Positions 1 through 64,000 of a stretch of DNA of 64,000 nucleotides are shown here, one piece after another (within the stretch, counting starts at the first letter, position 1; each line of letters begins with the position of its first letter). Under the pieces are notes generated by a model. The model was given only the letters and a program-made list of their open reading frames with translations, was not told the DNA's origin and ran no database searches. The DNA is from an uncultured Candidatus Saccharibacteria bacterium (lineage in GTDB: Bacteria; Patescibacteriota; Minisyncoccia; Phycocordibacterales; CAYSCM01), in contig CAYSCM010000001.1 in assembly GCA_964429815.1 (NCBI GenBank), positions 288,001 to 352,000 of the forward strand, read 5' to 3'. Both the position numbers and the translations under genes were made by a program.

Positions 1-945
1 CTTCTCTCCATTTTCAATAAGCTCTTCGACATGAAGGTCGCGGGAGGGCCCGCATTCGAGCAGTACTTCAGAAATTCAGCGCTTTTGGTTATGGAGCACC
101 CGCAAAGCGGAAACACCCTTTTTGATATCGGGCGAGTTCTTGCGGACCGCGGCTTCAGGCAGATGAAGCTTTCTCACAGCCAAAATCCAACCATCCAACA
201 ATTTTGGCGCACCGCTGAGGAGACGACCGGCGAGCAATCGCTTGCGAACTTCGTTCCCTACATCACCAATAAGTTCGACGTCTTTACGACCAACGACATC
301 ATGCGCCCCATCATCGCGCAGGAGCGCTCGGCGCTCAACTTCCGGGAAATAATGGACTCGAAAAAGATTCTCTTGGTGAATCTCGCCAAGGGGCGTCTCG
401 GCGACATCAACGCGAACCTCATCGGGCTTGTGCTCGTCGGCAAAATACTCATGGCCGCGCTCTCGCGAGTCGACTCATTCGGTGCAGATCTCCCGCCGTT
501 CTACCTCTACATTGACGAGTTTCAGAACATCACCACTGACTCCATAGTTTCCATCCTCTCAGAGGCGCGTAAGTACGGCCTTTCGCTCACCATCGCGCAT
601 CAATTCATCAAGCAAATACAGGAAAATATCCGCGACGCGGTCTTCGGGAACGTGGGGAGCCTCTGTACATTTCGGGTTGGAAGCGACGATGCGCAAGAGC
701 TCGAAAAACTTTTCGCGCCCACCTTCAAGGCTATGGATCTTCAAAATCTCGACAACTACAACGCGATCCTCAAACTCCTCTCCGGTGGAAAACCCATGGT
801 GCCGTTTTCCCTCGCCACCGCAGCGCCGGCTGCGACCGACCGCGACACGGCCGCCCGCATTAAGAAATCCTCCGCGCTTCGCTTCGGGCGCCCCAAGTTC
901 GAGATTGAAAAAGAAATTGCCGCACGCTATAGTCAGCCCCTATGA
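1..945 (+). CDS. C-terminal part of a TraG/VirD4/TrwB-like type IV secretion coupling ATPase (partial; the 5' end probably lies before the window)
   Basis: Walker-B-like LYIDEFQN, LSLTIAHQ, and an acidic C-terminal tail. The ORF runs to the window edge. Confidence 0.45.
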   Translation, partial: LLSIFNKLFDMKVAGGPAFEQYFRNSALLVMEHPQSGNTLFDIGRVLADRGFRQMKLSHSQNPTIQQFWRTAEETTGEQSLANFVPYITNKFDVFTTNDIMRPIIAQERSALNFREIMDSKKILLVNLAKGRLGDINANLIGLVLVGKILMAALSRVDSFGADLPPFYLYIDEFQNITTDSIVSILSEARKYGLSLTIAHQFIKQIQENIRDAVFGNVGSLCTFRVGSDDAQELEKLFAPTFKAMDLQNLDNYNAILKLLSGGKPMVPFSLATAAPAATDRDTAARIKKSSALRFGRPKFEIEKEIAARYSQPL

Positions 946-1547
946 AACATCCTAAAGAAGAACGCACGCTCGTCCTCATAAAGCCGGACGGCATCCAGCG
1001 CACTCTTATCGGCGAGATCATGGGGCGCTATGAGCGCCTTGGGCTCAAGCTCGTCGGCCTCAAGATGCTCGTGCCGACCGAGAAGGAGGTCGAGGAGCAC
1101 TACACGCTCGACCCAAACTGGCGCCGCATCACCGGGGAGAAGCGCATCGCGAAGGCACGCGAGCGCGGCGAAAAGCCGCCGTCAGAGGACCCGCTCGAAA
1201 TAACCGCCATCATTCTCGAAAAGCTCAAAAAATACATGACCTCGGGTCCCGTCATCGCAATGGTCTGGCAGGGAGCGCACTCGGTCGAGCTGGTCCGCAA
1301 GCTCACTGGCGGCACCGAACCGAGAAGCTCCGATGTCGGCACTATCCGCGGGGATTTCGTACTCGACTCCTATGGCATGGCGGACACCGATGGTCGGGCT
1401 ATCCGCAACCTTATCCACGCCTCCGGCACGGTGCCTGAAGCGGAAAAGGAAATTCCACACTGGTTCTCCAGAAAAGAGCTCGTCGACTATCGTCTCGTGC
1501 AGGAGCAGATACTCTACGACGTTAATCTCGACGGAATCTTTGAGTAA
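942..1547 (+). CDS. ndk: nucleoside diphosphate kinase (long form with insertion)
   Basis: TLVLIKPDGIQR...IGEI...GLKLVGLKM N-terminal NDK signature. ATGA overlap with the upstream gene. Confidence 0.8.
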   Translation: MKHPKEERTLVLIKPDGIQRTLIGEIMGRYERLGLKLVGLKMLVPTEKEVEEHYTLDPNWRRITGEKRIAKARERGEKPPSEDPLEITAIILEKLKKYMTSGPVIAMVWQGAHSVELVRKLTGGTEPRSSDVGTIRGDFVLDSYGMADTDGRAIRNLIHASGTVPEAEKEIPHWFSRKELVDYRLVQEQILYDVNLDGIFE

Positions 1548-1710
1548 AGGCCAGCCGAAGTTCTAAAAAACACGCCTATTTTCAGCTGAAAATGTGCTCC
1601 GCTGGGCGCTGTCCCGCCTGCGCGAGGTTTTTCGTCCTTCGGCGGGAGAGTATTGAATGTAAAATACCGGACTACGTAACCTTAAGCCCTCTCTTTGGTA
1701 TACTGGAGGT

Positions 1711-1897
1711 AGGTTCGTCTGGCGTATTACCCCTTACGCAAACATTAGGGAGTCCTATATCTCGCCGCGTCCGTGATCGCCGGCCTAGCCGCGAACTACG
1801 ATGCGCCGTTGCGGACACCCACCTGGCGTAGCGCCAGGTAATACGCACAAATGAACCTCCACAGAGTGCTCCCGCGGTGCGGGGGCATTTTGTTTTT
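1711..1897 (+). ncRNA. candidate small structured ncRNA (6S-like rod?) from TATACT promoter to intrinsic terminator
   Basis: TATACT at 1699-1704. Long-range complementarity gcgtattacc (1722-1731) / ggtaatacgc (1837-1846) and ggagg/cctcc ends. Terminator hairpin cccgc-ggt-gcggg plus T-tract at 1871-1897. No convincing ORF. Confidence 0.25.
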
Positions 1898-1903
1898 CGG
1901 GGT

Positions 1904-1909
1904 ATACTG
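1904..1909 (+). promoter_or_regulatory. -10 element TATACT 7 nt upstream of ATG (leaderless-type promoter)
   Basis: TATACT then 7 nt then ATG at 1917. Confidence 0.4.
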
Positions 1910-1916
1910 CTAGGTC

Positions 1917-3284
1917 ATGGCCAGCGGAAAGCTCACGCTCACATTTTACGGCGGCACTGGGGCCGTGACCGGCTCCAACTTCCTTCTCGACGACGGGGAG
2001 ACGAAACTCCTCATCGATTGCGGGCTCCAGCAGGGCACGAAGTTCGTCGAAGATTACAACCGCCAGAGTTTTCCTTACAATCCCCGTGATATCGCCGCAC
2101 TCGTCGTCACCCACACTCATCTCGACCACATCGGCCGCATCCCTAAACTTGTACGGCAAGGCTTCCGGGGCCCCATTTTTTCGACTCCGCCGACCAAAGC
2201 GCTCGCAGCCATCCTTCTTCGCGATGCGCTTTCCGTCATGGAGCACAACCATAAGCTCCACGGCGAACCCCCCATCTATGAAGCAGAGGATATCGAGCGG
2301 GCGCTTTCGCTGTGGCGGGGGGTGCCCTACCACGCGATGGAAAAGATCGCCGGCGATTTCTCCATCTATCTGAAAAATTCCGGCCACATTCTCGGCTCGG
2401 CTATCGTGCAGGTCTACCACCGAGGCATCTCGGTTGCTTTCACCGGCGACCTCGGCAATTCCCCTTCGCCCCTTCTTCCCGACTGCGAAGAGGTGACTGA
2501 CGTCGATTACCTCGTCATGGAGAGCGTGTATGGGGACCGCAATCACGAGAAACGCGACGAGCGCCGCGACGCACTTGAGGACATAATCGAAGACACAGCG
2601 CATCGCGGCGGCACGCTCCTCATCCCGGCGTTTTCCCTCGAGCGCAGCCAGATCCTCCTCTACGAAATAAACCGGCTCATGGAGGGAAGCAAGATACCGC
2701 TGCTGCCGGTGTTTCTCGACTCGCCGCTTGCCATCAAAGCGACCGTAGTCTACGAGCAATTCTGCGACTACCTCAAGAGCGATGTGCGCGGCCAGTTTAA
2801 AAAGTGCGAGGAGATTTTTTCCTTTCCCCAGCTCTTTCTCGCCCGGGAGCGCAAGGACGCGCAGCGCGTTTTGGAGGGGAGGGGCCCCCGTATCATCATC
2901 GCAGGCTCGGGCATGTCGATGGGAGGCCGGGCCCCCGAGCTCGAGAAAAAAATTCTCCCCGATCCGGACTCGACGCTCCTCCTCGCGGGGTTCCAGGTGC
3001 CGGGAACTATAGGCAGGCGTATTCTCGACGGGGCCAAGGAGGTGGTCATAAACGGAGAAACGGTGTCGGTGCGCGCCAGGGTGCTCTCGATACGCGGCTA
3101 CTCCGCGCACAAAGACTCTGATGCGCTTGTCGCGTTCGGACAGCGCGCGGCGGACGCGGCCAAAAAAATATTCGTCACGATGGGGGAGCCGAAAGCATCT
3201 CTTTTTCTCGCGCAGCGGCTTCGCGACTATGTTGGCGTCAATACGGTCGTGCCCAAGGCGGGAGATAGGGTCGAGCTCATCTGA
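1917..3284 (+). CDS. MBL-fold beta-CASP ribonuclease (RNase J / CPSF-like)
   Basis: HTHLDH zinc motif, beta-lactamase fold N-terminus, about 455 aa. Confidence 0.7.
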   Translation: MASGKLTLTFYGGTGAVTGSNFLLDDGETKLLIDCGLQQGTKFVEDYNRQSFPYNPRDIAALVVTHTHLDHIGRIPKLVRQGFRGPIFSTPPTKALAAILLRDALSVMEHNHKLHGEPPIYEAEDIERALSLWRGVPYHAMEKIAGDFSIYLKNSGHILGSAIVQVYHRGISVAFTGDLGNSPSPLLPDCEEVTDVDYLVMESVYGDRNHEKRDERRDALEDIIEDTAHRGGTLLIPAFSLERSQILLYEINRLMEGSKIPLLPVFLDSPLAIKATVVYEQFCDYLKSDVRGQFKKCEEIFSFPQLFLARERKDAQRVLEGRGPRIIIAGSGMSMGGRAPELEKKILPDPDSTLLLAGFQVPGTIGRRILDGAKEVVINGETVSVRARVLSIRGYSAHKDSDALVAFGQRAADAAKKIFVTMGEPKASLFLAQRLRDYVGVNTVVPKAGDRVELI

Positions 3285-3328
3285 TTCTCCATACGCAAAA
3301 GGAGCTTTTGGACGTATAATCAATCTCC

Positions 3329-3913
3329 ATGGGCGAGGAAATGATCCGTCACGCACATACGAAGGTAAAGGTCTGCGTCTCCGGCGCGGCGGAGACGGGG
3401 CATTGCGGCCTCAATGCATTTGAAAAGGGAAAAGACCTTGGTCGCGAGATAGCTAAGCAGGGCGCGGTCCTGGTGACCGGCGCCACGACCGGCTTTCCCC
3501 TGTGGGCCGCGCAAGGGGCGAAAGAGGAAGACGGCCTCGTCATCGGTTTCTCGCCCGCTTCCTCCGAGCGCGAGCACGTCGAAGTGTTCCGGCTCCCCGT
3601 CGATTTTCATGACCTCATCGTCTACACCGGCTTTGGCTACCCCGGACGCGACCTCATCCTCACGCGCAGCTCCGACGCCGTCGCATTCGGTTGCGGCCGC
3701 ATCGGCACCATTCACGAGTTCACCATTGCCTTCGAGGATAGAAAGCCCATCGGCGTTTACGAGGCGGAGTGGGAGACCGACGAAGTTATACGTACCATCC
3801 TTGAGAAGGGACACCGCCCGGATGGCTTCGTCCTCTTCGATAAGGACCCCGGAGTTTTGGTAGGGAAGCTCATCAAAATGGTTCAAGACCGCAGAAAATC
3901 TTTGAAAATATAA
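3329..3913 (+). CDS. LOG/TIGR00725-family Rossmann-fold (SLOG) protein
   Basis: VCVSGAA...GAVLVTGATTG...GIG(T) pattern typical of LOG/lysine-decarboxylase-like proteins. Confidence 0.5.
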   Translation: MGEEMIRHAHTKVKVCVSGAAETGHCGLNAFEKGKDLGREIAKQGAVLVTGATTGFPLWAAQGAKEEDGLVIGFSPASSEREHVEVFRLPVDFHDLIVYTGFGYPGRDLILTRSSDAVAFGCGRIGTIHEFTIAFEDRKPIGVYEAEWETDEVIRTILEKGHRPDGFVLFDKDPGVLVGKLIKMVQDRRKSLKI

Positions 3914-3920
3914 AACAAAA

Positions 3921-3946
3921 ACTCCCGCGCACGCGGGAGTTTTTGT
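3921..3946. terminator. bidirectional intrinsic terminator
   Basis: Hairpin ctcccgcgcacgcgggag flanked by an A-tract on the left and a T-tract on the right. Lies between convergent genes. Confidence 0.6.
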
Positions 3947-4290
3947 TAGGTGACCGTTTTGACTACTTGCGCAAAGGTCTCGGGGTGCTTTTCGGCGAGG
4001 AGGGCGAGAATCTTTCTATCGAGTCCCACCTTTCCTTTAGCGAGCGCGGCGATGAATTTGCTGTAAGAGATGCCGTGTTTGCGGACCTCGGCGTTTATCT
4101 TTACTGTCCAGAGGGCGCGCATGTCTGCCTTTTTGTCACGGCGGTGCGCGAAGGCGTACTTGCCGGCATGGAAAATGGCCTCGCGGGCCTGGCGTTTCTT
4201 TTTGGAGCGGCCGAAGCGGAAGCCTTTCGTTTGGCGAAGAATGTACTTGCGGCGGCGTGTATTGACTACTCCTCCTTTGACGCGCGACAT
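3946..4290 (-). CDS. rplT: 50S ribosomal protein L20
   Basis: Strongly basic sequence with the L20 signature. Operon infC-rpmI-rplT. Confidence 0.9.
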   Translation of the reverse strand: MSRVKGGVVNTRRRKYILRQTKGFRFGRSKKKRQAREAIFHAGKYAFAHRRDKKADMRALWTVKINAEVRKHGISYSKFIAALAKGKVGLDRKILALLAEKHPETFAQVVKTVT

Positions 4291-4293
4291 GGT

Positions 4294-4479
4294 CTAGCTG
4301 TTAGGCAAAAAGCGGCTCTTCTGCGCGTTGGTCATCTTGAGTTCAACGAGTCCACGGCGGTTGAGACGCCCCGTCTGCGACTCCTTGGCGTTGAAATGAT
4401 TCTGTCCGGCTTTGCGCGCCAAAATCTTCCCCTTGCGGGTGACCCGGAGCCTTTTGGTGAATGACTTGTTCGTTTTCAT
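4294..4479 (-). CDS. rpmI: 50S ribosomal protein L35
   Basis: 61-aa basic protein between infC and rplT. Confidence 0.85.
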   Translation of the reverse strand: MKTNKSFTKRLRVTRKGKILARKAGQNHFNAKESQTGRLNRRGLVELKMTNAQKSRFLPNS

Positions 4480-5003
4480 GATGCTTTTTTGCTTTTATTC
4501 CGCTCGATGAGGACCGTGAAGCCCTTGGGCGACTTTTTTATCGGGTCGGCCACCCGGTGAGGCTCCCCGATGATGAGCATGAATCGCTCGAGCCGCTCCT
4601 TCAGGAATTTTTCGTCCATGTACTTGTAGCGTCCCCAGAGGAAGAGGTCGATTTTGACGCGATCTCCCTCCCGCAGCCACTCAGAGGCCTTCTTGGCCTT
4701 GAGCGCGAGGTCGTGCTCGCCGGTGCCTATCTTGATCTGCACGCTTTTTACCTCGGTGGTGTGGGCTTTGCCTTTTCCCTCCTGCTCTTTCTTCTTTTGG
4801 TCGTACTGAAACTTACCATAGTCCATTATTTTCGCAACGGGCGGGTTGGCACCCGGACTTATCTCGATTAGATCAAGTGTCGCTTCTTTTGCCCTTCTGA
4901 GAGCCTCCGAGGTCGGGATAATACCTAAATTGGCGCCGTCAGCGCCAATGACCCGCAGTTCGGGCACTCGGATGGACTCGTTGATTCTTACTTTTTCTGC
5001 CAC
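4476..5003 (-). CDS. infC: translation initiation factor IF-3 (GTG start)
   Basis: IF3 N- and C-domain sequence. Start codon is GTG (plus-strand cac at 5001-5003). Confidence 0.9.
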   Translation of the reverse strand: MAEKVRINESIRVPELRVIGADGANLGIIPTSEALRRAKEATLDLIEISPGANPPVAKIMDYGKFQYDQKKKEQEGKGKAHTTEVKSVQIKIGTGEHDLALKAKKASEWLREGDRVKIDLFLWGRYKYMDEKFLKERLERFMLIIGEPHRVADPIKKSPKGFTVLIERNKSKKAS

Positions 5004-5099
5004 AGGAACCGGCCTACTCTAGCATTTGCGAGCCGTTTTCGCAATTGGAACTCCGGGTCGATTTTTCTAGTATTGATACTAGATGAATTGGAGTTACCC

Positions 5100-5498
5100 A
5101 TGATCTTCACGTGCCTCGACCACGTCTCGGTCCTCTGTAGAGACTACGAAGTATCGAAGAAGTTTTACATCACGATCCTCGGCTTCAGGCTCATTCGTGA
5201 GGAATTCCGATGGGACCGTTTCTCCTGGAGGGGAGAATTGTCGCTTCGTGGACGCTACCTCGTCGAGCTCACCTCTCTCCCCAACGCTCCGGCACGCCTG
5301 ACTAATCCCGAAGCAACGGGCGGTAGGCACCTGGCGTTTGCATGCGGAGATTTCGACAGTGCCCTCGCACATTTGCGGGAGCGTTGTTCGGTTGAGAGCG
5401 TGCGTTTTGACGCCTTGCGAAAGCGGAGGTTCACGTTCTTTTTTGATCCGGACGGATTGCCCACCGAACTTGTCGAAGCGAAAAGGCCTCACGTATAG
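5100..5498 (+). CDS. VOC/glyoxalase-family protein
   Basis: LDHVSV...FYITILGF...FFFDPDGLPTELVE. GGAG Shine-Dalgarno sequence 6 nt upstream of the ATG at 5100. The ORF track's TTG start at 5073 is less likely. Confidence 0.6.
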   Translation: MIFTCLDHVSVLCRDYEVSKKFYITILGFRLIREEFRWDRFSWRGELSLRGRYLVELTSLPNAPARLTNPEATGGRHLAFACGDFDSALAHLRERCSVESVRFDALRKRRFTFFFDPDGLPTELVEAKRPHV

Positions 5499-5508
5499 GG
5501 GCCTTTTT

Positions 5509-5865
5509 TCAGTCTTCAGGCGGGTACATCTCGTGTTTGATCGCCCGGAGCTTCGCGATCACGTCGGGATCAGTGATGCGCATGAAACGCTCGACCTCAT
5601 CACCGTCCTTTTTGGCCGCCTCGTAGAACATGTGAAGCGGTCGGTTATCGAACATCTTGCCGAGTTTGTATACCGTAGCCTCTTTGTACAAAGGTCTGTA
5701 ATTAAGCATGAACTGATCGATTGGCCGGCAGTCTTCTTCAGTATGGTGGCCGACGCCGTAGATGTAATAGGCGTAATTGTTAATCGCCCCCGCAGGATCG
5801 TGTTTGTAGTGGTAATAGTAGCCGGGCTCCGGCACTTTTTCTGGTGGTTGCGGATTGTTGCTCAT
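5509..5865 (-). CDS. DUF1653-domain protein
   Basis: YHYKH...Y..YGVGHHTEE...YRPLY...MFYE pattern typical of DUF1653. Local GC lower than flanks. Confidence 0.45.
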   Translation of the reverse strand: MSNNPQPPEKVPEPGYYYHYKHDPAGAINNYAYYIYGVGHHTEEDCRPIDQFMLNYRPLYKEATVYKLGKMFDNRPLHMFYEAAKKDGDEVERFMRITDPDVIAKLRAIKHEMYPPED

Positions 5866-6027
5866 GTGAAATTTCCTGTTGCCCCTCCAACCTTACTTCA
5901 GAATTTTAAAATACAAAACTCGCCATCGAACGTGTTTTGTGTTCGGGTAGAGAGGGGTGGAATCATAGGGATATTCCTAACCACCTTAACGTGATATATT
6001 TCGATAAAGTTTTATCCTCCTGACTGA

Positions 6028-6564
6028 ATGCAAAAAAATATATACATAATCACTGGCGGACCTGGGTCTGGAAAAACGAGTATGATCGAGGAATTGAAGA
6101 AGCAGGGATTTAATGGCTCTGAAGAATTATCAAGGCAATTTATTAAGGAGCAGATACAGACGAAAGGGAGGTTACTTCCCTGGGTCGATAGATTGGGATA
6201 CAGCGAAGAGATGCTCAAAAGAAGAGTGAATCAGCATGAAAAAACCTCTTCCAGTGATTTATGGTTTTTTGATAGAGGAATTCCGGACTTAATTGCCTAT
6301 ATAAGAAAAGATAAGCTTAGCGTGCCCGAGATCTTCTATGTCTCAGCAAAAGAGTACAGGTACAATCACATTGTATTTTTAACACCTCCCTGGAAAGACA
6401 TATACGAAAACGATTCTGAACGAAGAGAAACTTTTGAGGAGGCAAAAAAAATTCACGCCGAGATTGTGAGCACCTACCTAAACCTAGGATATGAAACCCA
6501 TACTGTACCAAAGGGCACCATTGACGAGAGGGTCAGTTGGGTTTTGAATCTCGTCGGCGGCTGA
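6028..6564 (+). CDS. AAA_28 / NadR-like P-loop ATPase
   Basis: GGPGSGKTS Walker A near the N-terminus. Markedly AT-rich (~40% GC) relative to the genome. Confidence 0.55.
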   Translation: MQKNIYIITGGPGSGKTSMIEELKKQGFNGSEELSRQFIKEQIQTKGRLLPWVDRLGYSEEMLKRRVNQHEKTSSSDLWFFDRGIPDLIAYIRKDKLSVPEIFYVSAKEYRYNHIVFLTPPWKDIYENDSERRETFEEAKKIHAEIVSTYLNLGYETHTVPKGTIDERVSWVLNLVGG

Positions 6565-6782
6565 AGTTATCAAACTGAAAAATCCTCCAATACCCCAGGG
6601 CTTTTCGAGGTCTTTGTCAGTGAAACTCCTAGATGTAGAGATGGGCGGAATCGACATACCAAGTCACTAATTCGCTTCGCTCATAAGTGCTTGCCGGCCC
6701 TCCTCGCCGTCGCGAAGCGACATGGCTCCGGCCGTTCGATTCCGACGAATGTGCCACATTCTCCAACAAAGGCAAAAGAAAA

Positions 6783-6806
6783 AACCGGCACAAAGCCGGT
6801 TTTTCT
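6783..6806. terminator. bidirectional intrinsic terminator (serves tmRNA on the minus strand)
   Basis: ccggc-acaaa-gccgg stem with a T-tract on plus and T-rich on minus, directly 3' of the tmRNA end. Confidence 0.5.
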
Positions 6807-6813
6807 TTTGCTG

Positions 6814-7183
6814 TGGAGATGGGCGGAATCGAACCGCCGTGCAAAATAGGGTAAACGCGTTTCTACACTATCTAGTCTGCTCTCAATTCTCGAAGTTATG
6901 CGTTAAGAGCAAACAAAATCGCATACCTTCCAGTCTCGTAGTTTAGACGCGCTCGTGAGACACCAAATGCGTCGAGTCCGGAAATATTACACCCAAGAGT
7001 GCCTAACAGACTTCAACAAGCTGGATGGGATTAGGCCGTCGCGTAAGCGAAGGAGAAATCCTTTGCCGAAAAATACGGCGAAGTAACTGATTTTGCAGTT
7101 ATTTTTTCAGGATTTTAAGGAAGGTCCTGACTTCCACAGTGCACGTTAGTTTACGGATTATTTTGTCTAGGCCGATCATCCCC
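6814..7183 (-). ncRNA. ssrA: tmRNA (transfer-messenger RNA)
   Basis: 5' GGGGAUG pairs with 3' CAUCUCC, giving the G3:U70 wobble (tRNA-Ala identity). T-arm GGCGGUUCGAUUCCGCC. An AAAAAAUAACUGCAAAA pre-tag region resembling the E. coli resume region. Candidate tag ORF GCA...GCU UAC GCG ACG GCC UAA. Immediately downstream of smpB. Confidence 0.7.
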
Positions 7184-7441
7184 GAGGAGGGCACGAGCGT
7201 GTTTCAGCGATTCACGTGTTTTGTTGAGGAGGCAAGTTTAACGCTTGCCTCTATTTTCTTTAGGTGGAACGTTTCCCTTTCACTGCAAGGTACAAGACCA
7301 TGATGAGACCTACTGCTAGCAGTACTCCCCACCCGAAAACGATGTTCTCGCTCACCCATATGAGATGAGCATTGAGATCGCACATGACTACCTCCAAGTT
7401 TCCTCAACAAAACACGCAACTCACGCCCTCTTTGGGAAGGC

Positions 7442-7891
7442 CTAGTATTCTTTTTTCAACGAACGCCCTATGTCTCTCTGCGCCTCGCGCTTCTTCATAT
7501 CTTGACGTTTGTCATGGAGTTTCTTACCACGCACGACCGCGATGGAGACCTTTATCTTGCGAGCCTTACCATACATCGAAATAGGCACTATTGTCAAGCC
7601 CTTTTTGCTCTCAAACCCCAGAAGCCGGGAGATTTCCGTGCGGGTAAGGAGAAGTTTTCGTGTGCGTTCCTGATCGTAGTTCTCGGGGGTGTTCTTCGGC
7701 TGGTAGGGCGGGAGCTGCATGCCAACGAGGTATGCTTCATTGCCGCGCACGACGATGCGCGCACCTTCCAGTTTTCCGCGCCCTTCGCGCAAGCTCTTTA
7801 CCTCAAGACCCAGCAATTCGATACCCGCCTCTAAGGTTTCGAGTATCTCGTAGGTCAGGCGCACTTTTTTGTTTTCGACCAAGGCGGCCAT
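7442..7891 (-). CDS. smpB: SsrA-binding protein
   Basis: GLELLGLEVKSLR...RKLLL...GLTIVP SmpB signature. Adjacent to the tmRNA. Confidence 0.85.
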   Translation of the reverse strand: MAALVENKKVRLTYEILETLEAGIELLGLEVKSLREGRGKLEGARIVVRGNEAYLVGMQLPPYQPKNTPENYDQERTRKLLLTRTEISRLLGFESKKGLTIVPISMYGKARKIKVSIAVVRGKKLHDKRQDMKKREAQRDIGRSLKKEY

Positions 7892-7973
7892 GCCCCCGAC
7901 TATAGCATTTTTCCTCAGGGAACCCTACCCAAATGCCGATTTTTGTTTTCTAGTATTTTCAGTCCTTTTGTGT

Positions 7974-7979
7974 ATACTA
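7974..7979 (+). promoter_or_regulatory. -10 TATACT, 9 nt upstream of ftsH ATG
   Basis: tgTATACTactagtctct ATG. Confidence 0.4.
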
Positions 7980-7988
7980 CTAGTCTCT

Positions 7989-9947
7989 ATGCCTCCGATG
8001 GGAGATCAAAAAGAGAAAAAAGGCGATAAAAAGCGTAATCCACGTCGTCCACTCTTTCCGCTTCCGGGAGGGGGTGGGTTGTGGGCCAATCTTTTTACCG
8101 CGCTCCTTATTTTTCTCCTGCTCGCCAGCATCTACTCATTCTTTGCGGGAAGCGCCGGCAACCCCGAGAATATTCCCCTTTCGCAGCTTGCCACCGACAT
8201 CACGGCGGGGAAGGTGAGCAGCATCGTTGTTTCTGGCGACGATCTCAAGATCACCTACGCGGACAAAAGCGAGAAAGCTTCGAAAAAGGAATCGGGCACC
8301 GCGCTCACGCAGACCCTCGATAACTACGGAGTCACCCCTGACGCGCTTCGGAAAGTTTCCATCTCGATCGAGAATCAGTCCGGGTTCCGTTTTTGGTTCC
8401 TCGAGCTTTCGCCCTTTATCCTCCCGCTCATTTTTATCGTCGCTCTCTTCTGGTTCCTTTCGCGACAGGTGCGTGGCGCGGGCATGCAAGCCTTTACGTT
8501 CGGCCAGAGCAAAGCGCGCATGATCGATCCCAATGACAAAAATCAGCGGGTGACTTTCAAAGACGTCGCTGGTGCCAAGGAGGCGAAAGAAGAGCTTACC
8601 GAAATAGTTGACTTCCTGCGCAACCCTAAGAAATTCCTCGACATCGGCGCGCGCATTCCGAAAGGGCTTCTCCTCATGGGCGCCCCGGGAACAGGGAAGA
8701 CCTTGCTTGCTCGCGCGGTCGCAGGTGAGGCAGGCGTGCCCTTCTTTACCATCTCCGGAAGCGAGTTCGTCGAAATGTTCGTCGGCGTCGGCGCCTCCCG
8801 CGTGCGCGACCTTTTCGCGATGGCTAAGCGCGCCGCTCCGGCCATTATTTTCGTCGATGAGATCGACGCTGTGGGGCGCGTGCGCGGCACCGGGGTCGGC
8901 GGCGGCAACGATGAACGCGAACAGACGCTGAATCAAATCCTCGTCGAAATGGACGGCTTTGAACCGAATGAAAAGGTGATCGTCATGGCTGCGACCAATC
9001 GTCCCGATGTACTCGATCCTGCACTCCTTCGCCCCGGTCGCTTCGATCGCCGCGTCGTCATCGACCTTCCCGATCGCTCCGACCGCGAGGAAATTCTCAA
9101 AATCCACGCACGCAAAAAGCCGCTCGCTGAAGATGTGAATCTCACGACGGTCGCCGAGCGAACGCCCGGCTTTTCAGGAGCCGATCTCTACTCGCTTATG
9201 AACGAGGGTGCCATTTTAGCCGCCCGCGAGAATAGGAAGCGCGTCTCGCAGTTCGACCTTATCCGCTCTATCGAGAAGGTGATGCTGGGGCCTGAGCGCA
9301 AGAGCCACCTTCTTAATAAAAAAGAGAAGGAAATAACTGCGTACCACGAAGCCGGACACGCCCTTGTCTCCTCAATTCTCCCGTATTCAGATCCAGTCCA
9401 TAAAATCTCGATCATTTCTCGTGGTCGCGCGGCAGGGTACACGCTCAAGCTTCCGTTTGAAGAGACGAAAATGCAGTCACGTCGTGAGTTTCTCGATGAC
9501 ATTGCCGTCTCCCTCGGCGGCTACATAGCGGAGCGTATTGTTTTCGGCGATCTCACGACCGGCCCAAGCAACGACCTCCAAGTTTTGACGGCGCTTGCGC
9601 GCAACATGGTCACCAAGTACGGCATGAGCGAAAAAATGGGACCCGTCGCACTCGAGGGCGAGGGAGGGGCTCTCTTTGGTGCGGGTGTAGGAAGCAAGGA
9701 GTACTCTGAGCGCGTCTCCGCGGAAGTGGATGCCGAAGTGAAAGGCATCATCGATGGGGCCTACAAGAAAGCAGAGACCACCATTAATGAACATCGCCAG
9801 CTCCTTGATGCTATTGCTAAGCGCCTCATCGAAGTCGAGACAATCGAACGCGATGACTTTGAAAAAATTCTCATTACGCACGGCGTGACGCCGAAGAAAA
9901 AAGACGAGCGCATTGATACGACCGAGACGCTCGTCATTCGAGACTAG
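7989..9947 (+). CDS. ftsH: ATP-dependent zinc metalloprotease FtsH
   Basis: GAPGTGKT Walker A, an SRH region, the HEAGHAL zinc motif, and an N-terminal transmembrane/periplasmic region. Start chosen at ATG 7989 after TATACT. The longer track ORF overlaps smpB. Confidence 0.9.
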
Positions 9948-9955
9948 ATAAAAAA

Positions 9956-9980
9956 GCGGCCGCGACTCTCGTCGCGGCCG
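9956..9980 (-). terminator. intrinsic terminator (minus-strand oriented)
   Basis: 9-bp GC stem cggccgcga/tcgcggccg with an A-tract on plus (a T-tract on minus). Between convergent genes. Confidence 0.45.
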
Positions 9981-9987
9981 TCGTCGC

Positions 9988-10500
9988 TCAGGCGGCTTTC
10001 TTCTTCCGCATCTCCTCGATATCCTTGAGGATCACCTTGGGGATCTTGGGGTTGCCGTTGCGGTAGACGAATCGGAGCGCCTTGGCCCGCATCTGCGCAA
10101 TTTTCTGCACCGCTTTCTCGGAGAGGACTTCTACCGGATCGACGTGCTTTTCCCGCTCGTCAGCATACTTCACCGCAAATCGAATGACTTGTGCCATCGT
10201 GAGCGGCCGCTTTTGCTTCTGCAACTCCGCGATAATGAAAGGAGAACCTGAGACGCTCACTCCGAGAAGCGTGTTCTTCCGAAAACCGTGAAGATGGAGC
10301 ACGACGCTCCCATCGAAGGCGCGGTCCTCCACGTCTGTCTTATTGCGGTTTCGCCAGGGCATAAGTGTGAGCTCCTCAAAAAACGGCATCGCGAAGAAGT
10401 TGGTCGAAGGTGGTACGCGCGGGATCTGCCGCATGATCTCGGCGATCCCAGGGAAACCAACGAGACTAACGGTTTCCACGCGAGTTTTCTTTGTGCGCAT
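9988..10500 (-). CDS. hypothetical protein (start at internal ATG giving ~170 aa)
   Basis: ORF with coding-like composition. No motif recognised. Confidence 0.35.
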   Translation of the reverse strand: MRTKKTRVETVSLVGFPGIAEIMRQIPRVPPSTNFFAMPFFEELTLMPWRNRNKTDVEDRAFDGSVVLHLHGFRKNTLLGVSVSGSPFIIAELQKQKRPLTMAQVIRFAVKYADEREKHVDPVEVLSEKAVQKIAQMRAKALRFVYRNGNPKIPKVILKDIEEMRKKKAA

Positions 10501-10732
10501 TGCTCTCTCCTGTTTTCTGGTCTCCAGAAAGGATACCCAGGCAGAAAAACTAATCAAGTACTTAAAGGAAGGCGAAAAAGGCTGCAACCGCTGCAATCTG
10601 CACCGCTTTAAGGACGGCACCTATAAAAATAAGTTGTTTCGCCTTTTTCTTGCTCACGTTTATGTAAACGTAGAGAGAGGCGTTTCGTTACAAATTCCTG
10701 ATTTACATGATGTGCGCTATAGTCCCGAGGAT

Positions 10733-10805
10733 GGGCGTGTAGCTCAACGGTTAGAGCACCAAGCTTATACCTTGGTGGTTCCTGGTTCGAATCCAGGCAC
10801 GCCCA
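10733..10805 (+). tRNA. tRNA-Ile (anticodon TAT, reads AUA)
   Basis: Cloverleaf with acceptor gggcgtg/cacgccc, anticodon loop cuUAUac, T-loop ttcgaat. No encoded CCA. Confidence 0.7.
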
Positions 10806-12956
10806 CTATTCGAAGTGAAGGTTGGCAGACGCTTCGGCGGCTTTTGTAGCGACGTGTGGGTACTTAGCGAGGGTAGGATCCTCCTCAACAAGCGCCTCGG
10901 CCTCCGTGCGGGCCGCCTCTACCATTTTGAGATTGCTCATCGCTTCCATCGCGATATCCGAGATGCCCCACTGACGCCCTCCGCCGAGCTCGCCCGCACC
11001 ACGCAGCTTGAGATCAAATTCGGCGAGTTCAAAGCCATTTTTTGCTGTTTTGATGGCGCGTAAACGATCCGTGGTCTGCTTTCCCTTAGAATCCGCAAAC
11101 ACGTAGCAATATGCTTGATGTGTGGAGCGAAGCACGCGGCCACGAAGCTGGTGGAGTTGGGCCAGTCCAAAACGTTCCGCCCCCTCGATGACAATTACCG
11201 TCGCATTCGGAACATTCACGCCCACCTCGACAACCGACGTTGCAACCAATATCTGGATTTTATTCGCAGCGAATTGCTCCATAACGGAGTCCTTGTCCGA
11301 CGCACTCATTTTGCTGTGGAGTATGCCAACATCGAATTCCGGAAATACTTCATCAGCGAGGCGTTTCGCCTCTTTTTTCACCGATTTAGCGAGAAGAGCG
11401 AGCTCCTTGGTGGGATCGGGCTCGTCAATGCGCGGGCAAATGACGTAGGCTTGGCGGCCCGCTTTGAGCTCGGAGCGGATTTTTTCGTAGACACTTTCGC
11501 GCTCACTTGGTGCGACGATTTCTGTCACTATCGGCTTGCGTCCCGCGGGCATCTCGTCGAGGAGTGAGAGGTCGAGATCGCCGTAAATGGTAAGGGCAAG
11601 TGTGCGGGGGATGGGGGTCGCCGTCATAGAGAGAAGGTGAGGTGCAATGTCGTCCTTACGTACCAGTTTTTTCCGCTCCCTCGTGCCGAAGCGATGCTGC
11701 TCGTCGATGATGACGTAGGCAAGATTCTTAAATTTAACCGCCTTTTGAATGAGAGCGTGGGTGCCGATGAGGATGGGTATTTCGCCATTAGCGACCCACC
11801 TGAGAAGCTGTGCGCGGGAGATATCCGTAGCACCCTCGCGGTTAACTTTTGAGGGGAACTTTTTACAGCCCGAGCTCGTGAGGAGGCCGATGTTGATGGG
11901 AAGGTGCTTAAATAGCGCTATGAAAGATTCAAAGTGCTGCTTGGCGAGGATTTCGGTCGGTACCATGTAGGCGACCTGAAGATTGCCAAAATTCTGCCCC
12001 GCCGGTCGGGTCATCACGGTGGCGTACGCGGTCGCAGCGGCAACCGCGGTTTTCCCCGACCCCACATCGCCCTCGAGAAGGCGCGACATAGGGTGTCCCG
12101 ATTTCATATCAGACACAATGTTTTCAATAGATTTTTTTTGTGCACCGGTGAGGGGGAAAGAAAAGCGTGACGTAAATTCACTGATGTCGCGCTGCTCGAG
12201 TGCAATTTTGAACGATTGATGGTGTTCGTACTCACGACGCTCCTTAAACTTTCCGACCTGAATAAAAAATACTTCCTCAAAGGCGAAGCGCTTTTTTGCC
12301 GAAATTGAATCCCTAAGCGTTTTTGGGGTGTGGATCCACACCAGAGCGGCGGCTTTGGTGGGGAGGTGGTAGCGCTCGATGATCTCGGCGGGAATTGGGT
12401 CGACGATTTTCTCCAGAATGCCGCTTTTGAGGACACGGTCGATGGCATAGTAGAACCACTTCGAGGTGATGCCTCGGCTCTCGGGGTAGATGGGGTAGAG
12501 GCTCGAGGCGCTCATATCGGAAAACATGGGCCCCGTGCCGGCCTCGTTTATGTGAGCGGCTTCGATTTCGGGATTACCAAAGTACACACCCGATTTTCCC
12601 GAGCCGACTTTGCCGGCAATTTTTACAAAACTCCCGTCGGGATGCATTTTCGCGATGTAGGGCTGGTTGAACCAAATGAGTTTGACCTTGCCGCTCCCGT
12701 CCTCGAGGTAGCCCTCCGCAATGGGGACCTTGGAGCGGAAGGCGCGGCGTGTTTTGGGCCCTTTGAGAACGCCGTAGAGCGTTGCGGCCTCACCCGGGGC
12801 GAGCGTCGCCACCGTCTTCGTCCTCCCTAAATTTTCGTAGCGGGTCGGGTAGTGGGAGAGGAGGTCGTCGATCGTTGCGATGCTGAGTTTCCTGTGGGCC
12901 CGTTTTTGGACTTCTGAAATACGAAAATGTTTCTCGACGGCGTCGGTGAGTTCCAT
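10806..12956 (-). CDS. recG: ATP-dependent DNA helicase RecG
   Basis: N-terminal wedge/OB domain, GDVGSGKT Walker A, DEQHRFG motif II, helicase C-terminus. TATACT 7 nt upstream of ATG on the minus strand. Confidence 0.9.
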   Translation of the reverse strand: MELTDAVEKHFRISEVQKRAHRKLSIATIDDLLSHYPTRYENLGRTKTVATLAPGEAATLYGVLKGPKTRRAFRSKVPIAEGYLEDGSGKVKLIWFNQPYIAKMHPDGSFVKIAGKVGSGKSGVYFGNPEIEAAHINEAGTGPMFSDMSASSLYPIYPESRGITSKWFYYAIDRVLKSGILEKIVDPIPAEIIERYHLPTKAAALVWIHTPKTLRDSISAKKRFAFEEVFFIQVGKFKERREYEHHQSFKIALEQRDISEFTSRFSFPLTGAQKKSIENIVSDMKSGHPMSRLLEGDVGSGKTAVAAATAYATVMTRPAGQNFGNLQVAYMVPTEILAKQHFESFIALFKHLPINIGLLTSSGCKKFPSKVNREGATDISRAQLLRWVANGEIPILIGTHALIQKAVKFKNLAYVIIDEQHRFGTRERKKLVRKDDIAPHLLSMTATPIPRTLALTIYGDLDLSLLDEMPAGRKPIVTEIVAPSERESVYEKIRSELKAGRQAYVICPRIDEPDPTKELALLAKSVKKEAKRLADEVFPEFDVGILHSKMSASDKDSVMEQFAANKIQILVATSVVEVGVNVPNATVIVIEGAERFGLAQLHQLRGRVLRSTHQAYCYVFADSKGKQTTDRLRAIKTAKNGFELAEFDLKLRGAGELGGGRQWGISDIAMEAMSNLKMVEAARTEAEALVEEDPTLAKYPHVATKAAEASANLHFE

Positions 12957-13020
12957 GGGCCCTAGTATACGTTGGATAGGGAGGTTGTGAGAGGAGCGGG
13001 AATGACGCTACGATGGGGTA

Positions 13021-13509
13021 ATGAAACTCGAAGGCGGTGCGCCGGAGCGTCCCCGGATGGAACTGCGTAAATTAATACCTAAGACAGACTCGGAAGAGAG
13101 CTCGCTCTCTTCCGGACCTCTTTCCCCGATGGCGAAGCTCGTCCAGGAGATCCGCAAGGCGCCAAAGGGTGCCAAGGCGCCACAACCACATGAGCGACTG
13201 GAGAAGGAGCGTCCAGCACCTGCCAATATCAACTACGAGATAATCACCAACTGGGTCAGTCGGGTCACAACGGTAGACGATATCAAAAACTTACTCCAGG
13301 GTCTCTATGAAAAGCCCCTCGGCGATCCGAGCGACGAAGGACACTACCCCGGCTACCCGTGGGATGAAAACCCCGACGATATCATCGGCGCGCTCACGAC
13401 ATATCTCGCGAGCGAGCGTACCGACGAGGCTGCGCTTGAGCGCATACCGCAGGAGTGTGGTCTGCGCAAGAAGGTCGTCGAGCTAGTGCCGCCACAAACG
13501 GTGCATTAG
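13021..13509 (+). CDS. hypothetical protein
   Basis: ORF only. Confidence 0.25.
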   Translation: MKLEGGAPERPRMELRKLIPKTDSEESSLSSGPLSPMAKLVQEIRKAPKGAKAPQPHERLEKERPAPANINYEIITNWVSRVTTVDDIKNLLQGLYEKPLGDPSDEGHYPGYPWDENPDDIIGALTTYLASERTDEAALERIPQECGLRKKVVELVPPQTVH

Positions 13510-13571
13510 GAAAAAGACAAAAAAGTGTTATTGTTGGCGGTGAGAGGAGTTCTTCGCTAAGGAGAACGACG

Positions 13572-13823
13572 ATGACTATCATCCCCGACCCAGCTGTCGA
13601 GTTCCTCGAACTCGCGAAGCAGTCAATACAGACGACAGACCACTTCCACATGGCATGCCGCCTGGCGTCTCTCCACGATTTCGGCTCTGAAGGTAATAAG
13701 CTCGTGCATAGGGGACTCTGTGAGATCGGGGAGGGAGTTCTCGAGCGCATCCGCACCGACTTCGAGGCTGAGCTCGGCGCGCTAGCGCTTGCAAAAGCCG
13801 CGAGGTTCAAAATCGCGGCGTAA
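13572..13823 (+). CDS. hypothetical small protein (83 aa)
   Basis: GGAG Shine-Dalgarno sequence upstream of ATG 13572. Followed by a strong terminator. Confidence 0.3.
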   Translation: MTIIPDPAVEFLELAKQSIQTTDHFHMACRLASLHDFGSEGNKLVHRGLCEIGEGVLERIRTDFEAELGALALAKAARFKIAA

Positions 13824-13832
13824 AAAAACAAA

Positions 13833-13860
13833 GCCGCCGGTTCCTGACCGGCGGCTTTTT
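13833..13860. terminator. bidirectional intrinsic terminator
   Basis: gccgccgg-ttcctga-ccggcggc stem with an A-tract on the left and TTTTT on the right. Convergent genes. Confidence 0.6.
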
Positions 13861-13861
13861 G

Positions 13862-14230
13862 TCAGCTTGCTTTAGAGTGTCTTGCATCAAGCGCTAGCGC
13901 TAGCGCCATCGCGGCGATCGAGATGTCCCGGAAGAGGACAACAAACTGCGCACCGTTGAAGATTACGATCGCGGCGAGCATGAAGGTGGCAAGAGCGCAG
14001 GGGATGAGTATGCGCCAGCCCGAGAGGATCCAGAGAGCAATCACCACTTCAACAACTTCGAAGAGAGTGAGGAGTGTTGTGTCGGCGACGTAGCCGCGCA
14101 CGAGCTCAGGAAAGTAGCCTGTCCAACCACTCGGATCTCCTCCGAAGATCCACACTGACAGCGGCGGATAAAGAAACGCAAACGCGACGCCGGTGCGAAG
14201 GAGGAGCGAAGTGCGTTTATCCATATGCAC
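13862..14230 (-). CDS. DoxX-family membrane protein
   Basis: Four predicted transmembrane helices and a DoxX-like hydrophobic pattern. Confidence 0.5.
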   Translation of the reverse strand: MHMDKRTSLLLRTGVAFAFLYPPLSVWIFGGDPSGWTGYFPELVRGYVADTTLLTLFEVVEVVIALWILSGWRILIPCALATFMLAAIVIFNGAQFVVLFRDISIAAMALALALDARHSKAS

Positions 14231-14250
14231 TTAGTATCGCACGGCGGATT

Positions 14251-14772
14251 CTACTGCACGACGATGGTGCACTTCTGACTGGCGCGCAGGTGGTTGTGAC
14301 AGCCCCACTTTCCGGCATAACTGAAAGTAAAGTCGAAGTACTGTCCGGGCCCGAGCGCTTTGCAAGCGTCGAAGGAGCTTCCGAGACAATCTGAAGCGCT
14401 CTTTTGCGGGTAGAGCGAGTGTGTGGGATGAATGTCCGAGGCTGGCCAGAAGGATGCCGAGGTATCGTTGTTCATAAAACGCACCGTCTGGCCTTTTTTG
14501 ATCGTAATGGTTGTCGGGTTGAAGCCACTTGTGCTCCAATCCACCATGGCATCGTAGCCTTGCGTGTTGGTCGAGGAGCTCTCGTTTCCTGTCACGGTGC
14601 CGGTCTCCATGCCACTTCCCGTGGGGCCTCCTGGGGTATAGTCGGAGCCTCCGGAGGTTGTTTGCGTCTGCCCCGACGGAGAGGGGGAGGCGGTATTTTG
14701 GGAAATGAGGTACCAACCGCCTACGACGATGATAACGAGTATGACGATGATCCAAAGGGTACGCGTGCTCAT
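14251..14772 (-). CDS. membrane-anchored secreted protein, possibly cupredoxin-like metal-binding
   Basis: N-terminal transmembrane segment, Ser/Thr/Gly-rich linker, C-terminal domain with conserved His/Cys (HPTH, C...C, CHNH). Confidence 0.3.
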   Translation of the reverse strand: MSTRTLWIIVILVIIVVGGWYLISQNTASPSPSGQTQTTSGGSDYTPGGPTGSGMETGTVTGNESSSTNTQGYDAMVDWSTSGFNPTTITIKKGQTVRFMNNDTSASFWPASDIHPTHSLYPQKSASDCLGSSFDACKALGPGQYFDFTFSYAGKWGCHNHLRASQKCTIVVQ

Positions 14773-14816
14773 GGAATGGACAAGGTTAATGAAAAAGAAG
14801 CCTTAGTATACCAAAT

Positions 14817-15596
14817 CTACGAAGTGGAGGCGTTTTTGGGTGCCGAGCGCTTCTCTACTTCGATCGCAAGAAAGAGGGGGATCTCTTTGCGGGAGTGATC
14901 TTCGGCAGCAGCCCGTGGGCCCTTCTCGCTCACCTTGTGCGAGATCCACTCTTCAAGGCGGGTGATGGAAAGCCCTGCCGAGCGAAGTGCCTTCGTATAG
15001 TCTTGCAGCGATCGGTGAAATGAATACGTAAATTCTTTCGCCGCCGAACCCGGGTGCGTATCTATTTCGATCTTCGCGGACGAAAGATAGGCATCGATTC
15101 TGCGATACTGCACCCTTTCTTTCTCATCGTAGCCCCAAGAACTTTTTTTCGGGATACGAAAGGCGGGATGATTAAGGACAAAGATAAAACGCCCCGTTTT
15201 CGTCAGCACGCGTGCCACCTCCGCAAACACCGGGGGAAGCGATTGCATATTTTGAAGCGCAAGGACGCACAGCACGACATCAAAAGAAGCGTCGGCGGCA
15301 AAGGAGAGGTGTGTCGCATTGGCAATATGAAAGGGTATCTTCGGTGAGGCAATTTTCGCCCGTTCGATAAGGGAAGGTGAGAGATCACACCCAACAATCG
15401 TTTTGGCGTTTTGTGCGAAAGCTCTCGTGAAGTATCCTTCTCCGCAAGCAAGATCAAGCACGGCCTCGGCCTTGTCGAGCTCGAGGATACGCTTGAGATT
15501 GGGGAGAAGCACTCTCGCGTGGTAGGTATCCCCCTCCTCGAGGTGTTGCCCGTACCAATCCGCGACATTTTCCCATGACGTGTCTTTCTTTTTCAT
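14817..15596 (-). CDS. class I SAM-dependent methyltransferase
   Basis: LDLACGEGYF motif I. ATGA overlap with the upstream disrupted kinase gene. Confidence 0.7.
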   Translation of the reverse strand: MKKKDTSWENVADWYGQHLEEGDTYHARVLLPNLKRILELDKAEAVLDLACGEGYFTRAFAQNAKTIVGCDLSPSLIERAKIASPKIPFHIANATHLSFAADASFDVVLCVLALQNMQSLPPVFAEVARVLTKTGRFIFVLNHPAFRIPKKSSWGYDEKERVQYRRIDAYLSSAKIEIDTHPGSAAKEFTYSFHRSLQDYTKALRSAGLSITRLEEWISHKVSEKGPRAAAEDHSRKEIPLFLAIEVEKRSAPKNASTS

Positions 15597-16183
15597 CTCT
15601 TTTCCAAAACAGCGATCACACGCTCGTACAGAGTGTCGATGGGGGAGGCTTTTATGAGTAAGAAATTGTTGGATTCTGCTTGTTTTTTGATCTTATTTCC
15701 GTATGTGTAGTGATACAGGGCATCTTTCTTTGCTCTCTCTCCTTCCTTATTACCACGCTTGCGCAGAGTCTGTCTCTCATAAATGGGCTCGACTTCGTCG
15801 TAAAGGAAGAGTGCCTTTATTTGGATCTAGTCTCTCGTGGCCAATAGATCGGGAATAATCCCATCACCTTCGAAAATTACCTCTTCATTGCATCGTATAT
15901 GTTTCGAAAGGAGTGTATTGAGAGAAGGCCATACTGCGTGGCCAACATCGAGTAATTTCTGAGCGAAAACCTCGGCAGAAAAATCTTCAAGATAATTTTG
16001 GTGATCGACAAACGTAAACAATGCTGGAGACCTTGAGCTGTCGGCCACTTCGCGGATCGCAATTCGTATGTCGTCTATCTCGGTCAGGGGAATCTGATAT
16101 TTATTTGCAATCTGTCGAGCCAAATACGATTTTCCTACGCCGGAACTTCCGCCAATAAGGAGGACTGTCCATTCTTTCTCCAT
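15593..16183 (-). pseudogene. P-loop kinase/NTPase gene interrupted by an in-frame TAG (amber) at 15827-15829
   Basis: LLIGGSSGVGKS Walker A. The reading frame continues in the same frame through the TAG for 77 more codons, to a TGA overlapping the methyltransferase ATG. Low GC. Confidence 0.5.
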
Positions 16184-16211
16184 CCTTCAATTATAAGGCG
16201 AGCTACTCTGG

Positions 16212-16276
16212 ATTCAGAAAACCGTCGTCAATCCCCATAAGGGTATTTTAGCGCTTCTAAAGACGACTTGTTGAGG
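16212..16276 (-). repeat. attC-like repeat copy A (degenerate R' end)
   Basis: In gene orientation CCTCAAC lies directly after the VOC stop codon, followed by conserved gggattgac... Shares >70% identity with copies B and C. Confidence 0.4.
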
Positions 16277-16287
16277 CTCTCAGGTCG

Positions 16288-16656
16288 CTAAGATTTATGC
16301 ACCGCTTCAAGATTGTGGCCGTTGGGGTCAATTACAAACGCAGCAAAATATCCAGGCTCATAATCGCGCAGGCCGGGAGCACCATTATCAGTCGCGCCAC
16401 GGGTAAGTGCAATTTTGTAAAATTCCTCAACGGCCTGCCTGCTCTTTGCGGTCAGGGCTATGTGTACGGATTTTGAAAGGGGCATGTCCACTCCGGCCTG
16501 GCTTATTTCGAGCATGTCGTGAGGGTTAGACCCAAAGCCAACTACGACACCTTCAATTTCAAATACGACATTGTACCCGAGTGCCCCAAGTACCGCTTCG
16601 TAAAACAAGCGGTTCTTTGCGAAATCTGTTACTTTAATTTGTACGTGGTCAAACAT
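16288..16656 (-). CDS. VOC/glyoxalase-family protein (cassette)
   Basis: Glyoxalase fold pattern. Low GC. Confidence 0.55.
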   Translation of the reverse strand: MFDHVQIKVTDFAKNRLFYEAVLGALGYNVVFEIEGVVVGFGSNPHDMLEISQAGVDMPLSKSVHIALTAKSRQAVEEFYKIALTRGATDNGAPGLRDYEPGYFAAFVIDPNGHNLEAVHKS

Positions 16657-16726
16657 ACTTACATTATAGTCGAGTGTTGATACCCGGATCTGTCCGATAC
16701 AAAAGTCTTCGGGCGGGCCGCTCGGG

Positions 16727-16792
16727 ATTCAAACTTTTAAGCTCAATAAACACGAGGGTATTTTTGGCCCATCTTGGTGCAATCTGTTGAGG
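16727..16792 (-). repeat. attC-like repeat copy B
   Basis: In gene orientation: CCTCAAC ... aaaaGTTTGAATcccgagcggcccg. Confidence 0.4.
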
Positions 16793-16863
16793 CCTTCGAG
16801 TCGCAAAGGTTTCTTTGGGATTATCCGAATTGAACTCCGGGAAGATCCTTTCGACGTAACCTG

Positions 16864-17553
16864 CTACCATTGTCCGAGATCAAGAACCGGCTTGCCGATA
16901 ACCGCGTTTTGTGCGACGGTCCAAGTGGAGGTTGCGGACGGATTGTCCTTGGAAAGATACCACTCGCCGCTCTGAATTGTCGTTCCGTTTATTATTTCAC
17001 CAGGAACGCCAATAACCCGAGCGATGATATTGTGCGAACTTTGGCCAGAACCAACTCTGGCAAGAATGATATCGCCTTTTTGTACGGAGCGATCATATTT
17101 TTCAATTATGAGATATTCATTTGCCGGATAAGTTGGCGCCATCGAATCCCCGCTCATCAGAAAAGGTTCGAGGAGAAAACCCCGAAAAGCTACAATGATT
17201 ATAATCGCAAACAACCAGAACGCGACAGAGCCGGTGAGGAGGGCAGGTAAAAATTTCCAGAAGGTGACGGCAAAATATTTCCGATACAGAAAATACGCAA
17301 CAGCGTAGAAAACTAAAGTTATCGAGAGCTTAAAGATGCCTGCTCCAAGCCAGAAAACCAGCACGCCCACGATGGCTGACGCGACTGTGGAAAGAAAAAG
17401 AATTATTGCAACGCGCCCAAAAGTGCTTGTTTTGATCCCATACAATTTATTTGCCAAATTCACAAACTCGATGCTACCAATGAAAAACAGTCCGCCAACA
17501 ATCAGTATGGGCACAAGAATAGTAAGACTCATGTTAAGATTATACCTTTCCAA
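16864..17553 (-). CDS. lepB: signal peptidase I with extra N-terminal TM region (cassette)
   Basis: SGDSMAPT serine box and RVIGVPGE box. Confidence 0.7.
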   Translation of the reverse strand: MERYNLNMSLTILVPILIVGGLFFIGSIEFVNLANKLYGIKTSTFGRVAIILFLSTVASAIVGVLVFWLGAGIFKLSITLVFYAVAYFLYRKYFAVTFWKFLPALLTGSVAFWLFAIIIIVAFRGFLLEPFLMSGDSMAPTYPANEYLIIEKYDRSVQKGDIILARVGSGQSSHNIIARVIGVPGEIINGTTIQSGEWYLSKDNPSATSTWTVAQNAVIGKPVLDLGQW

Positions 17554-17721
17554 AAAGGTTACTTACATTGTTCACTCAAACCCTCAGGTCTACCGATAAA
17601 AAGTTGTCAATGCGGAGAGGGCCGGTCTAGAACTCGGCCTCGTCAAGCAGTGTAAGGGTTTCTTGGCAACTTGGCGACCACGCGTTTTCAGGGAGAACGG
17701 TCGGGAGCTGTTGAATGCGAC

Positions 17722-18294
17722 CTAATGTAATCTCTTACCAGATCGCATCATCGCGAGAAGTACTTCCATACGGCGAGCTCTCGTTTCTAGCCTTTTAGCC
17801 GTTTGGAGTCTCCACGCAATCGCGTAGGTATTCACACGATTGAGTGACTTGAAAAAATCGTAAGCCTTCGGATCTTTTTTTACCGCTTCAACAAAATCCG
17901 CGGGGACCTCCGCCGTACTCCCGACGTCATAGGCTCGATCCCATCGGCCATCCTTTTTTGCCGCGTCTATCTCCCTCTTCCCAGCAGCGGTCATGCGGCC
18001 TTCTTTAAGTAGACGAAGGACGTGCTCGCGATTCCGCTTCGACCACATGCTTTGTGGACGGCGTGGCGTAAATTTTTGCAAGAATGAACCGGCATCATAG
18101 GCCTTCTTTTGCCCGTCAATCCATCCATAACAAAGCGCTTCATCGAGGGCTTCATCATAGGTTGCGGATTTGTGGCCGGAACCTTTTTTGTAAATACGGA
18201 GCCAAACACCTTCCGAACGCGAGTAATGCTTTGAAAGCCACGAACGCCAACTCGCAGCCATAGCAAACAATTTGATCGGAATTTTTTTCGCCAT
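17722..18294 (-). CDS. YdeI/OmpD-associated family protein (cassette)
   Basis: GxSxG-free basic protein matching the YdeI/OmdA bacteriocin-protection family pattern. Confidence 0.45.
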   Translation of the reverse strand: MAKKIPIKLFAMAASWRSWLSKHYSRSEGVWLRIYKKGSGHKSATYDEALDEALCYGWIDGQKKAYDAGSFLQKFTPRRPQSMWSKRNREHVLRLLKEGRMTAAGKREIDAAKKDGRWDRAYDVGSTAEVPADFVEAVKKDPKAYDFFKSLNRVNTYAIAWRLQTAKRLETRARRMEVLLAMMRSGKRLH

Positions 18295-18322
18295 GAGCCA
18301 AACGTTTTGCGGGCCACTCGGG

Positions 18323-18387
18323 ATTCAACTTTTAGAGGTCAATCCCCGCAAGAGTATTTTGGTGGATTCAATGCCGACTTGTTGAGG
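18323..18387 (-). repeat. attC-like repeat copy C
   Basis: In gene orientation, 65 nt from CCTCAAC (R''-like) to GTTGAAT (perfect GTTRRRY), with imperfect internal inverted repeats. Lies between the hydrolase stop and the YdeI start. Confidence 0.45.
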
Positions 18388-18436
18388 CACTCGGGTCGGA
18401 GTCTATAAAGCAGTGGGCTTACTAAATTGCCTGAGG

Positions 18437-19051
18437 CTACCTGGCATCTGTTTTGATCATTTTAACGATTTCCGGGAATCGCTCGATGTTGAAATGTCCG
18501 TTTTTGCTCTTGAAGATAGTTATTTGCGCAGTTGGAAGTTTTGCTCGATATTTTTCTGCGTGCGCGACTGGGACAACATCGTCATCTTTCGAGAACAGAA
18601 GGTAAAGATTCTTACAGTTCTGCTGAATCATCGAAAGGTTTTTCTTAAGCTCAAAGCCTCCGGCTAGCCTGTCGCCTGGCATGTCGTCGTCAAACGGAGG
18701 ACATACGAGATATATCGAAATTGCTTTCTTGGACAGTTTGTTTTCAGAAAGATATTTAGCGAGGAAAATGCCACCGAGAGAGCCACCAATGAGAATGAAA
18801 GGTCGTCTAAGGAGCAGGAGATAATTCTCGAACATAATCTTCCAATCACGATACTGCGAATTGTCCTGCAGCGGCATTCGTGGAATCGTCACAACAAACT
18901 TGGCGCCCAGATCTTTTTGGAGATTATCGCTGTTCCAGCGGATCCGTTTACCCAGCGTTACCTTCTTAGTTTTAAGATATTTGACATATTCCTTGTCGGA
19001 CACAAAAGTATTGCCACCATGGATATAGAGGACATCTATTTTCCTTTTCAT
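18437..19051 (-). CDS. alpha/beta hydrolase (RBBP9/YdeN-like serine hydrolase) (cassette)
   Basis: GGSLGG nucleophile elbow. Low GC. Confidence 0.55.
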   Translation of the reverse strand: MKRKIDVLYIHGGNTFVSDKEYVKYLKTKKVTLGKRIRWNSDNLQKDLGAKFVVTIPRMPLQDNSQYRDWKIMFENYLLLLRRPFILIGGSLGGIFLAKYLSENKLSKKAISIYLVCPPFDDDMPGDRLAGGFELKKNLSMIQQNCKNLYLLFSKDDDVVPVAHAEKYRAKLPTAQITIFKSKNGHFNIERFPEIVKMIKTDAR

Positions 19052-19117
19052 ATTAGAACTATAGCAATAATGAGGGCCAAGATCTTCGGGTCTGTCCGAT
19101 AATAAAGTTTTCGGGCG

Positions 19118-19257
19118 GAGAGGGTGGGATTAGGTCACAAGTATTTTTCTGCTGAAAAATCTCGCGACCCCGCCTCGCGCCAGCGCTGCGGCTTTCGAAT
19201 CCCATCCCTACCGCAATGATGAATCGCGCAGACGCCTCCCCGGGCGTCTTTGCGAAT
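19118..19257. repeat. tRNA-Ser 3'-end fragment (ggagagggtgggatt) plus R1-family repeat head and palindromes
   Basis: 15-nt direct copy of the tRNA-Ser 3' end, 126 bp from the real 3' end. A ttcgaatccc T-loop-like fragment. Palindrome ccgcaatgatgaatcgcg...cgcgaatcattgcgg. Confidence 0.35.
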
Positions 19258-19262
19258 CATTG

Positions 19263-19350
19263 CGGAGAGGGTGGGATTTGAACCCACGGTCCAGTTTCCC
19301 GGACTCCGCATTTCGAGTGCGGTGCCTTCGACCAACTCAGCCACCTCTCC
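19263..19350 (-). tRNA. tRNA-Ser (anticodon CGA)
   Basis: Acceptor ggagagg/cctctcc, long variable arm, anticodon loop cuCGAaa, T-loop ttcaaat. Confidence 0.8.
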
Positions 19351-19431
19351 AACCTGCAAAACATACCATAGCTCAGACAATTTTCATCTTTGTAAGGAGT
19401 CGCACCAGGTCCGTTTCCTACACGGTGAGCT

Positions 19432-20061
19432 CTAATGCGCCAGTGCGATGAGGACGACTTCGCGCGCTCCGGGAAGCCGGAGCGCGCGTTTTGCTTCCGA
19501 GAGCGTAGCACCGGTGGTCATGACGTCGTCGACGACGATAAGAAGGCCCTCCGGCAAGGCTCCGGTCAGAGCGAAAGTCCCTTCAACATTCTGAAGCCTC
19601 CCCTGCCGGGAGAGCGAAGTCTGGGGCGCTGTGTCGCGCATCTTTTTTAAAAGTCCCGCGACACGGGCCTCGCCGAGCCTTCGTGCCGCAACGGCGAGAA
19701 CAAGCTCGACCTGGTTAAAACCCCGCGCACGCAGGCGCTCTTGCGAGAGCGGAGAGGGGATGAGAACGAGCGGGCGCTCGAGCACGCCCTCGTCTTCCAC
19801 AAACGACAGCAGGGCCTCGGCGAGTGCGCTTCCGAGAATCTCCGCACTGCGCCTATCCCTTCTGTACTTAAGCTCTCGTATGAGCGCGCAGACAAGGGGA
19901 TCTTTGTAGGAGGAGAGGACATGTATACCGTCGACAACGGTGCCGAAGGAGAATTTCGAAAGCGCTTCTGCGTCGCTTGTCGCGGCGATGAGCGCGGCTT
20001 CTCTGCGTTGCGGCAAGAGGAGGTTGAGAAGTTCCAAAAGCGCACGGCGAACTTTCTCCAT
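19432..20061 (-). CDS. comF: ComF-family phosphoribosyltransferase (competence protein ComFC-like)
   Basis: VVDDVMTTGATL PRTase motif. Divergent from pilM. Confidence 0.65.
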   Translation of the reverse strand: MEKVRRALLELLNLLLPQRREAALIAATSDAEALSKFSFGTVVDGIHVLSSYKDPLVCALIRELKYRRDRRSAEILGSALAEALLSFVEDEGVLERPLVLIPSPLSQERLRARGFNQVELVLAVAARRLGEARVAGLLKKMRDTAPQTSLSRQGRLQNVEGTFALTGALPEGLLIVVDDVMTTGATLSEAKRALRLPGAREVVLIALAH

Positions 20062-20115
20062 GACCTTAATCTAGCCACGCTAACGTTGTGGGCGCAACGG
20101 GGTATACTACAAGGA

Positions 20116-21252
20116 ATGGTACGTTTAGGTGCTTCACTTTCTTCGCTTTTTGGCGGTGTGTTTTCGCAAAAACCCGCCGAAAGCGTCGTGGGCGTCGACA
20201 TAGGCTCTTCTTCTATAAAGGTCGTACAGTTGCGGCGTAAGTCCGGCGTTCCCGTCCTTGAGACGTACGGCGAGCTCGCGCTCGGCCCTTACGGCGGAGT
20301 CGAGATCGGTCGCGCCACGAATCTAGGGCCCGACGTCATAGCCAAAGCGCTCAATGATGTTGTGCGCGAGGCCAATGTCACCGCAACCTCCGGCGGCTTC
20401 TCCATCCCCTTCAGCGCCTCACTCATTTCACTCATCGAGCTTCCGCAGGTGCCTCCCGGTCAGCTCGCCCAGATGATCCCGCTCGAGGCGCGCAAGTACA
20501 TCCCCGTCTCAATCGGCGAGGTGACGCTCGACTGGTTCGTCATACCCAAAGAAGAAGCGCGCTACCTGTCCCTTTCGGAAGATAAGGAAAAGGCGCCGGA
20601 AGCGTCCAAAATAAACGTGCTCCTTGTCGCTATCCACAATGACACGCTCAGCAAGTACCGCGACATCATAAAACAGACCAAGCTTACACCAGGATTTTTC
20701 GAGATAGAGATCTTCAGCGCCGCTCGCGCTTCACTCGAGCAAGGCATTGCACCGGTCATGGTCCTCGACCTCGGGGCTGCGACCACGAAGCTCTACATCG
20801 TCGAGTACGGCATCGTGCGTGCCTCCCACAACATCAACCGCGGCGGGCAGGACGTGACGCTCGCACTTTCCCGCACCCTCGGCGTTTCCGTCCAAAAAGC
20901 GGAGGAGATGAAGCGCGAACTCGGGCTCCTGCCGGGGCAAAACGGCACGGGGGTATCGGAGACGGCGCTCCTCTCCCTCGAATACATTTTTTCGGAAGCC
21001 AATCGTGTGCTTCTCTCCTATGAGCGGCGTTTCAATAAAAACGTCAGCAAGGTGGCCCTCGTCGGCGGCGGAGCCATTATGAAGGGACTTCTTGAGGTCT
21101 CGAAAAAACATTTCCAGACGGACGTTGTGCTCGGGAACCCTTTTGCGAAAGTCGAGGCTCCAGCGTTCCTGGAGCATGTTTTGCGACAGGCCGGGCCGGA
21201 ATTTTCCGTCGCGACGGGACTTGCCCTTCGAAAGCTCTCCGAGCAGGGATAA
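20116..21252 (+). CDS. pilM: type IV pilus assembly protein PilM
   Basis: VGVDIGSSSIKVVQL actin-like ATPase N-terminus. Start at ATG 20116 after TATACT (20103-20108). The longer track ORF overlaps comF. Confidence 0.8.
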   Translation: MVRLGASLSSLFGGVFSQKPAESVVGVDIGSSSIKVVQLRRKSGVPVLETYGELALGPYGGVEIGRATNLGPDVIAKALNDVVREANVTATSGGFSIPFSASLISLIELPQVPPGQLAQMIPLEARKYIPVSIGEVTLDWFVIPKEEARYLSLSEDKEKAPEASKINVLLVAIHNDTLSKYRDIIKQTKLTPGFFEIEIFSAARASLEQGIAPVMVLDLGAATTKLYIVEYGIVRASHNINRGGQDVTLALSRTLGVSVQKAEEMKRELGLLPGQNGTGVSETALLSLEYIFSEANRVLLSYERRFNKNVSKVALVGGGAIMKGLLEVSKKHFQTDVVLGNPFAKVEAPAFLEHVLRQAGPEFSVATGLALRKLSEQG

Positions 21253-21297
21253 CTTGCTTGGAAGAGAATGTGAGCGTCGCCTATACTATAGAGTGAA

Positions 21298-21945
21298 ATG
21301 GAACCGAAGTTCCGTACATCTTTCATTCCAAAGCAGCCCATCGTGGCCGTCCCGGCGAAATCAACGCGTCGTGGCGGCGGGCTTCTCTTTCTCGTCGCGC
21401 TCATAATTTTTCTTGCTGCAGTCACCCTCGCCGGCGCGGTATTTCTCTACCAGCAGTACCTCAAGCAGGCGATAAGCTCCAATAAAGCTTCCCTTGAACG
21501 CGCACGGGCCGCGTTCGAGCCGGCGCTCATCCAGGAACTTGAGCGGCTCGACAGCCGCATAACGGTCGCCGGGCAGCTTCTCGGGAAACATACCGCTCCG
21601 GCAGAGCTTCTCACCTTCCTCGCCGACAACACGCTCCAGGACGTGCGCTTTACCGACTTCAATTACACCGCATCTGCGGACAAGATATCGCTCACCATGA
21701 AAGGGGAAGCCAAAAGTTTCGCCGCGGTCGTCCTACAATCGGATGCATTCGCTAAAACCCACGATCTCCACGAGCCTATTTTCTCCAATCTCAATCTCGA
21801 CGATAGGGGGAATGTCCAGTTCGACTTCGCCGCGTACGTAGAACCCGGCCTCGTTTCCTACGCCGCGTCTCTCGATCGAGGGCTCGGCGCAGCCGGTACG
21901 CAGCAGGGGACGAATGGTTCACAGCACGCCACCTCAACACCATGA
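21298..21945 (+). CDS. pilN: PilN-like pilus assembly protein
   Basis: Single N-terminal transmembrane segment plus a coiled-coil periplasmic domain. TATACT 9 nt upstream. Confidence 0.5.
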   Translation: MEPKFRTSFIPKQPIVAVPAKSTRRGGGLLFLVALIIFLAAVTLAGAVFLYQQYLKQAISSNKASLERARAAFEPALIQELERLDSRITVAGQLLGKHTAPAELLTFLADNTLQDVRFTDFNYTASADKISLTMKGEAKSFAAVVLQSDAFAKTHDLHEPIFSNLNLDDRGNVQFDFAAYVEPGLVSYAASLDRGLGAAGTQQGTNGSQHATSTP

Positions 21946-22484
21946 TAAAGTTCCTTATTCCCATCATCTTCGTTGGCACCGCAGCCGGGCTCTTCTTCGG
22001 CTACATCGACCCCACATACTCGAGCGTGAAAGGGCTTAAGGGGGAGAACCAGCAGTACTCCGATGCGCTCGATAAGGCCAAAGAGCTCCAGGCAGTGCGC
22101 GATCGCCTCCTCTCCAAGTACAACACCTTCCAGGGCTCCGACCTCGACCGTCTCCAGAAGCTCCTGCCGGATGCCATCGACAACGTGCGTCTCATCCTCG
22201 ACCTCGATAACATGGCAAGCCGCTACGCAATGCGCACTCGCAACGTCACCGTAAGTAACGAAAGCGCTCCCGCGCAAGGAACCGTTGGGCCGGACGTAAA
22301 CCGTTTCGGCACGGCGACCATCACCTTCTCGGTCATCGGCTCTTATGAAAATTTCCTTGCTTACTTGCGTGACCTTGAGACAAGCCTGCGACTCGTCGAT
22401 ATCACGACTGTTGTCTTTCAGGTCAACCAGGGAAGCGACCTCAACACCTACACCATTACCGTGAAGACCTATTGGCTCAAGTAA
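21942..22484 (+). CDS. pilO: PilO-like pilus assembly protein
   Basis: N-terminal transmembrane segment plus coiled coil. ATGA-coupled to pilN. Confidence 0.5.
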   Translation: MIKFLIPIIFVGTAAGLFFGYIDPTYSSVKGLKGENQQYSDALDKAKELQAVRDRLLSKYNTFQGSDLDRLQKLLPDAIDNVRLILDLDNMASRYAMRTRNVTVSNESAPAQGTVGPDVNRFGTATITFSVIGSYENFLAYLRDLETSLRLVDITTVVFQVNQGSDLNTYTITVKTYWLK

Positions 22485-22486
22485 CC

Positions 22487-22825
22487 ATGAACTTTTTCGC
22501 AAAATACAAGAACATAACCGTCACCGTCGTTATCGCGATCCTTCTCTACCTCGGCTATTCTTATTTCTTCGGTGGCGTGAGCGCTCCGTCGAACATCGTC
22601 ACGGAGACCGCGAACCCGGCGCAGAGCGAAGTCGGCGGAGACCTTCTTCAGACGCTTCTCACACTGCGCTCGCTTACCCTCAACGAGGGGATTTTCACCG
22701 ACAAGGTGTTCGTCTCGCTCAGAGATTTCAGCCAGCCCATCACACCACTGCCTGTCGGCCGCAAGAACCCCTTCGCTCCGTTCACCGCCGCAGCGACGAA
22801 CCAAAAAGCGGGAACGACGCGCTAG
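22487..22825 (+). CDS. membrane-anchored hypothetical protein in the pil operon (PilP-like position)
   Basis: N-terminal transmembrane segment. Lies between pilO and pilB. Confidence 0.3.
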   Translation: MNFFAKYKNITVTVVIAILLYLGYSYFFGGVSAPSNIVTETANPAQSEVGGDLLQTLLTLRSLTLNEGIFTDKVFVSLRDFSQPITPLPVGRKNPFAPFTAAATNQKAGTTR

Positions 22826-22867
22826 TGCGCGGGAGGGCACAAGCGCGAGTTCGGCGTCAGGAGGACC

Positions 22868-24643
22868 ATGGAAAAACTACTTGAACTTTTAGTCGACAAG
22901 GGAGTTCTCAGCGCTTCCGATGCCGCTGCAATAAGCTCGCAAGCCACCGCCGAAGAGGGGGCCGAAGAGCAGCTTCAAAAGCGCGGCGTGAGCGCCGAAG
23001 ACATCCTTACCACAAAGAGCGATTACTACAAAGTTCCCTGGAAGACACTTGGCGACGAGACGGTCGCCATCGAGACCCTGCGCTATATTCCCGAAGAGTC
23101 GGCGGCGCACTACCGCTTCGTGCCGCTCGCACAGCGCGACGGGGTCCTTGAGGTTGGTATCCTCGACCCGGACAATATCGAAGCGCTCGATGCCCTTAAT
23201 TTCATAAGTTCGAAAATGGGTGTGCCCTACAAGGTGTTCCTCATCACCGAAGAGGATTTCAAAAAAGTCATTGGCATGTACAAGGGCCTCTCCTCCGAAG
23301 TGGGGAAGGCGCTATCCGAGCTCGGCGGGGAGCTTGGAGAGGCTGACGACCTTGAGACTCAGCTCTCGGAGGTGAAGGGGAAACTCAAAGAGGACGAAGA
23401 GCACATCAAGGAAGATGCCCCGGTCACGAAGATGGTCGCCACCATCATCCGCTATGCGGTCGAAGGGCGTGCTTCGGACATACACATCGAACCCACCGCC
23501 ACGAATGTGCGCGTGCGTTTCCGCGTCGACGGCGATCTCTACACGTCGCTCACTCTTCCCGCTGCCGTACAGAAAGCCATCGTCGCGCGCATCAAAATAC
23601 TCTCCCTCATCAAGCTCGATGAGAAGCGGAAGCCGCAGGACGGTCGTTTTTCGGCCATGGTCGACAACCGGCGCATCGATTTCCGCGTTTCGACTTTTCC
23701 CACCTCCTACGGTGAAAAGGTCGTGATGCGCATCCTTGACCGCGACAAGGGAGCCATCAAGCTCACCGACCTCGGGATGGAAGAGGAGCAGCTTGCGGCG
23801 GTCCGCGACATGATAAAGCACCCCTACGGCATCATTCTTCTCTCGGGCCCGACCGGCTCCGGTAAGTCGACAAGCCTCTACGCGATGCTCAACGAGATGG
23901 ACCGCGAAAAGAAAAACGTCGTCTCGCTCGAGGACCCGGTCGAGTATGACATCCAGGGCGTCGCGCAGTCTCAGGTCCGCCCGGAGATAGGCTATACGTT
24001 CGCTTCGGGGCTCCGTTCTATACTGCGCCAAGACCCGAACGTCATCATGGTCGGCGAGATCCGTGACAAGGAAACGGCCCAGCTTGCGGTGCAAGCGGCC
24101 CTCACCGGACACCTCGTCCTCTCGACCATCCACACCAACACGGCTGTCGGCGCAATACCGCGCCTCATCGATCTTGGCGTCGATCCGTTTCTCATCGCGC
24201 CGACCTTGATCGGCGTCATCGCCCAACGTCTCGTCCGTGTGCTCTGTAAGGGAAGCGGCAAGAAAATGCCGGTCGAAGGGAGCATCAAAATAATGCTCGA
24301 GAAACAGTTCGCTGATCTACCCGCCAAGTACCGCAGCCAGATCCCAACCGGAAAGTCCGTCTACGGTCTCGATCCGACGCCAGAGTGCCCCTCGGGGACC
24401 CGCGGGCGCACGGGGGTGTTCGAATTCCTCACCATGGATGCGGCGATCGAATCGATCATCCTCAAGCATCCGGTCGAGGAGGAGATCTGGACCATTGCGC
24501 GCGGTCGAGGCATGTTCACCATGAAGGAAGACGCGATCAAGAAAGCGATGAAAGGAGAGATACCGTTCGAGGAAATAAATACCCTCGGCGGGGCGCTCCT
24601 CACCGACGAAGAAGCGCCGCAAGGGGAAGAGGCGAAGTCATAG
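22868..24643 (+). CDS. pilB: type IV pilus assembly ATPase PilB (GspE family)
   Basis: N-terminal GSPII_E_N domain, GPTGSGKST Walker A, Asp/His boxes. AGGAGG Shine-Dalgarno sequence upstream. Confidence 0.9.
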   Translation: MEKLLELLVDKGVLSASDAAAISSQATAEEGAEEQLQKRGVSAEDILTTKSDYYKVPWKTLGDETVAIETLRYIPEESAAHYRFVPLAQRDGVLEVGILDPDNIEALDALNFISSKMGVPYKVFLITEEDFKKVIGMYKGLSSEVGKALSELGGELGEADDLETQLSEVKGKLKEDEEHIKEDAPVTKMVATIIRYAVEGRASDIHIEPTATNVRVRFRVDGDLYTSLTLPAAVQKAIVARIKILSLIKLDEKRKPQDGRFSAMVDNRRIDFRVSTFPTSYGEKVVMRILDRDKGAIKLTDLGMEEEQLAAVRDMIKHPYGIILLSGPTGSGKSTSLYAMLNEMDREKKNVVSLEDPVEYDIQGVAQSQVRPEIGYTFASGLRSILRQDPNVIMVGEIRDKETAQLAVQAALTGHLVLSTIHTNTAVGAIPRLIDLGVDPFLIAPTLIGVIAQRLVRVLCKGSGKKMPVEGSIKIMLEKQFADLPAKYRSQIPTGKSVYGLDPTPECPSGTRGRTGVFEFLTMDAAIESIILKHPVEEEIWTIARGRGMFTMKEDAIKKAMKGEIPFEEINTLGGALLTDEEAPQGEEAKS

Positions 24644-24694
24644 TCTGTTGAAAAGCGGCGCGGATAGGCTCATGAGGGCGGTATACTGAGGGGC

Positions 24695-25081
24695 ATGGCA
24701 CTCCAGAGCAAATCGATCCTCATCGTCGACGATGACCGGTTTCTCATCGATATGTACTCGCTGAAGTTCAAAGAAGAAGGGTTCACGGTCTCCTCGGCGC
24801 AGGGCGGGGAAGAAGCCATCAGCAAGCTCTCGACTGAAGCTCCGGACGTCGTACTCCTCGATCTCATCATGCCGGGCGTCGACGGCCTCGAAGTGTTGCG
24901 GACCGTTCGGGAAAAGAATCTTGCGAAAGACACCACGTTCATCGTGCTTAGCAACCAAAGCCAAACCGACGACATAGCGCGCGCCAAGGAGCTCGGCGCC
25001 AATCACTACATCGTCAAGGCGAGCGCCGTACCCTCCGAAGTGGTCGCTGAGGTGCGCAAAAAATTAGCACAAACGTCATAA
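24695..25081 (+). CDS. stand-alone response-regulator receiver (CheY-like) protein
   Basis: ILIVDDD ... phospho-acceptor Asp in VVLLDLIMPGVDG ... conserved Lys. Confidence 0.75.
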   Translation: MALQSKSILIVDDDRFLIDMYSLKFKEEGFTVSSAQGGEEAISKLSTEAPDVVLLDLIMPGVDGLEVLRTVREKNLAKDTTFIVLSNQSQTDDIARAKELGANHYIVKASAVPSEVVAEVRKKLAQTS

Positions 25082-25085
25082 TCGT

Positions 25086-26147
25086 ATGGACTATAAAAAA
25101 GAGCTCGTCGAACTTATCGAGACCGTCATAGCGGAGGGCGCTTCCGACCTCCACTTCACCGCCGGTCGACAGCCGACCATCCGCGTTTCCGGCTCGCTTC
25201 TTCCCCTTATCAAAAAACAGACGCTAACACCCGCCGATACCCTCGGCTTCCTCACCGAGCTCTTGCGGCCGGAGAAGAAAAAAGAATTCCTCGACACCCA
25301 GGAGATCGACTTCTCCTACGCCTTTAAGGACAAAGGACGTTTCCGCGGCAACGCTTTTTTCCAGCAGGGCACCATCGCGGTAGCGCTGCGCCTCATTCCT
25401 CGTGACATCCGGCCTCTCTCCGAGCTCAACTTGCCGCCCATTCTCGGAGAATTTACCAAGCGCGAACAAGGTTTCTTCCTGCTCGTGGGTCCCGTCGGGC
25501 AGGGAAAGTCGACCACCCTTGCGGCGCTCCTTGAGATGATCAACCAGGAGCGCTCTGAGCATATCGTGACCATCGAGGACCCGATCGAGTACCTTTTTCA
25601 GCCGAAAAAATCCCTCGTCGAGCAGCGCGAGGTGCGCATCGACACCAAGGATTTCCACATCGCGCTTAGGCAGGTATTCCGTCAGGACGTCGACGTCATT
25701 ATGATCGGCGAGATGCGATCGCCGGAGACCATATCGACCGCGGTCACCGCCGCGGAGACTGGCCACCTCGTCTTCTCGACGCTCCACACCAACAACGCCG
25801 CCCAGACCATCGACCGCATTATCGACTCGTTCCCCTCCGGACAGCAGGAGCAGATCCGCATCCAGCTTGCCGGCTCGCTTGCGGGTATTTTCTCGCAGCG
25901 CCTCATCCCGCGCATCTCCGGGGGGCTTGTGCCGGCCTATGAGCTTCTCATCAATAACGCTGCAGTCGCCAACCTCATCCGTGAAAAGCGCTCCCACGAG
26001 ATAAACACCGTCATCGAAACGGGCGCCGACCAAGGCATGATCGACATGAATCGCTCCCTTGCGGAGCTGGTCCGGCGGGGCGAAATTACGGTGGAAAACG
26101 CCTTCATGCGCTCCCTTAATCCCAAGGTTCTGGAGCGCCTCGTCTAG
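25086..26147 (+). CDS. pilT: twitching-motility / pilus retraction ATPase PilT
   Basis: GPVGQGKSTT Walker A, PilT signature region, about 350 aa. Confidence 0.9.
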   Translation: MDYKKELVELIETVIAEGASDLHFTAGRQPTIRVSGSLLPLIKKQTLTPADTLGFLTELLRPEKKKEFLDTQEIDFSYAFKDKGRFRGNAFFQQGTIAVALRLIPRDIRPLSELNLPPILGEFTKREQGFFLLVGPVGQGKSTTLAALLEMINQERSEHIVTIEDPIEYLFQPKKSLVEQREVRIDTKDFHIALRQVFRQDVDVIMIGEMRSPETISTAVTAAETGHLVFSTLHTNNAAQTIDRIIDSFPSGQQEQIRIQLAGSLAGIFSQRLIPRISGGLVPAYELLINNAAVANLIREKRSHEINTVIETGADQGMIDMNRSLAELVRRGEITVENAFMRSLNPKVLERLV

Positions 26148-26149
26148 CC

Positions 26150-27358
26150 ATGCTTTTCTCCTATAAAGCCATCGACGAAACAGGTGCCGCACGTGAGGGT
26201 ACCATCGATGCGGTCTCGCAGGACGCCGCGATAGCGGCCTTGCAGCGGCGAAATCTGGTCTTGACCTCCATTGGTGAAGCCGGAAAAGGCGGCGGACTCT
26301 CGCTCAATCTCGCTATTTTTGAGAGGGTTAAGTCGAAGGATATTGTCTTTCTCTCGCGCCAGATCTCGACCCTCTTCGAGGCTCAGGTCTCAGCGCTTCG
26401 TGTCTTCCGCCTCCTTGCCGCGGAATCGCCAAGCCCGGTGCTCGGTAAAAAATTGGCCGACGTCTCCGACGAGCTCCAGGGGGGAAGTTCCATCAGCAAG
26501 GCTTTGAGCAAGCACCCCGAGGTCTTTTCCGATTTTTACGTCAACATGGTGCGTGCGGGGGAAGAGTCGGGAAAACTCGACGAGATTTTCCGTTACCTTG
26601 CCGACTACCTCGACCGCTCCTACGAGGTGACCTCGAAGGTGCGCAATGCCCTTATCTATCCGGCGTTCGTCATCGTAACCTTCGTCGTCGTCATGATACT
26701 CATGCTCACCCTCGTCATCCCGAAGCTCTCCGTCATTCTCCTCGAGGCGGGGCAAAAAGTCCCCATCTATACGCGCATCATAATCGGGCTTTCGCAATTT
26801 TTCGTGAACTACGGCGTCTTTCTTTTCATCCTCGCCGGCATCGGCGGCGTCTTCGCCTGGCGCTTCGCGCGCACGAACAACGGGAGCTACTATTTCGATT
26901 CCCTTAAAATAAACATCCCCTACGTCGGAGACCTCTATCGCAAGCTCTACCTCTCTCGCGTGGCGGACAATCTATCCACCATGCTCCAGAGCGGCATCCC
27001 CATGGTGCGCGCTGTCGAGATATCTGCCTCCGTAGTCGGCAATTCTGTCTACCAGAAGGTGCTCCTCGAGACGCTCGAGAGCATCAAGGGCGGTATCTCG
27101 CTCTCCGATACCCTGGCGCGCTACCCTGCGGAGATCCCGGGCATTCTCGTCCAGATGACGCGGGTAGGCGAGGAGTCCGGCGAGCTCGGCTCTATCCTCA
27201 AGACCCTGGCCAAGTTCTACCAACGCGAGGTAAGCAATGCCGTCGACACCTTGGTGGGGCTTATCGAACCGGTCATGATAGTGGCGCTCGGCCTTGGCGT
27301 CGGCATCCTTCTCGCGGCAGTACTCCTACCCATCTACAACATCGCAAGCGCGGTGTAG
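26150..27358 (+). CDS. pilC: type IV pilus platform protein PilC (GspF family)
   Basis: Two T2SSF repeats and three transmembrane helices. Confidence 0.85.
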   Translation: MLFSYKAIDETGAAREGTIDAVSQDAAIAALQRRNLVLTSIGEAGKGGGLSLNLAIFERVKSKDIVFLSRQISTLFEAQVSALRVFRLLAAESPSPVLGKKLADVSDELQGGSSISKALSKHPEVFSDFYVNMVRAGEESGKLDEIFRYLADYLDRSYEVTSKVRNALIYPAFVIVTFVVVMILMLTLVIPKLSVILLEAGQKVPIYTRIIIGLSQFFVNYGVFLFILAGIGGVFAWRFARTNNGSYYFDSLKINIPYVGDLYRKLYLSRVADNLSTMLQSGIPMVRAVEISASVVGNSVYQKVLLETLESIKGGISLSDTLARYPAEIPGILVQMTRVGEESGELGSILKTLAKFYQREVSNAVDTLVGLIEPVMIVALGLGVGILLAAVLLPIYNIASAV

Positions 27359-27482
27359 AGCCCTGCTACGGCCGTCTCGTTATCCACACGCGCCTGCGTG
27401 GGGCATGGGGTAGCGACGTATACTTATGGCGTACGCTTTAGCATAAAAAGCGGTCGAAATTTAACGGTATTAATCAGTAACC

Positions 27483-27977
27483 ATGTTTACAAGAACTACT
27501 ACATCCAAAGGCTTCACCCTCATCGAGCTCCTCGTGGTCATCGCCATCATCGGCATACTCTCCTCGGTCGTCCTTGCTTCGCTTTCGACCGCTCGTGCCA
27601 AGAGCCGTGATGCAGCACGTGTCGCATCGCTCAAGGAAATGGCGAAATCCATTGCGCTTGCGGACGCAGACCCCGCTCCTGCACTTACGACCTGCACGGC
27701 AGCCGGCGCCAAGGCGAACACCTGCAATGGTCCCTCACCGGTCAACTTCGCAAGCTACTGCGACCCAACAGCCGGTTGTGGCGGCACAGCGTGTACGACG
27801 ACCAATGGCTCGGCTTGTCAGTATGCGATAGGCAAGGCAACCCTCGCAACGGCCAACCCAACCACCCAAAGTTGGGAGATCTGTATCTTCCTCGAAACCG
27901 GCGCAGGTTCGCTGAGTTCGGGTATGGTCCATTCCGGCTCCGATACCGGCGGCGGCGTCGTAGCGACCTGCAACTAG
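27483..27977 (+). CDS. type IV pilin paralog 1
   Basis: Prepilin signal KG|FTLIELLVVIAIIGILSSV (class III signal, N-methylation domain). Cys-rich C-terminal D-region. Confidence 0.8.
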   Translation: MFTRTTTSKGFTLIELLVVIAIIGILSSVVLASLSTARAKSRDAARVASLKEMAKSIALADADPAPALTTCTAAGAKANTCNGPSPVNFASYCDPTAGCGGTACTTTNGSACQYAIGKATLATANPTTQSWEICIFLETGAGSLSSGMVHSGSDTGGGVVATCN

Positions 27978-28051
27978 CCTCTATTTCTCACGAAATATCG
28001 AAATCCCCAGCGGTCGCTGGGGATTTCGCTTTATAGCGCTATACTTTTCCT

Positions 28052-28543
28052 ATGAGAAAACCCTATCGCCGCGGCTTCACCCTCATCGAGCTCCTCGTGG
28101 TCATCGCCATCATCGGCATACTCTCCTCGGTCGTCCTTGCTTCGCTTTCGACCGCTCGTGCCAAGAGCCGTGATGCAGCACGTGTCGCATCGCTCAAGGA
28201 AATGGCGAAATCCATTGCGCTTGCGGACGCAGACCCCGCTCCTGCACTTACGACCTGCACGGCAGCCGGCGCCAAGGCGAACACCTGCAATGGTCCCTCA
28301 CCGGTCAACTTCGCAAGCTACTGCGACCCAACAGCCGGTTGTGGCGGCACAGCGTGTACGACGACCAATGGCTCGGCTTGTCAGTATGCGATAGGACTCT
28401 CCTCGGCAATTGGGACCGGTGGCGCGACCACGCAGAATTACCAAATATGTACGTGGCTTGAGACCGGGGCCGGCTCACTTACACAGGGTCCGGTGAGCGT
28501 GCGAAGCGACACAGGAGGTGGCGTCGTGCAAAATTGCATCTAA
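28052..28543 (+). CDS. type IV pilin paralog 2 (tandem duplicate with divergent C-terminus)
   Basis: Positions 28073-28395 are 100% identical to 27510-27832 and diverge afterwards. Own TATACT at 28040-28045. Confidence 0.8.
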   Translation: MRKPYRRGFTLIELLVVIAIIGILSSVVLASLSTARAKSRDAARVASLKEMAKSIALADADPAPALTTCTAAGAKANTCNGPSPVNFASYCDPTAGCGGTACTTTNGSACQYAIGLSSAIGTGGATTQNYQICTWLETGAGSLTQGPVSVRSDTGGGVVQNCI

Positions 28544-28593
28544 ATCCCCAAGTTCTTGGAATTTGTTGTCGGGAGTGGATATATACTTAGTGT

Positions 28594-29103
28594 ATGAAAG
28601 AGTGCATGAAAGAGAAGCGCGGCTTCACCCTCATCGAGCTCCTCGTGGTCATCGCCATCATCGGCATACTCTCCTCGGTCGTCCTTGCTTCGCTCCAAAC
28701 TGCGCGCGCCAAGAGCCGTGACGCTAAGCGCATATCCGACCTGCGCCAGGTACAACTTGCGCTCGAGCTCTACTATGACGTCAATCGGGCATATCCATCG
28801 GCCATCACGACGGCGACCCTCGTGACCCCCGGCTACATCCCTTCGATACCCACGGACCCGACGACAGGCGTTTCGTATAAGTATTCGGTGCGCAATGCCA
28901 CCTGCACCAGCTATCACCTCGGCGCGGACCTCGAACAGACGAGCAATATCGCGCTCAACAACGACTCCGACGCAACGGCCGTCGCCGCAACGAGCGCCAC
29001 GTGCCCCGACGCATCCGTGACGACGAGCGACTTCAGTGGTGGATTCCCGACATGCTCTGCGACCTCGGGTACTCCTGACGGTTGTTATGATCTAACGCCG
29101 TAG
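28594..29103 (+). CDS. type IV pilin paralog 3 (PulG/PilA-like)
   Basis: Shares the identical ~75-nt N-terminal coding block (GFTLIELLVVIAIIGILSSVVLASL). The rest is unrelated. Confidence 0.75.
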   Translation: MKECMKEKRGFTLIELLVVIAIIGILSSVVLASLQTARAKSRDAKRISDLRQVQLALELYYDVNRAYPSAITTATLVTPGYIPSIPTDPTTGVSYKYSVRNATCTSYHLGADLEQTSNIALNNDSDATAVAATSATCPDASVTTSDFSGGFPTCSATSGTPDGCYDLTP

Positions 29104-29169
29104 CGTGCAAGGGAAAACCCGCGCCCGCTCTCAGCGGGGCCCGGTTTCTTTCGCGTTATACTAAGATGA

Positions 29170-29946
29170 ATGGCTCTTATCGGTATTGGCGCGTTCATGC
29201 TCGGAACCATCATCGGCAGTTTCCTTAACGTCGTCGTCCTCCGGCTTGGCTCGGGGCGCTCCGTGACGGGGCGCAGCGCCTGCCTTTCCTGTGGGACGAC
29301 GCTTGAAGCCGTCGATCTCGTTCCTATCCTCTCCTATCTTTTTCTTCGCGGCCGGTGCCGTCGCTGCGGGAGTCGCATGTCAGCCCAGTACCCGCTCGTC
29401 GAGCTTGCGACCGGCATATTGTTTCTCCTCGTCGCACTCCTCCCTTTTTCGCCCTATGAGATGATCTATCTTGCTATCCTCGTGTCCCTTCTTGTCGCCA
29501 TTGCCGCCTATGACATCAGGCACAAAATAGTACCCGATGTGCTCGTCTATCCGTTTATCGCACTTGCCCTCCTCCATGCCGCATTCGCCGCGTTCATCTT
29601 CATTCCCGCCACACCCTTTGCTCTCTATGTAGTCTCCGGATTTTCCTTCGCGCTACCCCTTGTCCTTATCTGGTATCTTTCTCATGGCCGCGCGATGGGG
29701 CTAGGTGACGGGAAGCTCGCGCTCGGACTGGGCTTCATGCTCGGTCCCATCGGGACCATCTCGGCATTCGTCTTTTCATTTTGGAGCGGCGCGCTTGTTG
29801 GGGTTGCGCTCATCGCTATTCAGCGCGTTGCTTTGCGGGCGAGGGGCAAGGCTCTTACAATGAAAAGCGAGATTCCCTTCGCCCCCTTCCTCATCTTCGG
29901 GGCGATGCTCGTAAAGCTCCTGGGAGTCGAGCTGCCGCTTTTTTAA
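29170..29946 (+). CDS. pilD: prepilin peptidase (A24 family) PilD
   Basis: N-terminal CxxC...CxxC zinc motif, DIRH...GLGDGKL catalytic Asp boxes, polytopic membrane protein. Confidence 0.85.
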   Translation: MALIGIGAFMLGTIIGSFLNVVVLRLGSGRSVTGRSACLSCGTTLEAVDLVPILSYLFLRGRCRRCGSRMSAQYPLVELATGILFLLVALLPFSPYEMIYLAILVSLLVAIAAYDIRHKIVPDVLVYPFIALALLHAAFAAFIFIPATPFALYVVSGFSFALPLVLIWYLSHGRAMGLGDGKLALGLGFMLGPIGTISAFVFSFWSGALVGVALIAIQRVALRARGKALTMKSEIPFAPFLIFGAMLVKLLGVELPLF

Positions 29947-29956
29947 TCCCTACTCC

Positions 29957-30697
29957 ATGCACCCTAGAGACGACCACGCTCGATACCCTAAGGGCTTTAC
30001 GCTCGTGGAACTTCTCGTTACGGTCTCTATTCTCGTCGTCATCACTGCTATCATACTCGTGAGCCAAAACCGCTTTGGCGGTCAAATAACTCTCACGAAC
30101 CTTGCATACTCCCTGGCACTTTCCATTCGGCAAGCTCAAACGTACGGACTCGCTGTACGTGAGGTGAACTCCGGAAGCGGAAACTTCTCCGCTGCGTTCG
30201 GCGTCCACTTCGACCCCGCGACGCCGTCCCAGTACATCATCTTCGCGGATCTCGACGGCAACGGTCGCTACACAGACTCAAGCGAGAACTATTCGTTCAT
30301 CAGGATAACGAGCGGCGGCAAGATATCTTCCGTGTGCGGCGTGCTCGCCAATGCCACCAACAAGTGCAACCCCGACATTTCAACCCTCGATATCGTCTTC
30401 AAGCGCCCCAATCCCGACGCGCTCATCAAGAGTAATGTCCTCACCGACACCTATGGCGGCGCCAAAATAGTCCTCACCTCGCCGCAAGGGGATACCCGCT
30501 ACGTCTATGTTGCCGCGACCGGTCAGATCTCGGTCCAGCAGGCCGCCACGACGCTCTATACGCAGGCCTCCTACTATGCGCAGGGGTACTACCAGTCCTC
30601 CTACTACAGCCAGAGCTACTACCAGAGCACTTACTACAGCCAGGGCTACTACCAGAGTTACTACGAGAGTTCCTATCAACCCGGTTATGCATTCTAA
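29957..30697 (+). CDS. minor pilin/pseudopilin with Tyr/Ser/Gln-rich C-terminal repeat tail ending GYAF
   Basis: Prepilin N-terminus KGFTLVELLVTVSIL. C-terminal YYAQGYYQSSYYSQSYYQSTYYSQGYYQSYY...GYAF. Confidence 0.6.
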   Translation: MHPRDDHARYPKGFTLVELLVTVSILVVITAIILVSQNRFGGQITLTNLAYSLALSIRQAQTYGLAVREVNSGSGNFSAAFGVHFDPATPSQYIIFADLDGNGRYTDSSENYSFIRITSGGKISSVCGVLANATNKCNPDISTLDIVFKRPNPDALIKSNVLTDTYGGAKIVLTSPQGDTRYVYVAATGQISVQQAATTLYTQASYYAQGYYQSSYYSQSYYQSTYYSQGYYQSYYESSYQPGYAF

Positions 30698-30710
30698 GTA
30701 TTTCGCGACA

Positions 30711-31292
30711 ATGAAGAGGGACGAAAAGCTTCGCGACGGCGGCTTCACGCTCATCGAGATCCTTGTCGCCATCACCATTTTTGCAATCGTCATGATGATC
30801 GCGGTCGCAGCACTTCTTGCTCTCGTCGACGGCTCTCGAAAAGCGCAAGCGCTCGAGTCGGTCATGAACAACCTCAACTTTGCGCTCGAGAACATGACGC
30901 GCTCCATCCGCGTTGGGACGCTCTATCACTGTCAGACGACGAACACCCCCTCATCAAACCTTCAGACCCCTCAAGACTGCACGACCGGTGGCGTACTCCT
31001 CGCGTTCGAAGGGGCAACGGGGGATACAACCACGAACAGCGACCAGATCATTTACCGCCTTAATGGGGCTCAGCTTGAGCGCAGTACCGATGGCGGTGGC
31101 ACCTTCATTGCCATTACGGCTCCTGAAGTCAATATCCAAAGTTTTGCATTTTACGTGAGCGGCACCACACGGGGGGACGGACAGCAGCCCAGAGTCCTCA
31201 TGACCATACGCGGCATTGCCGGCGTCTCCCCGAAGGTACAAACTCCTTTCTATCTGGAGTCCATGGCTTCCCAGCGCCTTCTCGACCTTTAA
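30711..31292 (+). CDS. minor pilin/pseudopilin
   Basis: GGFTLIEILVAITIF prepilin motif. Start at ATG 30711 (an alternative is ATG 30687, which overlaps the preceding stop). Confidence 0.55.
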   Translation: MKRDEKLRDGGFTLIEILVAITIFAIVMMIAVAALLALVDGSRKAQALESVMNNLNFALENMTRSIRVGTLYHCQTTNTPSSNLQTPQDCTTGGVLLAFEGATGDTTTNSDQIIYRLNGAQLERSTDGGGTFIAITAPEVNIQSFAFYVSGTTRGDGQQPRVLMTIRGIAGVSPKVQTPFYLESMASQRLLDL

Positions 31293-31293
31293 T

Positions 31294-31911
31294 ATGGCCT
31301 CTTTCCAGAGAAAAACCGGATTTACCCTCATTGAGACGCTTGTCGCCATCTCAGTCCTTCTCGTGTCGATCGCGGGACCGCTCACCATCGCTTCTAAGAG
31401 CCTCACCTCCGCCCTTTTCGCCCGCGATCAGGTAACCTCTTTCTACCTCGCGCAAGAGGGCATCGAATTCGTCCGTAATTGGCGCGACAACAATGCGCTC
31501 GCGAGTGCGGCTTGGCTCACGGGGCTTAGCAACTGCATCTCACCGAATGTCTGTTCGGTCGATCCGAAAAATAACCTCATCGTTGCCTGCGCCGGAGGTG
31601 TGTGTCCCGCGCTCAAGTACGACAGTGCTTCCGGTTTTTACAACACTCAAACTGGTGCCAACTCTATATTTACCCGCACTATTAAGTTAACCCAGATAAC
31701 CGCCGATGAGTACGCGATTTCATCAAAAATTTCGTGGACCTCGGGGCTTTTTCCCAAGACCTTTCAGGTACGCGATAACATTTACAATTGGGCGGGCACC
31801 GCCGTCTACGCGCAAGGAGCCTACTACAGCCAAGGCACCTACTATAGCCAGGGCACTTACTACAGCCAGGGCTACTACCAGAGTACCTATCAGTCAGGGT
31901 ACGCGTTCTAA
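31294..31911 (+). CDS. minor pilin/pseudopilin with YYSQG-repeat tail ending GYAF
   Basis: TGFTLIETLVAISVLLV prepilin motif. C-terminal AQGAYYSQGTYYSQGTYYSQGYYQSTYQSGYAF. Confidence 0.55.
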   Translation: MASFQRKTGFTLIETLVAISVLLVSIAGPLTIASKSLTSALFARDQVTSFYLAQEGIEFVRNWRDNNALASAAWLTGLSNCISPNVCSVDPKNNLIVACAGGVCPALKYDSASGFYNTQTGANSIFTRTIKLTQITADEYAISSKISWTSGLFPKTFQVRDNIYNWAGTAVYAQGAYYSQGTYYSQGTYYSQGYYQSTYQSGYAF

Positions 31912-31917
31912 AATACC

Positions 31918-34454
<2,537 letters not shown>

Positions 34455-34498
34455 CGGCGGCGGTTCTGATTAGGTAGAGAAAGAAAGGGAGGCCCGCC

Positions 34499-34684
34499 AT
34501 GCATATGCGCGGATATGGATCTTCGGAGGGCGAAGTGAATATTCTCCTCCTGTACCTGCTCGTTGGGCTTGTTGCACTCATTCTGTGGGTTACGGCTCTC
34601 ACGGATAAGCTCCGTACTGGCCTGCGGGTAGTTGCCACTCGGGGCAAGAGACTCGTCGGTCGATTCGACACCCGAGACACTTGA
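34499..34684 (+). CDS. small membrane protein (61 aa)
   Basis: GGGAGG Shine-Dalgarno sequence 9 nt upstream. One transmembrane helix. Followed by a terminator. Confidence 0.3.
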   Translation: MHMRGYGSSEGEVNILLLYLLVGLVALILWVTALTDKLRTGLRVVATRGKRLVGRFDTRDT

Positions 34685-34694
34685 CAGGCTTCAT

Positions 34695-34726
34695 AGAGCT
34701 CCGCACTAGTGCGGAGCTCTTTGTTT
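34695..34726 (+). terminator. intrinsic terminator
   Basis: agagctccgcac-tag-tgcggagctct perfect hairpin followed by ttgttt. Confidence 0.5.
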
Positions 34727-34753
34727 CAGCTCTAAAAGTGCTAGCATAACGCT

Positions 34754-35041
34754 ATGTTCGGAACCGATGACGTTAAAAAGCTCGCCGCCCTCGCGCGCAT
34801 CGAGCTCGGGAAAGCCGAGACGGAAAAGCTCGCCAAGGAGCTTTCCTCCATAGTCTCTTTCGTCGACCAGGTGCAAAGGGCACCTACGGGCACTGAGGAA
34901 GACAAACCGTCGCTCCGCAACGTCATGCGTGACGACATCGATCCGTATCCGCGCGGAGCCTTTTCAGAGAAGCTCCTTTCCGCGGCCCCGAAGCGAGAGG
35001 GCAGGTATTTCAAGGTAAGGAAGATAATCACCCGCTCATGA
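34754..35041 (+). CDS. gatC: Asp/Glu-tRNA amidotransferase subunit C
   Basis: 95-aa GatC-like protein (VKKLA.LARIEL...). ATGA-coupled to gatA. Confidence 0.8.
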   Translation: MFGTDDVKKLAALARIELGKAETEKLAKELSSIVSFVDQVQRAPTGTEEDKPSLRNVMRDDIDPYPRGAFSEKLLSAAPKREGRYFKVRKIITRS

Positions 35042-36453
35042 AAGAATTACAAGGGCTTTCGCTTACCAAAGTCCGCGAGCTTCTCCATGCACGGGAAATT
35101 TCCTCGGAAGAACTCACCCGACAGCTCCTCGAAGTAGTCGAAAAAAGGAACGGACAGGTAAACGCATACCTGGAAGTATTTGATGACGCACTTGCGCAGG
35201 CGAAGGCCGCCGATGCGAGAATCGCTTCGGGAGAGAGCGGCGCGGTACTTGGGGTCCCGCTTGCGATAAAAGACAACATCCTCATCGAAGGGCGTCGTGT
35301 CGGGGCGGCATCGAAGATCCTCGAAGGCTATGTCGCAAGCTACGACGCGAGCGCGATAGGGAAACTCAGAGCTTCCGGAGCGGTATTTGTGGGCCGCACC
35401 AATATGGACGAATTCGCGATGGGCGGCTCAACGGAAAATTCCGCCTATGGCGCGACCAAAAATCCCCACGACGAAACTCGCGTAGCCGGCGGCTCTTCCG
35501 GAGGGTCCGCTGCAGCCGTCGCCATGGGCGGGGCGTGCGCCGCGCTTGGCTCAGATACGGGCGGCTCGGTGCGGCAGCCGAGCTCGTTTTGCGGGGTCGT
35601 GGGGCTCAAGCCGACCTATGGCGCCATTTCCCGCTATGGGCTTATCGCCATGGGCTCCTCGCTCGACCAGATCGGTCCGATAGGAAAAAGCGTTTCTGAT
35701 GTCCAGGTCCTTTTCGATGTCATGCGTGGTCGCGACAGTCTTGACTCGACCAACACGCCACCGGAGCTTTATCCAAAAGGCGGAAAGCCGATGACCATTG
35801 GAATCCCGTACCATTTTTTGGGAGAAGGAATGGAAACCGATGCACGTGCGGTGTTCGATTCCGCGGTCAAAAAAATGGAGAATGCCGGCTATAGGATTAA
35901 AGACATCAAACTCCCGAGCGTCACCTATGCGCTCCCGGTCTACTATATAGTGATGCCGGCCGAGGCGTCGACGAACCTTGCGCGCTTTGATGGCGTACGC
36001 TACGGGCTCCGCCGGGACGGGAAGGATATGCTCGACGAATATCTCAAGACCCGCGGCTTTGGGTTCGGCCCGGAAGTTCGGCGTCGCATCATTCTCGGGA
36101 CTTATGTTCTGTCGGCCGGCTATTACGATGCATACTATCGAAAAGCTGATGCACTCCGGCGCGTCATCGCAAGGGAGTATCAAAACGCATTTGAGGATGT
36201 CGACCTCATTGTGACGCCAACGACCCCGGGACCTTCCTTTAAGGTTGGGGCGAAACAGGACCCACTTTCTCTCTACCTCGAAGATATTTTTACCGTCCCC
36301 GCAAACCTCACAGGGCTTCCCGCTATGTCAGTGCCTTCCGGAGTAGTCTCCCGGGACGGCCAGGACGTGCCGCTTGGCATTCAATTCACGGCACCGCAGG
36401 GAGGAGAAGGATCTTTGTTTGCGGCCGGGATAGATTTTGAACAGGTCCGCTGA
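35038..36453 (+). CDS. gatA: Asp/Glu-tRNA amidotransferase subunit A (amidase)
   Basis: Amidase signature GGSSGGSAAAVA with the Ser-cisSer-Lys triad context. Confidence 0.9.
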   Translation: MKELQGLSLTKVRELLHAREISSEELTRQLLEVVEKRNGQVNAYLEVFDDALAQAKAADARIASGESGAVLGVPLAIKDNILIEGRRVGAASKILEGYVASYDASAIGKLRASGAVFVGRTNMDEFAMGGSTENSAYGATKNPHDETRVAGGSSGGSAAAVAMGGACAALGSDTGGSVRQPSSFCGVVGLKPTYGAISRYGLIAMGSSLDQIGPIGKSVSDVQVLFDVMRGRDSLDSTNTPPELYPKGGKPMTIGIPYHFLGEGMETDARAVFDSAVKKMENAGYRIKDIKLPSVTYALPVYYIVMPAEASTNLARFDGVRYGLRRDGKDMLDEYLKTRGFGFGPEVRRRIILGTYVLSAGYYDAYYRKADALRRVIAREYQNAFEDVDLIVTPTTPGPSFKVGAKQDPLSLYLEDIFTVPANLTGLPAMSVPSGVVSRDGQDVPLGIQFTAPQGGEGSLFAAGIDFEQVR

Positions 36454-36472
36454 AGACGGGTGCTTGGTGTCG

Positions 36473-36478
36473 TATACT
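36473..36478 (+). promoter_or_regulatory. -10 TATACT 10 nt upstream of ATG 36489
   Basis: cgTATACTagagagcgaa ATG. Confidence 0.35.
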
Positions 36479-36488
36479 AGAGAGCGAA

Positions 36489-37055
36489 ATGAATGAGATA
36501 ACGTTCCTCAATCTCGAGTATTTTTTTCTCCTGATTTACAACTTTTTTACGGGAGCGCATATCGTCGCCGCGCCCGAACACATTCGGGCCATTTGGAAGA
36601 CGTTTTCTTTTTTCTCCACGTTCATCAGCCTCCTTTTCCTTTCCGTCGCCATATATTCCTATGTGCGTCTGAGGGCCATCCGTCGGGATGAAGTGAAAAA
36701 GTATGGATACGTGCCCCTAGTCGAGTCTCCGCGGGAAAGGCACGACCCTCGTTGGCAACGGGTAGAGGCGCTCATGTCTTCGCTCAATGAGAACGACTGG
36801 CGCCAGGCCATCATCGAGGCGGATGTCATGCTCGACGATATGCTAAAAGGCATGGGCTACCCCGGCGATACGCTCGGGGAGCGGCTCAAGTCCATCGAAT
36901 CGAGCGATTTCGAAACCCTCAACGATGCATGGGAAGCGCACAAAATACGAAACGAGATAGCGCACGGCGGACTCGATTACCACCTCGACCGACGTCGCGC
37001 GCAGCACGCTGTCAACCTCTTCGGGAACGTGTTTCGTGCAAATTATTTGATATAG
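36489..37055 (+). CDS. membrane-anchored HEPN-type (DUF4145/Abi_C-like) protein
   Basis: Two N-terminal transmembrane helices. C-terminal Rx4H motif in HKIRNEIAHGG, typical of HEPN/DUF4145. Confidence 0.4.
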   Translation: MNEITFLNLEYFFLLIYNFFTGAHIVAAPEHIRAIWKTFSFFSTFISLLFLSVAIYSYVRLRAIRRDEVKKYGYVPLVESPRERHDPRWQRVEALMSSLNENDWRQAIIEADVMLDDMLKGMGYPGDTLGERLKSIESSDFETLNDAWEAHKIRNEIAHGGLDYHLDRRRAQHAVNLFGNVFRANYLI

Positions 37056-37060
37056 AAACC

Positions 37061-37190
37061 GGGGATTGGTCACACGTTTCGCTTCGCGAACTCGCGATCC
37101 CGCCCCACCGTCGCCTCACTCTCTCCGCAATCCAGAGAACAGAAAAGGACACGCAGAAGCGTGTCCTTTTCTGTTCTTGTTACACAGCTA
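37061..37190. repeat. R1 repeat family copy 1 (structured element with 19-bp hairpin 37136-37177)
   Basis: Shares ggggattggtcac...cgcgaa..cgcgatccc...ctctctccgcaatccagagaacagaaaag hairpin with copy 2. The hairpin differs by a compensatory G:C insertion. Confidence 0.5.
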
Positions 37191-37240
37191 GGACGATAGT
37201 GGCTCAAGATTTATAAGTTGGTTTTCCACACTTATGCTGC

Positions 37241-38080
37241 CTAGAAGTTTATATTTATGACGGTTCCGGCTACGTCTGAAATGTGGAAATAGGGTGGAGG
37301 TGATAAGGATTCAGAATTGAAAACGAAAGGATGTGAGGTTGTGGAAATACCGTCGCTTGCCTTGAAGGAGATCTGAAAAGTCGGGGTGTAGAATACTACA
37401 GTCGACATAAGATCACTTAATTTCGTTACCATCGGAACTAGATAATCATATATGCCGTCATGACCAACCGTTGCACTAATGGCTGTCATGTTTGGCGTCA
37501 ACGAAAAAGTAGAGGTTGCATTAGCAAAATGGTCATACGCGACGACCTGTATTGAACGGAAATCAATTGGAAAGGTAGTGTTCAAGGTAACCGAGCTGTT
37601 AGAAAGAACTGCGTAAATTACCTTTTTAGGAAGCACAGGAATTTGAGGACTTGCTACCGCTACTACAAGAGGCGGTGGGCCTTGTGGTGTAGGTGGTGGT
37701 GCCGGCTGGAACTCCTTTTTCTGCTGAGCAATTAACATATTCATCTTATTCTCTAAGTCCTGTATTGCGGCCGTTGTCGTGGGGGCGCTTTGACCGTCAG
37801 CACTTGTCGAAACCTGACTGATATGTTTCCGCGTAAGGGGACCGACATAACCCGACGCAGGAGAAATGCCCTCTTTAATTTGGAACGCGATTACAGCCCT
37901 CTTTGTCATAGGTCCGAAGAATGAAGTAATCGGTCCGGAATATACATTTTTTAATGTAAGAAATTGCTGAAGAGCAGCAACATCAGCACCTCTGATTCCT
38001 AGTGACAGGTTTCTATTGAAAGTAGCGTCAGCAAAAGCTACTAGAGGCAAAACTGCGAATACCAAAAGAAGTTTCTTCAT
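37241..38080 (-). CDS. secreted peptidoglycan-binding-domain protein
   Basis: Signal peptide MKKLLLVFAVLPLVAFA. PG_binding_1-like GIRGADVAALQQFL...GPMTKRAVIAFQ. Pro-rich linker. Low GC. Confidence 0.5.
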   Translation of the reverse strand: MKKLLLVFAVLPLVAFADATFNRNLSLGIRGADVAALQQFLTLKNVYSGPITSFFGPMTKRAVIAFQIKEGISPASGYVGPLTRKHISQVSTSADGQSAPTTTAAIQDLENKMNMLIAQQKKEFQPAPPPTPQGPPPLVVAVASPQIPVLPKKVIYAVLSNSSVTLNTTFPIDFRSIQVVAYDHFANATSTFSLTPNMTAISATVGHDGIYDYLVPMVTKLSDLMSTVVFYTPTFQISFKASDGISTTSHPFVFNSESLSPPPYFHISDVAGTVININF

Positions 38081-38159
38081 TGAATACAATATGCAACAAC
38101 TGGCGCCGTTAAGCAAAATTACTCGAATCCGTCAAAGTGTGAGATTTTGTTCATTGCGG

Positions 38160-38348
38160 GGTAATTGGTCACGGATATTTCGCTCGTCGTCGCTCGCGAA
38201 ATTCCGCGACCCCGGCTCGGCATCGAAATCCGCTGATTTCGATATGCCTGCGCCTTGCAATTCCCGCCGCGAGGCAAGTAGTTGCCTCGCTCTCTCCACA
38301 AACCAGAGAACAGAAAAGACACGCAAAAGCGTGTCTTTTCTGTTCTTG
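38160..38348. repeat. R1 repeat family copy 2 (hairpin 38307-38346), abutting the tRNA-Met 3' end
   Basis: Same head motif and hairpin as copy 1. Ends 1-2 nt from the tRNA 3' end. Confidence 0.5.
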
Positions 38349-38420
38349 TTGCGGGGGCGGGAATTGCACCCGCGACCTCAAGGTTATGAGCCTTGCGAGC
38401 TACTGCTGCTCCACCCCGCT
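38349..38420 (-). tRNA. tRNA-Met (anticodon CAT), initiator-like
   Basis: Near-identical architecture to E. coli tRNA-fMet (aGCGGGGUGGAGCAGC...CUCAUAAC...CCCCGCA A), with a 1:72 A-A mismatch. Confidence 0.75.
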
Positions 38421-38489
38421 ATGATGGGAGAAGTATAGCCAAAGGGGAGATTTATGCAAATAAAAAAGTAACCCGCTGGTGTATGCGGG

Positions 38490-38822
38490 TTACGAGGCTT
38501 TGCCGTTGTATTTCTTTCGGCCGCGCTTAAATTCTTTGAGCACTTCGTCAGAGATGAGGAGAAATTCCTTCTGCCCACCATCGTCCACGTGCTTTTTGCG
38601 CCGAATCGGAATTTTCATCCAAAGGGTCCTTGAGCGGGTGTAGAGGTAGATCACCTCTACGGGTCCCTCGTCGGAAAAGACGCCGACATCCTTTCGAGGA
38701 TCCTCCGGTCCAAAACCTTTCTTATAAATGTGCTGCGGTTCCTTGGGATCGTCGTTTTTCTCGATGTAGGGCATCCCATGCGGGATGTCGCGAAAGTGCA
38801 TGAGTCCCAATTTCATGACCAA
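38490..38822 (-). CDS. hypothetical protein
   Basis: ORF only. Confidence 0.25.
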   Translation of the reverse strand: MVMKLGLMHFRDIPHGMPYIEKNDDPKEPQHIYKKGFGPEDPRKDVGVFSDEGPVEVIYLYTRSRTLWMKIPIRRKKHVDDGGQKEFLLISDEVLKEFKRGRKKYNGKAS

Positions 38823-38979
38823 CCCCCTGTGCTCCTTTTTCCTACTTGATGATGTGATGGAAATAGAGTTGCGTCAACGAACAAAGCCCAATTCAAGTTT
38901 TTATTTTGCGTAACCTGGTGGACGCTGTTGGAACTAAAATACGTGAAAATCAGGAATGCATTTATATTCCCGATCTATC

Positions 38980-39261
38980 CTAAGAATCACCCTCAATCAT
39001 CTCGCCCACCAAAAAGTCGCAGCCATTAGGGCCGACGACTGCCGTGTGCTCCTTACTAGGTGGGACATCAAATCGGTCACCTTCTTTAAGGGTTACTTCT
39101 TCATCACCAAACTGAAACGTGAGTCCGCCGCCAAGTATGTACATGCTGACTTTGTCCTTGTGGACATGCGCCGGGTACTTCGTTCGTGCGTCATCATGCC
39201 ATTCATACACGTGAGGGAATCCTTCGTCAGCCAATTTGTGCTTCAATACCTCTTTATCCAT
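38980..39261 (-). CDS. cupin-domain protein
   Basis: Two His-containing cupin motifs (HVHKDK...; TFQFGDEEVTLKEGD). Confidence 0.5.
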   Translation of the reverse strand: MDKEVLKHKLADEGFPHVYEWHDDARTKYPAHVHKDKVSMYILGGGLTFQFGDEEVTLKEGDRFDVPPSKEHTAVVGPNGCDFLVGEMIEGDS

Positions 39262-39525
39262 AACTGAATTGTAACAAAAATGGACTATCTTTCGGATAGT
39301 CATTTTTCAACCAATCTACGATTATTTGCGCGGTGGACGGTAGCGTGGACCTGGTCAGGCATTCCATAATCGCCGTCGCGATTATGGCCGCACGACCCTG
39401 CCTCGCGGTTTCGCGTGCTGGCGAAACATCGCTCCGGCCTTCAAGTCCCGATGCCGCTTCGCGGCTTCTAAAATCCAAAACCCGCCGGAATAAATCCCGA
39501 CGGGTTTTGACTTAGCGCGGCGGAC

Positions 39526-39600
39526 GGGACTTGAACCCGCAACCTCCCGCGTGACAGGCGGGTGCTCTAACCAAGTTGAGCTACCACCGCATCTTTACGA
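39526..39600 (-). tRNA. tRNA-Asp (anticodon GTC)
   Basis: Acceptor gcggtgg/ccgccgc (one G-U), anticodon loop cuGUCac, T-loop ttcaagt. Confidence 0.8.
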
Positions 39601-39647
39601 TGCGAACGCAGACACTGTAGCAGAAAATGAAGGTCTTTCAAACGGTC

Positions 39648-40127
39648 TCACTCTTTAATGTTCTGAAAAGAAAGGCGGTCATATTCATCTGTAGGAAAGA
39701 CAGCAAAACCTGAGTCCTGCCAGAGCACAAACTCTGCAATGCCGCAGTCGAGAGCCAGGCGGCTACAAACGGTGCAGTAGGGCTTGCCAGAGTGTTTGGG
39801 TTCACCCACCTCCGTTACCCGAACAAAATATAAGCGGGAGCCTTTTATTTTTTGTGGATTACGGCTTTGCGCGTCCAGTATCGCGCGCCACTCCGAATGC
39901 ATGCAGCATGTATGATCGTAGCGATAGTTTTTCGGCAGTTCATATTCACTGAGGCAGGTCCGGTAAATCGGGTTGTCTAAGGGAGGAGCGTTGTATCCTT
40001 CGCCTATTACTTCGCCGTCTTTTACGATGACGGTGCCACACTTTGCCCTAAGACATAGCGCCTTTCGGGCGACTCGGGCCGCCTCATCAATCCAGTGTTT
40101 AGCTTCTTGTTCTGCAACAAGCTTCAT
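39648..40127 (-). CDS. CMP/dCMP-type zinc deaminase family protein
   Basis: CMHSE ... PCTVC zinc-binding motifs. Confidence 0.6.
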   Translation of the reverse strand: MKLVAEQEAKHWIDEAARVARKALCLRAKCGTVIVKDGEVIGEGYNAPPLDNPIYRTCLSEYELPKNYRYDHTCCMHSEWRAILDAQSRNPQKIKGSRLYFVRVTEVGEPKHSGKPYCTVCSRLALDCGIAEFVLWQDSGFAVFPTDEYDRLSFQNIKE

Positions 40128-40138
40128 GATCTTAAAGC

Positions 40139-40213
40139 TGTGCCGGGGGACGGGATCGAACCGTCGACCTGACGCTTATGAAACGTCCGCTCTAACCGAC
40201 TGAGCTACCCCGG
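40139..40213 (-). tRNA. tRNA with CAT anticodon (elongator Met or Ile2-lysidine)
   Basis: Acceptor gccgggg/ccccggc, anticodon loop uuCAUaa, T-loop ttcgatc. Confidence 0.75.
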
Positions 40214-40272
40214 CGCAGTCTTACGCTATCATCGTGCCAAGAACTCTACAAGGAGCGCGCTATACTGTGGTA

Positions 40273-40674
40273 ATGCGCTCAATTCAGATTATTTTGCTCG
40301 GGCTCATCTTCATTGGGATTGGTCTCATTGCGACGAAAAATCTCTGGCTCCCTCCGCTTGCAGATGCTGTGGTAGAGCGTGAGGGAGCGAAAATATGGAT
40401 CGATCAGTATTTCTCAAAAGATCCTTCGCATGTGTACTACGCATCCTTCCAGGGCGGAAAGGAGGGCGTGATAACGGTCACGACCAAGGCTCTCGAAGGA
40501 GCGGACCCGGATACGTTTAGAAGAGTAAGCGATATGACTGTCAGCACGACAACCGCCAGCTATCGTGAGTGGGCGCTCTATAGCGACAAAAACTCGACGT
40601 ACACCTACCTCATTTTCAAAACCGCGGGCGGCGTTCAAACGCTCGTGACCGCGACAAGCTCAAGCGCGCGGTAG
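40273..40674 (+). CDS. membrane-anchored hypothetical protein
   Basis: TATACT 40261-40266, 6 nt before the ATG. N-terminal transmembrane segment. Confidence 0.35.
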   Translation: MRSIQIILLGLIFIGIGLIATKNLWLPPLADAVVEREGAKIWIDQYFSKDPSHVYYASFQGGKEGVITVTTKALEGADPDTFRRVSDMTVSTTTASYREWALYSDKNSTYTYLIFKTAGGVQTLVTATSSSAR

Positions 40675-40675
40675 C

Positions 40676-41842
40676 ATGAAGCGCATCTTTAGTTTCCCAC
40701 GCAATATTTTCTTTCTCGGACTGACGAGCCTCTTCAACGATTTTTCCTCCGAGATGATCTACGCTGTATTTCCGGCTTTTTTCACCTCTGTCCTCCATGC
40801 TGGCGCACAGTCGCTCGGGCTTGTCGATGGTATCGCGGAAGCTGCTTCAAATTTTTTTAAGATTTATTCCGGCAATCTCTCCGACCGCCTCGGGAAGCGC
40901 CGGCCGCTGGTCATTGCGGGCTACACACTTTCCGTTTTCACACGTCCGCTCTATGTACTGTTTGCTTCCGTGGGCGGGGCGCTTAGTCTGCGCGTTCTCG
41001 ATCGTGTTGGAAAAGGCTTTAGGGACGCGCCAAGGGACGCTATTATCTCACTCTCGACACCGAAAGAAGAATTGGGCCGATCATTTGGCTTCCATAGGTC
41101 GATGGATACCCTCGGTTCCATTTTAGGACCCCTAGCCGCATATTTCCTTCTCCTCTATTTCCCGGGACAATTCGGTTCGCTTTTTTTGGCTTCGTTTGGA
41201 GTAGGCCTCATTGCGCTGTTTTCGCTCCTTTTTATCTCCGATGCAGCGATCTCGACCGGGCCGCTCAAGCGCGGATTTATCGGCTCACTCGACCGATACT
41301 CAAAAAAATTCAAACTGTTTCTCCTCGCCGTATTCATCCTCTCAATGGGGGCCCTTCCGGTTGCGGTCTTGCTCCTCAAGACAGAGTCGCTCGGACTCAA
41401 CATTGCCACTATACCCCTCTTCTACGTCGTCTACAGCATTTCTTACACCATTTTTTCTTTTATCGCCGGCAGTGTGAGTGACAAGATGGGCTCTCGCATT
41501 GTTATATCTCTCGGCTATCTAACTCTCATCGCCAGTTACTTCTTTATAGATGCCGCGCGGAGCGCCTGGAGCCTCGCGCTCGGTTTTTTTGTGTTAGGAC
41601 TTTTTCCGGCCCTTACCGATGGAGTTCAACGCTCTCTTGCGTCACAACTCTCGGGAACGCAGGAGCGCGGAGGGGCGCTCGGTCTTCTCAATGCGGCAGT
41701 GGGCCTCGGTGCGCTCATTGCGGGAGTTGGCGGTGGCTATGTGTGGCAAATGTTCGGCCCCAGCGCCGCATTTTTCGTTGGCGCTAAAGTGATTCTCGTA
41801 GGTCTCGTTGTTTTTGTTATCGCATCGCGATTACGCAGGTAA
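40676..41842 (+). CDS. MFS transporter
   Basis: 12 transmembrane helices. G..DR.GRR motif A (LSDRLGKRRP). Confidence 0.7.
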   Translation: MKRIFSFPRNIFFLGLTSLFNDFSSEMIYAVFPAFFTSVLHAGAQSLGLVDGIAEAASNFFKIYSGNLSDRLGKRRPLVIAGYTLSVFTRPLYVLFASVGGALSLRVLDRVGKGFRDAPRDAIISLSTPKEELGRSFGFHRSMDTLGSILGPLAAYFLLLYFPGQFGSLFLASFGVGLIALFSLLFISDAAISTGPLKRGFIGSLDRYSKKFKLFLLAVFILSMGALPVAVLLLKTESLGLNIATIPLFYVVYSISYTIFSFIAGSVSDKMGSRIVISLGYLTLIASYFFIDAARSAWSLALGFFVLGLFPALTDGVQRSLASQLSGTQERGGALGLLNAAVGLGALIAGVGGGYVWQMFGPSAAFFVGAKVILVGLVVFVIASRLRR

Positions 41843-41889
41843 TGTTTTTGCAAAACGGGCGAAATTGGCTAGTATGTTCATTGTTTTGT

Positions 41890-41962
41890 GCCACCTTAGC
41901 TCAATTGGTAGAGCAACGGTATCGTAAACCGTAGGTTCCCGGTTCAAGCCCGGGAGGTGGCT
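41890..41962 (+). tRNA. tRNA-Thr (anticodon CGT)
   Basis: Acceptor gccacct/aggtggc, anticodon loop auCGUaa. Confidence 0.8.
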
Positions 41963-41991
41963 CCCTGAAATGTTCAGGTCGCATACGCGAT

Positions 41992-42064
41992 GCCGAAGTA
42001 GCTCAGTTGGCAGAGCATTCCCATGGTAAGGGAAAGGTCGCCGGTTCGATTCCGGCCTTCGGCT
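41992..42064 (+). tRNA. tRNA-Thr (anticodon GGT)
   Basis: Acceptor gccgaag/cttcggc, anticodon loop auGGUaa. Confidence 0.8.
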
Positions 42065-42068
42065 CAAC

Positions 42069-42950
42069 ATGAAGGACGAAAAAGACGTAAAGAGACGGAT
42101 CGTTTTACTCGAAGCCGCCATGGCCGCGCCGGATTTTTGGGCCGATAAAGAAAAAGCACAAGCTTCCATAAAAGAACTTCGGGAGCTCAAAGCGGCACTG
42201 GAGGGGAGAGGAAAGTACGATGCTGGCGAGGCTATCGTTTCCATTTTCTCGGGAGCGGGGGGAGATGACGCGGAGGATTTCTCCGCGATGCTCTTTGGCA
42301 TGTATCGCAAATTCTCCGAGGGAAAGGGGTGGGGACTCACCCTTCTAGGGGAAAATCAAAACAACCACGGAGGCTTTCGCAACGTGACTTTTGAAATAAG
42401 GGGCAAAAACGTATACGGCACGCTTAAAAACGAATCGGGCGTGCACCGGCTGGTGCGCGTGTCCCCGTTCAACGCCCAAGGTAAGCGTCAGACGTCCTTC
42501 TCTCTCGTCGAAGTCGTCCCGAAGCTTCCAAAGACCGACGACATCGATATCCCCGCCGACGACATCGATATCCAATTCCAAAAGGCGGGAGGCCCCGGCG
42601 GGCAAAACGTCAATAAGCGCGAGACCGCCGTGCGAGCCGTCCACAAACCTACCGGCATTTCGGTCCACGTTACGAGCGAGCGCAGCCAAGCGCAGAATAA
42701 GGAAAAGGCTCTTGAGGTCATCAAAGGAAAGCTCTTCAAAAAGCAAGAAGAAGACAGAAAACGTGAGGCTGCGGGCCTATCAATCTCGAAGACGACGTCC
42801 ATCGAGTGGGGCAACCAGATACGTTCCTATGTCCTCCACCCCTACAAGCTCGTCAAAGACCACCGCACGAGCGTCGAGGCGCACGACCCAGACTCCGTGC
42901 TCGCAGGAAATCTAGAAAAATTTATTGAAGCAGAGAAAAATTTAGAGTAA
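42069..42950 (+). CDS. prfB: peptide chain release factor 2 (short N-terminus, no programmed frameshift)
   Basis: SPF tripeptide (RVSPFNAQ) and GGQ (GGQNVNK). The ORF starts 5 nt after tRNA-Thr. Confidence 0.8.
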
Positions 42951-42962
42951 ACTGTCTAAGTT

Positions 42963-43643
42963 GTGATCTATTTCGATAAGGTCAGTAAGGTCTACGCCGA
43001 TAACTCCGTGGCGCTCGACGATGTGACACTCTCGATAGCTCCGGGAGAGTTTGTCTCCGTCGTCGGCCACTCTGGTGCAGGAAAGACGACGCTCCTCAAG
43101 ATGCTTCTTGCGGAAGATAAGCCGTCTTCCGGAAACGTATTTTATGAATCAGTCGATGTGCACCGTCTCAATAGGACCCAAATAAACGAGTACCGACGTC
43201 GTATTGGCGCAGTTTTCCAGGATTTTCGTCTCCTGCCGCACAAAACGGCCTACGAAAATATCGCCTTCGCGATGGAAGCCGCCGGGCGCAGCGACGAGGA
43301 AATAGAATCCGACGTTCCGCACGTTCTCGAACTCGTAGATCTCGCCGATAAAATGTGGAATTTCCCAAAAGAGATGAGCGGCGGAGAGCAGCAGCGCGTC
43401 GCCATCGCGCGCGCCATCGTCAATCAGCCGGATATCGTCATTGCGGACGAGCCGACGGGGAACCTCGACCCCATCAATACCTTCGAGGTGGTTCAAATTC
43501 TCAAGAAGGTAAATGACTTAGGCACTACGGTGATCCTCACAACGCACAACAAAGGGGTCATAGACTCTCTGGGAAGACGTGTCATCACCCTCGATCGCGG
43601 TAGGATCGTGCGCGATGATAAGAGCGGCACGTACGTCCTCTAA
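42963..43643 (+). CDS. ftsE: cell division ATP-binding protein FtsE (GTG start)
   Basis: GHSGAGKTTL Walker A, LSGGEQQRVAIARA signature. Confidence 0.85.
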   Translation: MIYFDKVSKVYADNSVALDDVTLSIAPGEFVSVVGHSGAGKTTLLKMLLAEDKPSSGNVFYESVDVHRLNRTQINEYRRRIGAVFQDFRLLPHKTAYENIAFAMEAAGRSDEEIESDVPHVLELVDLADKMWNFPKEMSGGEQQRVAIARAIVNQPDIVIADEPTGNLDPINTFEVVQILKKVNDLGTTVILTTHNKGVIDSLGRRVITLDRGRIVRDDKSGTYVL

Positions 43644-43666
43644 AAACTGTTGTATACTGGGTCGGT

Positions 43667-44590
43667 ATGTGGACGGCGACAAAGCGCATCATACGGGGCG
43701 GGTTCATAGGATTCCTTCGCAACGGGTTCGTCTCTCTCGCCTCTATCCTCGTCATGACCGTGACCCTCTTTGTAATAGGGTCGCTTTTGTTTTTGGGAGC
43801 TATTTTCAACGCGTCGCTCCAAGAGCTTAAGGACAAAGTCGACGTGAACGTCTATTTCGTAACGACAGCTCCGGAAGACTCCATCCTCGCGCTCAAAAAA
43901 GACCTAGAGGCGCTTCCGGAGGTAAAAGGGGTGACCTACACGAGCCGGGAACAGGCCCTTGCCACGTTTCAAGAGCGCCACAAGGACGACCAGCTCACCA
44001 TCCAGGCGCTCCAGGAACTCGACAACAACCCACTCGGCGCGTCGCTCTCCATCAAGGCAAAAGAGACCTCACAGTACGAAGGTATCGCGAAGTTTCTAGA
44101 AAGCGGCTCGGCGCTCGGAAAGGACGGCACACCGATCATCGACAAGGTGAACTACTTCCAAAACAAATCGGCGATAGACAAACTCTCCTCGATCATCGAT
44201 TCCGCCAACAAAGTAGGGCTCGCCGTCACGCTTATCCTCATCGTCGCCTCCATCATCATTACCTTCAATACTATCCGGCTTGCTATCTATACGAGTCGCG
44301 AGGAAATCTCGGTGATGCGGCTCGTCGGTGCTTCTACCATGTATGTGCGCGGGCCATTTGTTTTCGCGGGCGTTCTCTACGGGCTCATTGCGGCGCTCGT
44401 GACGTTGCTTCTCTTCTATCCACTCGCGCTTTCCTTGGGGCCAGCTACGGAGCGTTTTTTCGGCAGCATCAACATCTTTTCCTACTACGCCTCGAATTTT
44501 GCCCACCTGTTCCTTGTCATAACGCTCTCCGGCGTTATTCTCGGCGGAGTGTCAAGCTATCTTGCGGTCCGAAAATACCTTAAGGTGTAG
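43667..44590 (+). CDS. ftsX: cell division permease-like protein FtsX
   Basis: Four transmembrane helices with a large periplasmic loop. Downstream of ftsE. TATACT 43654-43659. Confidence 0.8.
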   Translation: MWTATKRIIRGGFIGFLRNGFVSLASILVMTVTLFVIGSLLFLGAIFNASLQELKDKVDVNVYFVTTAPEDSILALKKDLEALPEVKGVTYTSREQALATFQERHKDDQLTIQALQELDNNPLGASLSIKAKETSQYEGIAKFLESGSALGKDGTPIIDKVNYFQNKSAIDKLSSIIDSANKVGLAVTLILIVASIIITFNTIRLAIYTSREEISVMRLVGASTMYVRGPFVFAGVLYGLIAALVTLLLFYPLALSLGPATERFFGSINIFSYYASNFAHLFLVITLSGVILGGVSSYLAVRKYLKV

Positions 44591-44619
44591 GCATACGGGA
44601 GCAATGGCAGAACGTCGGC

Positions 44620-46278
44620 ATGACCAAGAAGGGACATAAATACATTTTCGTGATAGGGGGCGTCATGTCGGGAGTCGGCAAAGGCATCGCCGCCTCCTCG
44701 ATCGGCAAAATCCTTCAAGCGAAGGGTTTTATTGTAAATCCCGTCAAAATCGACCCCTACCTCAATGTCGATGCGGGCACCATGAACCCGACCGAGCACG
44801 GGGAAGTCTTCGTGCTTCGGAGCGGACTTGAGACCGATCAGGACATGGGCAACTACGAGCGTTTCATGGAGCTCGATCTCACGAGCGAGGATTACATGAC
44901 CTCGGGCATGGTCTATCAATCGGTTATCAAGCGTGAGCGCAGTCTCGGCTATCGGGGGAAGTGTGTTGAGGCGATTCCCCATGTACGCGATGAAATTATC
45001 GGACGTATTGAGGAGGCTGCGAAAAAAAATGGCTCCCAGATCTCCATTATCGAAATTGGGGGCACCATCGGCGATTTCCAAAACGCTCTCTATATAGAGG
45101 CGGCACGCATCATGAAGATGGAGCACCCTGATGACGTGCTCTTCATCATGGTCTCTTATTTGCCGGTACCCGGGAAGCTCGGCGAGATGAAGACAAAACC
45201 AACGCAAAATGCCGTACGTCAGCTCAATTCCTACGGCATCCAGCCGGACATAATCCTCGCACGAAGTGCGGTGCCCCTCGACCGTAAACGCAAAGAGAAA
45301 CTTGCTATCTGGTGTAACGTGCGTGCCGATCATGTCATCTCCGCGCCTGATATCGAAAGTATTTATGAAGTACCGCTCAATTTCGAAAAGGACGGACTCG
45401 GAGACATACTCCTCGAACAGCTCAAAATAAAGGCCGCAGGGCGCAAGTCCGATCTCCGCGCATGGAAAAATTTTGTCACCAAGATCCTCAACGGAAAAAC
45501 CGAGCTTCAGGTGGCGATCGTGGGCAAGTATTTCGATACGGGGGATTTCGTCCTCTCCGATGCCTACATATCCGTCATCGAGGCTATTAAATTCTCTGCC
45601 GCCAAGCTCGGTGTGCGGGCGAAAGTGTCCTGGCTCAACTCAAAAGATTTCCAAAATGGTGCGGCAAAACTCGCATCTCTCAAAAAATTCCACGGCATTA
45701 TCGTCCCAGGTGGTTTTGGGGAAACTGGCATCGAAGGAAAAATAGCGGTTATTCGCTATGCACGCGAGAACAAAATTCCCTACTTTGGGCTCTGCTACGG
45801 CATGCAGCTTGCCGTCGTCGAATTTGCCCGCAATGTATTGAAGCTCAAGGGCGCTCATACGCGGGAGATCGACAGCAATCCTACGCATCCGGTCATTGAC
45901 ATCATGCAAGATCAAAAAAAGAAACTCGCTCAAGATGATTACGGCGGCTCCATGCGGCTTGGCGTCTATCCGGCCCACCTCAAGCTGAGAACGCTAGCAC
46001 GGGAGGCCTATAGGAGGGACATGATCGAAGAGCGTCATCGGCATCGCTACGAGGTGAACCCCGACTACGTGGCGAAATTCGACGGCTCCGACATGCTTTT
46101 CTCCGGCGTCTCGCCGGATGGGGTTCTCATGGAAATCATGGAGCTCAAAAAAACTGTCCATCCGTTTTTCCTGGGCACTCAGTTCCACCCAGAGCTTCAG
46201 GCGCGCCCGCTCCACCCCCACCCGCTCTTTACGGCTTTTCTCGCCGCCGCGCTTTCTCGCAAAAAGCGCTCGCGATAA
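44620..46278 (+). CDS. pyrG: CTP synthase
   Basis: KYIFVTGGVMSGVGKG N-terminus. C-terminal glutamine amidotransferase domain GLCYGMQ. Confidence 0.9.
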   Translation: MTKKGHKYIFVIGGVMSGVGKGIAASSIGKILQAKGFIVNPVKIDPYLNVDAGTMNPTEHGEVFVLRSGLETDQDMGNYERFMELDLTSEDYMTSGMVYQSVIKRERSLGYRGKCVEAIPHVRDEIIGRIEEAAKKNGSQISIIEIGGTIGDFQNALYIEAARIMKMEHPDDVLFIMVSYLPVPGKLGEMKTKPTQNAVRQLNSYGIQPDIILARSAVPLDRKRKEKLAIWCNVRADHVISAPDIESIYEVPLNFEKDGLGDILLEQLKIKAAGRKSDLRAWKNFVTKILNGKTELQVAIVGKYFDTGDFVLSDAYISVIEAIKFSAAKLGVRAKVSWLNSKDFQNGAAKLASLKKFHGIIVPGGFGETGIEGKIAVIRYARENKIPYFGLCYGMQLAVVEFARNVLKLKGAHTREIDSNPTHPVIDIMQDQKKKLAQDDYGGSMRLGVYPAHLKLRTLAREAYRRDMIEERHRHRYEVNPDYVAKFDGSDMLFSGVSPDGVLMEIMELKKTVHPFFLGTQFHPELQARPLHPHPLFTAFLAAALSRKKRSR

Positions 46279-46287
46279 ACTGGGGAG

Positions 46288-46560
46288 GTGGCGACTATAG
46301 AAAAAAGGATATGGCCAGGGAACTTCGAAGAGGTCCTCTCCGGCAAAAAGACGTATGAGCCGAGACTCCAGGATTTTGTAGTTGAGCCGGGAGATACGCT
46401 CATCTTGCGAGAGTGGGATCCTAAATTAGGCGAATATACAGGACGTAAAATCAAGAAAAAAGTTTCTCAGGTTTCTAAACTTTCTGCAAAGGAGCTTCGA
46501 AAGTATTGGACCCAAGAGCAAATAGAGCACTACGGGCTTCAAATAATCCATTTCACCTAA
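46288..46560 (+). CDS. DUF3850/ASCH-like small protein
   Basis: GDTLILREWD...YTGR pattern. Confidence 0.4.
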   Translation: MATIEKRIWPGNFEEVLSGKKTYEPRLQDFVVEPGDTLILREWDPKLGEYTGRKIKKKVSQVSKLSAKELRKYWTQEQIEHYGLQIIHFT

Positions 46561-46661
46561 CGCCGTCTTGATGCGGCGTTTCTCGCCCTTGTCGCGCTCG
46601 GCTTCCAGAACTGTAGCGCGATGGCGGGACGTGCTGCGAATAACGGGGCTATACTACTCTC

Positions 46662-48032
46662 ATGCAAGAGTTCGGGAAGAGGATAGCGCAGGGGTATGAG
46701 CGGTTGTTTTCTATAGAAGAAATACGCGCCACCCCTCTCCTCCAGTGGATGTTCGGAGCCATGCTCCTTTTTTTCTTTTATTCTTTCTCCATCTGGCTCT
46801 TCACGGGCGCTGGCACGCAGGAGGCATATAGAAGCGGTGCGGTCGTGTGCTGGCCGTATTTCCCCGATTGCGGCAACTATGCGCTCTTTCACGATCTCTA
46901 CGTCGACTATTCGAAGGGCATTTTCTACATGCTCCTCTACGCGATACTCCTCGCCATCGTGTGGTGCATGTGGAAAGGGAGATGGGCGGCCGCGCATGCA
47001 CTCATGGTCATTCTGTTCCTATGGCAGGCGCTGTTCTCGCTTGTCTTTGCCTACACAATGACGGGGCCGCCGTACTACTACCATCTTTTTTTGACCGCCA
47101 TCCTCCTCTTTGTTCCGTTTAAAGAGTATTTTTTACGAGTCGCCTTTGTTCTCTTGTATTTTCTCTCGGCCACCATTAAATTCGACAGCGGATGGGTACT
47201 CGGTACCGAATTTACGACGCTCAAGACCGGTCTCCCGCTTTTCTCCGACGCGCTGACCCCCATTTTTACCAACATCGTCATCTTTTCGCAGGTGGTCCTG
47301 TGTTGGTTTTTGCTATCGAGCCGTCCAAAGCTGCAGCGCGGAGCGCTCCTATTTTTCGTATTCTTTCACTGGTACTCCGGGATTTTCGTCGGATACCTCT
47401 TCCCGACCATCGCCCTCGTGCCGCTTCTCATTCTCTTCGGGCCGATGTATCGGCCGCTTCCGGCGCCGTTTGACAAACGTGCGCTCCCCGGCGTTTTCGT
47501 GCTCGGGCTCATGATCGCGTTCCATGCTGTCGGGTTCCTCATCCCTGGGGATCGTCGCATGACGCTCGAGGGGAGCCGGTACGGATTTTTCATGTTCGAT
47601 GCGAATTATCAATGCCGCATGAACGTGACTATCTACAGCGACCTGAGGCCTCTGCCTCCCTCAGGGCTTGAGGCGTGGGACAATCCGCTCGGTACGCGCT
47701 GCTACGATTTCTATTGTCTTGTCGGTGTTCATGGAAGCTCGACTAAACACGAGCTTGTGCGGAACGAACGTTACGAGTCAAATTTTTCCCAGCACAGCTG
47801 CGACCCGTACGAATGGTGGGCCCGGTATCGGCCGCAATGCGCCGCTTCGTCGACCAGACGGATTTCTCTTCAATTCGACAATTCAGTAAACGGCAGCCCG
47901 TACTACCGCATCGTCGATGTCGATAATGTCTGCGCTCTCGACTACAGACCATTTAGCAGAAACGAATGGATCAAAGAGCCACCGGAAGCTCCTGTCGTCG
48001 GATATCCGGTCAAGGACGTATATCGCTATTGA
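46662..48032 (+). CDS. polytopic membrane protein with Cys-rich C-terminal domain (possibly HTTM-like)
   Basis: About 8 transmembrane helices followed by a ~150-aa soluble Cys-containing region. TATACT 46650-46655. Confidence 0.35.
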   Translation: MQEFGKRIAQGYERLFSIEEIRATPLLQWMFGAMLLFFFYSFSIWLFTGAGTQEAYRSGAVVCWPYFPDCGNYALFHDLYVDYSKGIFYMLLYAILLAIVWCMWKGRWAAAHALMVILFLWQALFSLVFAYTMTGPPYYYHLFLTAILLFVPFKEYFLRVAFVLLYFLSATIKFDSGWVLGTEFTTLKTGLPLFSDALTPIFTNIVIFSQVVLCWFLLSSRPKLQRGALLFFVFFHWYSGIFVGYLFPTIALVPLLILFGPMYRPLPAPFDKRALPGVFVLGLMIAFHAVGFLIPGDRRMTLEGSRYGFFMFDANYQCRMNVTIYSDLRPLPPSGLEAWDNPLGTRCYDFYCLVGVHGSSTKHELVRNERYESNFSQHSCDPYEWWARYRPQCAASSTRRISLQFDNSVNGSPYYRIVDVDNVCALDYRPFSRNEWIKEPPEAPVVGYPVKDVYRY

Positions 48033-48033
48033 T

Positions 48034-48225
48034 ATGAATGTCTCAACCACGACGCTTCTCGTGCAAAAATCTTTCGCGGGGAATCCCCCGGTCGAGCTCA
48101 ACGCGCTCCAGCGCTTCCTCGAGCCGCATGCGACGACCATCGTTCATGCGTGGGTCGTACTCTGGATCCTAACCGCTCTGTTCGTTTTGTTGAAACTGCA
48201 TCGAGACTATCGTTCTCGTAGATAG
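48034..48225 (+). CDS. small membrane protein (63 aa) coupled to the upstream gene
   Basis: ATG 1 nt after the upstream TGA. One transmembrane helix. Confidence 0.3.
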   Translation: MNVSTTTLLVQKSFAGNPPVELNALQRFLEPHATTIVHAWVVLWILTALFVLLKLHRDYRSRR

Positions 48226-48263
48226 AAAAAAGACGAAGACATGCTAGAATCACGCCGTTATAT

Positions 48264-48334
48264 TGCGGGATCGTCTAATGGTAGGACACCAGGTTCTGGC
48301 CCTGGTAATCTAGGTTCGAGCCCTAGTCCCGCAG
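48264..48334 (+). tRNA. tRNA-Gln (anticodon CTG)
   Basis: U1:A72 acceptor (tgcggga/tcccgca), 3-bp D-stem, anticodon loop uuCUGgc. Confidence 0.75.
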
Positions 48335-48450
48335 CAGCAGTCAGCGCAGTATCGTGCGAGACCGGAGAGCCTCAGAACTCAAAGGTCCGCCGATTCGCTG
48401 AATGTACTATTCCGTTATTGCATATCCGGTGAGTCCGGTATTCAGAACAA

Positions 48451-48477
48451 AAATCGCCCCTTACAGGGCGATTTTTG
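48451..48477. terminator. bidirectional intrinsic terminator
   Basis: aaatcgcccc-ttac-agggcgattt with flanking A and T runs. Confidence 0.55.
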
Positions 48478-48493
48478 TTGGCCGACTATTTCT

Positions 48494-49825
48494 CTAGAGA
48501 TATCTTTTTGCTTTTAATGTGATTCTGGTTTTAAGAGTTCCTAGCAGTTCACGCTTCTCAAGAACATCGCCTTCTGTCAGGACATGTCTCACATAATGCC
48601 GTGCATCGAAGTGTTCCTCGACACGCTGCGGTGATTGCTGCCCCAAGAACATTCTTTGGAATTTCTTAGCTCGGGCGCGTTCCTCCTCAAATTTCTTGCG
48701 AATTATCGGCTCATTGAGTTCTAATTTATCTATCTGCTCTATGAGTTGTCGGACAAGCTCCTCTTCGCGAATGTAACCGGCGGCTCTACAGGCGCGATCC
48801 TTTGAGCGATTGCATCCGTAGTACAGGTACGTGGCAGTCGTGCCCGTGCTTTTGATGAGTTTGTGCTTCTCCTCGGCGCAGACACCCGAGCCGCACGCTC
48901 CGCAGGTGATGAGTCGTGTGAAGGCGAACTCCTTGGACTCACCGCGCACAATTCTGTCGCGCTTGAGTTGTGCCAGCACCTTTTCATACAGTTCACGGGT
49001 GATTATCGGTTCGTGTTTGCCCGTGTACCATTTGCCGCTCCCGATTGGGTACTCAAACTGTCCGAAGTAGAACGGCGTCTGCAGGATTTTGTAAATGTTA
49101 CTCAAAGTCAGAGGCTTATTGCTCGTTGCGCTTCGGAAATTCATATCGAACTTGAGCCAGTGATAGAGCTTTTGCCCAGACCATTTCTCGTATGCGACCT
49201 TCTCGAACATCTGCCGAACGACTGGTGCACGGTCGGGGTCGACCATGACGTACCCCTTCCGGTCGACACGTTTCTCGTTGAGGTAGCCGGTCGGCGCAGG
49301 CGCAGGCCATAAGCCCATCTCACAGCGCATGCGGAGGCCTCGCTTCACATTCACACTTTTGTTGTCGTTCTCAAGCTTTGCCTGACTGCACAAAATCATG
49401 AGAAGAAATTTCTCACTCGGTGAATTTGTGAACTTCTGGCCGTATGTTCGGATCTCGACGAGAAGTTTTTGGTCCATCAAGTCCACCAGACTCCCGAGGT
49501 CGCCTGCGTTGCGGCTCAGGCGGTCTGGGTTCCAGGTGAGTACACCGTTGAACCGTCCGGAGCGGATGTCTTTGAGAATCTCATTGAACACAGGCCGCTG
49601 GCCGGAGTCCTTCGCAGAGTGTGCTTCACGCCGGATGTCCACGATCTCGATGCCATCACGCTCCGCGATCTCGAGCATTTCCTTCACCTGAGAGTCGATG
49701 GACAGTGCCTGTTTTTCGCTCGTGTCCTCAGTCGACTTTCGAGCGTAGAGTACATACTTAACTGGTACTGCTAATTGCGGCACGAAAGTGCCTGGAGCTC
49801 TAGCCCCTCGGGTTATGGTTTCCAT
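48494..49825 (-). CDS. large serine recombinase (resolvase-domain integrase)
   Basis: N-terminal resolvase domain YARKSTED..S, recombinase domain, C-terminal CxxC...C zinc ribbon and coiled coil. Confidence 0.8.
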   Translation of the reverse strand: METITRGARAPGTFVPQLAVPVKYVLYARKSTEDTSEKQALSIDSQVKEMLEIAERDGIEIVDIRREAHSAKDSGQRPVFNEILKDIRSGRFNGVLTWNPDRLSRNAGDLGSLVDLMDQKLLVEIRTYGQKFTNSPSEKFLLMILCSQAKLENDNKSVNVKRGLRMRCEMGLWPAPAPTGYLNEKRVDRKGYVMVDPDRAPVVRQMFEKVAYEKWSGQKLYHWLKFDMNFRSATSNKPLTLSNIYKILQTPFYFGQFEYPIGSGKWYTGKHEPIITRELYEKVLAQLKRDRIVRGESKEFAFTRLITCGACGSGVCAEEKHKLIKSTGTTATYLYYGCNRSKDRACRAAGYIREEELVRQLIEQIDKLELNEPIIRKKFEEERARAKKFQRMFLGQQSPQRVEEHFDARHYVRHVLTEGDVLEKRELLGTLKTRITLKAKRYL

Positions 49826-49917
49826 ATACCCAAAGGAATGACGCCTCCCGCCAGGAAGTCCAACGTCTAAGTTGGTAACCTTCAGAGCCGATTTGACTTT
49901 GATTCATTTGATGCATT

Positions 49918-50229
49918 ATGATGGTAGGTATGGAAGATTCAGTTTCAGGGTACAAAGCAGTTAAACGGCTCGCGGTAGAGCGGCCTGATTGGCTCCCTAT
50001 CATTCGAGAGTGCTTGAATTTGCGGAAAGAGATTCACAACACTGACTTTGCTGGCGCATGGGTATATCAGCGTCTTCAAGAGAAGGGCGGACCGAAATTT
50101 TCAAATCTGCGTCTTCTTGTTAGCTTTGGCATCTTGAAGAAAGAGGCGACCTCACGCGGTGGTCGACGCGCGTACTACTCCTTCGTCGATCCTGAGGGTG
50201 TCGAGAAAGCATTAAGCGAGCTTTCATAA
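49918..50229 (+). CDS. hypothetical protein
   Basis: ORF. Preceded by the agttggtaacct motif. Confidence 0.3.
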   Translation: MMVGMEDSVSGYKAVKRLAVERPDWLPIIRECLNLRKEIHNTDFAGAWVYQRLQEKGGPKFSNLRLLVSFGILKKEATSRGGRRAYYSFVDPEGVEKALSELS

Positions 50230-50233
50230 TTTT

Positions 50234-51331
50234 ATGAAAGTCAAAGTTGCGAACACAAGCCTACACGGCGCAAAGAAAGCGAAAAAAGACGAGTTCTACA
50301 CTCAACTCGTTGATATTGAAAAAGAGCTGAAGCACTACAAAAACCAGTTTCGCGGCAAAGTCGTGTACTGCAACTGTGACGACCCGTTCGAAAGCAACTT
50401 TTTCAAATACTTTGCCGCAAATTTCAACGCGCTTGAGTTGAAAAAACTTATCACGACGAGCTTCGTCAAATCGCCTATCGCTGGTGGGCAGTTGCCGCTT
50501 TTTGAAATGCAGGGGCTAAAACCCGACGGCAAAGAACCGTTTAAAATTGCAATACGGGAGGTCCCAGACGCGGACGGCGACGGTGCAATCAATCTTGATG
50601 ATGTGAAGTATCTACTGCAGCACGACAAGAACACAGCAACCCCGCTGAAAGGAAACGGCGATTTCCGCAGCGATGAATGCATGGAATTTCTTAAAGAGGC
50701 AGACATCGTCGTGACAAACCCGCCATTCTCACTTTTTCGTGAATACATTTCGCAACTGGTAGAACACAACAAAAAATTCCTGATCATCGGCAACATCAAC
50801 GCCGTCACCTACAAAGAAGTGTTCCCTTTGATTAAGGCAAACAAACTATGGCTCGGTGCAAGTATCCATAGTGGGGACCGCGAGTTCCGAGTGCCGGAGG
50901 ACTACCCGCTAAACGCAGCTGGCTACCGAGTTGACAGCGACGGAAACAAATATATTCGCGTCAAAGGTGTGCGCTGGTTTACCAATCTCGATTACGACGA
51001 ACGCCACGACAGCGTTGTGCTTTACAAAAAGTATTCGCCAAAAGAATATCCTAAATACGATAACTACGACGCCATAAATGTGAACAAAACTGTTGATATT
51101 CCCATGGACTATAAAGGCGCTATCGGTGTACCAATTACTTTCCTTGATAAATACAGCCCCGACCAATTTACAATTCTAGGCGCACTAATCTCTGGTCCAC
51201 TTGGACAAGAGCTAGGAGCGACCAAAACAAAACAGATCAGGCCAAACGGAAAAACGACAATGGAATACGGGCCTATTATCAAGACGAAGGGTTATTACGG
51301 AAGGATTGTCATTAAAAATAAAACGCTATGA
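50234..51331 (+). CDS. N6-adenine DNA methyltransferase (EcoRI-methylase-like/phage Dam-like)
   Basis: DEFYTQ N-terminal motif and VTNPPFS (motif IV NPPF). Confidence 0.55.
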   Translation: MKVKVANTSLHGAKKAKKDEFYTQLVDIEKELKHYKNQFRGKVVYCNCDDPFESNFFKYFAANFNALELKKLITTSFVKSPIAGGQLPLFEMQGLKPDGKEPFKIAIREVPDADGDGAINLDDVKYLLQHDKNTATPLKGNGDFRSDECMEFLKEADIVVTNPPFSLFREYISQLVEHNKKFLIIGNINAVTYKEVFPLIKANKLWLGASIHSGDREFRVPEDYPLNAAGYRVDSDGNKYIRVKGVRWFTNLDYDERHDSVVLYKKYSPKEYPKYDNYDAINVNKTVDIPMDYKGAIGVPITFLDKYSPDQFTILGALISGPLGQELGATKTKQIRPNGKTTMEYGPIIKTKGYYGRIVIKNKTL

Positions 51332-52419
51332 AAATCGAGCTACAAAAAATAAAAATACGCGATGTCGTGAATGGCTACAAAGACAGCGCCGAGGAAGGCG
51401 TCGTAGCGTATGGTGGTAAGCTCGATATTCGTCCAAAGTACCAGCGTGAGTTCATCTACAAAGACAAACAGCGCGATGCGGTGCTTGATACGGTCAAGAA
51501 AGGATTTCCACTCAACGTTATGTATTGGATGGTGCGGGAGGACGGCGGTTATGAAGTGCTCGACGGCCAACAGCGCACCATCAGCATCGGCCAGTATGTC
51601 AATGGTGATTTCTCGCTCGGCGACCGCTATTTCCACAATCTCATCAAGGAGGAGCAAGAGCAGATTTTGAGCTACGAGCTGATGATTTATTTCTGTGAGG
51701 GCACAGATAAGGAACGGCTCGACTGGTTTAGGACAATCAACATCGCGGGCGAAAAGTTAACAGACCAAGAGCTTCGCAATGCTGTATACACTGGCCCTTG
51801 GCTTTCAGACGCAAAACTCAAATTCAGCAAGACGGGCTGTGCTGCCTATCACTTGGCAAACGACGGTGGGGCGCTCGTCAGTGGCTCGCCGATCCGACAG
51901 GAGTATTTGGAAACTGCACTCTCATGGATAAACAAGGGTGAGGTTGCGGCCTACATGGCGAAGCATCAGCATGACAAAGACGCTGAGAAACTATGGACTT
52001 ACTTCCAAGACGTAATTGGGTGGGCGCGAAAGACGTTCCCCAACTACCGCAAGGAAATGGCGCATGTGAACTGGGGTGAACTATACAATGAGTTCAAAGA
52101 CAAGAAACTGAATGCCGCCAAACTCGAAACCGAAGTCAAGAAACTAATGCAGGACGAGGATGTAACGAAAAAGTCCGGCATCTATCCGTATGTTTTGACC
52201 GGCAACGAGCGCGAACTTTCTATCCGCGCGTTCACCGACAAAATGAAGCGCGAGGCATACGAGCGACAAGACGGCGTCTGTCCGTTTTGCAAAAAGAAGT
52301 TTGACGTTTCAGAAATGGAAGCCGACCACATCACGCCATGGCATGAGGGCGGAAAAACAACAGCTGAAAACTGCCAGATGCTCTGCAAGCAAGATAACCG
52401 GACAAAGTCCGGGAAATGA
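51328..52419 (+). CDS. DUF262 (ParB-like) N-terminal domain fused to a C-terminal HNH endonuclease
   Basis: DGQQR motif of DUF262. C-terminal CPFC...DHITPWHEGG...NCQMLC...N HNH. ATGA overlap with the MTase. Confidence 0.6.
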   Translation: MKIELQKIKIRDVVNGYKDSAEEGVVAYGGKLDIRPKYQREFIYKDKQRDAVLDTVKKGFPLNVMYWMVREDGGYEVLDGQQRTISIGQYVNGDFSLGDRYFHNLIKEEQEQILSYELMIYFCEGTDKERLDWFRTINIAGEKLTDQELRNAVYTGPWLSDAKLKFSKTGCAAYHLANDGGALVSGSPIRQEYLETALSWINKGEVAAYMAKHQHDKDAEKLWTYFQDVIGWARKTFPNYRKEMAHVNWGELYNEFKDKKLNAAKLETEVKKLMQDEDVTKKSGIYPYVLTGNERELSIRAFTDKMKREAYERQDGVCPFCKKKFDVSEMEADHITPWHEGGKTTAENCQMLCKQDNRTKSGK

Positions 52420-52476
52420 ATCGAGAAGTCATCGAAAAAAACATGGCGACGAAATGACACAGACCATAAATATCCC

Positions 52477-53184
52477 ATGATAGAGCTACCATCTTGGCTT
52501 AAGATTGGAAAAATAATCGAAAAACTCGATTTCTCCAATTGGTTTAGTCGCCAGTTAAGAGATGATCAGCGTAAGTATGTGGGTGGGGACTACATCGAGA
52601 AAGTGGAAATACATAACCACGCTCCTTCAGGCACCATCGAGGAAGATCCGCTGGCCAGAGGACTGTATACGCTTGGTTTGGAAAGACGGCAGGTAGACAC
52701 GTACGGGGGCTTCTTCAATAGTTTTTATCTAGAAGTAGAGAAGAGACGGGAGCGTCAAATAACGAGAAGTGCTCATACCATGCTATTGGGTGCGGTTTTT
52801 GCCGTCGGGACAAAGTATCAAAACAATCCTGAGTGGAAAGAACACTGCTCATCGTCATTACGTGAAATATTCCACGAGTGGAGTGGCCCAGATGAATTCA
52901 GGCGGGACCTTGTTTCTGTCTACAACCACAGCAACGCAAAAGGAGGGCTTGCAACAGACGAGGAGGATAGTCTAACGTCATTTTGGCTTCTGTATCGATA
53001 TTTCTCTAGTATAGATCATCATCAAGCATCCGGAATACTGCACGCTCTACGCGCATTTCTTAGAGATAGCTCGCTTAAAATCGAGGACTGCGTGAATGAC
53101 GATATTTTTATTGAGAGAGCAAAAGATTTCTTCTCACATTTATCTCGTATTTCTGAAATCGCAAAGAAACGTACTGAACCATGA
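52477..53184 (+). CDS. hypothetical protein (235 aa), first gene of an unknown two-gene module
   Basis: ORF. ATGA-coupled to the next gene. Confidence 0.3.
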   Translation: MIELPSWLKIGKIIEKLDFSNWFSRQLRDDQRKYVGGDYIEKVEIHNHAPSGTIEEDPLARGLYTLGLERRQVDTYGGFFNSFYLEVEKRRERQITRSAHTMLLGAVFAVGTKYQNNPEWKEHCSSSLREIFHEWSGPDEFRRDLVSVYNHSNAKGGLATDEEDSLTSFWLLYRYFSSIDHHQASGILHALRAFLRDSSLKIEDCVNDDIFIERAKDFFSHLSRISEIAKKRTEP

Positions 53185-56177
53185 ACCAGATCGAATTACA
53201 CAACAGGATAGATGAGTACATTGCTCACGGCCCAGGGAAGGCTGCATGGACGGCTGTAAAAAAAATAACTGAGATTCACCTCGACGTGAAGAAGTATTTT
53301 TATACTAGAGCCGATGAAAAGTGGTTTGACTTGGTACGCGGAGATATTCTGAATGTGGCGAAGACAAAAGCTAGTGATCCCACGAAATACTCATATCAAA
53401 CGCCTGAGCTTGATTATTTGGCTCGGGTGGCTGAGATAATTCCACAGAAGGTCACTAAACTCATTTTAGACACTTCCATATCTAAAGAGAACTTCAATCC
53501 AGAAGTGGTTGATCGTTTTCTTTGGATTTCGAGCAAATTGCCCGCCGACCAACTTAAACGAGTAGTCGTGAAAATCCGCGATGATCAATGGATTCAACTT
53601 ATGGCGCCTTTCAATAGGTGGGTTTTTGAATATCAAAAGATGTTCGAGACGCTTGCAGTTGCCAAGGACCAGGACAGCATACTTATCCTTGCGGAAGCGG
53701 TTTTGCGGACACGTTCAAAGGATGAGCTGGCAAAGATTAACAATGGGATATCGACGGACAATCCCTTCTTCCTTTCAGACCTCAGCGAAACAGACATTTT
53801 CAGTCTTCTTGCCTCTTCTGATGATAAACATCTAGATGCTGCTCTTCGGGTCGCAACTAATGCACTCGCGGGCGTTATCAGGACTGGCGATCGAGAAGAT
53901 AACGTTTTTGAAATCGGTGAGATTTTTCACCTCTTTGATGTTGACTTTTTTTCTCTTGAATTGGGCAAGGGCCGACATTATTCACATAGAGATGAGGTCA
54001 GAGAACTGGCAGCCGTTGTCAAAACACTCGTGAATCGCTCTATTGGTAAGAGCTGCAACGATTCAAAAGAGACTCGCCGGATCTACGAACACATAGAACG
54101 TTTGCCGGATAGTCGATCCATGTGGCGACTGCGGCTCTATGTCTGGAGTCTGTGTCCGAAGGTGTTCAAGGACGAATTACAGACTGCATTTTTCAAGGGC
54201 CTAGAGTCGCGAGAAATGTTATGGCCAATTACAGGCGGTGCGGAATACGATCACGCTCTTAAAAGGTGTTTTGATGTTGTTCTGTCCGAGGAGGACCGGA
54301 AGGCATATATTCAACGTGCCTTTGAGATACTTGACGTGAATGAAGAGCACCCATACGGCTACGGTATATTTGCCAGTATCCAAAGGCATCTGTCAGAACC
54401 GCAGAAGCAGCGGGTGGAAGCCCTCTACAAGATGCCGCTTGATCCAAATTATACGCCTGAGCCTAGCGTAGGTCATTCGTATGCCGGCACAATAGTTTCG
54501 CAGTCACCCAAGGAGGCAGATGATGTCTGGGGAAAGCCGGTTCCGGAGATTGTACAAGCTCTAGAAACCCGCTTGACGCCGGAGCAACTACAAAAGATAG
54601 ACGGTAGGAAAGATTTTCTAAAACCGGTAAACGCAGAGGGGGTGGCGGATAAAATGCGGTCACAAATGAAAGAACGCACGAGTGAATATACCGCCAACGC
54701 GACTTTGTTTTTCGATAGAAAACTAATGGATCCACACTACACCTACTCCTTCTTCCGTGGCGTGGATGAGATTATTCGCTTGCATCGAGAAAAAGTGTCA
54801 GAAATAAACTGGCAGCAGATTATTGCGCTTGGTGTCGCAATTACGAAAGAAGGACAACGAGAGTCTTTTGATTTCACTAAGCGAGAAAGGGAGCACTTCG
54901 ATGCCTGGCTCGCAGGATGGATTGGTGTACACGACGGCCTCGGAGATGTTTTGCAGGATTATCTCCGAAATGATAACGGAATCACTGAGGAGTCCTTCAA
55001 TAAGAACCGGGAGGATCTTTTCAAGATTATTTGCTACCTACTCACCATACCGGATCCGGTTCCTAAGGACGAGCAACCTGAAACGGCTGGCATGACTACC
55101 ACGCCGCCCGGCGGAGAGAAATTAGTGAGCGATCCTTTCGCGATAGCCATTAACTCGGTTCGCGGCCGAGCATATCAAGCGTTCGTAATGTTTATGGAGT
55201 GGGATGGGCGTAAGTATGCGAAGGACGCAAAAGTGAAGCTATCTCCAGATGTATTGCAAGAGTACAAGGATCTTTTAGCGCGTGAAAATACCGGCGCAAT
55301 TTTCTTCATGTACGGACACTATCTACCGTTTTTCTACTTCCGCGATGTTAAGGAAGTCCGAAAGCTCCTCCCGCAAATATTTACGAGCGACAGTAAAAAG
55401 GTTCATCTGTATCTCGCGGCGTGGGAGGGTTATCTGACTCGTAGTCTCTATCGAGAGATGTTTGTCCAGCTACAGGGTGAATACGAACGAGCAATCAAAA
55501 ATAATCCTGACTCTTATCCGAAAAGAAATTACCGTGCAGACCTTGACGAAGCATTAGCAACTCATATGGCATTGGCGTACATCCACTTCGAGGATTTCAC
55601 GCTTGATTCAAGTCTGTTCAAACTTTTTTGGAGCACTCCAAACCAAAAGAGGTATCAAGAGTTTGTATCATTCATCGGACGCTATGTGATCTCGAAAGAT
55701 CATGCAAAGGAGAATCTCGCTGAAAATCCTGAGATCAAACTTTCTAAGCTTATTGACTTCTGGGATTGGACGCTTGAATACGTTAATGACCCGGATGTAT
55801 TTGCCGAATATGGTTTCTGGATGGATACAACCGGTGGTTTATATGACGATGTAACGGCACTTGCCCGAAGGATTCAGAAAACACTCAAAAAATCTAAAGG
55901 TAAAGTCGACTGGGAGATTAAGCTAATGGATTCGCTCCCGACGTTGGCGGCAGCAGTCCCCAAGGACACACTGGAGATTTTACGACTTTATCTCAAACCA
56001 CTTGATGTGAGCCCACGCAGTCGACACTTCATGCATGTCGACGCCGACCTTGTAAATATTTTCAGGACGCTGCATAAGAATCCAGAGACTCAAGACGAGA
56101 CTTATAAGTTGATCGACGAACTCCTGCCGTTGGGGAATGGGGTGTATTGGAAGTTGAAGGAGGCCTTAACGGAGTAG
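53181..56177 (+). CDS. large hypothetical protein (998 aa), no recognisable catalytic motifs
   Basis: Long uninterrupted ORF, predicted helical/repeat-rich. No Walker A or nuclease motifs seen by eye. Confidence 0.4.
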   Translation: MNQIELHNRIDEYIAHGPGKAAWTAVKKITEIHLDVKKYFYTRADEKWFDLVRGDILNVAKTKASDPTKYSYQTPELDYLARVAEIIPQKVTKLILDTSISKENFNPEVVDRFLWISSKLPADQLKRVVVKIRDDQWIQLMAPFNRWVFEYQKMFETLAVAKDQDSILILAEAVLRTRSKDELAKINNGISTDNPFFLSDLSETDIFSLLASSDDKHLDAALRVATNALAGVIRTGDREDNVFEIGEIFHLFDVDFFSLELGKGRHYSHRDEVRELAAVVKTLVNRSIGKSCNDSKETRRIYEHIERLPDSRSMWRLRLYVWSLCPKVFKDELQTAFFKGLESREMLWPITGGAEYDHALKRCFDVVLSEEDRKAYIQRAFEILDVNEEHPYGYGIFASIQRHLSEPQKQRVEALYKMPLDPNYTPEPSVGHSYAGTIVSQSPKEADDVWGKPVPEIVQALETRLTPEQLQKIDGRKDFLKPVNAEGVADKMRSQMKERTSEYTANATLFFDRKLMDPHYTYSFFRGVDEIIRLHREKVSEINWQQIIALGVAITKEGQRESFDFTKREREHFDAWLAGWIGVHDGLGDVLQDYLRNDNGITEESFNKNREDLFKIICYLLTIPDPVPKDEQPETAGMTTTPPGGEKLVSDPFAIAINSVRGRAYQAFVMFMEWDGRKYAKDAKVKLSPDVLQEYKDLLARENTGAIFFMYGHYLPFFYFRDVKEVRKLLPQIFTSDSKKVHLYLAAWEGYLTRSLYREMFVQLQGEYERAIKNNPDSYPKRNYRADLDEALATHMALAYIHFEDFTLDSSLFKLFWSTPNQKRYQEFVSFIGRYVISKDHAKENLAENPEIKLSKLIDFWDWTLEYVNDPDVFAEYGFWMDTTGGLYDDVTALARRIQKTLKKSKGKVDWEIKLMDSLPTLAAAVPKDTLEILRLYLKPLDVSPRSRHFMHVDADLVNIFRTLHKNPETQDETYKLIDELLPLGNGVYWKLKEALTE

Positions 56178-56178
56178 C

Positions 56179-56397
56179 TTAGAGGAAATACTCAACATTC
56201 TTTCCGTATAGCTTCGCCAGCTTGTTGAGCCATATTGCTTCTACCCGCAATTCTCCCAGCTCAACTTTCGACACCCACGACTGAGAGCATTTGAGTTTGT
56301 CAGCGACCTCGGCTTGTGTCAGCCCCGCATCAAGGCGGGCTTTCCTCAGTCGCTTCACGAATACAGCCCGCTCGTCAGTATGAATGGACTTTCTCAT
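56179..56397 (-). CDS. XRE-family HTH transcriptional regulator
   Basis: LTQAEVADKLKCSQSWVSKVE helix-turn-helix. Confidence 0.7.
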   Translation of the reverse strand: MRKSIHTDERAVFVKRLRKARLDAGLTQAEVADKLKCSQSWVSKVELGELRVEAIWLNKLAKLYGKNVEYFL

Positions 56398-56527
56398 ACC
56401 TATAAGCGTCTATTCCGTTATGGGATATTCCAAAATGGAATATTCAATGTTAGGCTACGAATGTCCGACAAAGGCAAGAGTTGGTAACCTCCTTCGCAAG
56501 CCTCCGAATCTAAGTTAGGAACACCAC

Positions 56528-56995
56528 ATGGACCCTATATCCAATAACAAGCGTAATACCATCCTTACCGGCGTCTCCGGCGAGTACTACGTCGCCGCTG
56601 AACTTTCGCGTCGTGGATACCTCGCCTCTATCACACTTCGCAACACCAAAGGCGTAGACATCCTCTGCTCAAACGCGGAGGCGAGTAAATCTGTAGGTAT
56701 CCAGGTAAAGGCAAAGTCGGGTAATGATCGTGTATGGATTCTCAACGAGAAAGGAGAACATTACTACGCGAACAATCTCTTTTACGTTTTTATCAACATC
56801 GACGACGGTCTCAACAAGCATCCTGAGTACACGGTCGTGCCCAGTAAGGTAGTTGCCGAGTACGCTCGCGAGTCGCACGCGAGGTGGTTAAGCGAACCGA
56901 AGAAGGACGGCAGCGCTCGCAAAGACACGACTATGCGGAAGTTTCAGGATCCGGAGGAGAAGTATCTTGGTCGGTGGGATCTGTTGGGTCTTTGA
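56528..56995 (+). CDS. PD-(D/E)xK nuclease superfamily protein (DUF4365-like)
   Basis: GEYYVAAEL ... GVDIL ... IQVKAK resembling the D...(E/Q)xK core. Confidence 0.4.
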   Translation: MDPISNNKRNTILTGVSGEYYVAAELSRRGYLASITLRNTKGVDILCSNAEASKSVGIQVKAKSGNDRVWILNEKGEHYYANNLFYVFINIDDGLNKHPEYTVVPSKVVAEYARESHARWLSEPKKDGSARKDTTMRKFQDPEEKYLGRWDLLGL

Positions 56996-57560
56996 ATTCG
57001 TTCCCGTATTTCTCATTCAACCTCTCGAGTGTCTTTTTGCTAATAACGATCTGCCCGTTTTCGTCTGAAAATGCTTCAATTAGGTCTTGTTTTCTCTGTC
57101 TCTCAACTTCGTCAAGGAATTTCTTCAACGAAGCCTCTCTGACAAGTAACTTCCCGTCGGGGCCGGTGAACATCCTCCGCAATTTCTTCAGGTCGATTTC
57201 CATCTGGTAGTCGGGACCGAATTCCTCATAGTCGTCGAACTTATCCATGAGCGGTATCTTCTCCTCCTCGCCGCGAAGCTTCGGGCTGTAGAACTTGCTG
57301 TTGTGCGTGAGGAAGAATTTGGAGTCCGCCTTGTCCCCGTTGTTGATCCCTTTGATGATGTTCGACTCCGCCTTCTCGCTCACGGCCTCCCGGCTCACTC
57401 TCCGCACGGTTTCCGCGGCCCGCTTGAATTCCGGGTCGTCGTGCATCCACCGGTATATGGTCATGCGCGTAACGTCGACCTTTCGCGCGGCCGTGCCGAT
57501 AAACGGCGTGGTCTCCAACGCCTTGAGGAATTCCTCGCGTTTATCGGCACCGTGCGTCAT
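56931..57560 (-). CDS. phage terminase small-subunit-like HTH protein
   Basis: N-terminal FIGTAARKVDVTRMTIYRWM HTH typical of TerS. Acidic C-terminus. Confidence 0.35.
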   Translation of the reverse strand: MTHGADKREEFLKALETTPFIGTAARKVDVTRMTIYRWMHDDPEFKRAAETVRRVSREAVSEKAESNIIKGINNGDKADSKFFLTHNSKFYSPKLRGEEEKIPLMDKFDDYEEFGPDYQMEIDLKKLRRMFTGPDGKLLVREASLKKFLDEVERQRKQDLIEAFSDENGQIVISKKTLERLNEKYGNEFKDPTDPTDQDTSPPDPETSA

Positions 57561-57563
57561 AAA

Positions 57564-58925
57564 CTAGCCGATCTTCACGCGCTTCTTGCCTGTGAACTTC
57601 TCCCAGCGATTGAGAATTACTTCGGCGTACACAGGTGATTTCTCAATCAGGAAACAACGCCGACCAAGCGTGATGGATGCGATGAGCGTCGACCCGCTCC
57701 CGCCGAACGGCTCAAGCACGAGCTGCCCGCGCTTCGTGAGCGTCTTGATGTACGGCACGAGAATCTCGATCGGTTTTACGCCGAAGATGATCGCTTGGCC
57801 TGAAGATTTTTCATCAGCGGCATTGAACTCGATGAAATCGGTCGGGCAGTATTTCTTGTCTTTGCCGTAGCTCTCCCAGTGTGCGCCCTTGCCGTCAATG
57901 GCAAAGAGTGCCGTTTGGTACTCGTTCTCGTACAACTCCTGTTCGTTCTCGAGATTCAGACCGCTGTACTCCTCGCTCGTGCCGACCATCGCGATGTCGT
58001 GCTTGGAGAAGAACTTATTGCGCCCCGCGTATCCTTGGTTGCGGTTCGGCAAGTGCCACACGATCATATTGCGCACCTTCCAGTGCTTTTCCATCTCACT
58101 CCAGATTTCGCGAATGTTCTTCCAGTTTTCGTAGCAGATGATTGAGAAGTCCTTATTCGCAACTTTCGCAACATTGCTCATCCATTTCTCGGTGAAATCG
58201 GCTGGCAATGATTCTGTTTCAAGATAGCGACGGTTCTTCTTCGAGCCGAACCCAACCGTTGGCTCGCCATTGCGGGTCTTGCCTTTGAGGTAGTCCAGCC
58301 GATACGGAGGGTCCGTCATAACCATGTCCGCCTTTTCGGACATGAGCTTGAGCACATCTTCTTCGATAGTGCTGTCCCCACAGAGAAGCCGCGAACCGTC
58401 GAGCTCGTACACGTCGCCCTTCCGCACACCGATTGTTTTGATGTCGAGCTTTTTGAGCTCTTTCTCAAGTGAGAATTCCGCCTCCGTAGAATCTTCCTCA
58501 AAGATGTTGTCGAGTTCTTCGGAATCGAAGCCGACAGCCTCAAGGAATGCTTCGTCGAACTCGGCGAGCAACAGGTCGTAATCCCACTCACCGACAGCCT
58601 TGTTGAGGCGGAGGCAGAGGTCCTTCTCTTTTTCGATATCGGCAATGTGGACGAAGACGCACGGCACCTCCTTGTACCCGAGATCTTTCATGACTTCGAA
58701 GCGGAGGTTGCCGCCAATAATGACGTTCTCGCGCTCCTTGGCGCGGTTTACTACAAGGGGATCAACACTTCCATGCCGCTCAAGACTCTCGCGCACGGGC
58801 TTCTTCGTGTCATCGTTGACCAAACGAGGATTATATTCGGCGTGCTTAAGGCTGGTAATGGGAACATATTCGACCCACAGTTTGTGAGCCGTATCCGCAG
58901 AGACTGCGACAGTGTTTTTAGTCAT
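57564..58925 (-). CDS. ParB-like nuclease domain fused to N6/N4 DNA methyltransferase (phage-type orphan MTase)
   Basis: N-terminal ParB/Srx region. DPPY motif IV and EPFGGSGST motif I. Confidence 0.7.
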   Translation of the reverse strand: MTKNTVAVSADTAHKLWVEYVPITSLKHAEYNPRLVNDDTKKPVRESLERHGSVDPLVVNRAKERENVIIGGNLRFEVMKDLGYKEVPCVFVHIADIEKEKDLCLRLNKAVGEWDYDLLLAEFDEAFLEAVGFDSEELDNIFEEDSTEAEFSLEKELKKLDIKTIGVRKGDVYELDGSRLLCGDSTIEEDVLKLMSEKADMVMTDPPYRLDYLKGKTRNGEPTVGFGSKKNRRYLETESLPADFTEKWMSNVAKVANKDFSIICYENWKNIREIWSEMEKHWKVRNMIVWHLPNRNQGYAGRNKFFSKHDIAMVGTSEEYSGLNLENEQELYENEYQTALFAIDGKGAHWESYGKDKKYCPTDFIEFNAADEKSSGQAIIFGVKPIEILVPYIKTLTKRGQLVLEPFGGSGSTLIASITLGRRCFLIEKSPVYAEVILNRWEKFTGKKRVKIG

Positions 58926-59012
58926 ATGGTTACGACTATTAACGAATAATAGGAGACGCTATGCCTCCTGTATGTAGTAGTCGCCGGAAAATCGGAGTTT
59001 AATACCCGCCCC

Positions 59013-59453
59013 TCACAGCTCCAATCCTGCGGGATATACTCGATTGGTTATGTAGGTATCACGCCCCGCGCGGCGGCGGAGGTCCTTTATTCCGTTTTTG
59101 AGAATGCTAAGAACGTATGTACGCGGCGCTGCGCCATTTTTGTGCTTGAAATTGAGCTTCGCGTTGATAAGCCGCAACTTCAGTTCGCTTTCTATATCAT
59201 CGGGGTCAAGATCTGGAACCCACTCGTATTCAGCAATCTTTCTGATGTCCGCGCTATATTGCAAATAGAGTTTAAAATTCGGTGCCATGCAATGGATTCT
59301 ACAACCGGTGTTCGAGTAAAAGGTGCCAGGCGAGAACGCAAAAATCTCCAATGACCCTAAATGAAGCATTCGAGATTTTTGAAAACGGTGGATAACTGAT
59401 TTGACGGGTTTTCGCAAAACTCTTGAGTGTCGTAACATTCGTATCATTTTCAA
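59013..59453 (-). CDS. hypothetical protein (C-terminal region sigma-70 region-4-like)
   Basis: ORF only. Confidence 0.25.
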   Translation of the reverse strand: MKMIRMLRHSRVLRKPVKSVIHRFQKSRMLHLGSLEIFAFSPGTFYSNTGCRIHCMAPNFKLYLQYSADIRKIAEYEWVPDLDPDDIESELKLRLINAKLNFKHKNGAAPRTYVLSILKNGIKDLRRRAGRDTYITNRVYPAGLEL

Positions 59454-59557
59454 AAAATGACCCCAACCGAGACGGGTCAGTTTGCTATCATGAAAGTCTC
59501 CAAAGAATCCTTATAGTGTCTTACCACTCTGGGTTCTGAACCGGAGCGGCCAGCAGA

Positions 59558-59851
59558 TTACTTGGATTTCAAATAAAGCTCGCTGTATTTAATCATCGCG
59601 TTTTCGATGACTTTGAGACCCCTGCCTTTTCCCGTTGCGGTATAGATCCCCTCTTTTGATTTTGCGATTAAGCCGAGCTTCTTGAGGCGCATGAGCTTAA
59701 GGGTAAGCGTGCGGGTCGATATTCCTTGAAGCCAGCCCTCAAGCTCAGAAAAACGCTTCGGTCCTTCCGTAAGCGCTCGCATGATAAGCATCGTCCAGGT
59801 GTCAGAAAGGAGTTCGGCAACCCTGGTAATAGGGCAGGTCTCTTTGGTCAT
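59558..59851 (-). CDS. HxlR-family transcriptional regulator
   Basis: CPI..V...L.D.WT.LI.R...GPKRF.EL...GIS.R.LT..L..L...GLI. Confidence 0.7.
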   Translation of the reverse strand: MTKETCPITRVAELLSDTWTMLIMRALTEGPKRFSELEGWLQGISTRTLTLKLMRLKKLGLIAKSKEGIYTATGKGRGLKVIENAMIKYSELYLKSK

Positions 59852-59871
59852 AGCTGTACTCTAGCATAGAA

Positions 59872-59930
59872 GACTTTACAAAGTAAAGTCTTTATTGTGG
59901 GGCTATGGAAACTGCTTTACAAAGTAAAGT
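59872..59930. promoter_or_regulatory. two copies of palindromic operator GACTTTAcaaagTAAAGTC in the hxlR/LUD divergent promoter
   Basis: Perfect 7-5-7 palindrome at 59872-59890 and an imperfect copy at 59914-59930. Confidence 0.45.
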
Positions 59931-59967
59931 ACTTAGTGGAATATAGTGCTCTACTAGCTTCTATTTC

Positions 59968-60594
59968 ATGCATATGCCACAAGTCGCTGCATCAAAAAAA
60001 GAGAACGTGCCAACGTCACTCATTGATACGTTCAAAGAACGTAACATTGAAGTGATGCTCATCAAAGGTCGGGAGGGGGCGCTTGAAAAAATTAAAGAGT
60101 TGATTCCGGCAGGAGCGTCGGTGATGAATGGCACTTCGAGGACTCTCGAAGAGATCGGGTATATCGATTATCTGAAATCGGGCAAACATAGCTGGCGCAA
60201 TCTCCACGAGGAGATTTTGAAAGAAAGTGATCCGGCAAAGCAGGCGCGCCTGCGCAAGGAGGCATCGATCGCCGACTATTACCTCGGGAGCGTACATGCG
60301 CTCACGGGGGAGGGGGAGTTCCTCATAGCTTCTGCCTCTGGAAGCCAGCTTCCGGGCGTTGTGTTCAATGCCAGCAACCTGATTTTCGTAGTAGGAAAAC
60401 AGAAAATAGTCCCCGATCTGGCAGCCGCATTTAAACGCCTCAAAGAATACGTTGTTCCGCTTGAAGATGCACGCATGAAAAAGGCGCATGGCATAGGCAC
60501 GCTTCATTCGAAGACCTTACTATTTCACCGGGAAGCTCCGTTTACCGGACGCAAGGTTTACCTACTCCTCGTCGACGAAGAGCTTGGGTTTTAG
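59968..60594 (+). CDS. LUD-domain (LutC/DUF162-like) protein
   Basis: Lactate-utilisation LUD domain pattern. Divergent from the HxlR regulator. Confidence 0.45.
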   Translation: MHMPQVAASKKENVPTSLIDTFKERNIEVMLIKGREGALEKIKELIPAGASVMNGTSRTLEEIGYIDYLKSGKHSWRNLHEEILKESDPAKQARLRKEASIADYYLGSVHALTGEGEFLIASASGSQLPGVVFNASNLIFVVGKQKIVPDLAAAFKRLKEYVVPLEDARMKKAHGIGTLHSKTLLFHREAPFTGRKVYLLLVDEELGF

Positions 60595-60674
60595 TCCGCC
60601 AAGCACTCACTAGTGCCGGCATAACCTCGCCCATGTTGCTCCGCACGATTGCTGCGGCAGAGGTATACTTTGTG

Positions 60675-61919
60675 TATGGCTAAAGTATGGCTTGGCGTTA
60701 TCGGCCTCGTCATTTTGGGAGGGGCTTTTTGGGGATTACGGCATGAATTGTCCGCACCTGCTTCGACCGACCAAAATAATCAAGCCCAAAAAATTTCCTC
60801 GCTGCAGCCGACACTGAATTCGAATACGCAAACAAAAACCACCGAGACCTCATCCTCCCATCGCGCAACAGGTGGCGCACCCCTTAGCCAAAGCGAGCTC
60901 TTGGCACTCGCAGACAACAAGTATAGTAACGGTGCGATACCCCTTGGCGATTATAAGTACATCACCTCCGGGCCCAAGAAGGGCTACATCTACCTCTGTC
61001 GCGCCATGGGCGGAGGCGGTGGCGCGCAGGCGAATGGTCCGTGGATCCACGGAAGTACTTGGAATCCGAGCGAGAAGATTGCCGTACGCGGAGCAATCGT
61101 TTGGCCGAATGCGACATTTTCAAACATCATCTCCGGTGCCAGTCGCATTCTCTCGGGGAATGGACTCCCCGTCGGCTACACAACCGGGGTATTCCCGATT
61201 TCCGCAAGCGACCCCGCGTATGCTTACGATAGGAACCCTAACTCCATTTCAGCGCAGTCTTTGTTGAAGACCCTTCCGGAAAATCCCGCGTACAGCGATT
61301 CGCCCTACTGCATGGGCGGGGAAGTGGGCATCATGCTCTCGGGGTGCCGCTTTTCAATGGATTTGATGCGGACACGCGGGATGCCGTCGCGCATGAGGTG
61401 CAAGATTCTTGTGGCGGCCATCCGGAGAGGACCGGACAGTACCACTACCACGGGCTCTCGGCTTGTTTTAAGGACACGAATGTTTCGACCGTGCTCGGCT
61501 ATGCACTCGACGGCTTTCCGATAACCGGTGGCACGGTCGCAGCGAATGCCTACCTCACGACCGAGAACCTCGACGAATGTCATGGACTAGTGAGCGACGT
61601 CGTCATAGATGGAGAGGTGCGGACGACCTATCACTACGTGTTGACGCCAGATTTTCCCTACTCCGCAAGCTGTTTCCGGGGGAAACCGGTGTCACTTATG
61701 ACCGGGGGAGCGGGAGCGTCGGGTTCTCAGATAACACCAATAAGCCAGCCTTCGCAGAGCACGAGAGGCATCCCGGGGCAACCACCTCAAGAAGCTATCA
61801 GTGCTTGTATCGGTAAGTACTCAGGCATGTCGTGCTCTTTCACCTCATCTTACGGCGACATCATCTCCGGCAACTGCGCCACGCCGCCTGGCTCGCAGCT
61901 CGCTTGTGTTCCGCAATGA
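60675..61919 (+). pseudogene. YHYH-family secreted protein gene with a frameshift in a G4 run (61341-61344)
   Basis: Upstream frame ends ...CMGGEVGIMLSG. The downstream frame continues VPLFNGFDA...CGGHPE...YHYHG. One extra G would restore a single ORF. TATACT 60663-60668. Confidence 0.55.
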
Positions 61920-62461
61920 ACCTGGACCTTACGCTATTTCGTGCCATAAACGACCTCGCTGGTTCGTCGCGCTTCCTCGATTACGTCGCAATTTTTTTCG
62001 CAGAGTACTCTCAATATCTCTGGGTCGTCGTACTCGCGGGGTTTTTCGACATTCCTTCAAAACGCCTTAGCGAACATCGTGACATGGTGACGCTCGCGCT
62101 CGTCGCGGCCCTCACGGCGCGTTTCGCTATCAAGCCGCTCATCGCTTTCTTTTATGCGCGACCGCGTCCTTTCGAAGCCCTCTCTGGCGTGCACCAACTT
62201 ATCCCACTCATCGGTGGAAGTGGCTATTCGTTCCCCTCCGGTCACACACTCTTTTTCTTTGCAATAGCGACCGTACTTATCCGCTTTAATCGACGAGCGG
62301 GAACCATCGCTTTCATTGCCGCAACCCTTATGACGCTTTCCCGCATCTACGCAGGAGTCCACTACCCAAGCGATGTTCTCGCGGGAGCGATCATCGGCAT
62401 CGTGGTCGGATTGGCGACGGTTGCCCTGTATCGACGCTACGCCGCGCCTGCGCGCACGTAA
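61916..62461 (+). CDS. PAP2-family phosphatase (undecaprenyl-diphosphatase-like)
   Basis: KxxxxxxRP, PSGH, SRIYAGVHYPSDV motifs. Confidence 0.7.
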   Translation: MNLDLTLFRAINDLAGSSRFLDYVAIFFAEYSQYLWVVVLAGFFDIPSKRLSEHRDMVTLALVAALTARFAIKPLIAFFYARPRPFEALSGVHQLIPLIGGSGYSFPSGHTLFFFAIATVLIRFNRRAGTIAFIAATLMTLSRIYAGVHYPSDVLAGAIIGIVVGLATVALYRRYAAPART

Positions 62462-62595
62462 GACCCTTCTTCTCGTGAAGGTCCACGAGGGCCTCTCTCC
62501 CAGTGACGGCGTATTTTTAACCTTCCGTTCATGGGAGCTTTGGTTTGATGAGGATGGTCGACATTAGCGGCCAGCCTATCCGCACAGCATAGCGT

Positions 62596-62781
62596 ATGCA
62601 TGGAAACGGGGCGCACAACTCACGAAAAAAGAAACGTGGATTCGCGGCGATGGACAAGGAGTTACAGCGTAAAATCGCCAGCAAAGGGGGGAAAAGCCAG
62701 GGCAAGGAGAACAATCCCGGCAACTTCGCCAATAATCCCGAACGCGCCAGCGTCGCTGGCCGCAAAGGGGGCCAGTCGTAA
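62596..62781 (+). CDS. KGG-repeat stress-induced protein (YciG-like)
   Basis: KGG...GNFANNPERA...GRKGGQ repeats. Confidence 0.5.
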   Translation: MHGNGAHNSRKKKRGFAAMDKELQRKIASKGGKSQGKENNPGNFANNPERASVAGRKGGQS

Positions 62782-62786
62782 GCCAA

Positions 62787-62817
62787 AAAAACACGCCACG
62801 TGTGGCGTGTTTTTTTG
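62787..62817. terminator. strong bidirectional intrinsic terminator
   Basis: acacgccacgtgtggcgtgt palindrome flanked by A7 and T7. Confidence 0.65.
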
Positions 62818-62910
62818 GGTGATTTTAATACGCGGAGAAAAATTCACGCTACCTTTAGCGACGCCGTGAGAGACTTCAGAGCATAAGTTACTAACCTAAC
62901 AAGAAAAAGT

Positions 62911-63063
62911 TATGCTCATAACCATCGCGGTCATTCTCCTCATCCTCTGGCTCCTAGGCGTAATAGGCGTCTACACCATCGGCTGGTTCATCCATATTCT
63001 TCTCGTCGTCGCCGTCATACTTTTTCTCGTACGCATCATTCAGGGAAAAAATCCGCTCACCTA
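62911..63063 (+). CDS. lmo0937-family small membrane protein (50 aa)
   Basis: MLITIAVILLILWLLG...IHILLVVAVILFLV pattern, typical of the family. Not in the ORF track (short). Confidence 0.45.
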
Positions 63064-63151
63064 AGAATCGGATGAAAGGTTTTTGTTCGAGAAGATGATC
63101 TCGGCTAACGGTTCACCTACCCTTCATGACGGCTCCTGGTACAATGCGGCG

Positions 63152-63790
63152 ATGAATCCGCATGCACGAGGAGGAATTCTCGGTATCGTCCTTGTGCTCG
63201 TGCTGTGCTCAAGCATTGCGGCGTATGTTCTCTTTCGCAGCGGGCTCGTCGAGACCGGGGGAGAGGGAGTGTTTGAGACAGGTCCATGCGAACTGATCGC
63301 GATGGTGACGACGACCGTCTACGCAAGGCCTGACAGGGACGCCTCCGTATCGGGGTTTCTCTCGTCGCAAGAAAAAGTAGGCGTCTCCGGCATAACTGCC
63401 AAAGGTTGGTTCGGCTTCGATCCCGGAGTTGCCCACACGGTATCTATCGGTCCGTTCCGACTGCGCTACATTGCACCGGACACAGGTGCCCGCCTCTCCG
63501 GAAACTGCGCTGACGTACCCACAGTGATCACACTTCCTCCGTTCGTGTGTTTTACTATGGCCGGAACGGTAACTCCCATATACTCACGTCGCTCCTCGAC
63601 CTCTTCCATCGTCGCGGTCATGCACCTCGGCGATTATGTCGAGGTGACCGGCAAGACCGACGTTGAAGGCGCTCATGATTTCGTCCGGGTGGACTCGCGA
63701 GAAGGGAGTCTGCCAGGGGATATAGTCGGGTGGGTAGAAGGCTCCTCCACCAACCTCAATGGCGCTTGCGGGCGACTGCCGCACCTCTAA
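63152..63790 (+). CDS. membrane-anchored hypothetical protein
   Basis: TACAAT 5 nt before the ATG. N-terminal transmembrane segment. Confidence 0.3.
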   Translation: MNPHARGGILGIVLVLVLCSSIAAYVLFRSGLVETGGEGVFETGPCELIAMVTTTVYARPDRDASVSGFLSSQEKVGVSGITAKGWFGFDPGVAHTVSIGPFRLRYIAPDTGARLSGNCADVPTVITLPPFVCFTMAGTVTPIYSRRSSTSSIVAVMHLGDYVEVTGKTDVEGAHDFVRVDSREGSLPGDIVGWVEGSSTNLNGACGRLPHL

Positions 63791-64000
63791 CTTAGAAAAA
63801 AGAGGTGATATATGACGCGTACGAACGGGTCTATGTCCGGCCCGTAGACGATAGCCGTACCGAAACCTCCGGTTATCGTGATGGTGATAAGACCCGCGAC
63901 CGAAAGAAAGATGCGCAGGGGAGGATACTGCAAGATTTTCTCGAGCCTTGCAAGACATAGCCCCGCCCATCTTGAAAAGAATTTCGAATAACGCTCCTCA

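Follow-up and report, generated by a model that had tools for sequence, protein, structure and literature searches.

A probable two-gene restriction-modification cassette pairing an EcoRI-family methyltransferase with a DUF262-HNH nuclease

INTRODUCTION

Current discussion of nucleases with a DUF262 domain casts them as modification-dependent (GmrSD, BrxU) or modification-sensing (SspE), and reviews treat the domain in GmrSD, BrxU, SspE, Menshen, Dazbog and PD-T4-2 only; a general remark that COG1479 occurs fused to HNH and linked to restriction-modification (R-M) systems was made by Makarova et al. 2013. Full-text literature searches found no biochemical description of a DUF262-HNH Type II enzyme. 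What role, then, might such a protein have when its gene overlaps that of a methyltransferase? The question is raised by two genes in the window (the whole 64-kb stretch of DNA that was analysed, from an uncultured Candidatus Saccharibacteria bacterium). The first-pass annotation had described them as an EcoRI-like adenine methyltransferase, here called M, and a DUF262-HNH protein, here called R, and had proposed that R is the restriction partner of M in an atypical arrangement. Our answer, to which we give a probability of about three in four, is that M and R constitute a self-contained two-gene R-M system. The cassette is a new copy of an already catalogued family.

RESULTS

The cassette and its island

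Features of the locus are collected in Table 1. At the M/R junction, CTATGAAA, the start codon of R (ATG, 51328-51330) overlaps the stop codon of M (TGA, 51329-51331), so that the ATGA overlap noted in the first-pass annotation is indeed present, and it suggests translational coupling of R to M. An overlap of 4 bp is the commonest junction among related loci (26 of 82); nine of the 82 have an 11-bp overlap, and in about 72 the junction is 24 bp or less. Because its start overlaps the stop of M, synthesis of R would require a transcript that includes M, and the two proteins are probably produced in concert. Scans for promoters and terminators gave no excess over shuffled expectation and no + strand terminator after R; a promoter-like match at 49893-49922 (TTGACT-18-TATGAT, 10/12) is of a kind found six times where 4.8 were expected from shuffling.

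Table 1. Positions of the features discussed, numbered from the first nucleotide of the window
Feature	Coordinates	Strand	Evidence or remark
tRNA-Gln	48264..48335		
19-nt imperfect direct repeat, left copy; candidate island boundary, just downstream of tRNA-Gln	48407..48425	.	
Large serine recombinase of the 8-kb island	48494..49825	-	Resolvase, Recombinase, Zn_ribbon_recom domains
Upstream non-coding leader of the cassette; start of the high-identity block common with a related island	49870..49917	+	blastn vs L004
103-aa ORF, inherited with M and R in the lineage	49918..50229	+	96% identical in L004 and L005, directly upstream of M
M, EcoRI-family N6-adenine DNA methyltransferase (predicted), 365 aa	50234..51331	+	PF13651 E 5.2e-149; PADLOC MTase_II E 3e-129
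DEFYT motif of M, aa 19-23	50288..50302	+	motif position; block conservation
NPPF catalytic motif IV of M, aa 162-165	50717..50728	+	motif position; block conservation
ATGA overlap, M stop / R start	51328..51331	+	sequence
R, DUF262-HNH nuclease, predicted restriction subunit, 363 aa	51328..52419	+	PADLOC REase_II PDLC03418 E 2.7e-140
DUF262 / ParB-Srx-like domain of R, aa 34-154	51427..51789	+	PF03235 GmrSD_N E 2.9e-17
DGQQR of R, aa 79-83	51562-51576	+	motif position
All-helical middle domain of R, aa 156-300	51793..52227	+	AF2 secondary structure
Zinc-finger HNH domain of R, aa 318-361	52279..52410	+	PF01844 E 9.9e-13
XRE-type HTH gene	56179..56397		
19-nt repeat, right copy; candidate island boundary, just past the XRE-type HTH gene	56410..56428	.	

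The cassette and the 103-aa ORF sit in an 8-kb serine-recombinase island beside the tRNA-Gln gene. Its boundaries are candidates, marked by two copies of a 19-nt repeat that match at 17 of 19 positions and lie 8003 bp apart, and short two-copy repeats of this kind may be due to chance. A recombinase is found at the same position in two other loci (L004 and L005). In the comparison with L004, nucleotide identity by blastn was 88% over 49870-52420, a block that holds the 103-aa ORF, M and R, against 66-68% in the flanks, and a block at 56178-56444 was also common to the two (79% identity); the cassette looks to have been recently exchanged between related islands. The mobile island holds other defence-like genes, and downstream of the cassette lie a terminase-small-subunit-like gene (at 4.5 kb) and a phage-type ParB-methyltransferase fusion (at 5 kb).

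For the 103-aa ORF there was no match in Pfam, NCBIfam, PHROG or PADLOC. Its single-sequence AF2 model (pLDDT 70.6) has the order helix-helix-helix-helix-hairpin-helix, and the best Foldseek matches, all winged-helix (ArsR/SmtB, MarR, PadR, Orc1-WH), are weak (E >= 0.05); on this modelling the product probably binds DNA through a winged helix and is a candidate regulator. In other loci its position is taken by HTH_3 or MerR regulators, as in Gracilibacteria with the order HTH_3, M, R, or by nothing, and the ORF is outside the conserved family-wide module. No conserved controller was found among 26 small ORFs upstream of M, which yielded only two HTH_3 and two MerR/HTH_17 proteins.

The methyltransferase

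A Pfam search aligned residues 10-363 of M with positions 2-345 of the 345 in PF13651 (EcoRI_methylase), scoring 496.7 bits against a gathering cut-off of 26.4, which marks it as a full-length family member, and the PADLOC profile PDLC03297 (MTase_II) matched as well. Of the characterised enzymes, the nearest to M is M.EcoRI, whose recognition sequence is GAATTC. The two have PF13651 in common and are 50% identical over 322 aligned positions (the reference being genuine, a plasmid copy adjoining R.EcoRI), with the DEFYT block, the NPPF block and the C-terminal YPKYDNYDAINV and GVPITFL blocks nearly identical. Among 64 family methyltransferases, mean identity to the window sequence was 82% for the DEFYT block and 83% for the NPPF block (DIVVTNPPF); the family alignment also contains three hypervariable, indel-rich blocks, at residues 76-135, 211-240 and 316-345. 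A PDB sequence search found no related solved structure. The claim of an EcoRI-like adenine methyltransferase with DEFYT and NPPF motifs thus holds on all these points and, judged by its sequence, M is an EcoRI-family enzyme and not a Dam. Its full-length PF13651 match with NPPF gives the pair one trait of Type II systems, namely a methyltransferase with intact motifs for catalysis and AdoMet binding. The resemblance to the EcoRI system does not extend to the nuclease, which there has the PD-(D/E)XK fold and here is an unrelated DUF262-HNH protein, nor to gene order, which is R then M on the EcoRI plasmid and M then R, with overlap, in this cassette.

The nuclease

The whole of R (residues 1-363) aligned with positions 1-372 of the 372 in the PADLOC profile PDLC03418 at 466 bits, and this curated Type II restriction-enzyme profile bears the label 'REase_II', which is the database authors' filing, an annotation and not proof of activity. 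None of the Pfam RE_* families matched R. The family assignments of M and R, as read from sequence, are far beyond chance. With PDLC03418 and PDLC03297 the family of R has already been filed publicly as a Type II restriction enzyme.

The domain content of R can be read directly, and the DUF262 ParB-like N-terminus and C-terminal HNH of the first-pass annotation were both recovered, separated by an all-helical middle domain (Table 1). The C-terminus is a PF01844 / PF14279 HNH with CxxC and CxxxC zinc ligands, in which C318xxC321 (CPFC), D333-H334, N348, C349xxxC353 and N357 can be placed; the nuclease active site (D333, H334, N348, N357) and the zinc cysteines are thus intact, and they are conserved. 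R also carries DHITP, which resembles the (D/E)HxxP context of DUF1524 nucleases but is a generic HNH feature. Motif conservation is likewise a direct observation: DGxQR, H334 and N348 are invariant among 57 diverse homologues, so that four of the five positions of DGQQR (D79, G80, Q82, R83) do not vary. In the AF2 model (mean pLDDT 92.8) the N-domain is nearest BrxU and SspE and resembles ParB CTP-switch folds, and the C-domain is nearest the Cas9 and McrA HNH domains. The DGQQR pocket suggests nucleotide binding, and the DUF262 / ParB-Srx-like domain is predicted to be an NTP-binding switch. The middle domain, with a mean identity to the window sequence of 0.41 vs 0.49 in each flanking domain, almost no indels and no hypervariable segment, is possibly a DNA-recognition or linker domain.

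HNH-type Type II enzymes such as KpnI, Hpy99I and PacI have a ββα-metal HNH site, often with zinc cysteines, and a cognate methyltransferase. R is likened to them, by description only, in its HNH site and its pairing with a methyltransferase; to our knowledge, these enzymes have no ParB/DUF262 nucleotide-binding domain. With GmrSD it has in common a DUF262 domain with DGQQR. The C-terminus of GmrSD and BrxU is DUF1524, whereas that of R is a PF01844 zinc-finger HNH and gave no Pfam match to PF07510 (DUF1524); R is also shorter, at about 360 aa vs about 580, and GmrSD and BrxU work by themselves, their target being modified cytosines, whereas R is coupled to a methyltransferase in every informative locus (see below). 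Since it is without DUF1524 and never without a methyltransferase in those loci, R is outside the GmrSD family. Its N-terminal DUF262 also matches PADLOC NsnA (8e-24) and PD-T4-2_A (3e-10) over residues 30-158. The likeness to Menshen NsnA and to PD-T4-2 protein A is confined to this domain; neither system has a cognate methyltransferase, and their partners are different ones (in Menshen, an OLD-type nuclease).

Pairing of M and R across genomes, plasmids and phage

A genome scan yielded 80 loci with R relatives, spanning Patescibacteria (CPR), Proteobacteria, Bacteroidota, Firmicutes, Actinobacteria, Spirochaetes and archaea. Three were left out as uninformative because the contig held too little upstream DNA; an EcoRI-family methyltransferase was directly upstream on the same strand in 77 of the 77 others. 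The pair was also present in 30 of the best 30 plasmid matches (61% down to 38% identity) and, with a 4-bp overlap, in Flavobacterium phage laban6-1. The R family comprises at least 8000 matches and at least 522 clusters (50% identity, E below 1e-30), ranging from Patescibacteria (CPR) to Enterococcus plasmids and archaea, and the nearest relatives of the window protein are from Patescibacteria (CPR). Given so wide a distribution and the existing Type II entry in a defence database, calling the arrangement 'atypical' was an overstatement.

This linkage of M to R throughout the family is observed directly, as are their gene coupling and their mobility, and it supplies a further trait of Type II systems, namely separate, adjacent genes for methyltransferase and endonuclease that are co-inherited. 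Annotation of the 7.5-kb plasmid pLa3_1 shows just four genes, for a MerR regulator, M, R and rep; such carriage on minimal plasmids, together with mobility, is behaviour typical of mobile R-M systems. In Dietzia the pair adjoins Shedu and Abi genes. A natural fusion of M with R, seen in one protein, likewise favours the R-M reading. No third conserved gene was found, the largest neighbour family occurring in four of 83 loci.

The linkage bears most heavily on the idea that M and R are neighbours by chance, R being a stand-alone Type IV GmrSD-like modification-dependent nuclease and M an unrelated solitary phage or Dam-like methyltransferase. Such a reading could appeal to DUF262 being best known from Type IV enzymes, to the other defence-like genes of the mobile island and to the phage-type fusion downstream. 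We nonetheless hold it to be very improbable, and it is already contradicted by the linkage data: the pair recurs in every informative genome locus and every one of the best 30 plasmid matches, mostly with overlapping codons, R is without DUF1524, M is half identical to M.EcoRI, and a modification-dependent nuclease fixed to a methyltransferase would turn against the cell that carries it. The first-pass annotation had itself named a solitary phage Dam beside a GmrSD-type enzyme as the scenario that would undo its proposal. That scenario fails, the HNH domain not being DUF1524 and M being no Dam, and its failure, the conservation of the pair and the PADLOC entries for both proteins support R as the restriction partner of M.

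Service to a mobile element is a different matter, in which the HNH protein would be a homing or DNA-packaging endonuclease and M would shield the element from host restriction. The pair does occur in a phage and on plasmids, and the terminase-small-subunit-like gene near this cassette would fit. Most M-R loci are, however, chromosomal and without phage genes nearby, no terminase or other neighbour is conserved, and packaging HNH proteins are small and have no DUF262. Even in laban6-1, where the pair adjoins a tape-measure gene, the annotated 7-kb surroundings contain no terminase gene, and we judge this explanation extremely improbable.

In two loci, a Chryseobacterium plasmid (L090) and a metagenome-assembled genome (L054), M is frameshifted and R intact, which would be unexpected if R killed cells that have no M. 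Any one of three things could explain them: an error in sequencing, protection by a second methyltransferase, or an R that is inactive. Loss of M without self-killing would also fit an SspE-like scheme, in which R reads host m6A as 'self' and the mark stimulates or tunes its NTPase and nickase instead of simply blocking it, so that defence would require host DNA to carry the mark. A genetic link between a DUF262 nuclease and a DNA-modification module is indeed known from SspE, whose NTPase is triggered by the modification, and the characterised DUF262 nucleases are all modification-dependent or modification-stimulated, which counts against a modification-blocked R. We still find the scheme quite improbable. 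The overlapping M-then-R order and the minimal plasmids are the classic layout of modification-blocked systems, and the C-terminal nuclease of R is of a different family (PF01844) from that of SspE (DUF262 + DUF1524). The SspABCD-SspE mark, moreover, is a phosphorothioate made by four proteins, whereas the mark here is predicted to be m6A from a single methyltransferase. SspE is stimulated by its mark; in this comparison, blocking would be the simpler reading for R.

Relative conservation and the recognition sequence

Mean pairwise identity was 63.1% for R and 55.2% for M, and of 2016 pairs 93% had R as the more similar protein; Type II systems usually show the opposite. A stronger statement, that R is much more conserved than M, was rejected: the first comparison was biased, its loci having been chosen on R similarity, and the all-pairs difference is real but modest. 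Identities of M and R are correlated (Spearman 0.37). Conservation of R is even over its three domains; indels are almost absent, and no stretch varies in the manner of a recognition segment.

These patterns raise another possibility, one that we regard as unlikely, namely that R has no sequence recognition of its own and is the NTP-switched nuclease subunit of an M-R complex, like Type III Res/Mod or Type I HsdR; M would then find unmethylated sites, and the ParB-like domain of R would be a nucleotide-gated clamp or switch licensing HNH cutting. Besides the higher and even conservation of R, the three hypervariable blocks of M point this way, as do the tight translational coupling of the genes, the likeness of the R N-domain to ParB CTP-switch folds, the existence of one natural M-R fusion protein, and the two loci with frameshifted M, which would be tolerable if R needs M. 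On the other side, the conservation gap is modest and the identities correlate, one specificity common to all members could suffice, insertions of 0.9-1.9 kb (even a resistance gene) are tolerated between M and R in some loci, and the fusion is a single case with a degenerate catalytic motif, FPSF instead of NPPF.

Site avoidance revealed no recognition sequence, either in the 64-kb window or in the pooled DNA of about 80 host loci; the most avoided palindromes were the generic words GATC, GGCC and CTAG. GAATTC, the M.EcoRI site, was unremarkable in the pool (observed/expected 0.72), as were CAATTG and AATT; the window has 16 copies vs 20.8 expected, which is not clear avoidance.

DISCUSSION

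As we picture the two-gene R-M system, M would methylate adenine (N6) of host DNA within a defined sequence, and R would cut incoming DNA without that mark through its zinc-finger HNH site (D333, H334, N348, N357). From the genetics of the pair we infer that methylation by M blocks R, and we likewise infer the NTP dependence of R and the specificity. By analogy with BrxU, GmrSD and SspE, the DGQQR pocket of the N-domain may bind and hydrolyse nucleotide and so gate the nuclease; if it does, R would be NTP-regulated and not a classic Mg-only Type IIP enzyme. Nucleotide binding by R, if confirmed, would be a departure from the classical Type II definition (Mg2+ only, without NTP hydrolysis). A more far-reaching version, which we think unlikely, would make R a nucleotide-switched restriction subunit of reversed polarity relative to GmrSD, BrxU and SspE (methyl-blocked), perhaps relying on M for sequence recognition and using its ParB-like domain as an NTP-gated clamp or switch; if true, the cassette would amount to a compact counterpart of Type III restriction in two genes, with a ParB fold replacing the helicase motor.

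The family to which this cassette belongs is very large and widely transferred, and in it a DUF262 nucleotide-binding domain and a classical HNH are permanently coupled to an EcoRI-family methyltransferase. In annotation, such genes should be called an R-M pair and not 'Type IV GmrSD-like plus orphan methylase'. The sequence marked by these common methyltransferases would aid the reading of methylomes from uncultured bacteria, and from the behaviour of even one member it could be learned whether an NTP switch of the ParB/Srx type is able to control a restriction enzyme that modification blocks.

Conservation of the methyltransferase–nuclease pairing

The pairing of the methyltransferase gene (M) with the DUF262-HNH nuclease gene (R) is real, which clearly answers our central question. 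The R family is very large, with at least 8000 candidates at E 1e-5 (the best 120 all at least 82% identical) and 522 representatives below 1e-30 in a library clustered at 50% identity. Scanning one genome per species gave 80 loci at R identities of 58–84%, from Patescibacteria (candidate phyla radiation, CPR), Gamma-, Alpha- and Epsilonproteobacteria, Bacteroidota, Firmicutes, Actinobacteria, Spirochaetes, Chlorobi, Nitrospirae, Methanobacterium and one Pacearchaeote. An M homologue was found upstream of R on the same strand at 77 of these (tblastn with the window M); the remaining three say nothing on pairing, because R lies too close to the contig end (11, 55 or 1238 bp). Among annotated plasmids, each of the best 30 matches (61% down to 38% identity) is immediately preceded by a gene for an 'adenine-specific methyltransferase EcoRI family protein', frameshifted in one case, and Flavobacterium phage laban6-1 carries the same pair at 39.8% identity with a 4-bp overlap. 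No third conserved gene was found among 83 loci, where the commonest neighbour family occurred four times. The 7.5-kb Ligilactobacillus agilis plasmid pLa3_1 carries four annotated genes and no more (a MerR regulator, M, R and rep). In Dietzia, Shedu and Abi genes adjoin the pair within a defence island.

The first-pass annotation had the two window ORFs coupled by an ATGA, which is borne out in full: both lie on the + strand at the stated coordinates, and the start codon of R (ATG) shares bases with the stop codon of M (TGA; CTATGAAA). Elsewhere the overlap is 4 bp at 26 loci and 11 bp at 9, and about 72 of the 82 loci have a junction that spans no more than 24 bp. It is also an occasional insertion site, since 0.9–1.9 kb inserts, for example RhuM-like genes, separate M from R in a few loci. 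Such a gene lies between M and R in locus L010 (2404–3992) and immediately 5' of R in L014 (189–836); in Enterococcus dispar plasmid pK205-4b-C (L091, 61–4699) the intervening gene is optrA, for oxazolidinone/phenicol resistance. One 688-aa protein from the 50%-identity library (P0146) joins EcoRI_methylase, GmrSD_N and HNH naturally in one chain; in its methyltransferase half NPPF is degenerate and reads FPSF. Four loci from Gracilibacteria, Peribacteria and Saccharibacteria metagenome-assembled genomes (MAGs; L019, L020, L029 and L031) had no unbroken ORF over the methyltransferase match under genetic code 11; for L019 and L020, both Gracilibacteria, reassignment of UGA would plausibly account for this.

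Coordinates of the pair, its island and other features of the window
Feature	Position	Strand	Remarks
tRNA-Ile	10733..10806	+	anticodon TAT (ARAGORN)
tRNA-Gln	48264..48335		first element in island order
19-nt repeat, first copy	48407..48425		
Large serine recombinase	48494..49825	-	domain matches
103-aa ORF	49918..50229		between recombinase and M
M, methyltransferase (365 aa)	50234..51331	+	PF13651, PADLOC PDLC03297
R, nuclease (363 aa)	51328..52419	+	PF03235, PF01844
235-aa ORF	52477..53184	+	directly downstream of R
998-aa ORF	53181..56177	+	ATGA overlap with 235-aa ORF
XRE-type HTH gene	56179..56397	-	last gene of island
19-nt repeat, second copy	56410..56428		
phrog_29029 protein	56528..56995	+	neighbour of ParB_N fusion
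Terminase-small-subunit-like HTH protein	56931..57560	-	neighbour of ParB_N fusion
ParB_N + N6_N4_Mtase fusion protein (453 aa)	57564..58925	-	outside island

Domains and active sites

The initial description of M as an EcoRI-like enzyme with DEFYT and NPPF motifs holds: M matches EcoRI_methylase at full length (residues 10–363 against profile positions 2–345 of 345, Pfam E 5.2e–149) and the PADLOC Type II methyltransferase profile (E 3e–129), and the two motifs lie at residues 19–23 and 162–165. The genuine M.EcoRI with which we compared it, from an E. coli plasmid and adjoining an annotated 'type-2 restriction enzyme EcoRI', is 50% identical over 322 aligned positions. In the C-terminal blocks YPKYDNYDAINV and GVPITFL, M hardly differs from M.EcoRI, which makes GAATTC or a similar site a reasonable guess to begin with for the target; word-avoidance statistics neither supported nor excluded such a site. 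M is an unremarkable member of the EcoRI methyltransferase family.

The DUF262 N-terminus and C-terminal HNH ascribed to R were likewise recovered, as matches to GmrSD_N (formerly DUF262; residues 34–154, E 2.9e–17) and HNH (residues 318–361, E 9.9e–13), with the motifs RPKYQREF, DGQQR (79–83), QELRN, CPFC (318–321), DHITPW (333–338), NCQMLC (348–353) and N357. An AlphaFold2 model built on an alignment of 57 diverse homologues (36–84% identical to the window R) had a mean pLDDT of 92.8 and showed three parts: an α/β N-domain that ends near residue 155, a wholly helical middle (156–300) and a small ββα HNH domain. Foldseek placed ParB and Noc CTP-binding domains on top and BrxU fifth. Residues Q39, R40, D79, G80, Q82, R83, C318, H334 and N348 are invariant among the 57 and D333, C353 and N357 at least 90% conserved, which argues for family-wide selection on the predicted nucleotide-binding pocket as well as on the nuclease centre.

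Type of system

R matches the PADLOC-DB profile 'REase_II, Type II restriction enzyme' end to end (residues 1–363 against 1–372 of 372, E 2.7e–140); database curators have therefore already filed the family as a Type II restriction enzyme, a label that is an annotation and does not prove function. Constant co-inheritance of two genes, mobility between unrelated contexts and carriage by minimal plasmids are how a restriction-modification (R-M) system behaves. This constant linkage, mobility and minimal-plasmid carriage, together with the PADLOC match, support the earlier proposal that R is the restriction partner of M. The pair is catalogued as Type II R-M and probably works like one.

The arrangement named beforehand as one that would refute this proposal, a solitary phage Dam beside a GmrSD-type enzyme, is rejected, given the relationship of M to M.EcoRI and the lack of DUF1524 in R. 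The N-domain and overall layout of R are common to the GmrSD/BrxU/SspE group, but R has no DUF1524, the domain that defines GmrSD, and does not occur alone; with both of these hallmarks absent, it should not be placed in that family.

Several features sit less easily with a plain Type II system. R is the more conserved of the two: in an all-pairs comparison of 64 loci, which is fair despite the choice of loci by R similarity, R averaged 63.1% identity over the 2016 pairs against 55.2% for M (58% in the gap-poor core of M), with R the higher in 93% of pairs and a Spearman correlation of 0.37. R conservation is even over its three domains (mean identities to the window sequence of 0.49, 0.41 and 0.49) with almost no indels, whereas M has three hypervariable, indel-rich blocks. 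At two loci M is frameshifted and R intact, one on a complete plasmid (L090, Chryseobacterium taklimakanense NZ_CP034172.1, 2068–2891) and one in a MAG (L054, 2460–3450), a state that one would not expect if R were a lethal restriction enzyme and that could reflect sequencing error, phase variation or a need of R for M. These three observations leave room for an R that finds its targets through M, in the manner of Type III systems, or for an SspE-like R whose activity the mark tunes. Neither alternative is favoured over the simple R-M model; one specificity common to all members, plus sequencing errors, would account for the same data.

What we observe directly is the domains with their motifs, two conserved active sites, an M gene followed by an overlapping R gene, linkage of the two throughout the family, and mobility of the pair. 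In the mechanism that we propose under the R-M model, M would methylate adenine within a defined sequence of the host's DNA, R would use its HNH site to cut DNA without that mark, and the overlap would tie R production to M, so that no nuclease is made without its antidote. By analogy with the nucleotide-gated nucleases reported for BrxU, GmrSD and SspE, the DGQQR pocket may bind and hydrolyse nucleotide and so gate the nuclease; if it does, R would not be a textbook Mg-only Type IIP enzyme.

The local island

The cassette sits in a small mobile island. An imperfect direct repeat of 19 nt, its two copies 8003 bp apart and alike at 17 of the 19 positions, encloses the serine recombinase, R-M cassette, cargo genes and XRE HTH gene (8.0 kb). 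The copies may be the attachment sites by which an 8-kb island integrated next to tRNA-Gln. A related island, L004, encodes a nuclease 95% identical to R. The block 49870–52420, exactly the 103-aa ORF, M and R, has 88% DNA identity to L004 6544–9093, whereas the recombinase and neighbouring pyrG reach only 66–68%, from which the cassette looks to have been exchanged more recently than its surroundings. After R, L004 has a 557-aa protein and a DUF4238 protein, unlike the window's genes; this slot therefore holds variable cargo. In the window its two ORFs may be a second, uncharacterised defence pair. For the 998-aa protein, the match to the PADLOC Dsr1 profile is limited to the C-terminal part of that profile (residues 420–932, E 7.5e–19), with no SIR2 domain and no Pfam match, and the 235-aa protein had no match whatever.

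The 103-aa protein, for which no family match was found, gave a low-confidence model (pLDDT 70.6) of winged-helix layout, its best, non-significant structural matches being ArsR, MarR, PadR and Orc1 winged-helix domains; it may be a lineage-specific regulator. In other lineages the position upstream of M holds HTH_3 or MerR genes, or nothing (two HTH_3 and two MerR/HTH_17 among 26 small upstream ORFs). In the Gracilibacteria loci L001–L003 the position is taken by an HTH_3 gene (4702–4917; 71 aa, XRE/C-protein-like) that lies upstream of M at a distance of 4 bp, giving the order C-M-R, and is unrelated to the window's ORF.

Just outside the island, the region of the ParB_N-methyltransferase fusion looks like a prophage remnant with a phage-type solitary methyltransferase. 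The window also has a tRNA-Ile with anticodon TAT, which is uncommon in bacteria.

Place of the family among DUF262 proteins

It was noted in general terms in 2013 that COG1479/DUF262 domains occur joined to HNH nucleases and in association with R-M systems, and recent reviews of DUF262 in defence treat only GmrSD, BrxU, SspE, Menshen, Dazbog and PD-T4-2. A full-text literature search found no paper characterising a DUF262-HNH restriction enzyme; the family is known and catalogued, and its biochemistry appears unexplored. The window's instance is itself ordinary, and the family is a good, easily testable case in which to ask how a ParB/Srx-type nucleotide switch would work in a nuclease that is predicted to be modification-blocked rather than modification-dependent.

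What the first reader, a model, noticed from the sequence alone, without database searches (positions are those of the whole stretch)
52477..56177. Uncharacterised two-gene module (235 aa + 998 aa) inside a defence/mobile island
- The two ORFs are translationally coupled by an ATGA overlap and have low GC.
- They lie between an MTase / DUF262-HNH pair upstream and an XRE regulator plus a PD-(D/E)xK nuclease downstream.
- No Walker, nuclease or other catalytic motifs are recognisable in either protein by eye.
- Position and context fit the pattern of novel anti-phage systems residing in defence islands.
Basis: inference. Interest (0 to 1): 0.7.

Follow-up and report, generated by a model that had tools for sequence, protein, structure and literature searches.

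The report
Sirtuin-less, split DSR1-like phage defence pair
The two overlapping genes encode one protein split in two. The large part is a helical-repeat sensor related to the non-enzymatic part of the known anti-phage protein DSR1, and the small part is an uncharacterised helical domain where DSR1 has its NAD-destroying sirtuin. This makes the pair a probable phage-defence system, common in ultra-small (CPR) bacteria, with an unknown killing or blocking step.

Summary
**Observation.** Confirmed. ORFs 52477-53184 (235 aa) and 53181-56177 (998 aa) share an ATGA overlap. Their GC is 45.7% against 53.1% for the window. They lie between a type II RM pair and an XRE gene.

**Large protein.**
- It is a confident all-alpha solenoid (pLDDT 90).
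- It hits one defence model, PADLOC Dsr1, over that profile's post-SIR2 part (E 7.5e-19; relatives to 1e-21; a Legionella bridge protein 8e-34).
- No SIR2 or NTPase domain is present.

**Small protein.**
- It is homologous and colinear with the N-terminal ~180 aa of ~1,170-1,200 aa single-chain relatives. The pair is therefore a split gene.
- In 80 GTDB loci the domain is fused in 23 and is the adjacent upstream gene in 33.
- Most of the other 24 loci carry a different upstream partner (CHAT protease, LmuA-like nuclease, TM proteins).
- Its fold is an unmatched helical bundle. R129 and H181 are invariant and S127, E130 and H182 nearly so.

**Context.** RM genes, often directly upstream, and serine-recombinase or prophage-like elements recur. 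No third gene is conserved.

**Verdict.** This is a probable anti-phage sensor-effector pair and a new variant of the DSR1/Avs7-sensor kind. The effector chemistry is unresolved, and defence itself is inferred, not shown.

The parts
52477..53184 (+). Small partner gene (235 aa). It corresponds to the N-terminal module of the single-chain relatives.
   Evidence: ORF. There are 14 close homologues and 295 representatives by exhaustive profile search. It is homologous to the first ~180 aa of the fused ~1,170-1,200 aa forms.
52477..52551 (+). N-terminal hydrophobic/amphipathic peptide (residues 1-25, MIELPSWLKIGKIIEKLDFSNWF...). It is followed by a low-confidence linker (residues ~26-57) that carries the GGDxIxxVxIHNH...DP motif.
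   Evidence: AF2 pLDDT is 34-60 over residues 1-55. The same peptide occurs on P0122 and P0170 and on partner proteins with a different helical domain (L044, L050). Relatives have a TM helix at this position, followed by the same linker motif. The hydrophobic moment is only 0.29, so membrane binding is a hypothesis.
52648..53175 (+). Core all-alpha domain of the small protein (residues 58-233). It carries the motifs GA...NP(D/E)W..(Q/H)..(H/S)SLREI (R129 at 52861-52863) and (I/L)xHH (H181-H182 at 53017-53022).
53181..56177 (+). Large gene (998 aa): an alpha-solenoid (HEAT/ARM-like) sensor scaffold.
53181..53648 (+). Highly conserved N-terminal junction region of the large protein (residues 1-156). 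Its first helix (MNQIELHNRIDEYI) continues the small protein in the fused relatives.
   Evidence: The junction alignment is colinear with the fused proteins. Invariant D35, Y39, E76 and Y79 and the consensus DARxYF..KADExWLDWLW...YRTPELxYL hold across 70 sequences. In the relative P0072, the stretch aligned to the Dsr1 profile begins at residue 157, downstream of the region corresponding to this one.
54438..55976 (+). DSR1-like sensor region (residues 420-932).
   Evidence: PADLOC Dsr1 model PDLC04166, E 7.5e-19, profile positions 712-1167 of 1227. Six of nine further relatives hit the same model at 1e-14 to 1e-21, and P0072 aligns over residues 157-985 to profile 460-1207. A Legionella bridge protein hits at E 8.4e-34.
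49918..52419 (+). Context, not part of the pair: a co-directional upstream array of a 103-aa ORF, an EcoRI-like N6-adenine MTase (50234-51331) and a DUF262/GmrSD_N-HNH endonuclease (51328-52419). This is a type II RM system.
   Evidence: Pfam and PADLOC. Gaps are 4 nt, an ATGA overlap, and 57 nt before the small gene. In relatives the RM type at this position varies (I, II, III) while the pair stays.
48264..49825 (.). Context: tRNA-Gln (48264-48335, +) and a large serine recombinase (48494-49825, -). Probable integration end of the element that carries the pair.
   Evidence: ARAGORN. Pfam Resolvase, Recombinase and Zn_ribbon_recom. The same recombinase-first skeleton is seen in L003-L008 and L099.
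56179..58925 (.). Context, not conserved with the pair: XRE HTH (56179-56397, -), a 155-aa ORF (56528-56995, +), a small-terminase-like HTH protein (56931-57560, -) and a ParB-N6/N4 MTase (57564-58925, -).
   Evidence: No third gene is conserved downstream in 71 loci; the largest cluster has 4 members.

Best explanation
The pair is a split, sirtuin-less relative of the anti-phage protein DSR1.

Shown by homology and comparative genomics:
- The 998-aa protein is an alpha-solenoid homologous to the post-SIR2 (sensor) part of DSR1.
- The 235-aa protein is the detached N-terminal module of the same polypeptide. It occupies the position where DSR1 has its SIR2 NADase.
- The two are co-translated from an ATGA overlap.
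- The sensor family accepts interchangeable N-terminal or upstream modules, including CHAT protease, a LmuA-like nuclease, TM proteins and FRG.

Inferred:
- The two proteins reassemble into a complex equivalent to the ~1,180-aa single-chain relatives.
- The solenoid binds a phage structural protein late in infection. For EcDsr1 and Avs7 sensors a preprint reports the major capsid protein as the trigger.
- Binding switches on the N-terminal module.
- The small helical domain, with invariant Arg and His and near-invariant Ser, Glu/Asp and His, is itself the output module. Most likely it is a new hydrolytic (nuclease-like) effector.
- In this window it may be held at the membrane by its N-terminal peptide.
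- Activation would stop phage production or kill the cell.

The system rides as integrase-proximal cargo, next to a restriction-modification system, on a serine-recombinase element.
For: 1. DSR1 homology.
- PADLOC Dsr1 is the only defence model hit. E is 7.5e-19 over residues 420-932, matching profile 712-1167/1227.
- Six of nine further diverse relatives hit it at 1e-14 to 1e-21, with coverage up to profile 460-1207.
- A Legionella plasmid protein is similar to the window protein (tblastn 2e-13; A2 profile 1e-31 to 1e-44 for its family). It hits Dsr1 at 8.4e-34 over profile 469-1214.

2. Fold. The model is an all-alpha solenoid with pLDDT 90. PDB matches are solenoids only, including the Avs4 sensor.

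3. Split-gene relation.
- The small protein aligns with the N-termini of the fused forms.
- The junction is colinear.
- Census of 80 GTDB loci: fused in 23, adjacent upstream gene in 33.
- An exhaustive profile search finds the domain only as a stand-alone ~165-300 aa protein or at the N-terminus of ~1,100-1,300 aa proteins.

4. Modularity typical of defence sensors. Alternative upstream partners are CHAT (31.4 bits against GA 24), a LmuA-like nuclease (5e-13) and FRG/PDC-S15 (3e-19), and TM-helix proteins.

5. Context.
- RM lies directly upstream and co-directional in 6 of 8 length-sampled loci. A seventh (L093) has methyltransferase genes nearby on the opposite strand. TIR and HD genes lie beside the fused P0106.
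- A lower-bound census finds RM genes in 19 and a serine recombinase in 17 of 80 loci.
- Four IMG/VR contigs carry relatives, one with a large terminase.

6. Conservation in the small domain. R129 is 170/170, H181 164/164, S127 166/170, E/D130 166/170 and H182 152/164. These are also kept in TM-anchored and divergent members.

7. Nuclease lead. A recurrent sub-threshold match to PF18165 'predicted pPIWI-associating nuclease' falls on the motif-1 region.

8. Trigger precedent. The major capsid protein is reported to trigger EcDsr1 and SeAvs7, and the shared sensor is reported in non-STAND proteins with diverse effectors (PMC12803255).
Against: - No experiment exists and no phage challenge has been done.
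- Similarity to DSR1 covers only the repeat-rich sensor part. No DSR1 or Avs7 structure was retrieved from the PDB copy, so the reported 'bilobed' sensor shape could not be checked.
- The trigger is extrapolated from distant E. coli and Salmonella proteins to mainly Patescibacteria proteins.
- The small domain has no significant match to any enzyme family or fold. The pP_pnuc_1 hits are 12-17 bits against a 26.3-bit threshold.
- Some members add TM, FRG or peptide modules in front of the domain, which suits an adaptor role as well as an effector role.
- The membrane role of residues 1-25 is weak (hydrophobic moment 0.29).
- PADLOC has no model for the small protein, so a standard defence-finder run would not call this system.
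Confidence: 0.7

Rival explanations
1. The sensor assignment is the same, but the small helical domain is not an enzyme. It is a coupling or switch domain (adaptor, auto-inhibitor or oligomerisation module). The toxic output would come from whatever is attached to it, or from a trans-acting neighbour. In this window that means the N-terminal peptide; in relatives a TM helix, FRG, CHAT or nuclease; as neighbours, the co-transcribed restriction enzyme or a downstream Mrr-type nuclease.
For: - Some stand-alone members carry extra N-terminal modules in front of the domain. A TM-like helix occurs in 8 of 140 representatives, the ELPxWLK peptide in P0121, P0122 and P0170, and FRG in P0198.
- The window's N-terminal peptide recurs on partners with an unrelated helical domain (L044, L050). 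That same unrelated domain carries a LmuA-like nuclease in L024, so the peptide behaves like a swappable effector module.
- Other sensors of the family use TM or CHAT partners without this domain.
- The fold is a plain helical bundle with no enzyme match.
- An Mrr_cat gene lies directly downstream in L011, L095 and L096.
Against: - At least 85% of domain-bearing representatives, including all but two of the 39 long (fused-type) ones, have no add-on at all. In these, the domain and the solenoid are the whole system.
- No third gene is conserved downstream. The largest cluster is 4 of 71 loci.
- Invariant or near-invariant Arg, Glu/Asp, Ser and His-His residues across 171 representatives at 50% clustering are more typical of an active site than of a docking surface.
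Confidence: 0.25
2. The pair is functionally tied to the adjacent restriction-modification system, rather than being an independent capsid sensor. It would act as an RM-guarding second line, comparable in logic to PrrC in the EcoprrI locus. It would fire when the RM complex is inhibited by a phage anti-restriction protein.
For: - RM genes of types I, II or III lie directly upstream and co-directional in 6 of 8 length-sampled loci. A seventh (L093) has methyltransferase genes nearby on the opposite strand.
- In several loci the partner or sensor gene overlaps the stop of the restriction gene. Examples are L099 (7398 vs 7401), L094 (7255 vs 7262) and L035 (-4 nt).
- No promoter or terminator signal above chance separates the window's RM genes from the pair.
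Against: - The RM type is not conserved, so a specific protein-protein interface with the RM enzyme is unlikely.
- RM genes were detected within 8 kb in only 19 of 80 GTDB loci. This is a lower bound from single-sequence queries.
- The fused P0106 sits beside TIR and HD genes with no RM.
- Homology points to a sensor lineage reported to bind capsid protein directly.
- Clustering of independent systems in defence islands explains the linkage equally well.
Confidence: 0.08
3. The pair is not an immune system. The solenoid and its helical partner would be a scaffold used by the mobile element itself, for example in packaging, partition or regulation. Its similarity to DSR1 would reflect generic helical-repeat resemblance.
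For: - The element carries a small-terminase-like protein and a ParB-MTase.
- Relatives occur on four IMG/VR contigs.
- PDB fold matches are generic HEAT/ARM proteins.
- There is no experimental evidence of defence.
Against: - The Dsr1 hit is specific. It is the only one of 5,027 PADLOC models matched, it recurs in 7 of 10 members tested, and the alignment reaches ~750 profile positions.
- The same sensor pairs with CHAT, LmuA-like nuclease and FRG modules, which make no sense for packaging.
- Many loci are chromosomal with no phage genes, for example Caldilineaceae chromosomes of 4-6 Mb.
- There are no hits in 50,697 phage genomes.
Confidence: 0.04

Closest known systems
DSR1 (defence-associated sirtuin 1; Gao 2020 / Garb 2022; PADLOC model PDLC04166)
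   Same: The large protein is homologous to the post-SIR2 ~750 residues of DSR1. The overall layout is an N-terminal output module followed by a long alpha-solenoid sensor. It occurs in defence islands and on mobile elements.
   Different: There is no SIR2/NADase domain. An unrelated ~175-aa helical domain takes its place. The protein is split into two translationally coupled genes in the window. Hosts are mainly Patescibacteria rather than Proteobacteria. NAD depletion is therefore not expected.
Avs7/Dsr1-type shared sensor in non-STAND defence proteins (bioRxiv 10.64898/2026.01.04.697583 = PMC12803255)
   Same: The concept is the same. One sensor lineage combines with many N-terminal effectors (NADase, nuclease, kinase, HEPN-like, TM, 'unknown'), including split proteins. 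The trigger reported there is the phage major capsid protein. The window family shows the same modularity.
   Different: I could not check whether this family is among that paper's 9,097 proteins, because no supplement is held. The family has no STAND NTPase, so it is not Avs7. The effector domain here is not one of the named types, as far as the text shows.
DSR2 (SIR2-MID-CTD; senses the phage tail tube protein)
   Same: It is a single large protein with an N-terminal effector and a C-terminal alpha-solenoid that binds a phage structural protein (PMC11850899 abstract).
   Different: No sequence or fold match to DSR2 chains appeared in the PDB searches. PADLOC Dsr2 models were not hit.
Pfam PF18165 pP_pnuc_1 (predicted pPIWI-associating nuclease)
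   Same: Weak hits recur in 10 of 32 small-domain sequences. They always fall on the GA...NPDW...SLREI region and map to profile positions ~10-44. Both domains are short, and both families are found in conflict-system contexts.
   Different: Scores are 12-17 bits against a gathering threshold of 26.3. The window protein itself gives no hit. The family is only a predicted nuclease. This is a lead, not membership.
PrrC/RloC-type RM-linked abortive-infection nucleases
   Same: Both sit directly beside, and are probably co-transcribed with, an RM system.
   Different: There is no sequence relation, no ABC-ATPase and no canonical HEPN motif. The RM type varies here.

Membership tests
DSR1 | N-terminal SIR2 (sirtuin) NADase domain | tested here: not met
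   No SIR2 family hit appears in Pfam, NCBIfam or PADLOC for either protein. The Dsr1 profile match starts at position 712 for the window protein and at 460 at best for relatives. The small protein is an all-alpha bundle, not a Rossmann fold.
DSR1 | Long C-terminal sensor region homologous to the DSR1 post-SIR2 part | tested here: met
   PADLOC Dsr1 E 7.5e-19. Relatives score 1e-14 to 1e-21, up to profile 460-1207. The bridge protein scores 8.4e-34.
DSR1 | Single-polypeptide system that depletes NAD+ on infection | not testable with these tools
   The window version is two genes. NAD depletion needs an assay and is unlikely without SIR2.
Avs7 (antiviral STAND) | Central STAND NTPase (NACHT/NB-ARC-like P-loop) domain | tested here: not met
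   There is no NTPase or AAA family hit in Pfam or PADLOC. The AF2 model is a continuous helical solenoid without an alpha/beta domain.
Avs7/Dsr1-sensor superfamily of non-STAND defence proteins (PMC12803255) | Sensor homologous to the EcDsr1/Avs7 sensor, with a variable N-terminal effector | tested here: met
   The Dsr1 HMM hits. Swappable partners are CHAT, LmuA-like nuclease, TM, FRG and the R/E/H/H domain.
Avs7/Dsr1-sensor superfamily of non-STAND defence proteins (PMC12803255) | Bilobed, sharply bent sensor architecture; activation by phage major capsid protein | not testable with these tools
   Model coordinates could not be inspected. No Dsr1 or Avs7 structure was returned from the PDB copy. 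The trigger needs co-expression or pull-down experiments.
HEPN RNase | Rx4-6H motif in one helix of a four-helix bundle | tested here: not met
Pfam PF18165 pP_pnuc_1 | Score at or above the Pfam gathering threshold (26.3 bits) | tested here: not met
   The best score is 17.1 bits (E 0.0045; best E 0.0019). The window protein gives no hit.
Defence-island / mobile-element cargo | Recurrent linkage to known defence genes and to recombinases across unrelated genomes | tested here: met
   RM lies directly upstream and co-directional in 6 of 8 sampled loci, and methyltransferase genes lie nearby on the opposite strand in a seventh. TIR and HD genes lie beside P0106. Lower bounds are RM in 19 and serine recombinase in 17 of 80 loci. 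A tRNA-Gln and a serine recombinase lie in the window.

The most novel reading that the evidence does not exclude
The ~175-aa helical domain with invariant Arg and His and near-invariant Ser, Glu and His is a previously undescribed class of immune effector enzyme. It could be an all-alpha nuclease or hydrolase unrelated to HEPN. It would be switched on by a DSR1-type capsid sensor and would be the main output module of a defence system that is unusually prevalent in CPR/Patescibacteria. In some members, perhaps including this one, it would act at the membrane through an N-terminal anchor.
Probability: 0.3. Interest if true: 0.75.

Novelty: new variant of a known kind. Interest (0 to 1): 0.58.

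Why it matters
- **Defence in CPR bacteria.** Patescibacteria (CPR) have tiny genomes, and their antiviral repertoire is poorly charted (my background knowledge, not tested here). This family accounts for 51 of the 80 best GTDB loci in CPR MAGs. It appears as about 300 clusters at 50% identity, yet no model for its partner domain exists in Pfam, PADLOC, PHROGs or NCBIfam. Standard defence finders would therefore miss it.
- **Reach of the DSR1 sensor lineage.** The family shows that this lineage extends well beyond sirtuin-bearing proteins and can be split into two genes.
- **A new conserved domain to test.** It isolates a compact domain of unknown chemistry with four or five near-invariant polar residues. 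That gives a direct handle for biochemistry, whether it proves to be a new effector or a new switch module.
- **A natural experiment in modular immunity.** The interchangeable partners (CHAT, LmuA-like nuclease, TM, FRG) and the tight coupling to RM operons make the family useful for studying how sensors and outputs are combined.

Tried and rejected
- **Direct family searches on the small protein.** Pfam, NCBIfam, PHROGs and PADLOC gave nothing. PDB sequence searches with single sequences and with profiles A1 and A2 gave nothing significant.
- **Fold searches.**
  - afdb50 was not available.
- **HEPN hypothesis for the small domain.** Rejected on motif spacing and the lack of any HEPN hit.
- **Link to other N-terminal domains.** By eye, the N-termini of the Legionella-type and high-GC DSR1-like proteins (P0290, P0292, P0295: 'CLREML...ILHNP', 'AHALREV') look like the small domain. 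HMM and hhalign comparisons were not significant (E 0.04-0.1, probability about 1%), so this is not claimed.
- **A conserved third gene.** None was found downstream. The XRE gene and the 155-aa ORF are not conserved with the pair.
- **att sites.** Only a 19-nt imperfect repeat (48407-48425 / 56410-56428) was found, which may be chance. Serine recombinases do not need long repeats.
- **Promoter and terminator scan of 49.7-56.7 kb.** Counts were not above the shuffled expectation.
- **Phage genomes.** No relatives were found.
- **Plasmids.** Only one IS-truncated Legionella protein was found.
- **Host identity of the window.** It could not be named. Cluster look-ups carry no names.
- **Papers on pP_pnuc_1.** None were found. 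The 2013 pPIWI-RE paper does not describe it in the passages retrieved.
- **Preprint protein list.** Checking whether the family is listed in the preprint's Supplementary Table 8 was not possible, because the supplement is not held.

Full report
**1. Observation**

The two ORFs exist exactly as described. They are 52477-53184 (+, 235 aa) and 53181-56177 (+, 998 aa), and they share the tetranucleotide ATGA at 53181-53184. GC is 44.1% and 46.1% respectively, against 53.1% for the window. The whole co-directional array 49918-56177 is 46.5%.

- Upstream neighbours are an EcoRI-like adenine methyltransferase (Pfam E 5e-149) and a DUF262/GmrSD_N-HNH endonuclease (PADLOC REase_II E 3e-140).
- Downstream is a convergent XRE-type HTH gene.
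It matches only PHROG families of unknown function. That label remains a guess from motifs.

**2. The large protein**

No Pfam, NCBIfam or PHROG family matches it.

Among 5,027 PADLOC models, one matches. Dsr1 (PDLC04166) scores E 7.5e-19, with residues 420-932 aligned to profile positions 712-1167 of 1227. This is the part of DSR1 after its sirtuin domain. Three results show the hit is not a one-off:
- Six of nine further diverse family members hit the same model at 1e-14 to 1e-21. One (P0072) aligns over residues 157-985 to profile 460-1207.
- tblastn against plasmids finds a Legionella pneumophila protein (E 2e-13). That protein hits Dsr1 at 8.4e-34 over profile 469-1214.
- The family profile A2 hits the Legionella protein's family at 1e-31 to 1e-44.

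The large protein is therefore 'DSR1 without the sirtuin'.

**3. The small protein**

It has only 14 close relatives by word-indexed search. The large protein's relatives fall into two size classes, about 1,000 aa and about 1,170-1,200 aa. The extra N-terminal ~180 aa of the long class is homologous to residues ~58-233 of the small protein.

The junction is exactly colinear. The small protein ends '...RISEIAKKRTEP' and the large begins 'MNQIELHNRIDEYI'. Together they align to '...ISDTI-SAQLTIHKKIDLF...' of the single-chain proteins. The window pair is thus one protein split in two, which explains the translational coupling.

An exhaustive profile search of 1.84 billion representatives finds 295 proteins (201 at E<=1e-10). 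Among the best 150, the domain occurs only as a stand-alone ~165-300 aa protein, or at the N-terminus of ~1,100-1,300 aa proteins or their truncations.

Conservation over 171 representatives is striking:

| Residue | Conserved in |
|---|---|
| R129 | 170/170 |
| H181 | 164/164 |
| S127 | 166/170 |
| E/D130 | 166/170 |
| H182 | 152/164 |
| N117 | 158 |
| W120 | 152 |
| G105 | 157 |

The residues lie in two motifs, GA...NP(D/E)W..(Q/H)..(H/S)SLREI and (I/L)xHH.

The only database echo is a recurrent sub-threshold match to Pfam PF18165 (pP_pnuc_1, 'predicted pPIWI-associating nuclease'). It appears in 10 of 32 sequences, always on the first motif, at 12-17 bits against a threshold of 26.3. The canonical HEPN Rx4-6H motif is absent.

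**4. Comparative genomics**

A scan of one genome per GTDB species found 115 relatives, of which 80 loci were kept. By record title:

| Group | Loci |
|---|---|
| Patescibacteria/CPR | 51 |
| Caldilineaceae | 11 |
| MAGs labelled Gammaproteobacteria | 7 |
| Nitrospirales/Nitrospira | 2 |
| Omnitrophota, Auribacterota, Aminicenantia, Verrucomicrobia, 'Angelobacter', a Methanosarcinales MAG | 1 each |
| Unclassified | 3 |

An HMM census of the small domain in these 80 loci gave:
- fused in-frame in 23;
- encoded by the adjacent upstream gene in 33;
- contig edge in 2;
- not detected in 22.

Nearly all of the 22 have a different upstream partner:
- CHAT caspase-like proteins (L014, L028, L072; Pfam CHAT 31.4 bits against GA 24).
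- Proteins of ~205-285 aa with an N-terminal TM helix (ten loci).
- A protein whose N-terminus matches the Lamassu effector LmuA (E 5e-13).
- Two proteins (L044, L050) that combine the LmuA-partner's helical domain with the same N-terminal peptide as the window's small protein (MEFPAWLKLENIIKNLNFSNLF against MIELPSWLKIGKIIEKLDFSNWF).
- Four divergent members of the small-domain family that keep '(T/D)LRE', three of which also keep 'AH' (L049 matches the HMM only over 'VH').

Within the small-domain family itself, some stand-alone members put extra modules in front of the domain:
- a TM helix (8 of 140 representatives);
- the ELPxWLK peptide;
- an FRG domain (Pfam 1.7e-16; PADLOC PDC-S15 3e-19).

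Members with a long hydrophobic or TM extension share a linker motif (GGDxIxxVxIHNH...DP) with the window protein.

No third gene is conserved downstream. The largest cluster is 4 of 71 loci.

**5. Context**

The window array begins next to tRNA-Gln (48264-48335) and a large serine recombinase (48494-49825, -). It ends with a small-terminase-like HTH protein and a ParB-methyltransferase.

- Gottesmanbacteria loci have the same skeleton, with a type III RM in place of the type II RM.
- An IMG/VR contig has serine recombinase, type III Mod/Res, the fused sensor, a DinG-like helicase-exonuclease and a large terminase.
- Eight loci were chosen for long contigs. Six have an RM system directly upstream and co-directional: types I, II and III, and DpnII. 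A seventh (L093) has methyltransferase genes, a ParB-methyltransferase and an integrase nearby on the opposite strand. The eighth has TIR and HD genes beside the sensor.
- In several loci the partner or sensor gene overlaps the stop codon of the restriction gene.
- A lower-bound census with single-sequence queries finds RM genes in 19 and serine recombinases in 17 of 80 loci.
- No relatives occur in 50,697 phage genomes.

**6. Mechanism**

*Shown by homology and comparative genomics:*
- a DSR1-type solenoid;
- a detachable N-terminal module that is colinear with the single-chain forms;
- interchangeable partner modules of recognised defence types;
- mobile or defence-island context.

*Taken from the literature:*
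- DSR1 is a validated defence protein that depletes NAD+ through SIR2 (Garb et al., bioRxiv 10.1101/2021.12.14.472415).
- A 2026 preprint reports that the EcDsr1 and Avs7 sensors are homologous and are triggered by the phage major capsid protein.
- The same preprint reports that the sensor occurs in non-STAND proteins with NADase, nuclease, kinase, HEPN-like, TM and unknown effectors, including split proteins (PMC12803255).

*Inferred for this locus:*
- The two proteins form a 1:1 unit equivalent to the fused relatives.
- The solenoid binds a phage structural protein.
- This activates the N-terminal module.

Whether the helical R/E/H/H domain is a new enzyme effector or a non-catalytic switch or adaptor is unresolved.
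- I favour the enzyme reading. The minimal domain plus sensor is the whole system in most members, and the polar residues are near-invariant.
- The adaptor reading remains a serious rival because of the add-on TM, FRG and peptide modules and the plain bundle fold.

**7. Comparison and novelty**

- The pair fails the defining DSR1 feature (SIR2) and the defining Avs feature (STAND NTPase). It should not be filed as either.
- It fits the broader DSR1/Avs7-sensor class with variable effectors. I rate it a new variant of a known kind.
- New elements, as far as I could check, are the conserved small domain, the split architecture, the dominance in CPR bacteria and the tight RM coupling.
- I could not verify whether the preprint's supplementary list already contains this family.

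**8. Verdict**

The interpretation (a defence module in a mobile island) is largely borne out. 'Uncharacterised/novel' needs tempering, because the sensor is DSR1-like.

| Claim | Confidence |
|---|---|
| Pair is a DSR1-lineage defence sensor plus its N-terminal module | ~0.7 |
| Small domain is an enzyme effector | ~0.3-0.4 |
| Trigger is a capsid protein | ~0.3 (extrapolation) |

Interest is 0.58.

Noticed in passing
window 48264-59450: tRNA-Gln (48264-48335) is followed by a large serine recombinase (48494-49825, -), a 103-aa ORF, a type II RM, the pair, XRE, a 155-aa ORF, a small-terminase-like HTH protein (56931-57560, -; phrog_4044 E 2e-8) and a ParB-N6/N4 methyltransferase (57564-58925, -). 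It looks like an ~11-kb integrative element, prophage remnant or satellite-like element whose integrase-proximal slot holds defence cargo. The same skeleton occurs in Gottesmanbacteria loci L003-L008 and in IMG/VR contig L099, which also has a large terminase.
   Followed up: partly
window 48407-48425 and 56410-56428: A 19-nt imperfect direct repeat (CTATTCCGTTATTGCATAT / CTATTCCGTTATGGGATAT) brackets exactly the recombinase-to-XRE segment (8,003 nt). It could mark element ends, or it could be chance.
   Followed up: no
L099 7398-7401; L094 7255-7262 and 8001-8004; L035; L096: In relatives, the partner or sensor gene is often translationally coupled to the stop of the preceding restriction-subunit gene (type I HsdR or type III Res). 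The RM type varies (I, II, III) while the sensor module stays. This suggests co-transcription and possibly functional cooperation with RM.
   Followed up: partly
L014, L028, L072; L024; L018/L020/L033/L039/L041/L059/L073/L077/L091/L092 (genes directly upstream of the sensor): Members of the same sensor family use unrelated upstream partners: CHAT caspase-like proteins, a LmuA-like nuclease fused to a helical adaptor, and small proteins with an N-terminal TM helix. This is a natural series of effector swaps on one sensor scaffold.
   Followed up: partly
window 52477-52551; L044 4549-5241; L050 7343-7993; P0170: The N-terminal peptide M(I)ELPxWLKI...(N/D)(F/I)S..F of the window's small protein recurs at the N-terminus of partner proteins whose helical domain is unrelated. 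It behaves as an independent module of unknown function, possibly membrane-associating.
   Followed up: partly
L097 4708-7077 (Legionella pneumophila plasmid NZ_CP016871.1): A DSR1-like sensor protein (WP_070322551.1, 789 aa; PADLOC Dsr1 E 8e-34) sits on a conjugative plasmid. It appears N-terminally truncated by an IS3 insertion and is flanked by IS256 copies. Full-length relatives (P0290, P0292) are 1,052-1,104 aa, and their N-terminal domain has no Pfam match.
   Followed up: partly
window 10733-10806 and 6813-7183: A tRNA-Ile with anticodon TAT, which I recall as uncommon in bacteria (not checked here), and a tmRNA gene (tag AKSVTSPYFSAKDFSFAYATA).
   Followed up: no
window 15000-19000 and 37000-39000: Further low-GC patches (0.46-0.48 against ~0.55-0.58 in the flanks) were not examined. 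The 37-39 kb patch lies beside several tRNA genes.
   Followed up: no
window 56528-56995 (+) and 56931-57560 (-): The 155-aa ORF and the 209-aa terminase-like ORF overlap convergently by 65 nt. One of the two predicted ends may be wrong.
   Followed up: no
L011 13019-13723; L095 11022-11714; L096 11490-12188; L019; L053: An Mrr_cat + Zn-ribbon (Top1-type) nuclease gene lies directly downstream of the sensor in one sub-clade of loci that also have DpnII or type III RM upstream. It is not conserved across the family.
   Followed up: partly
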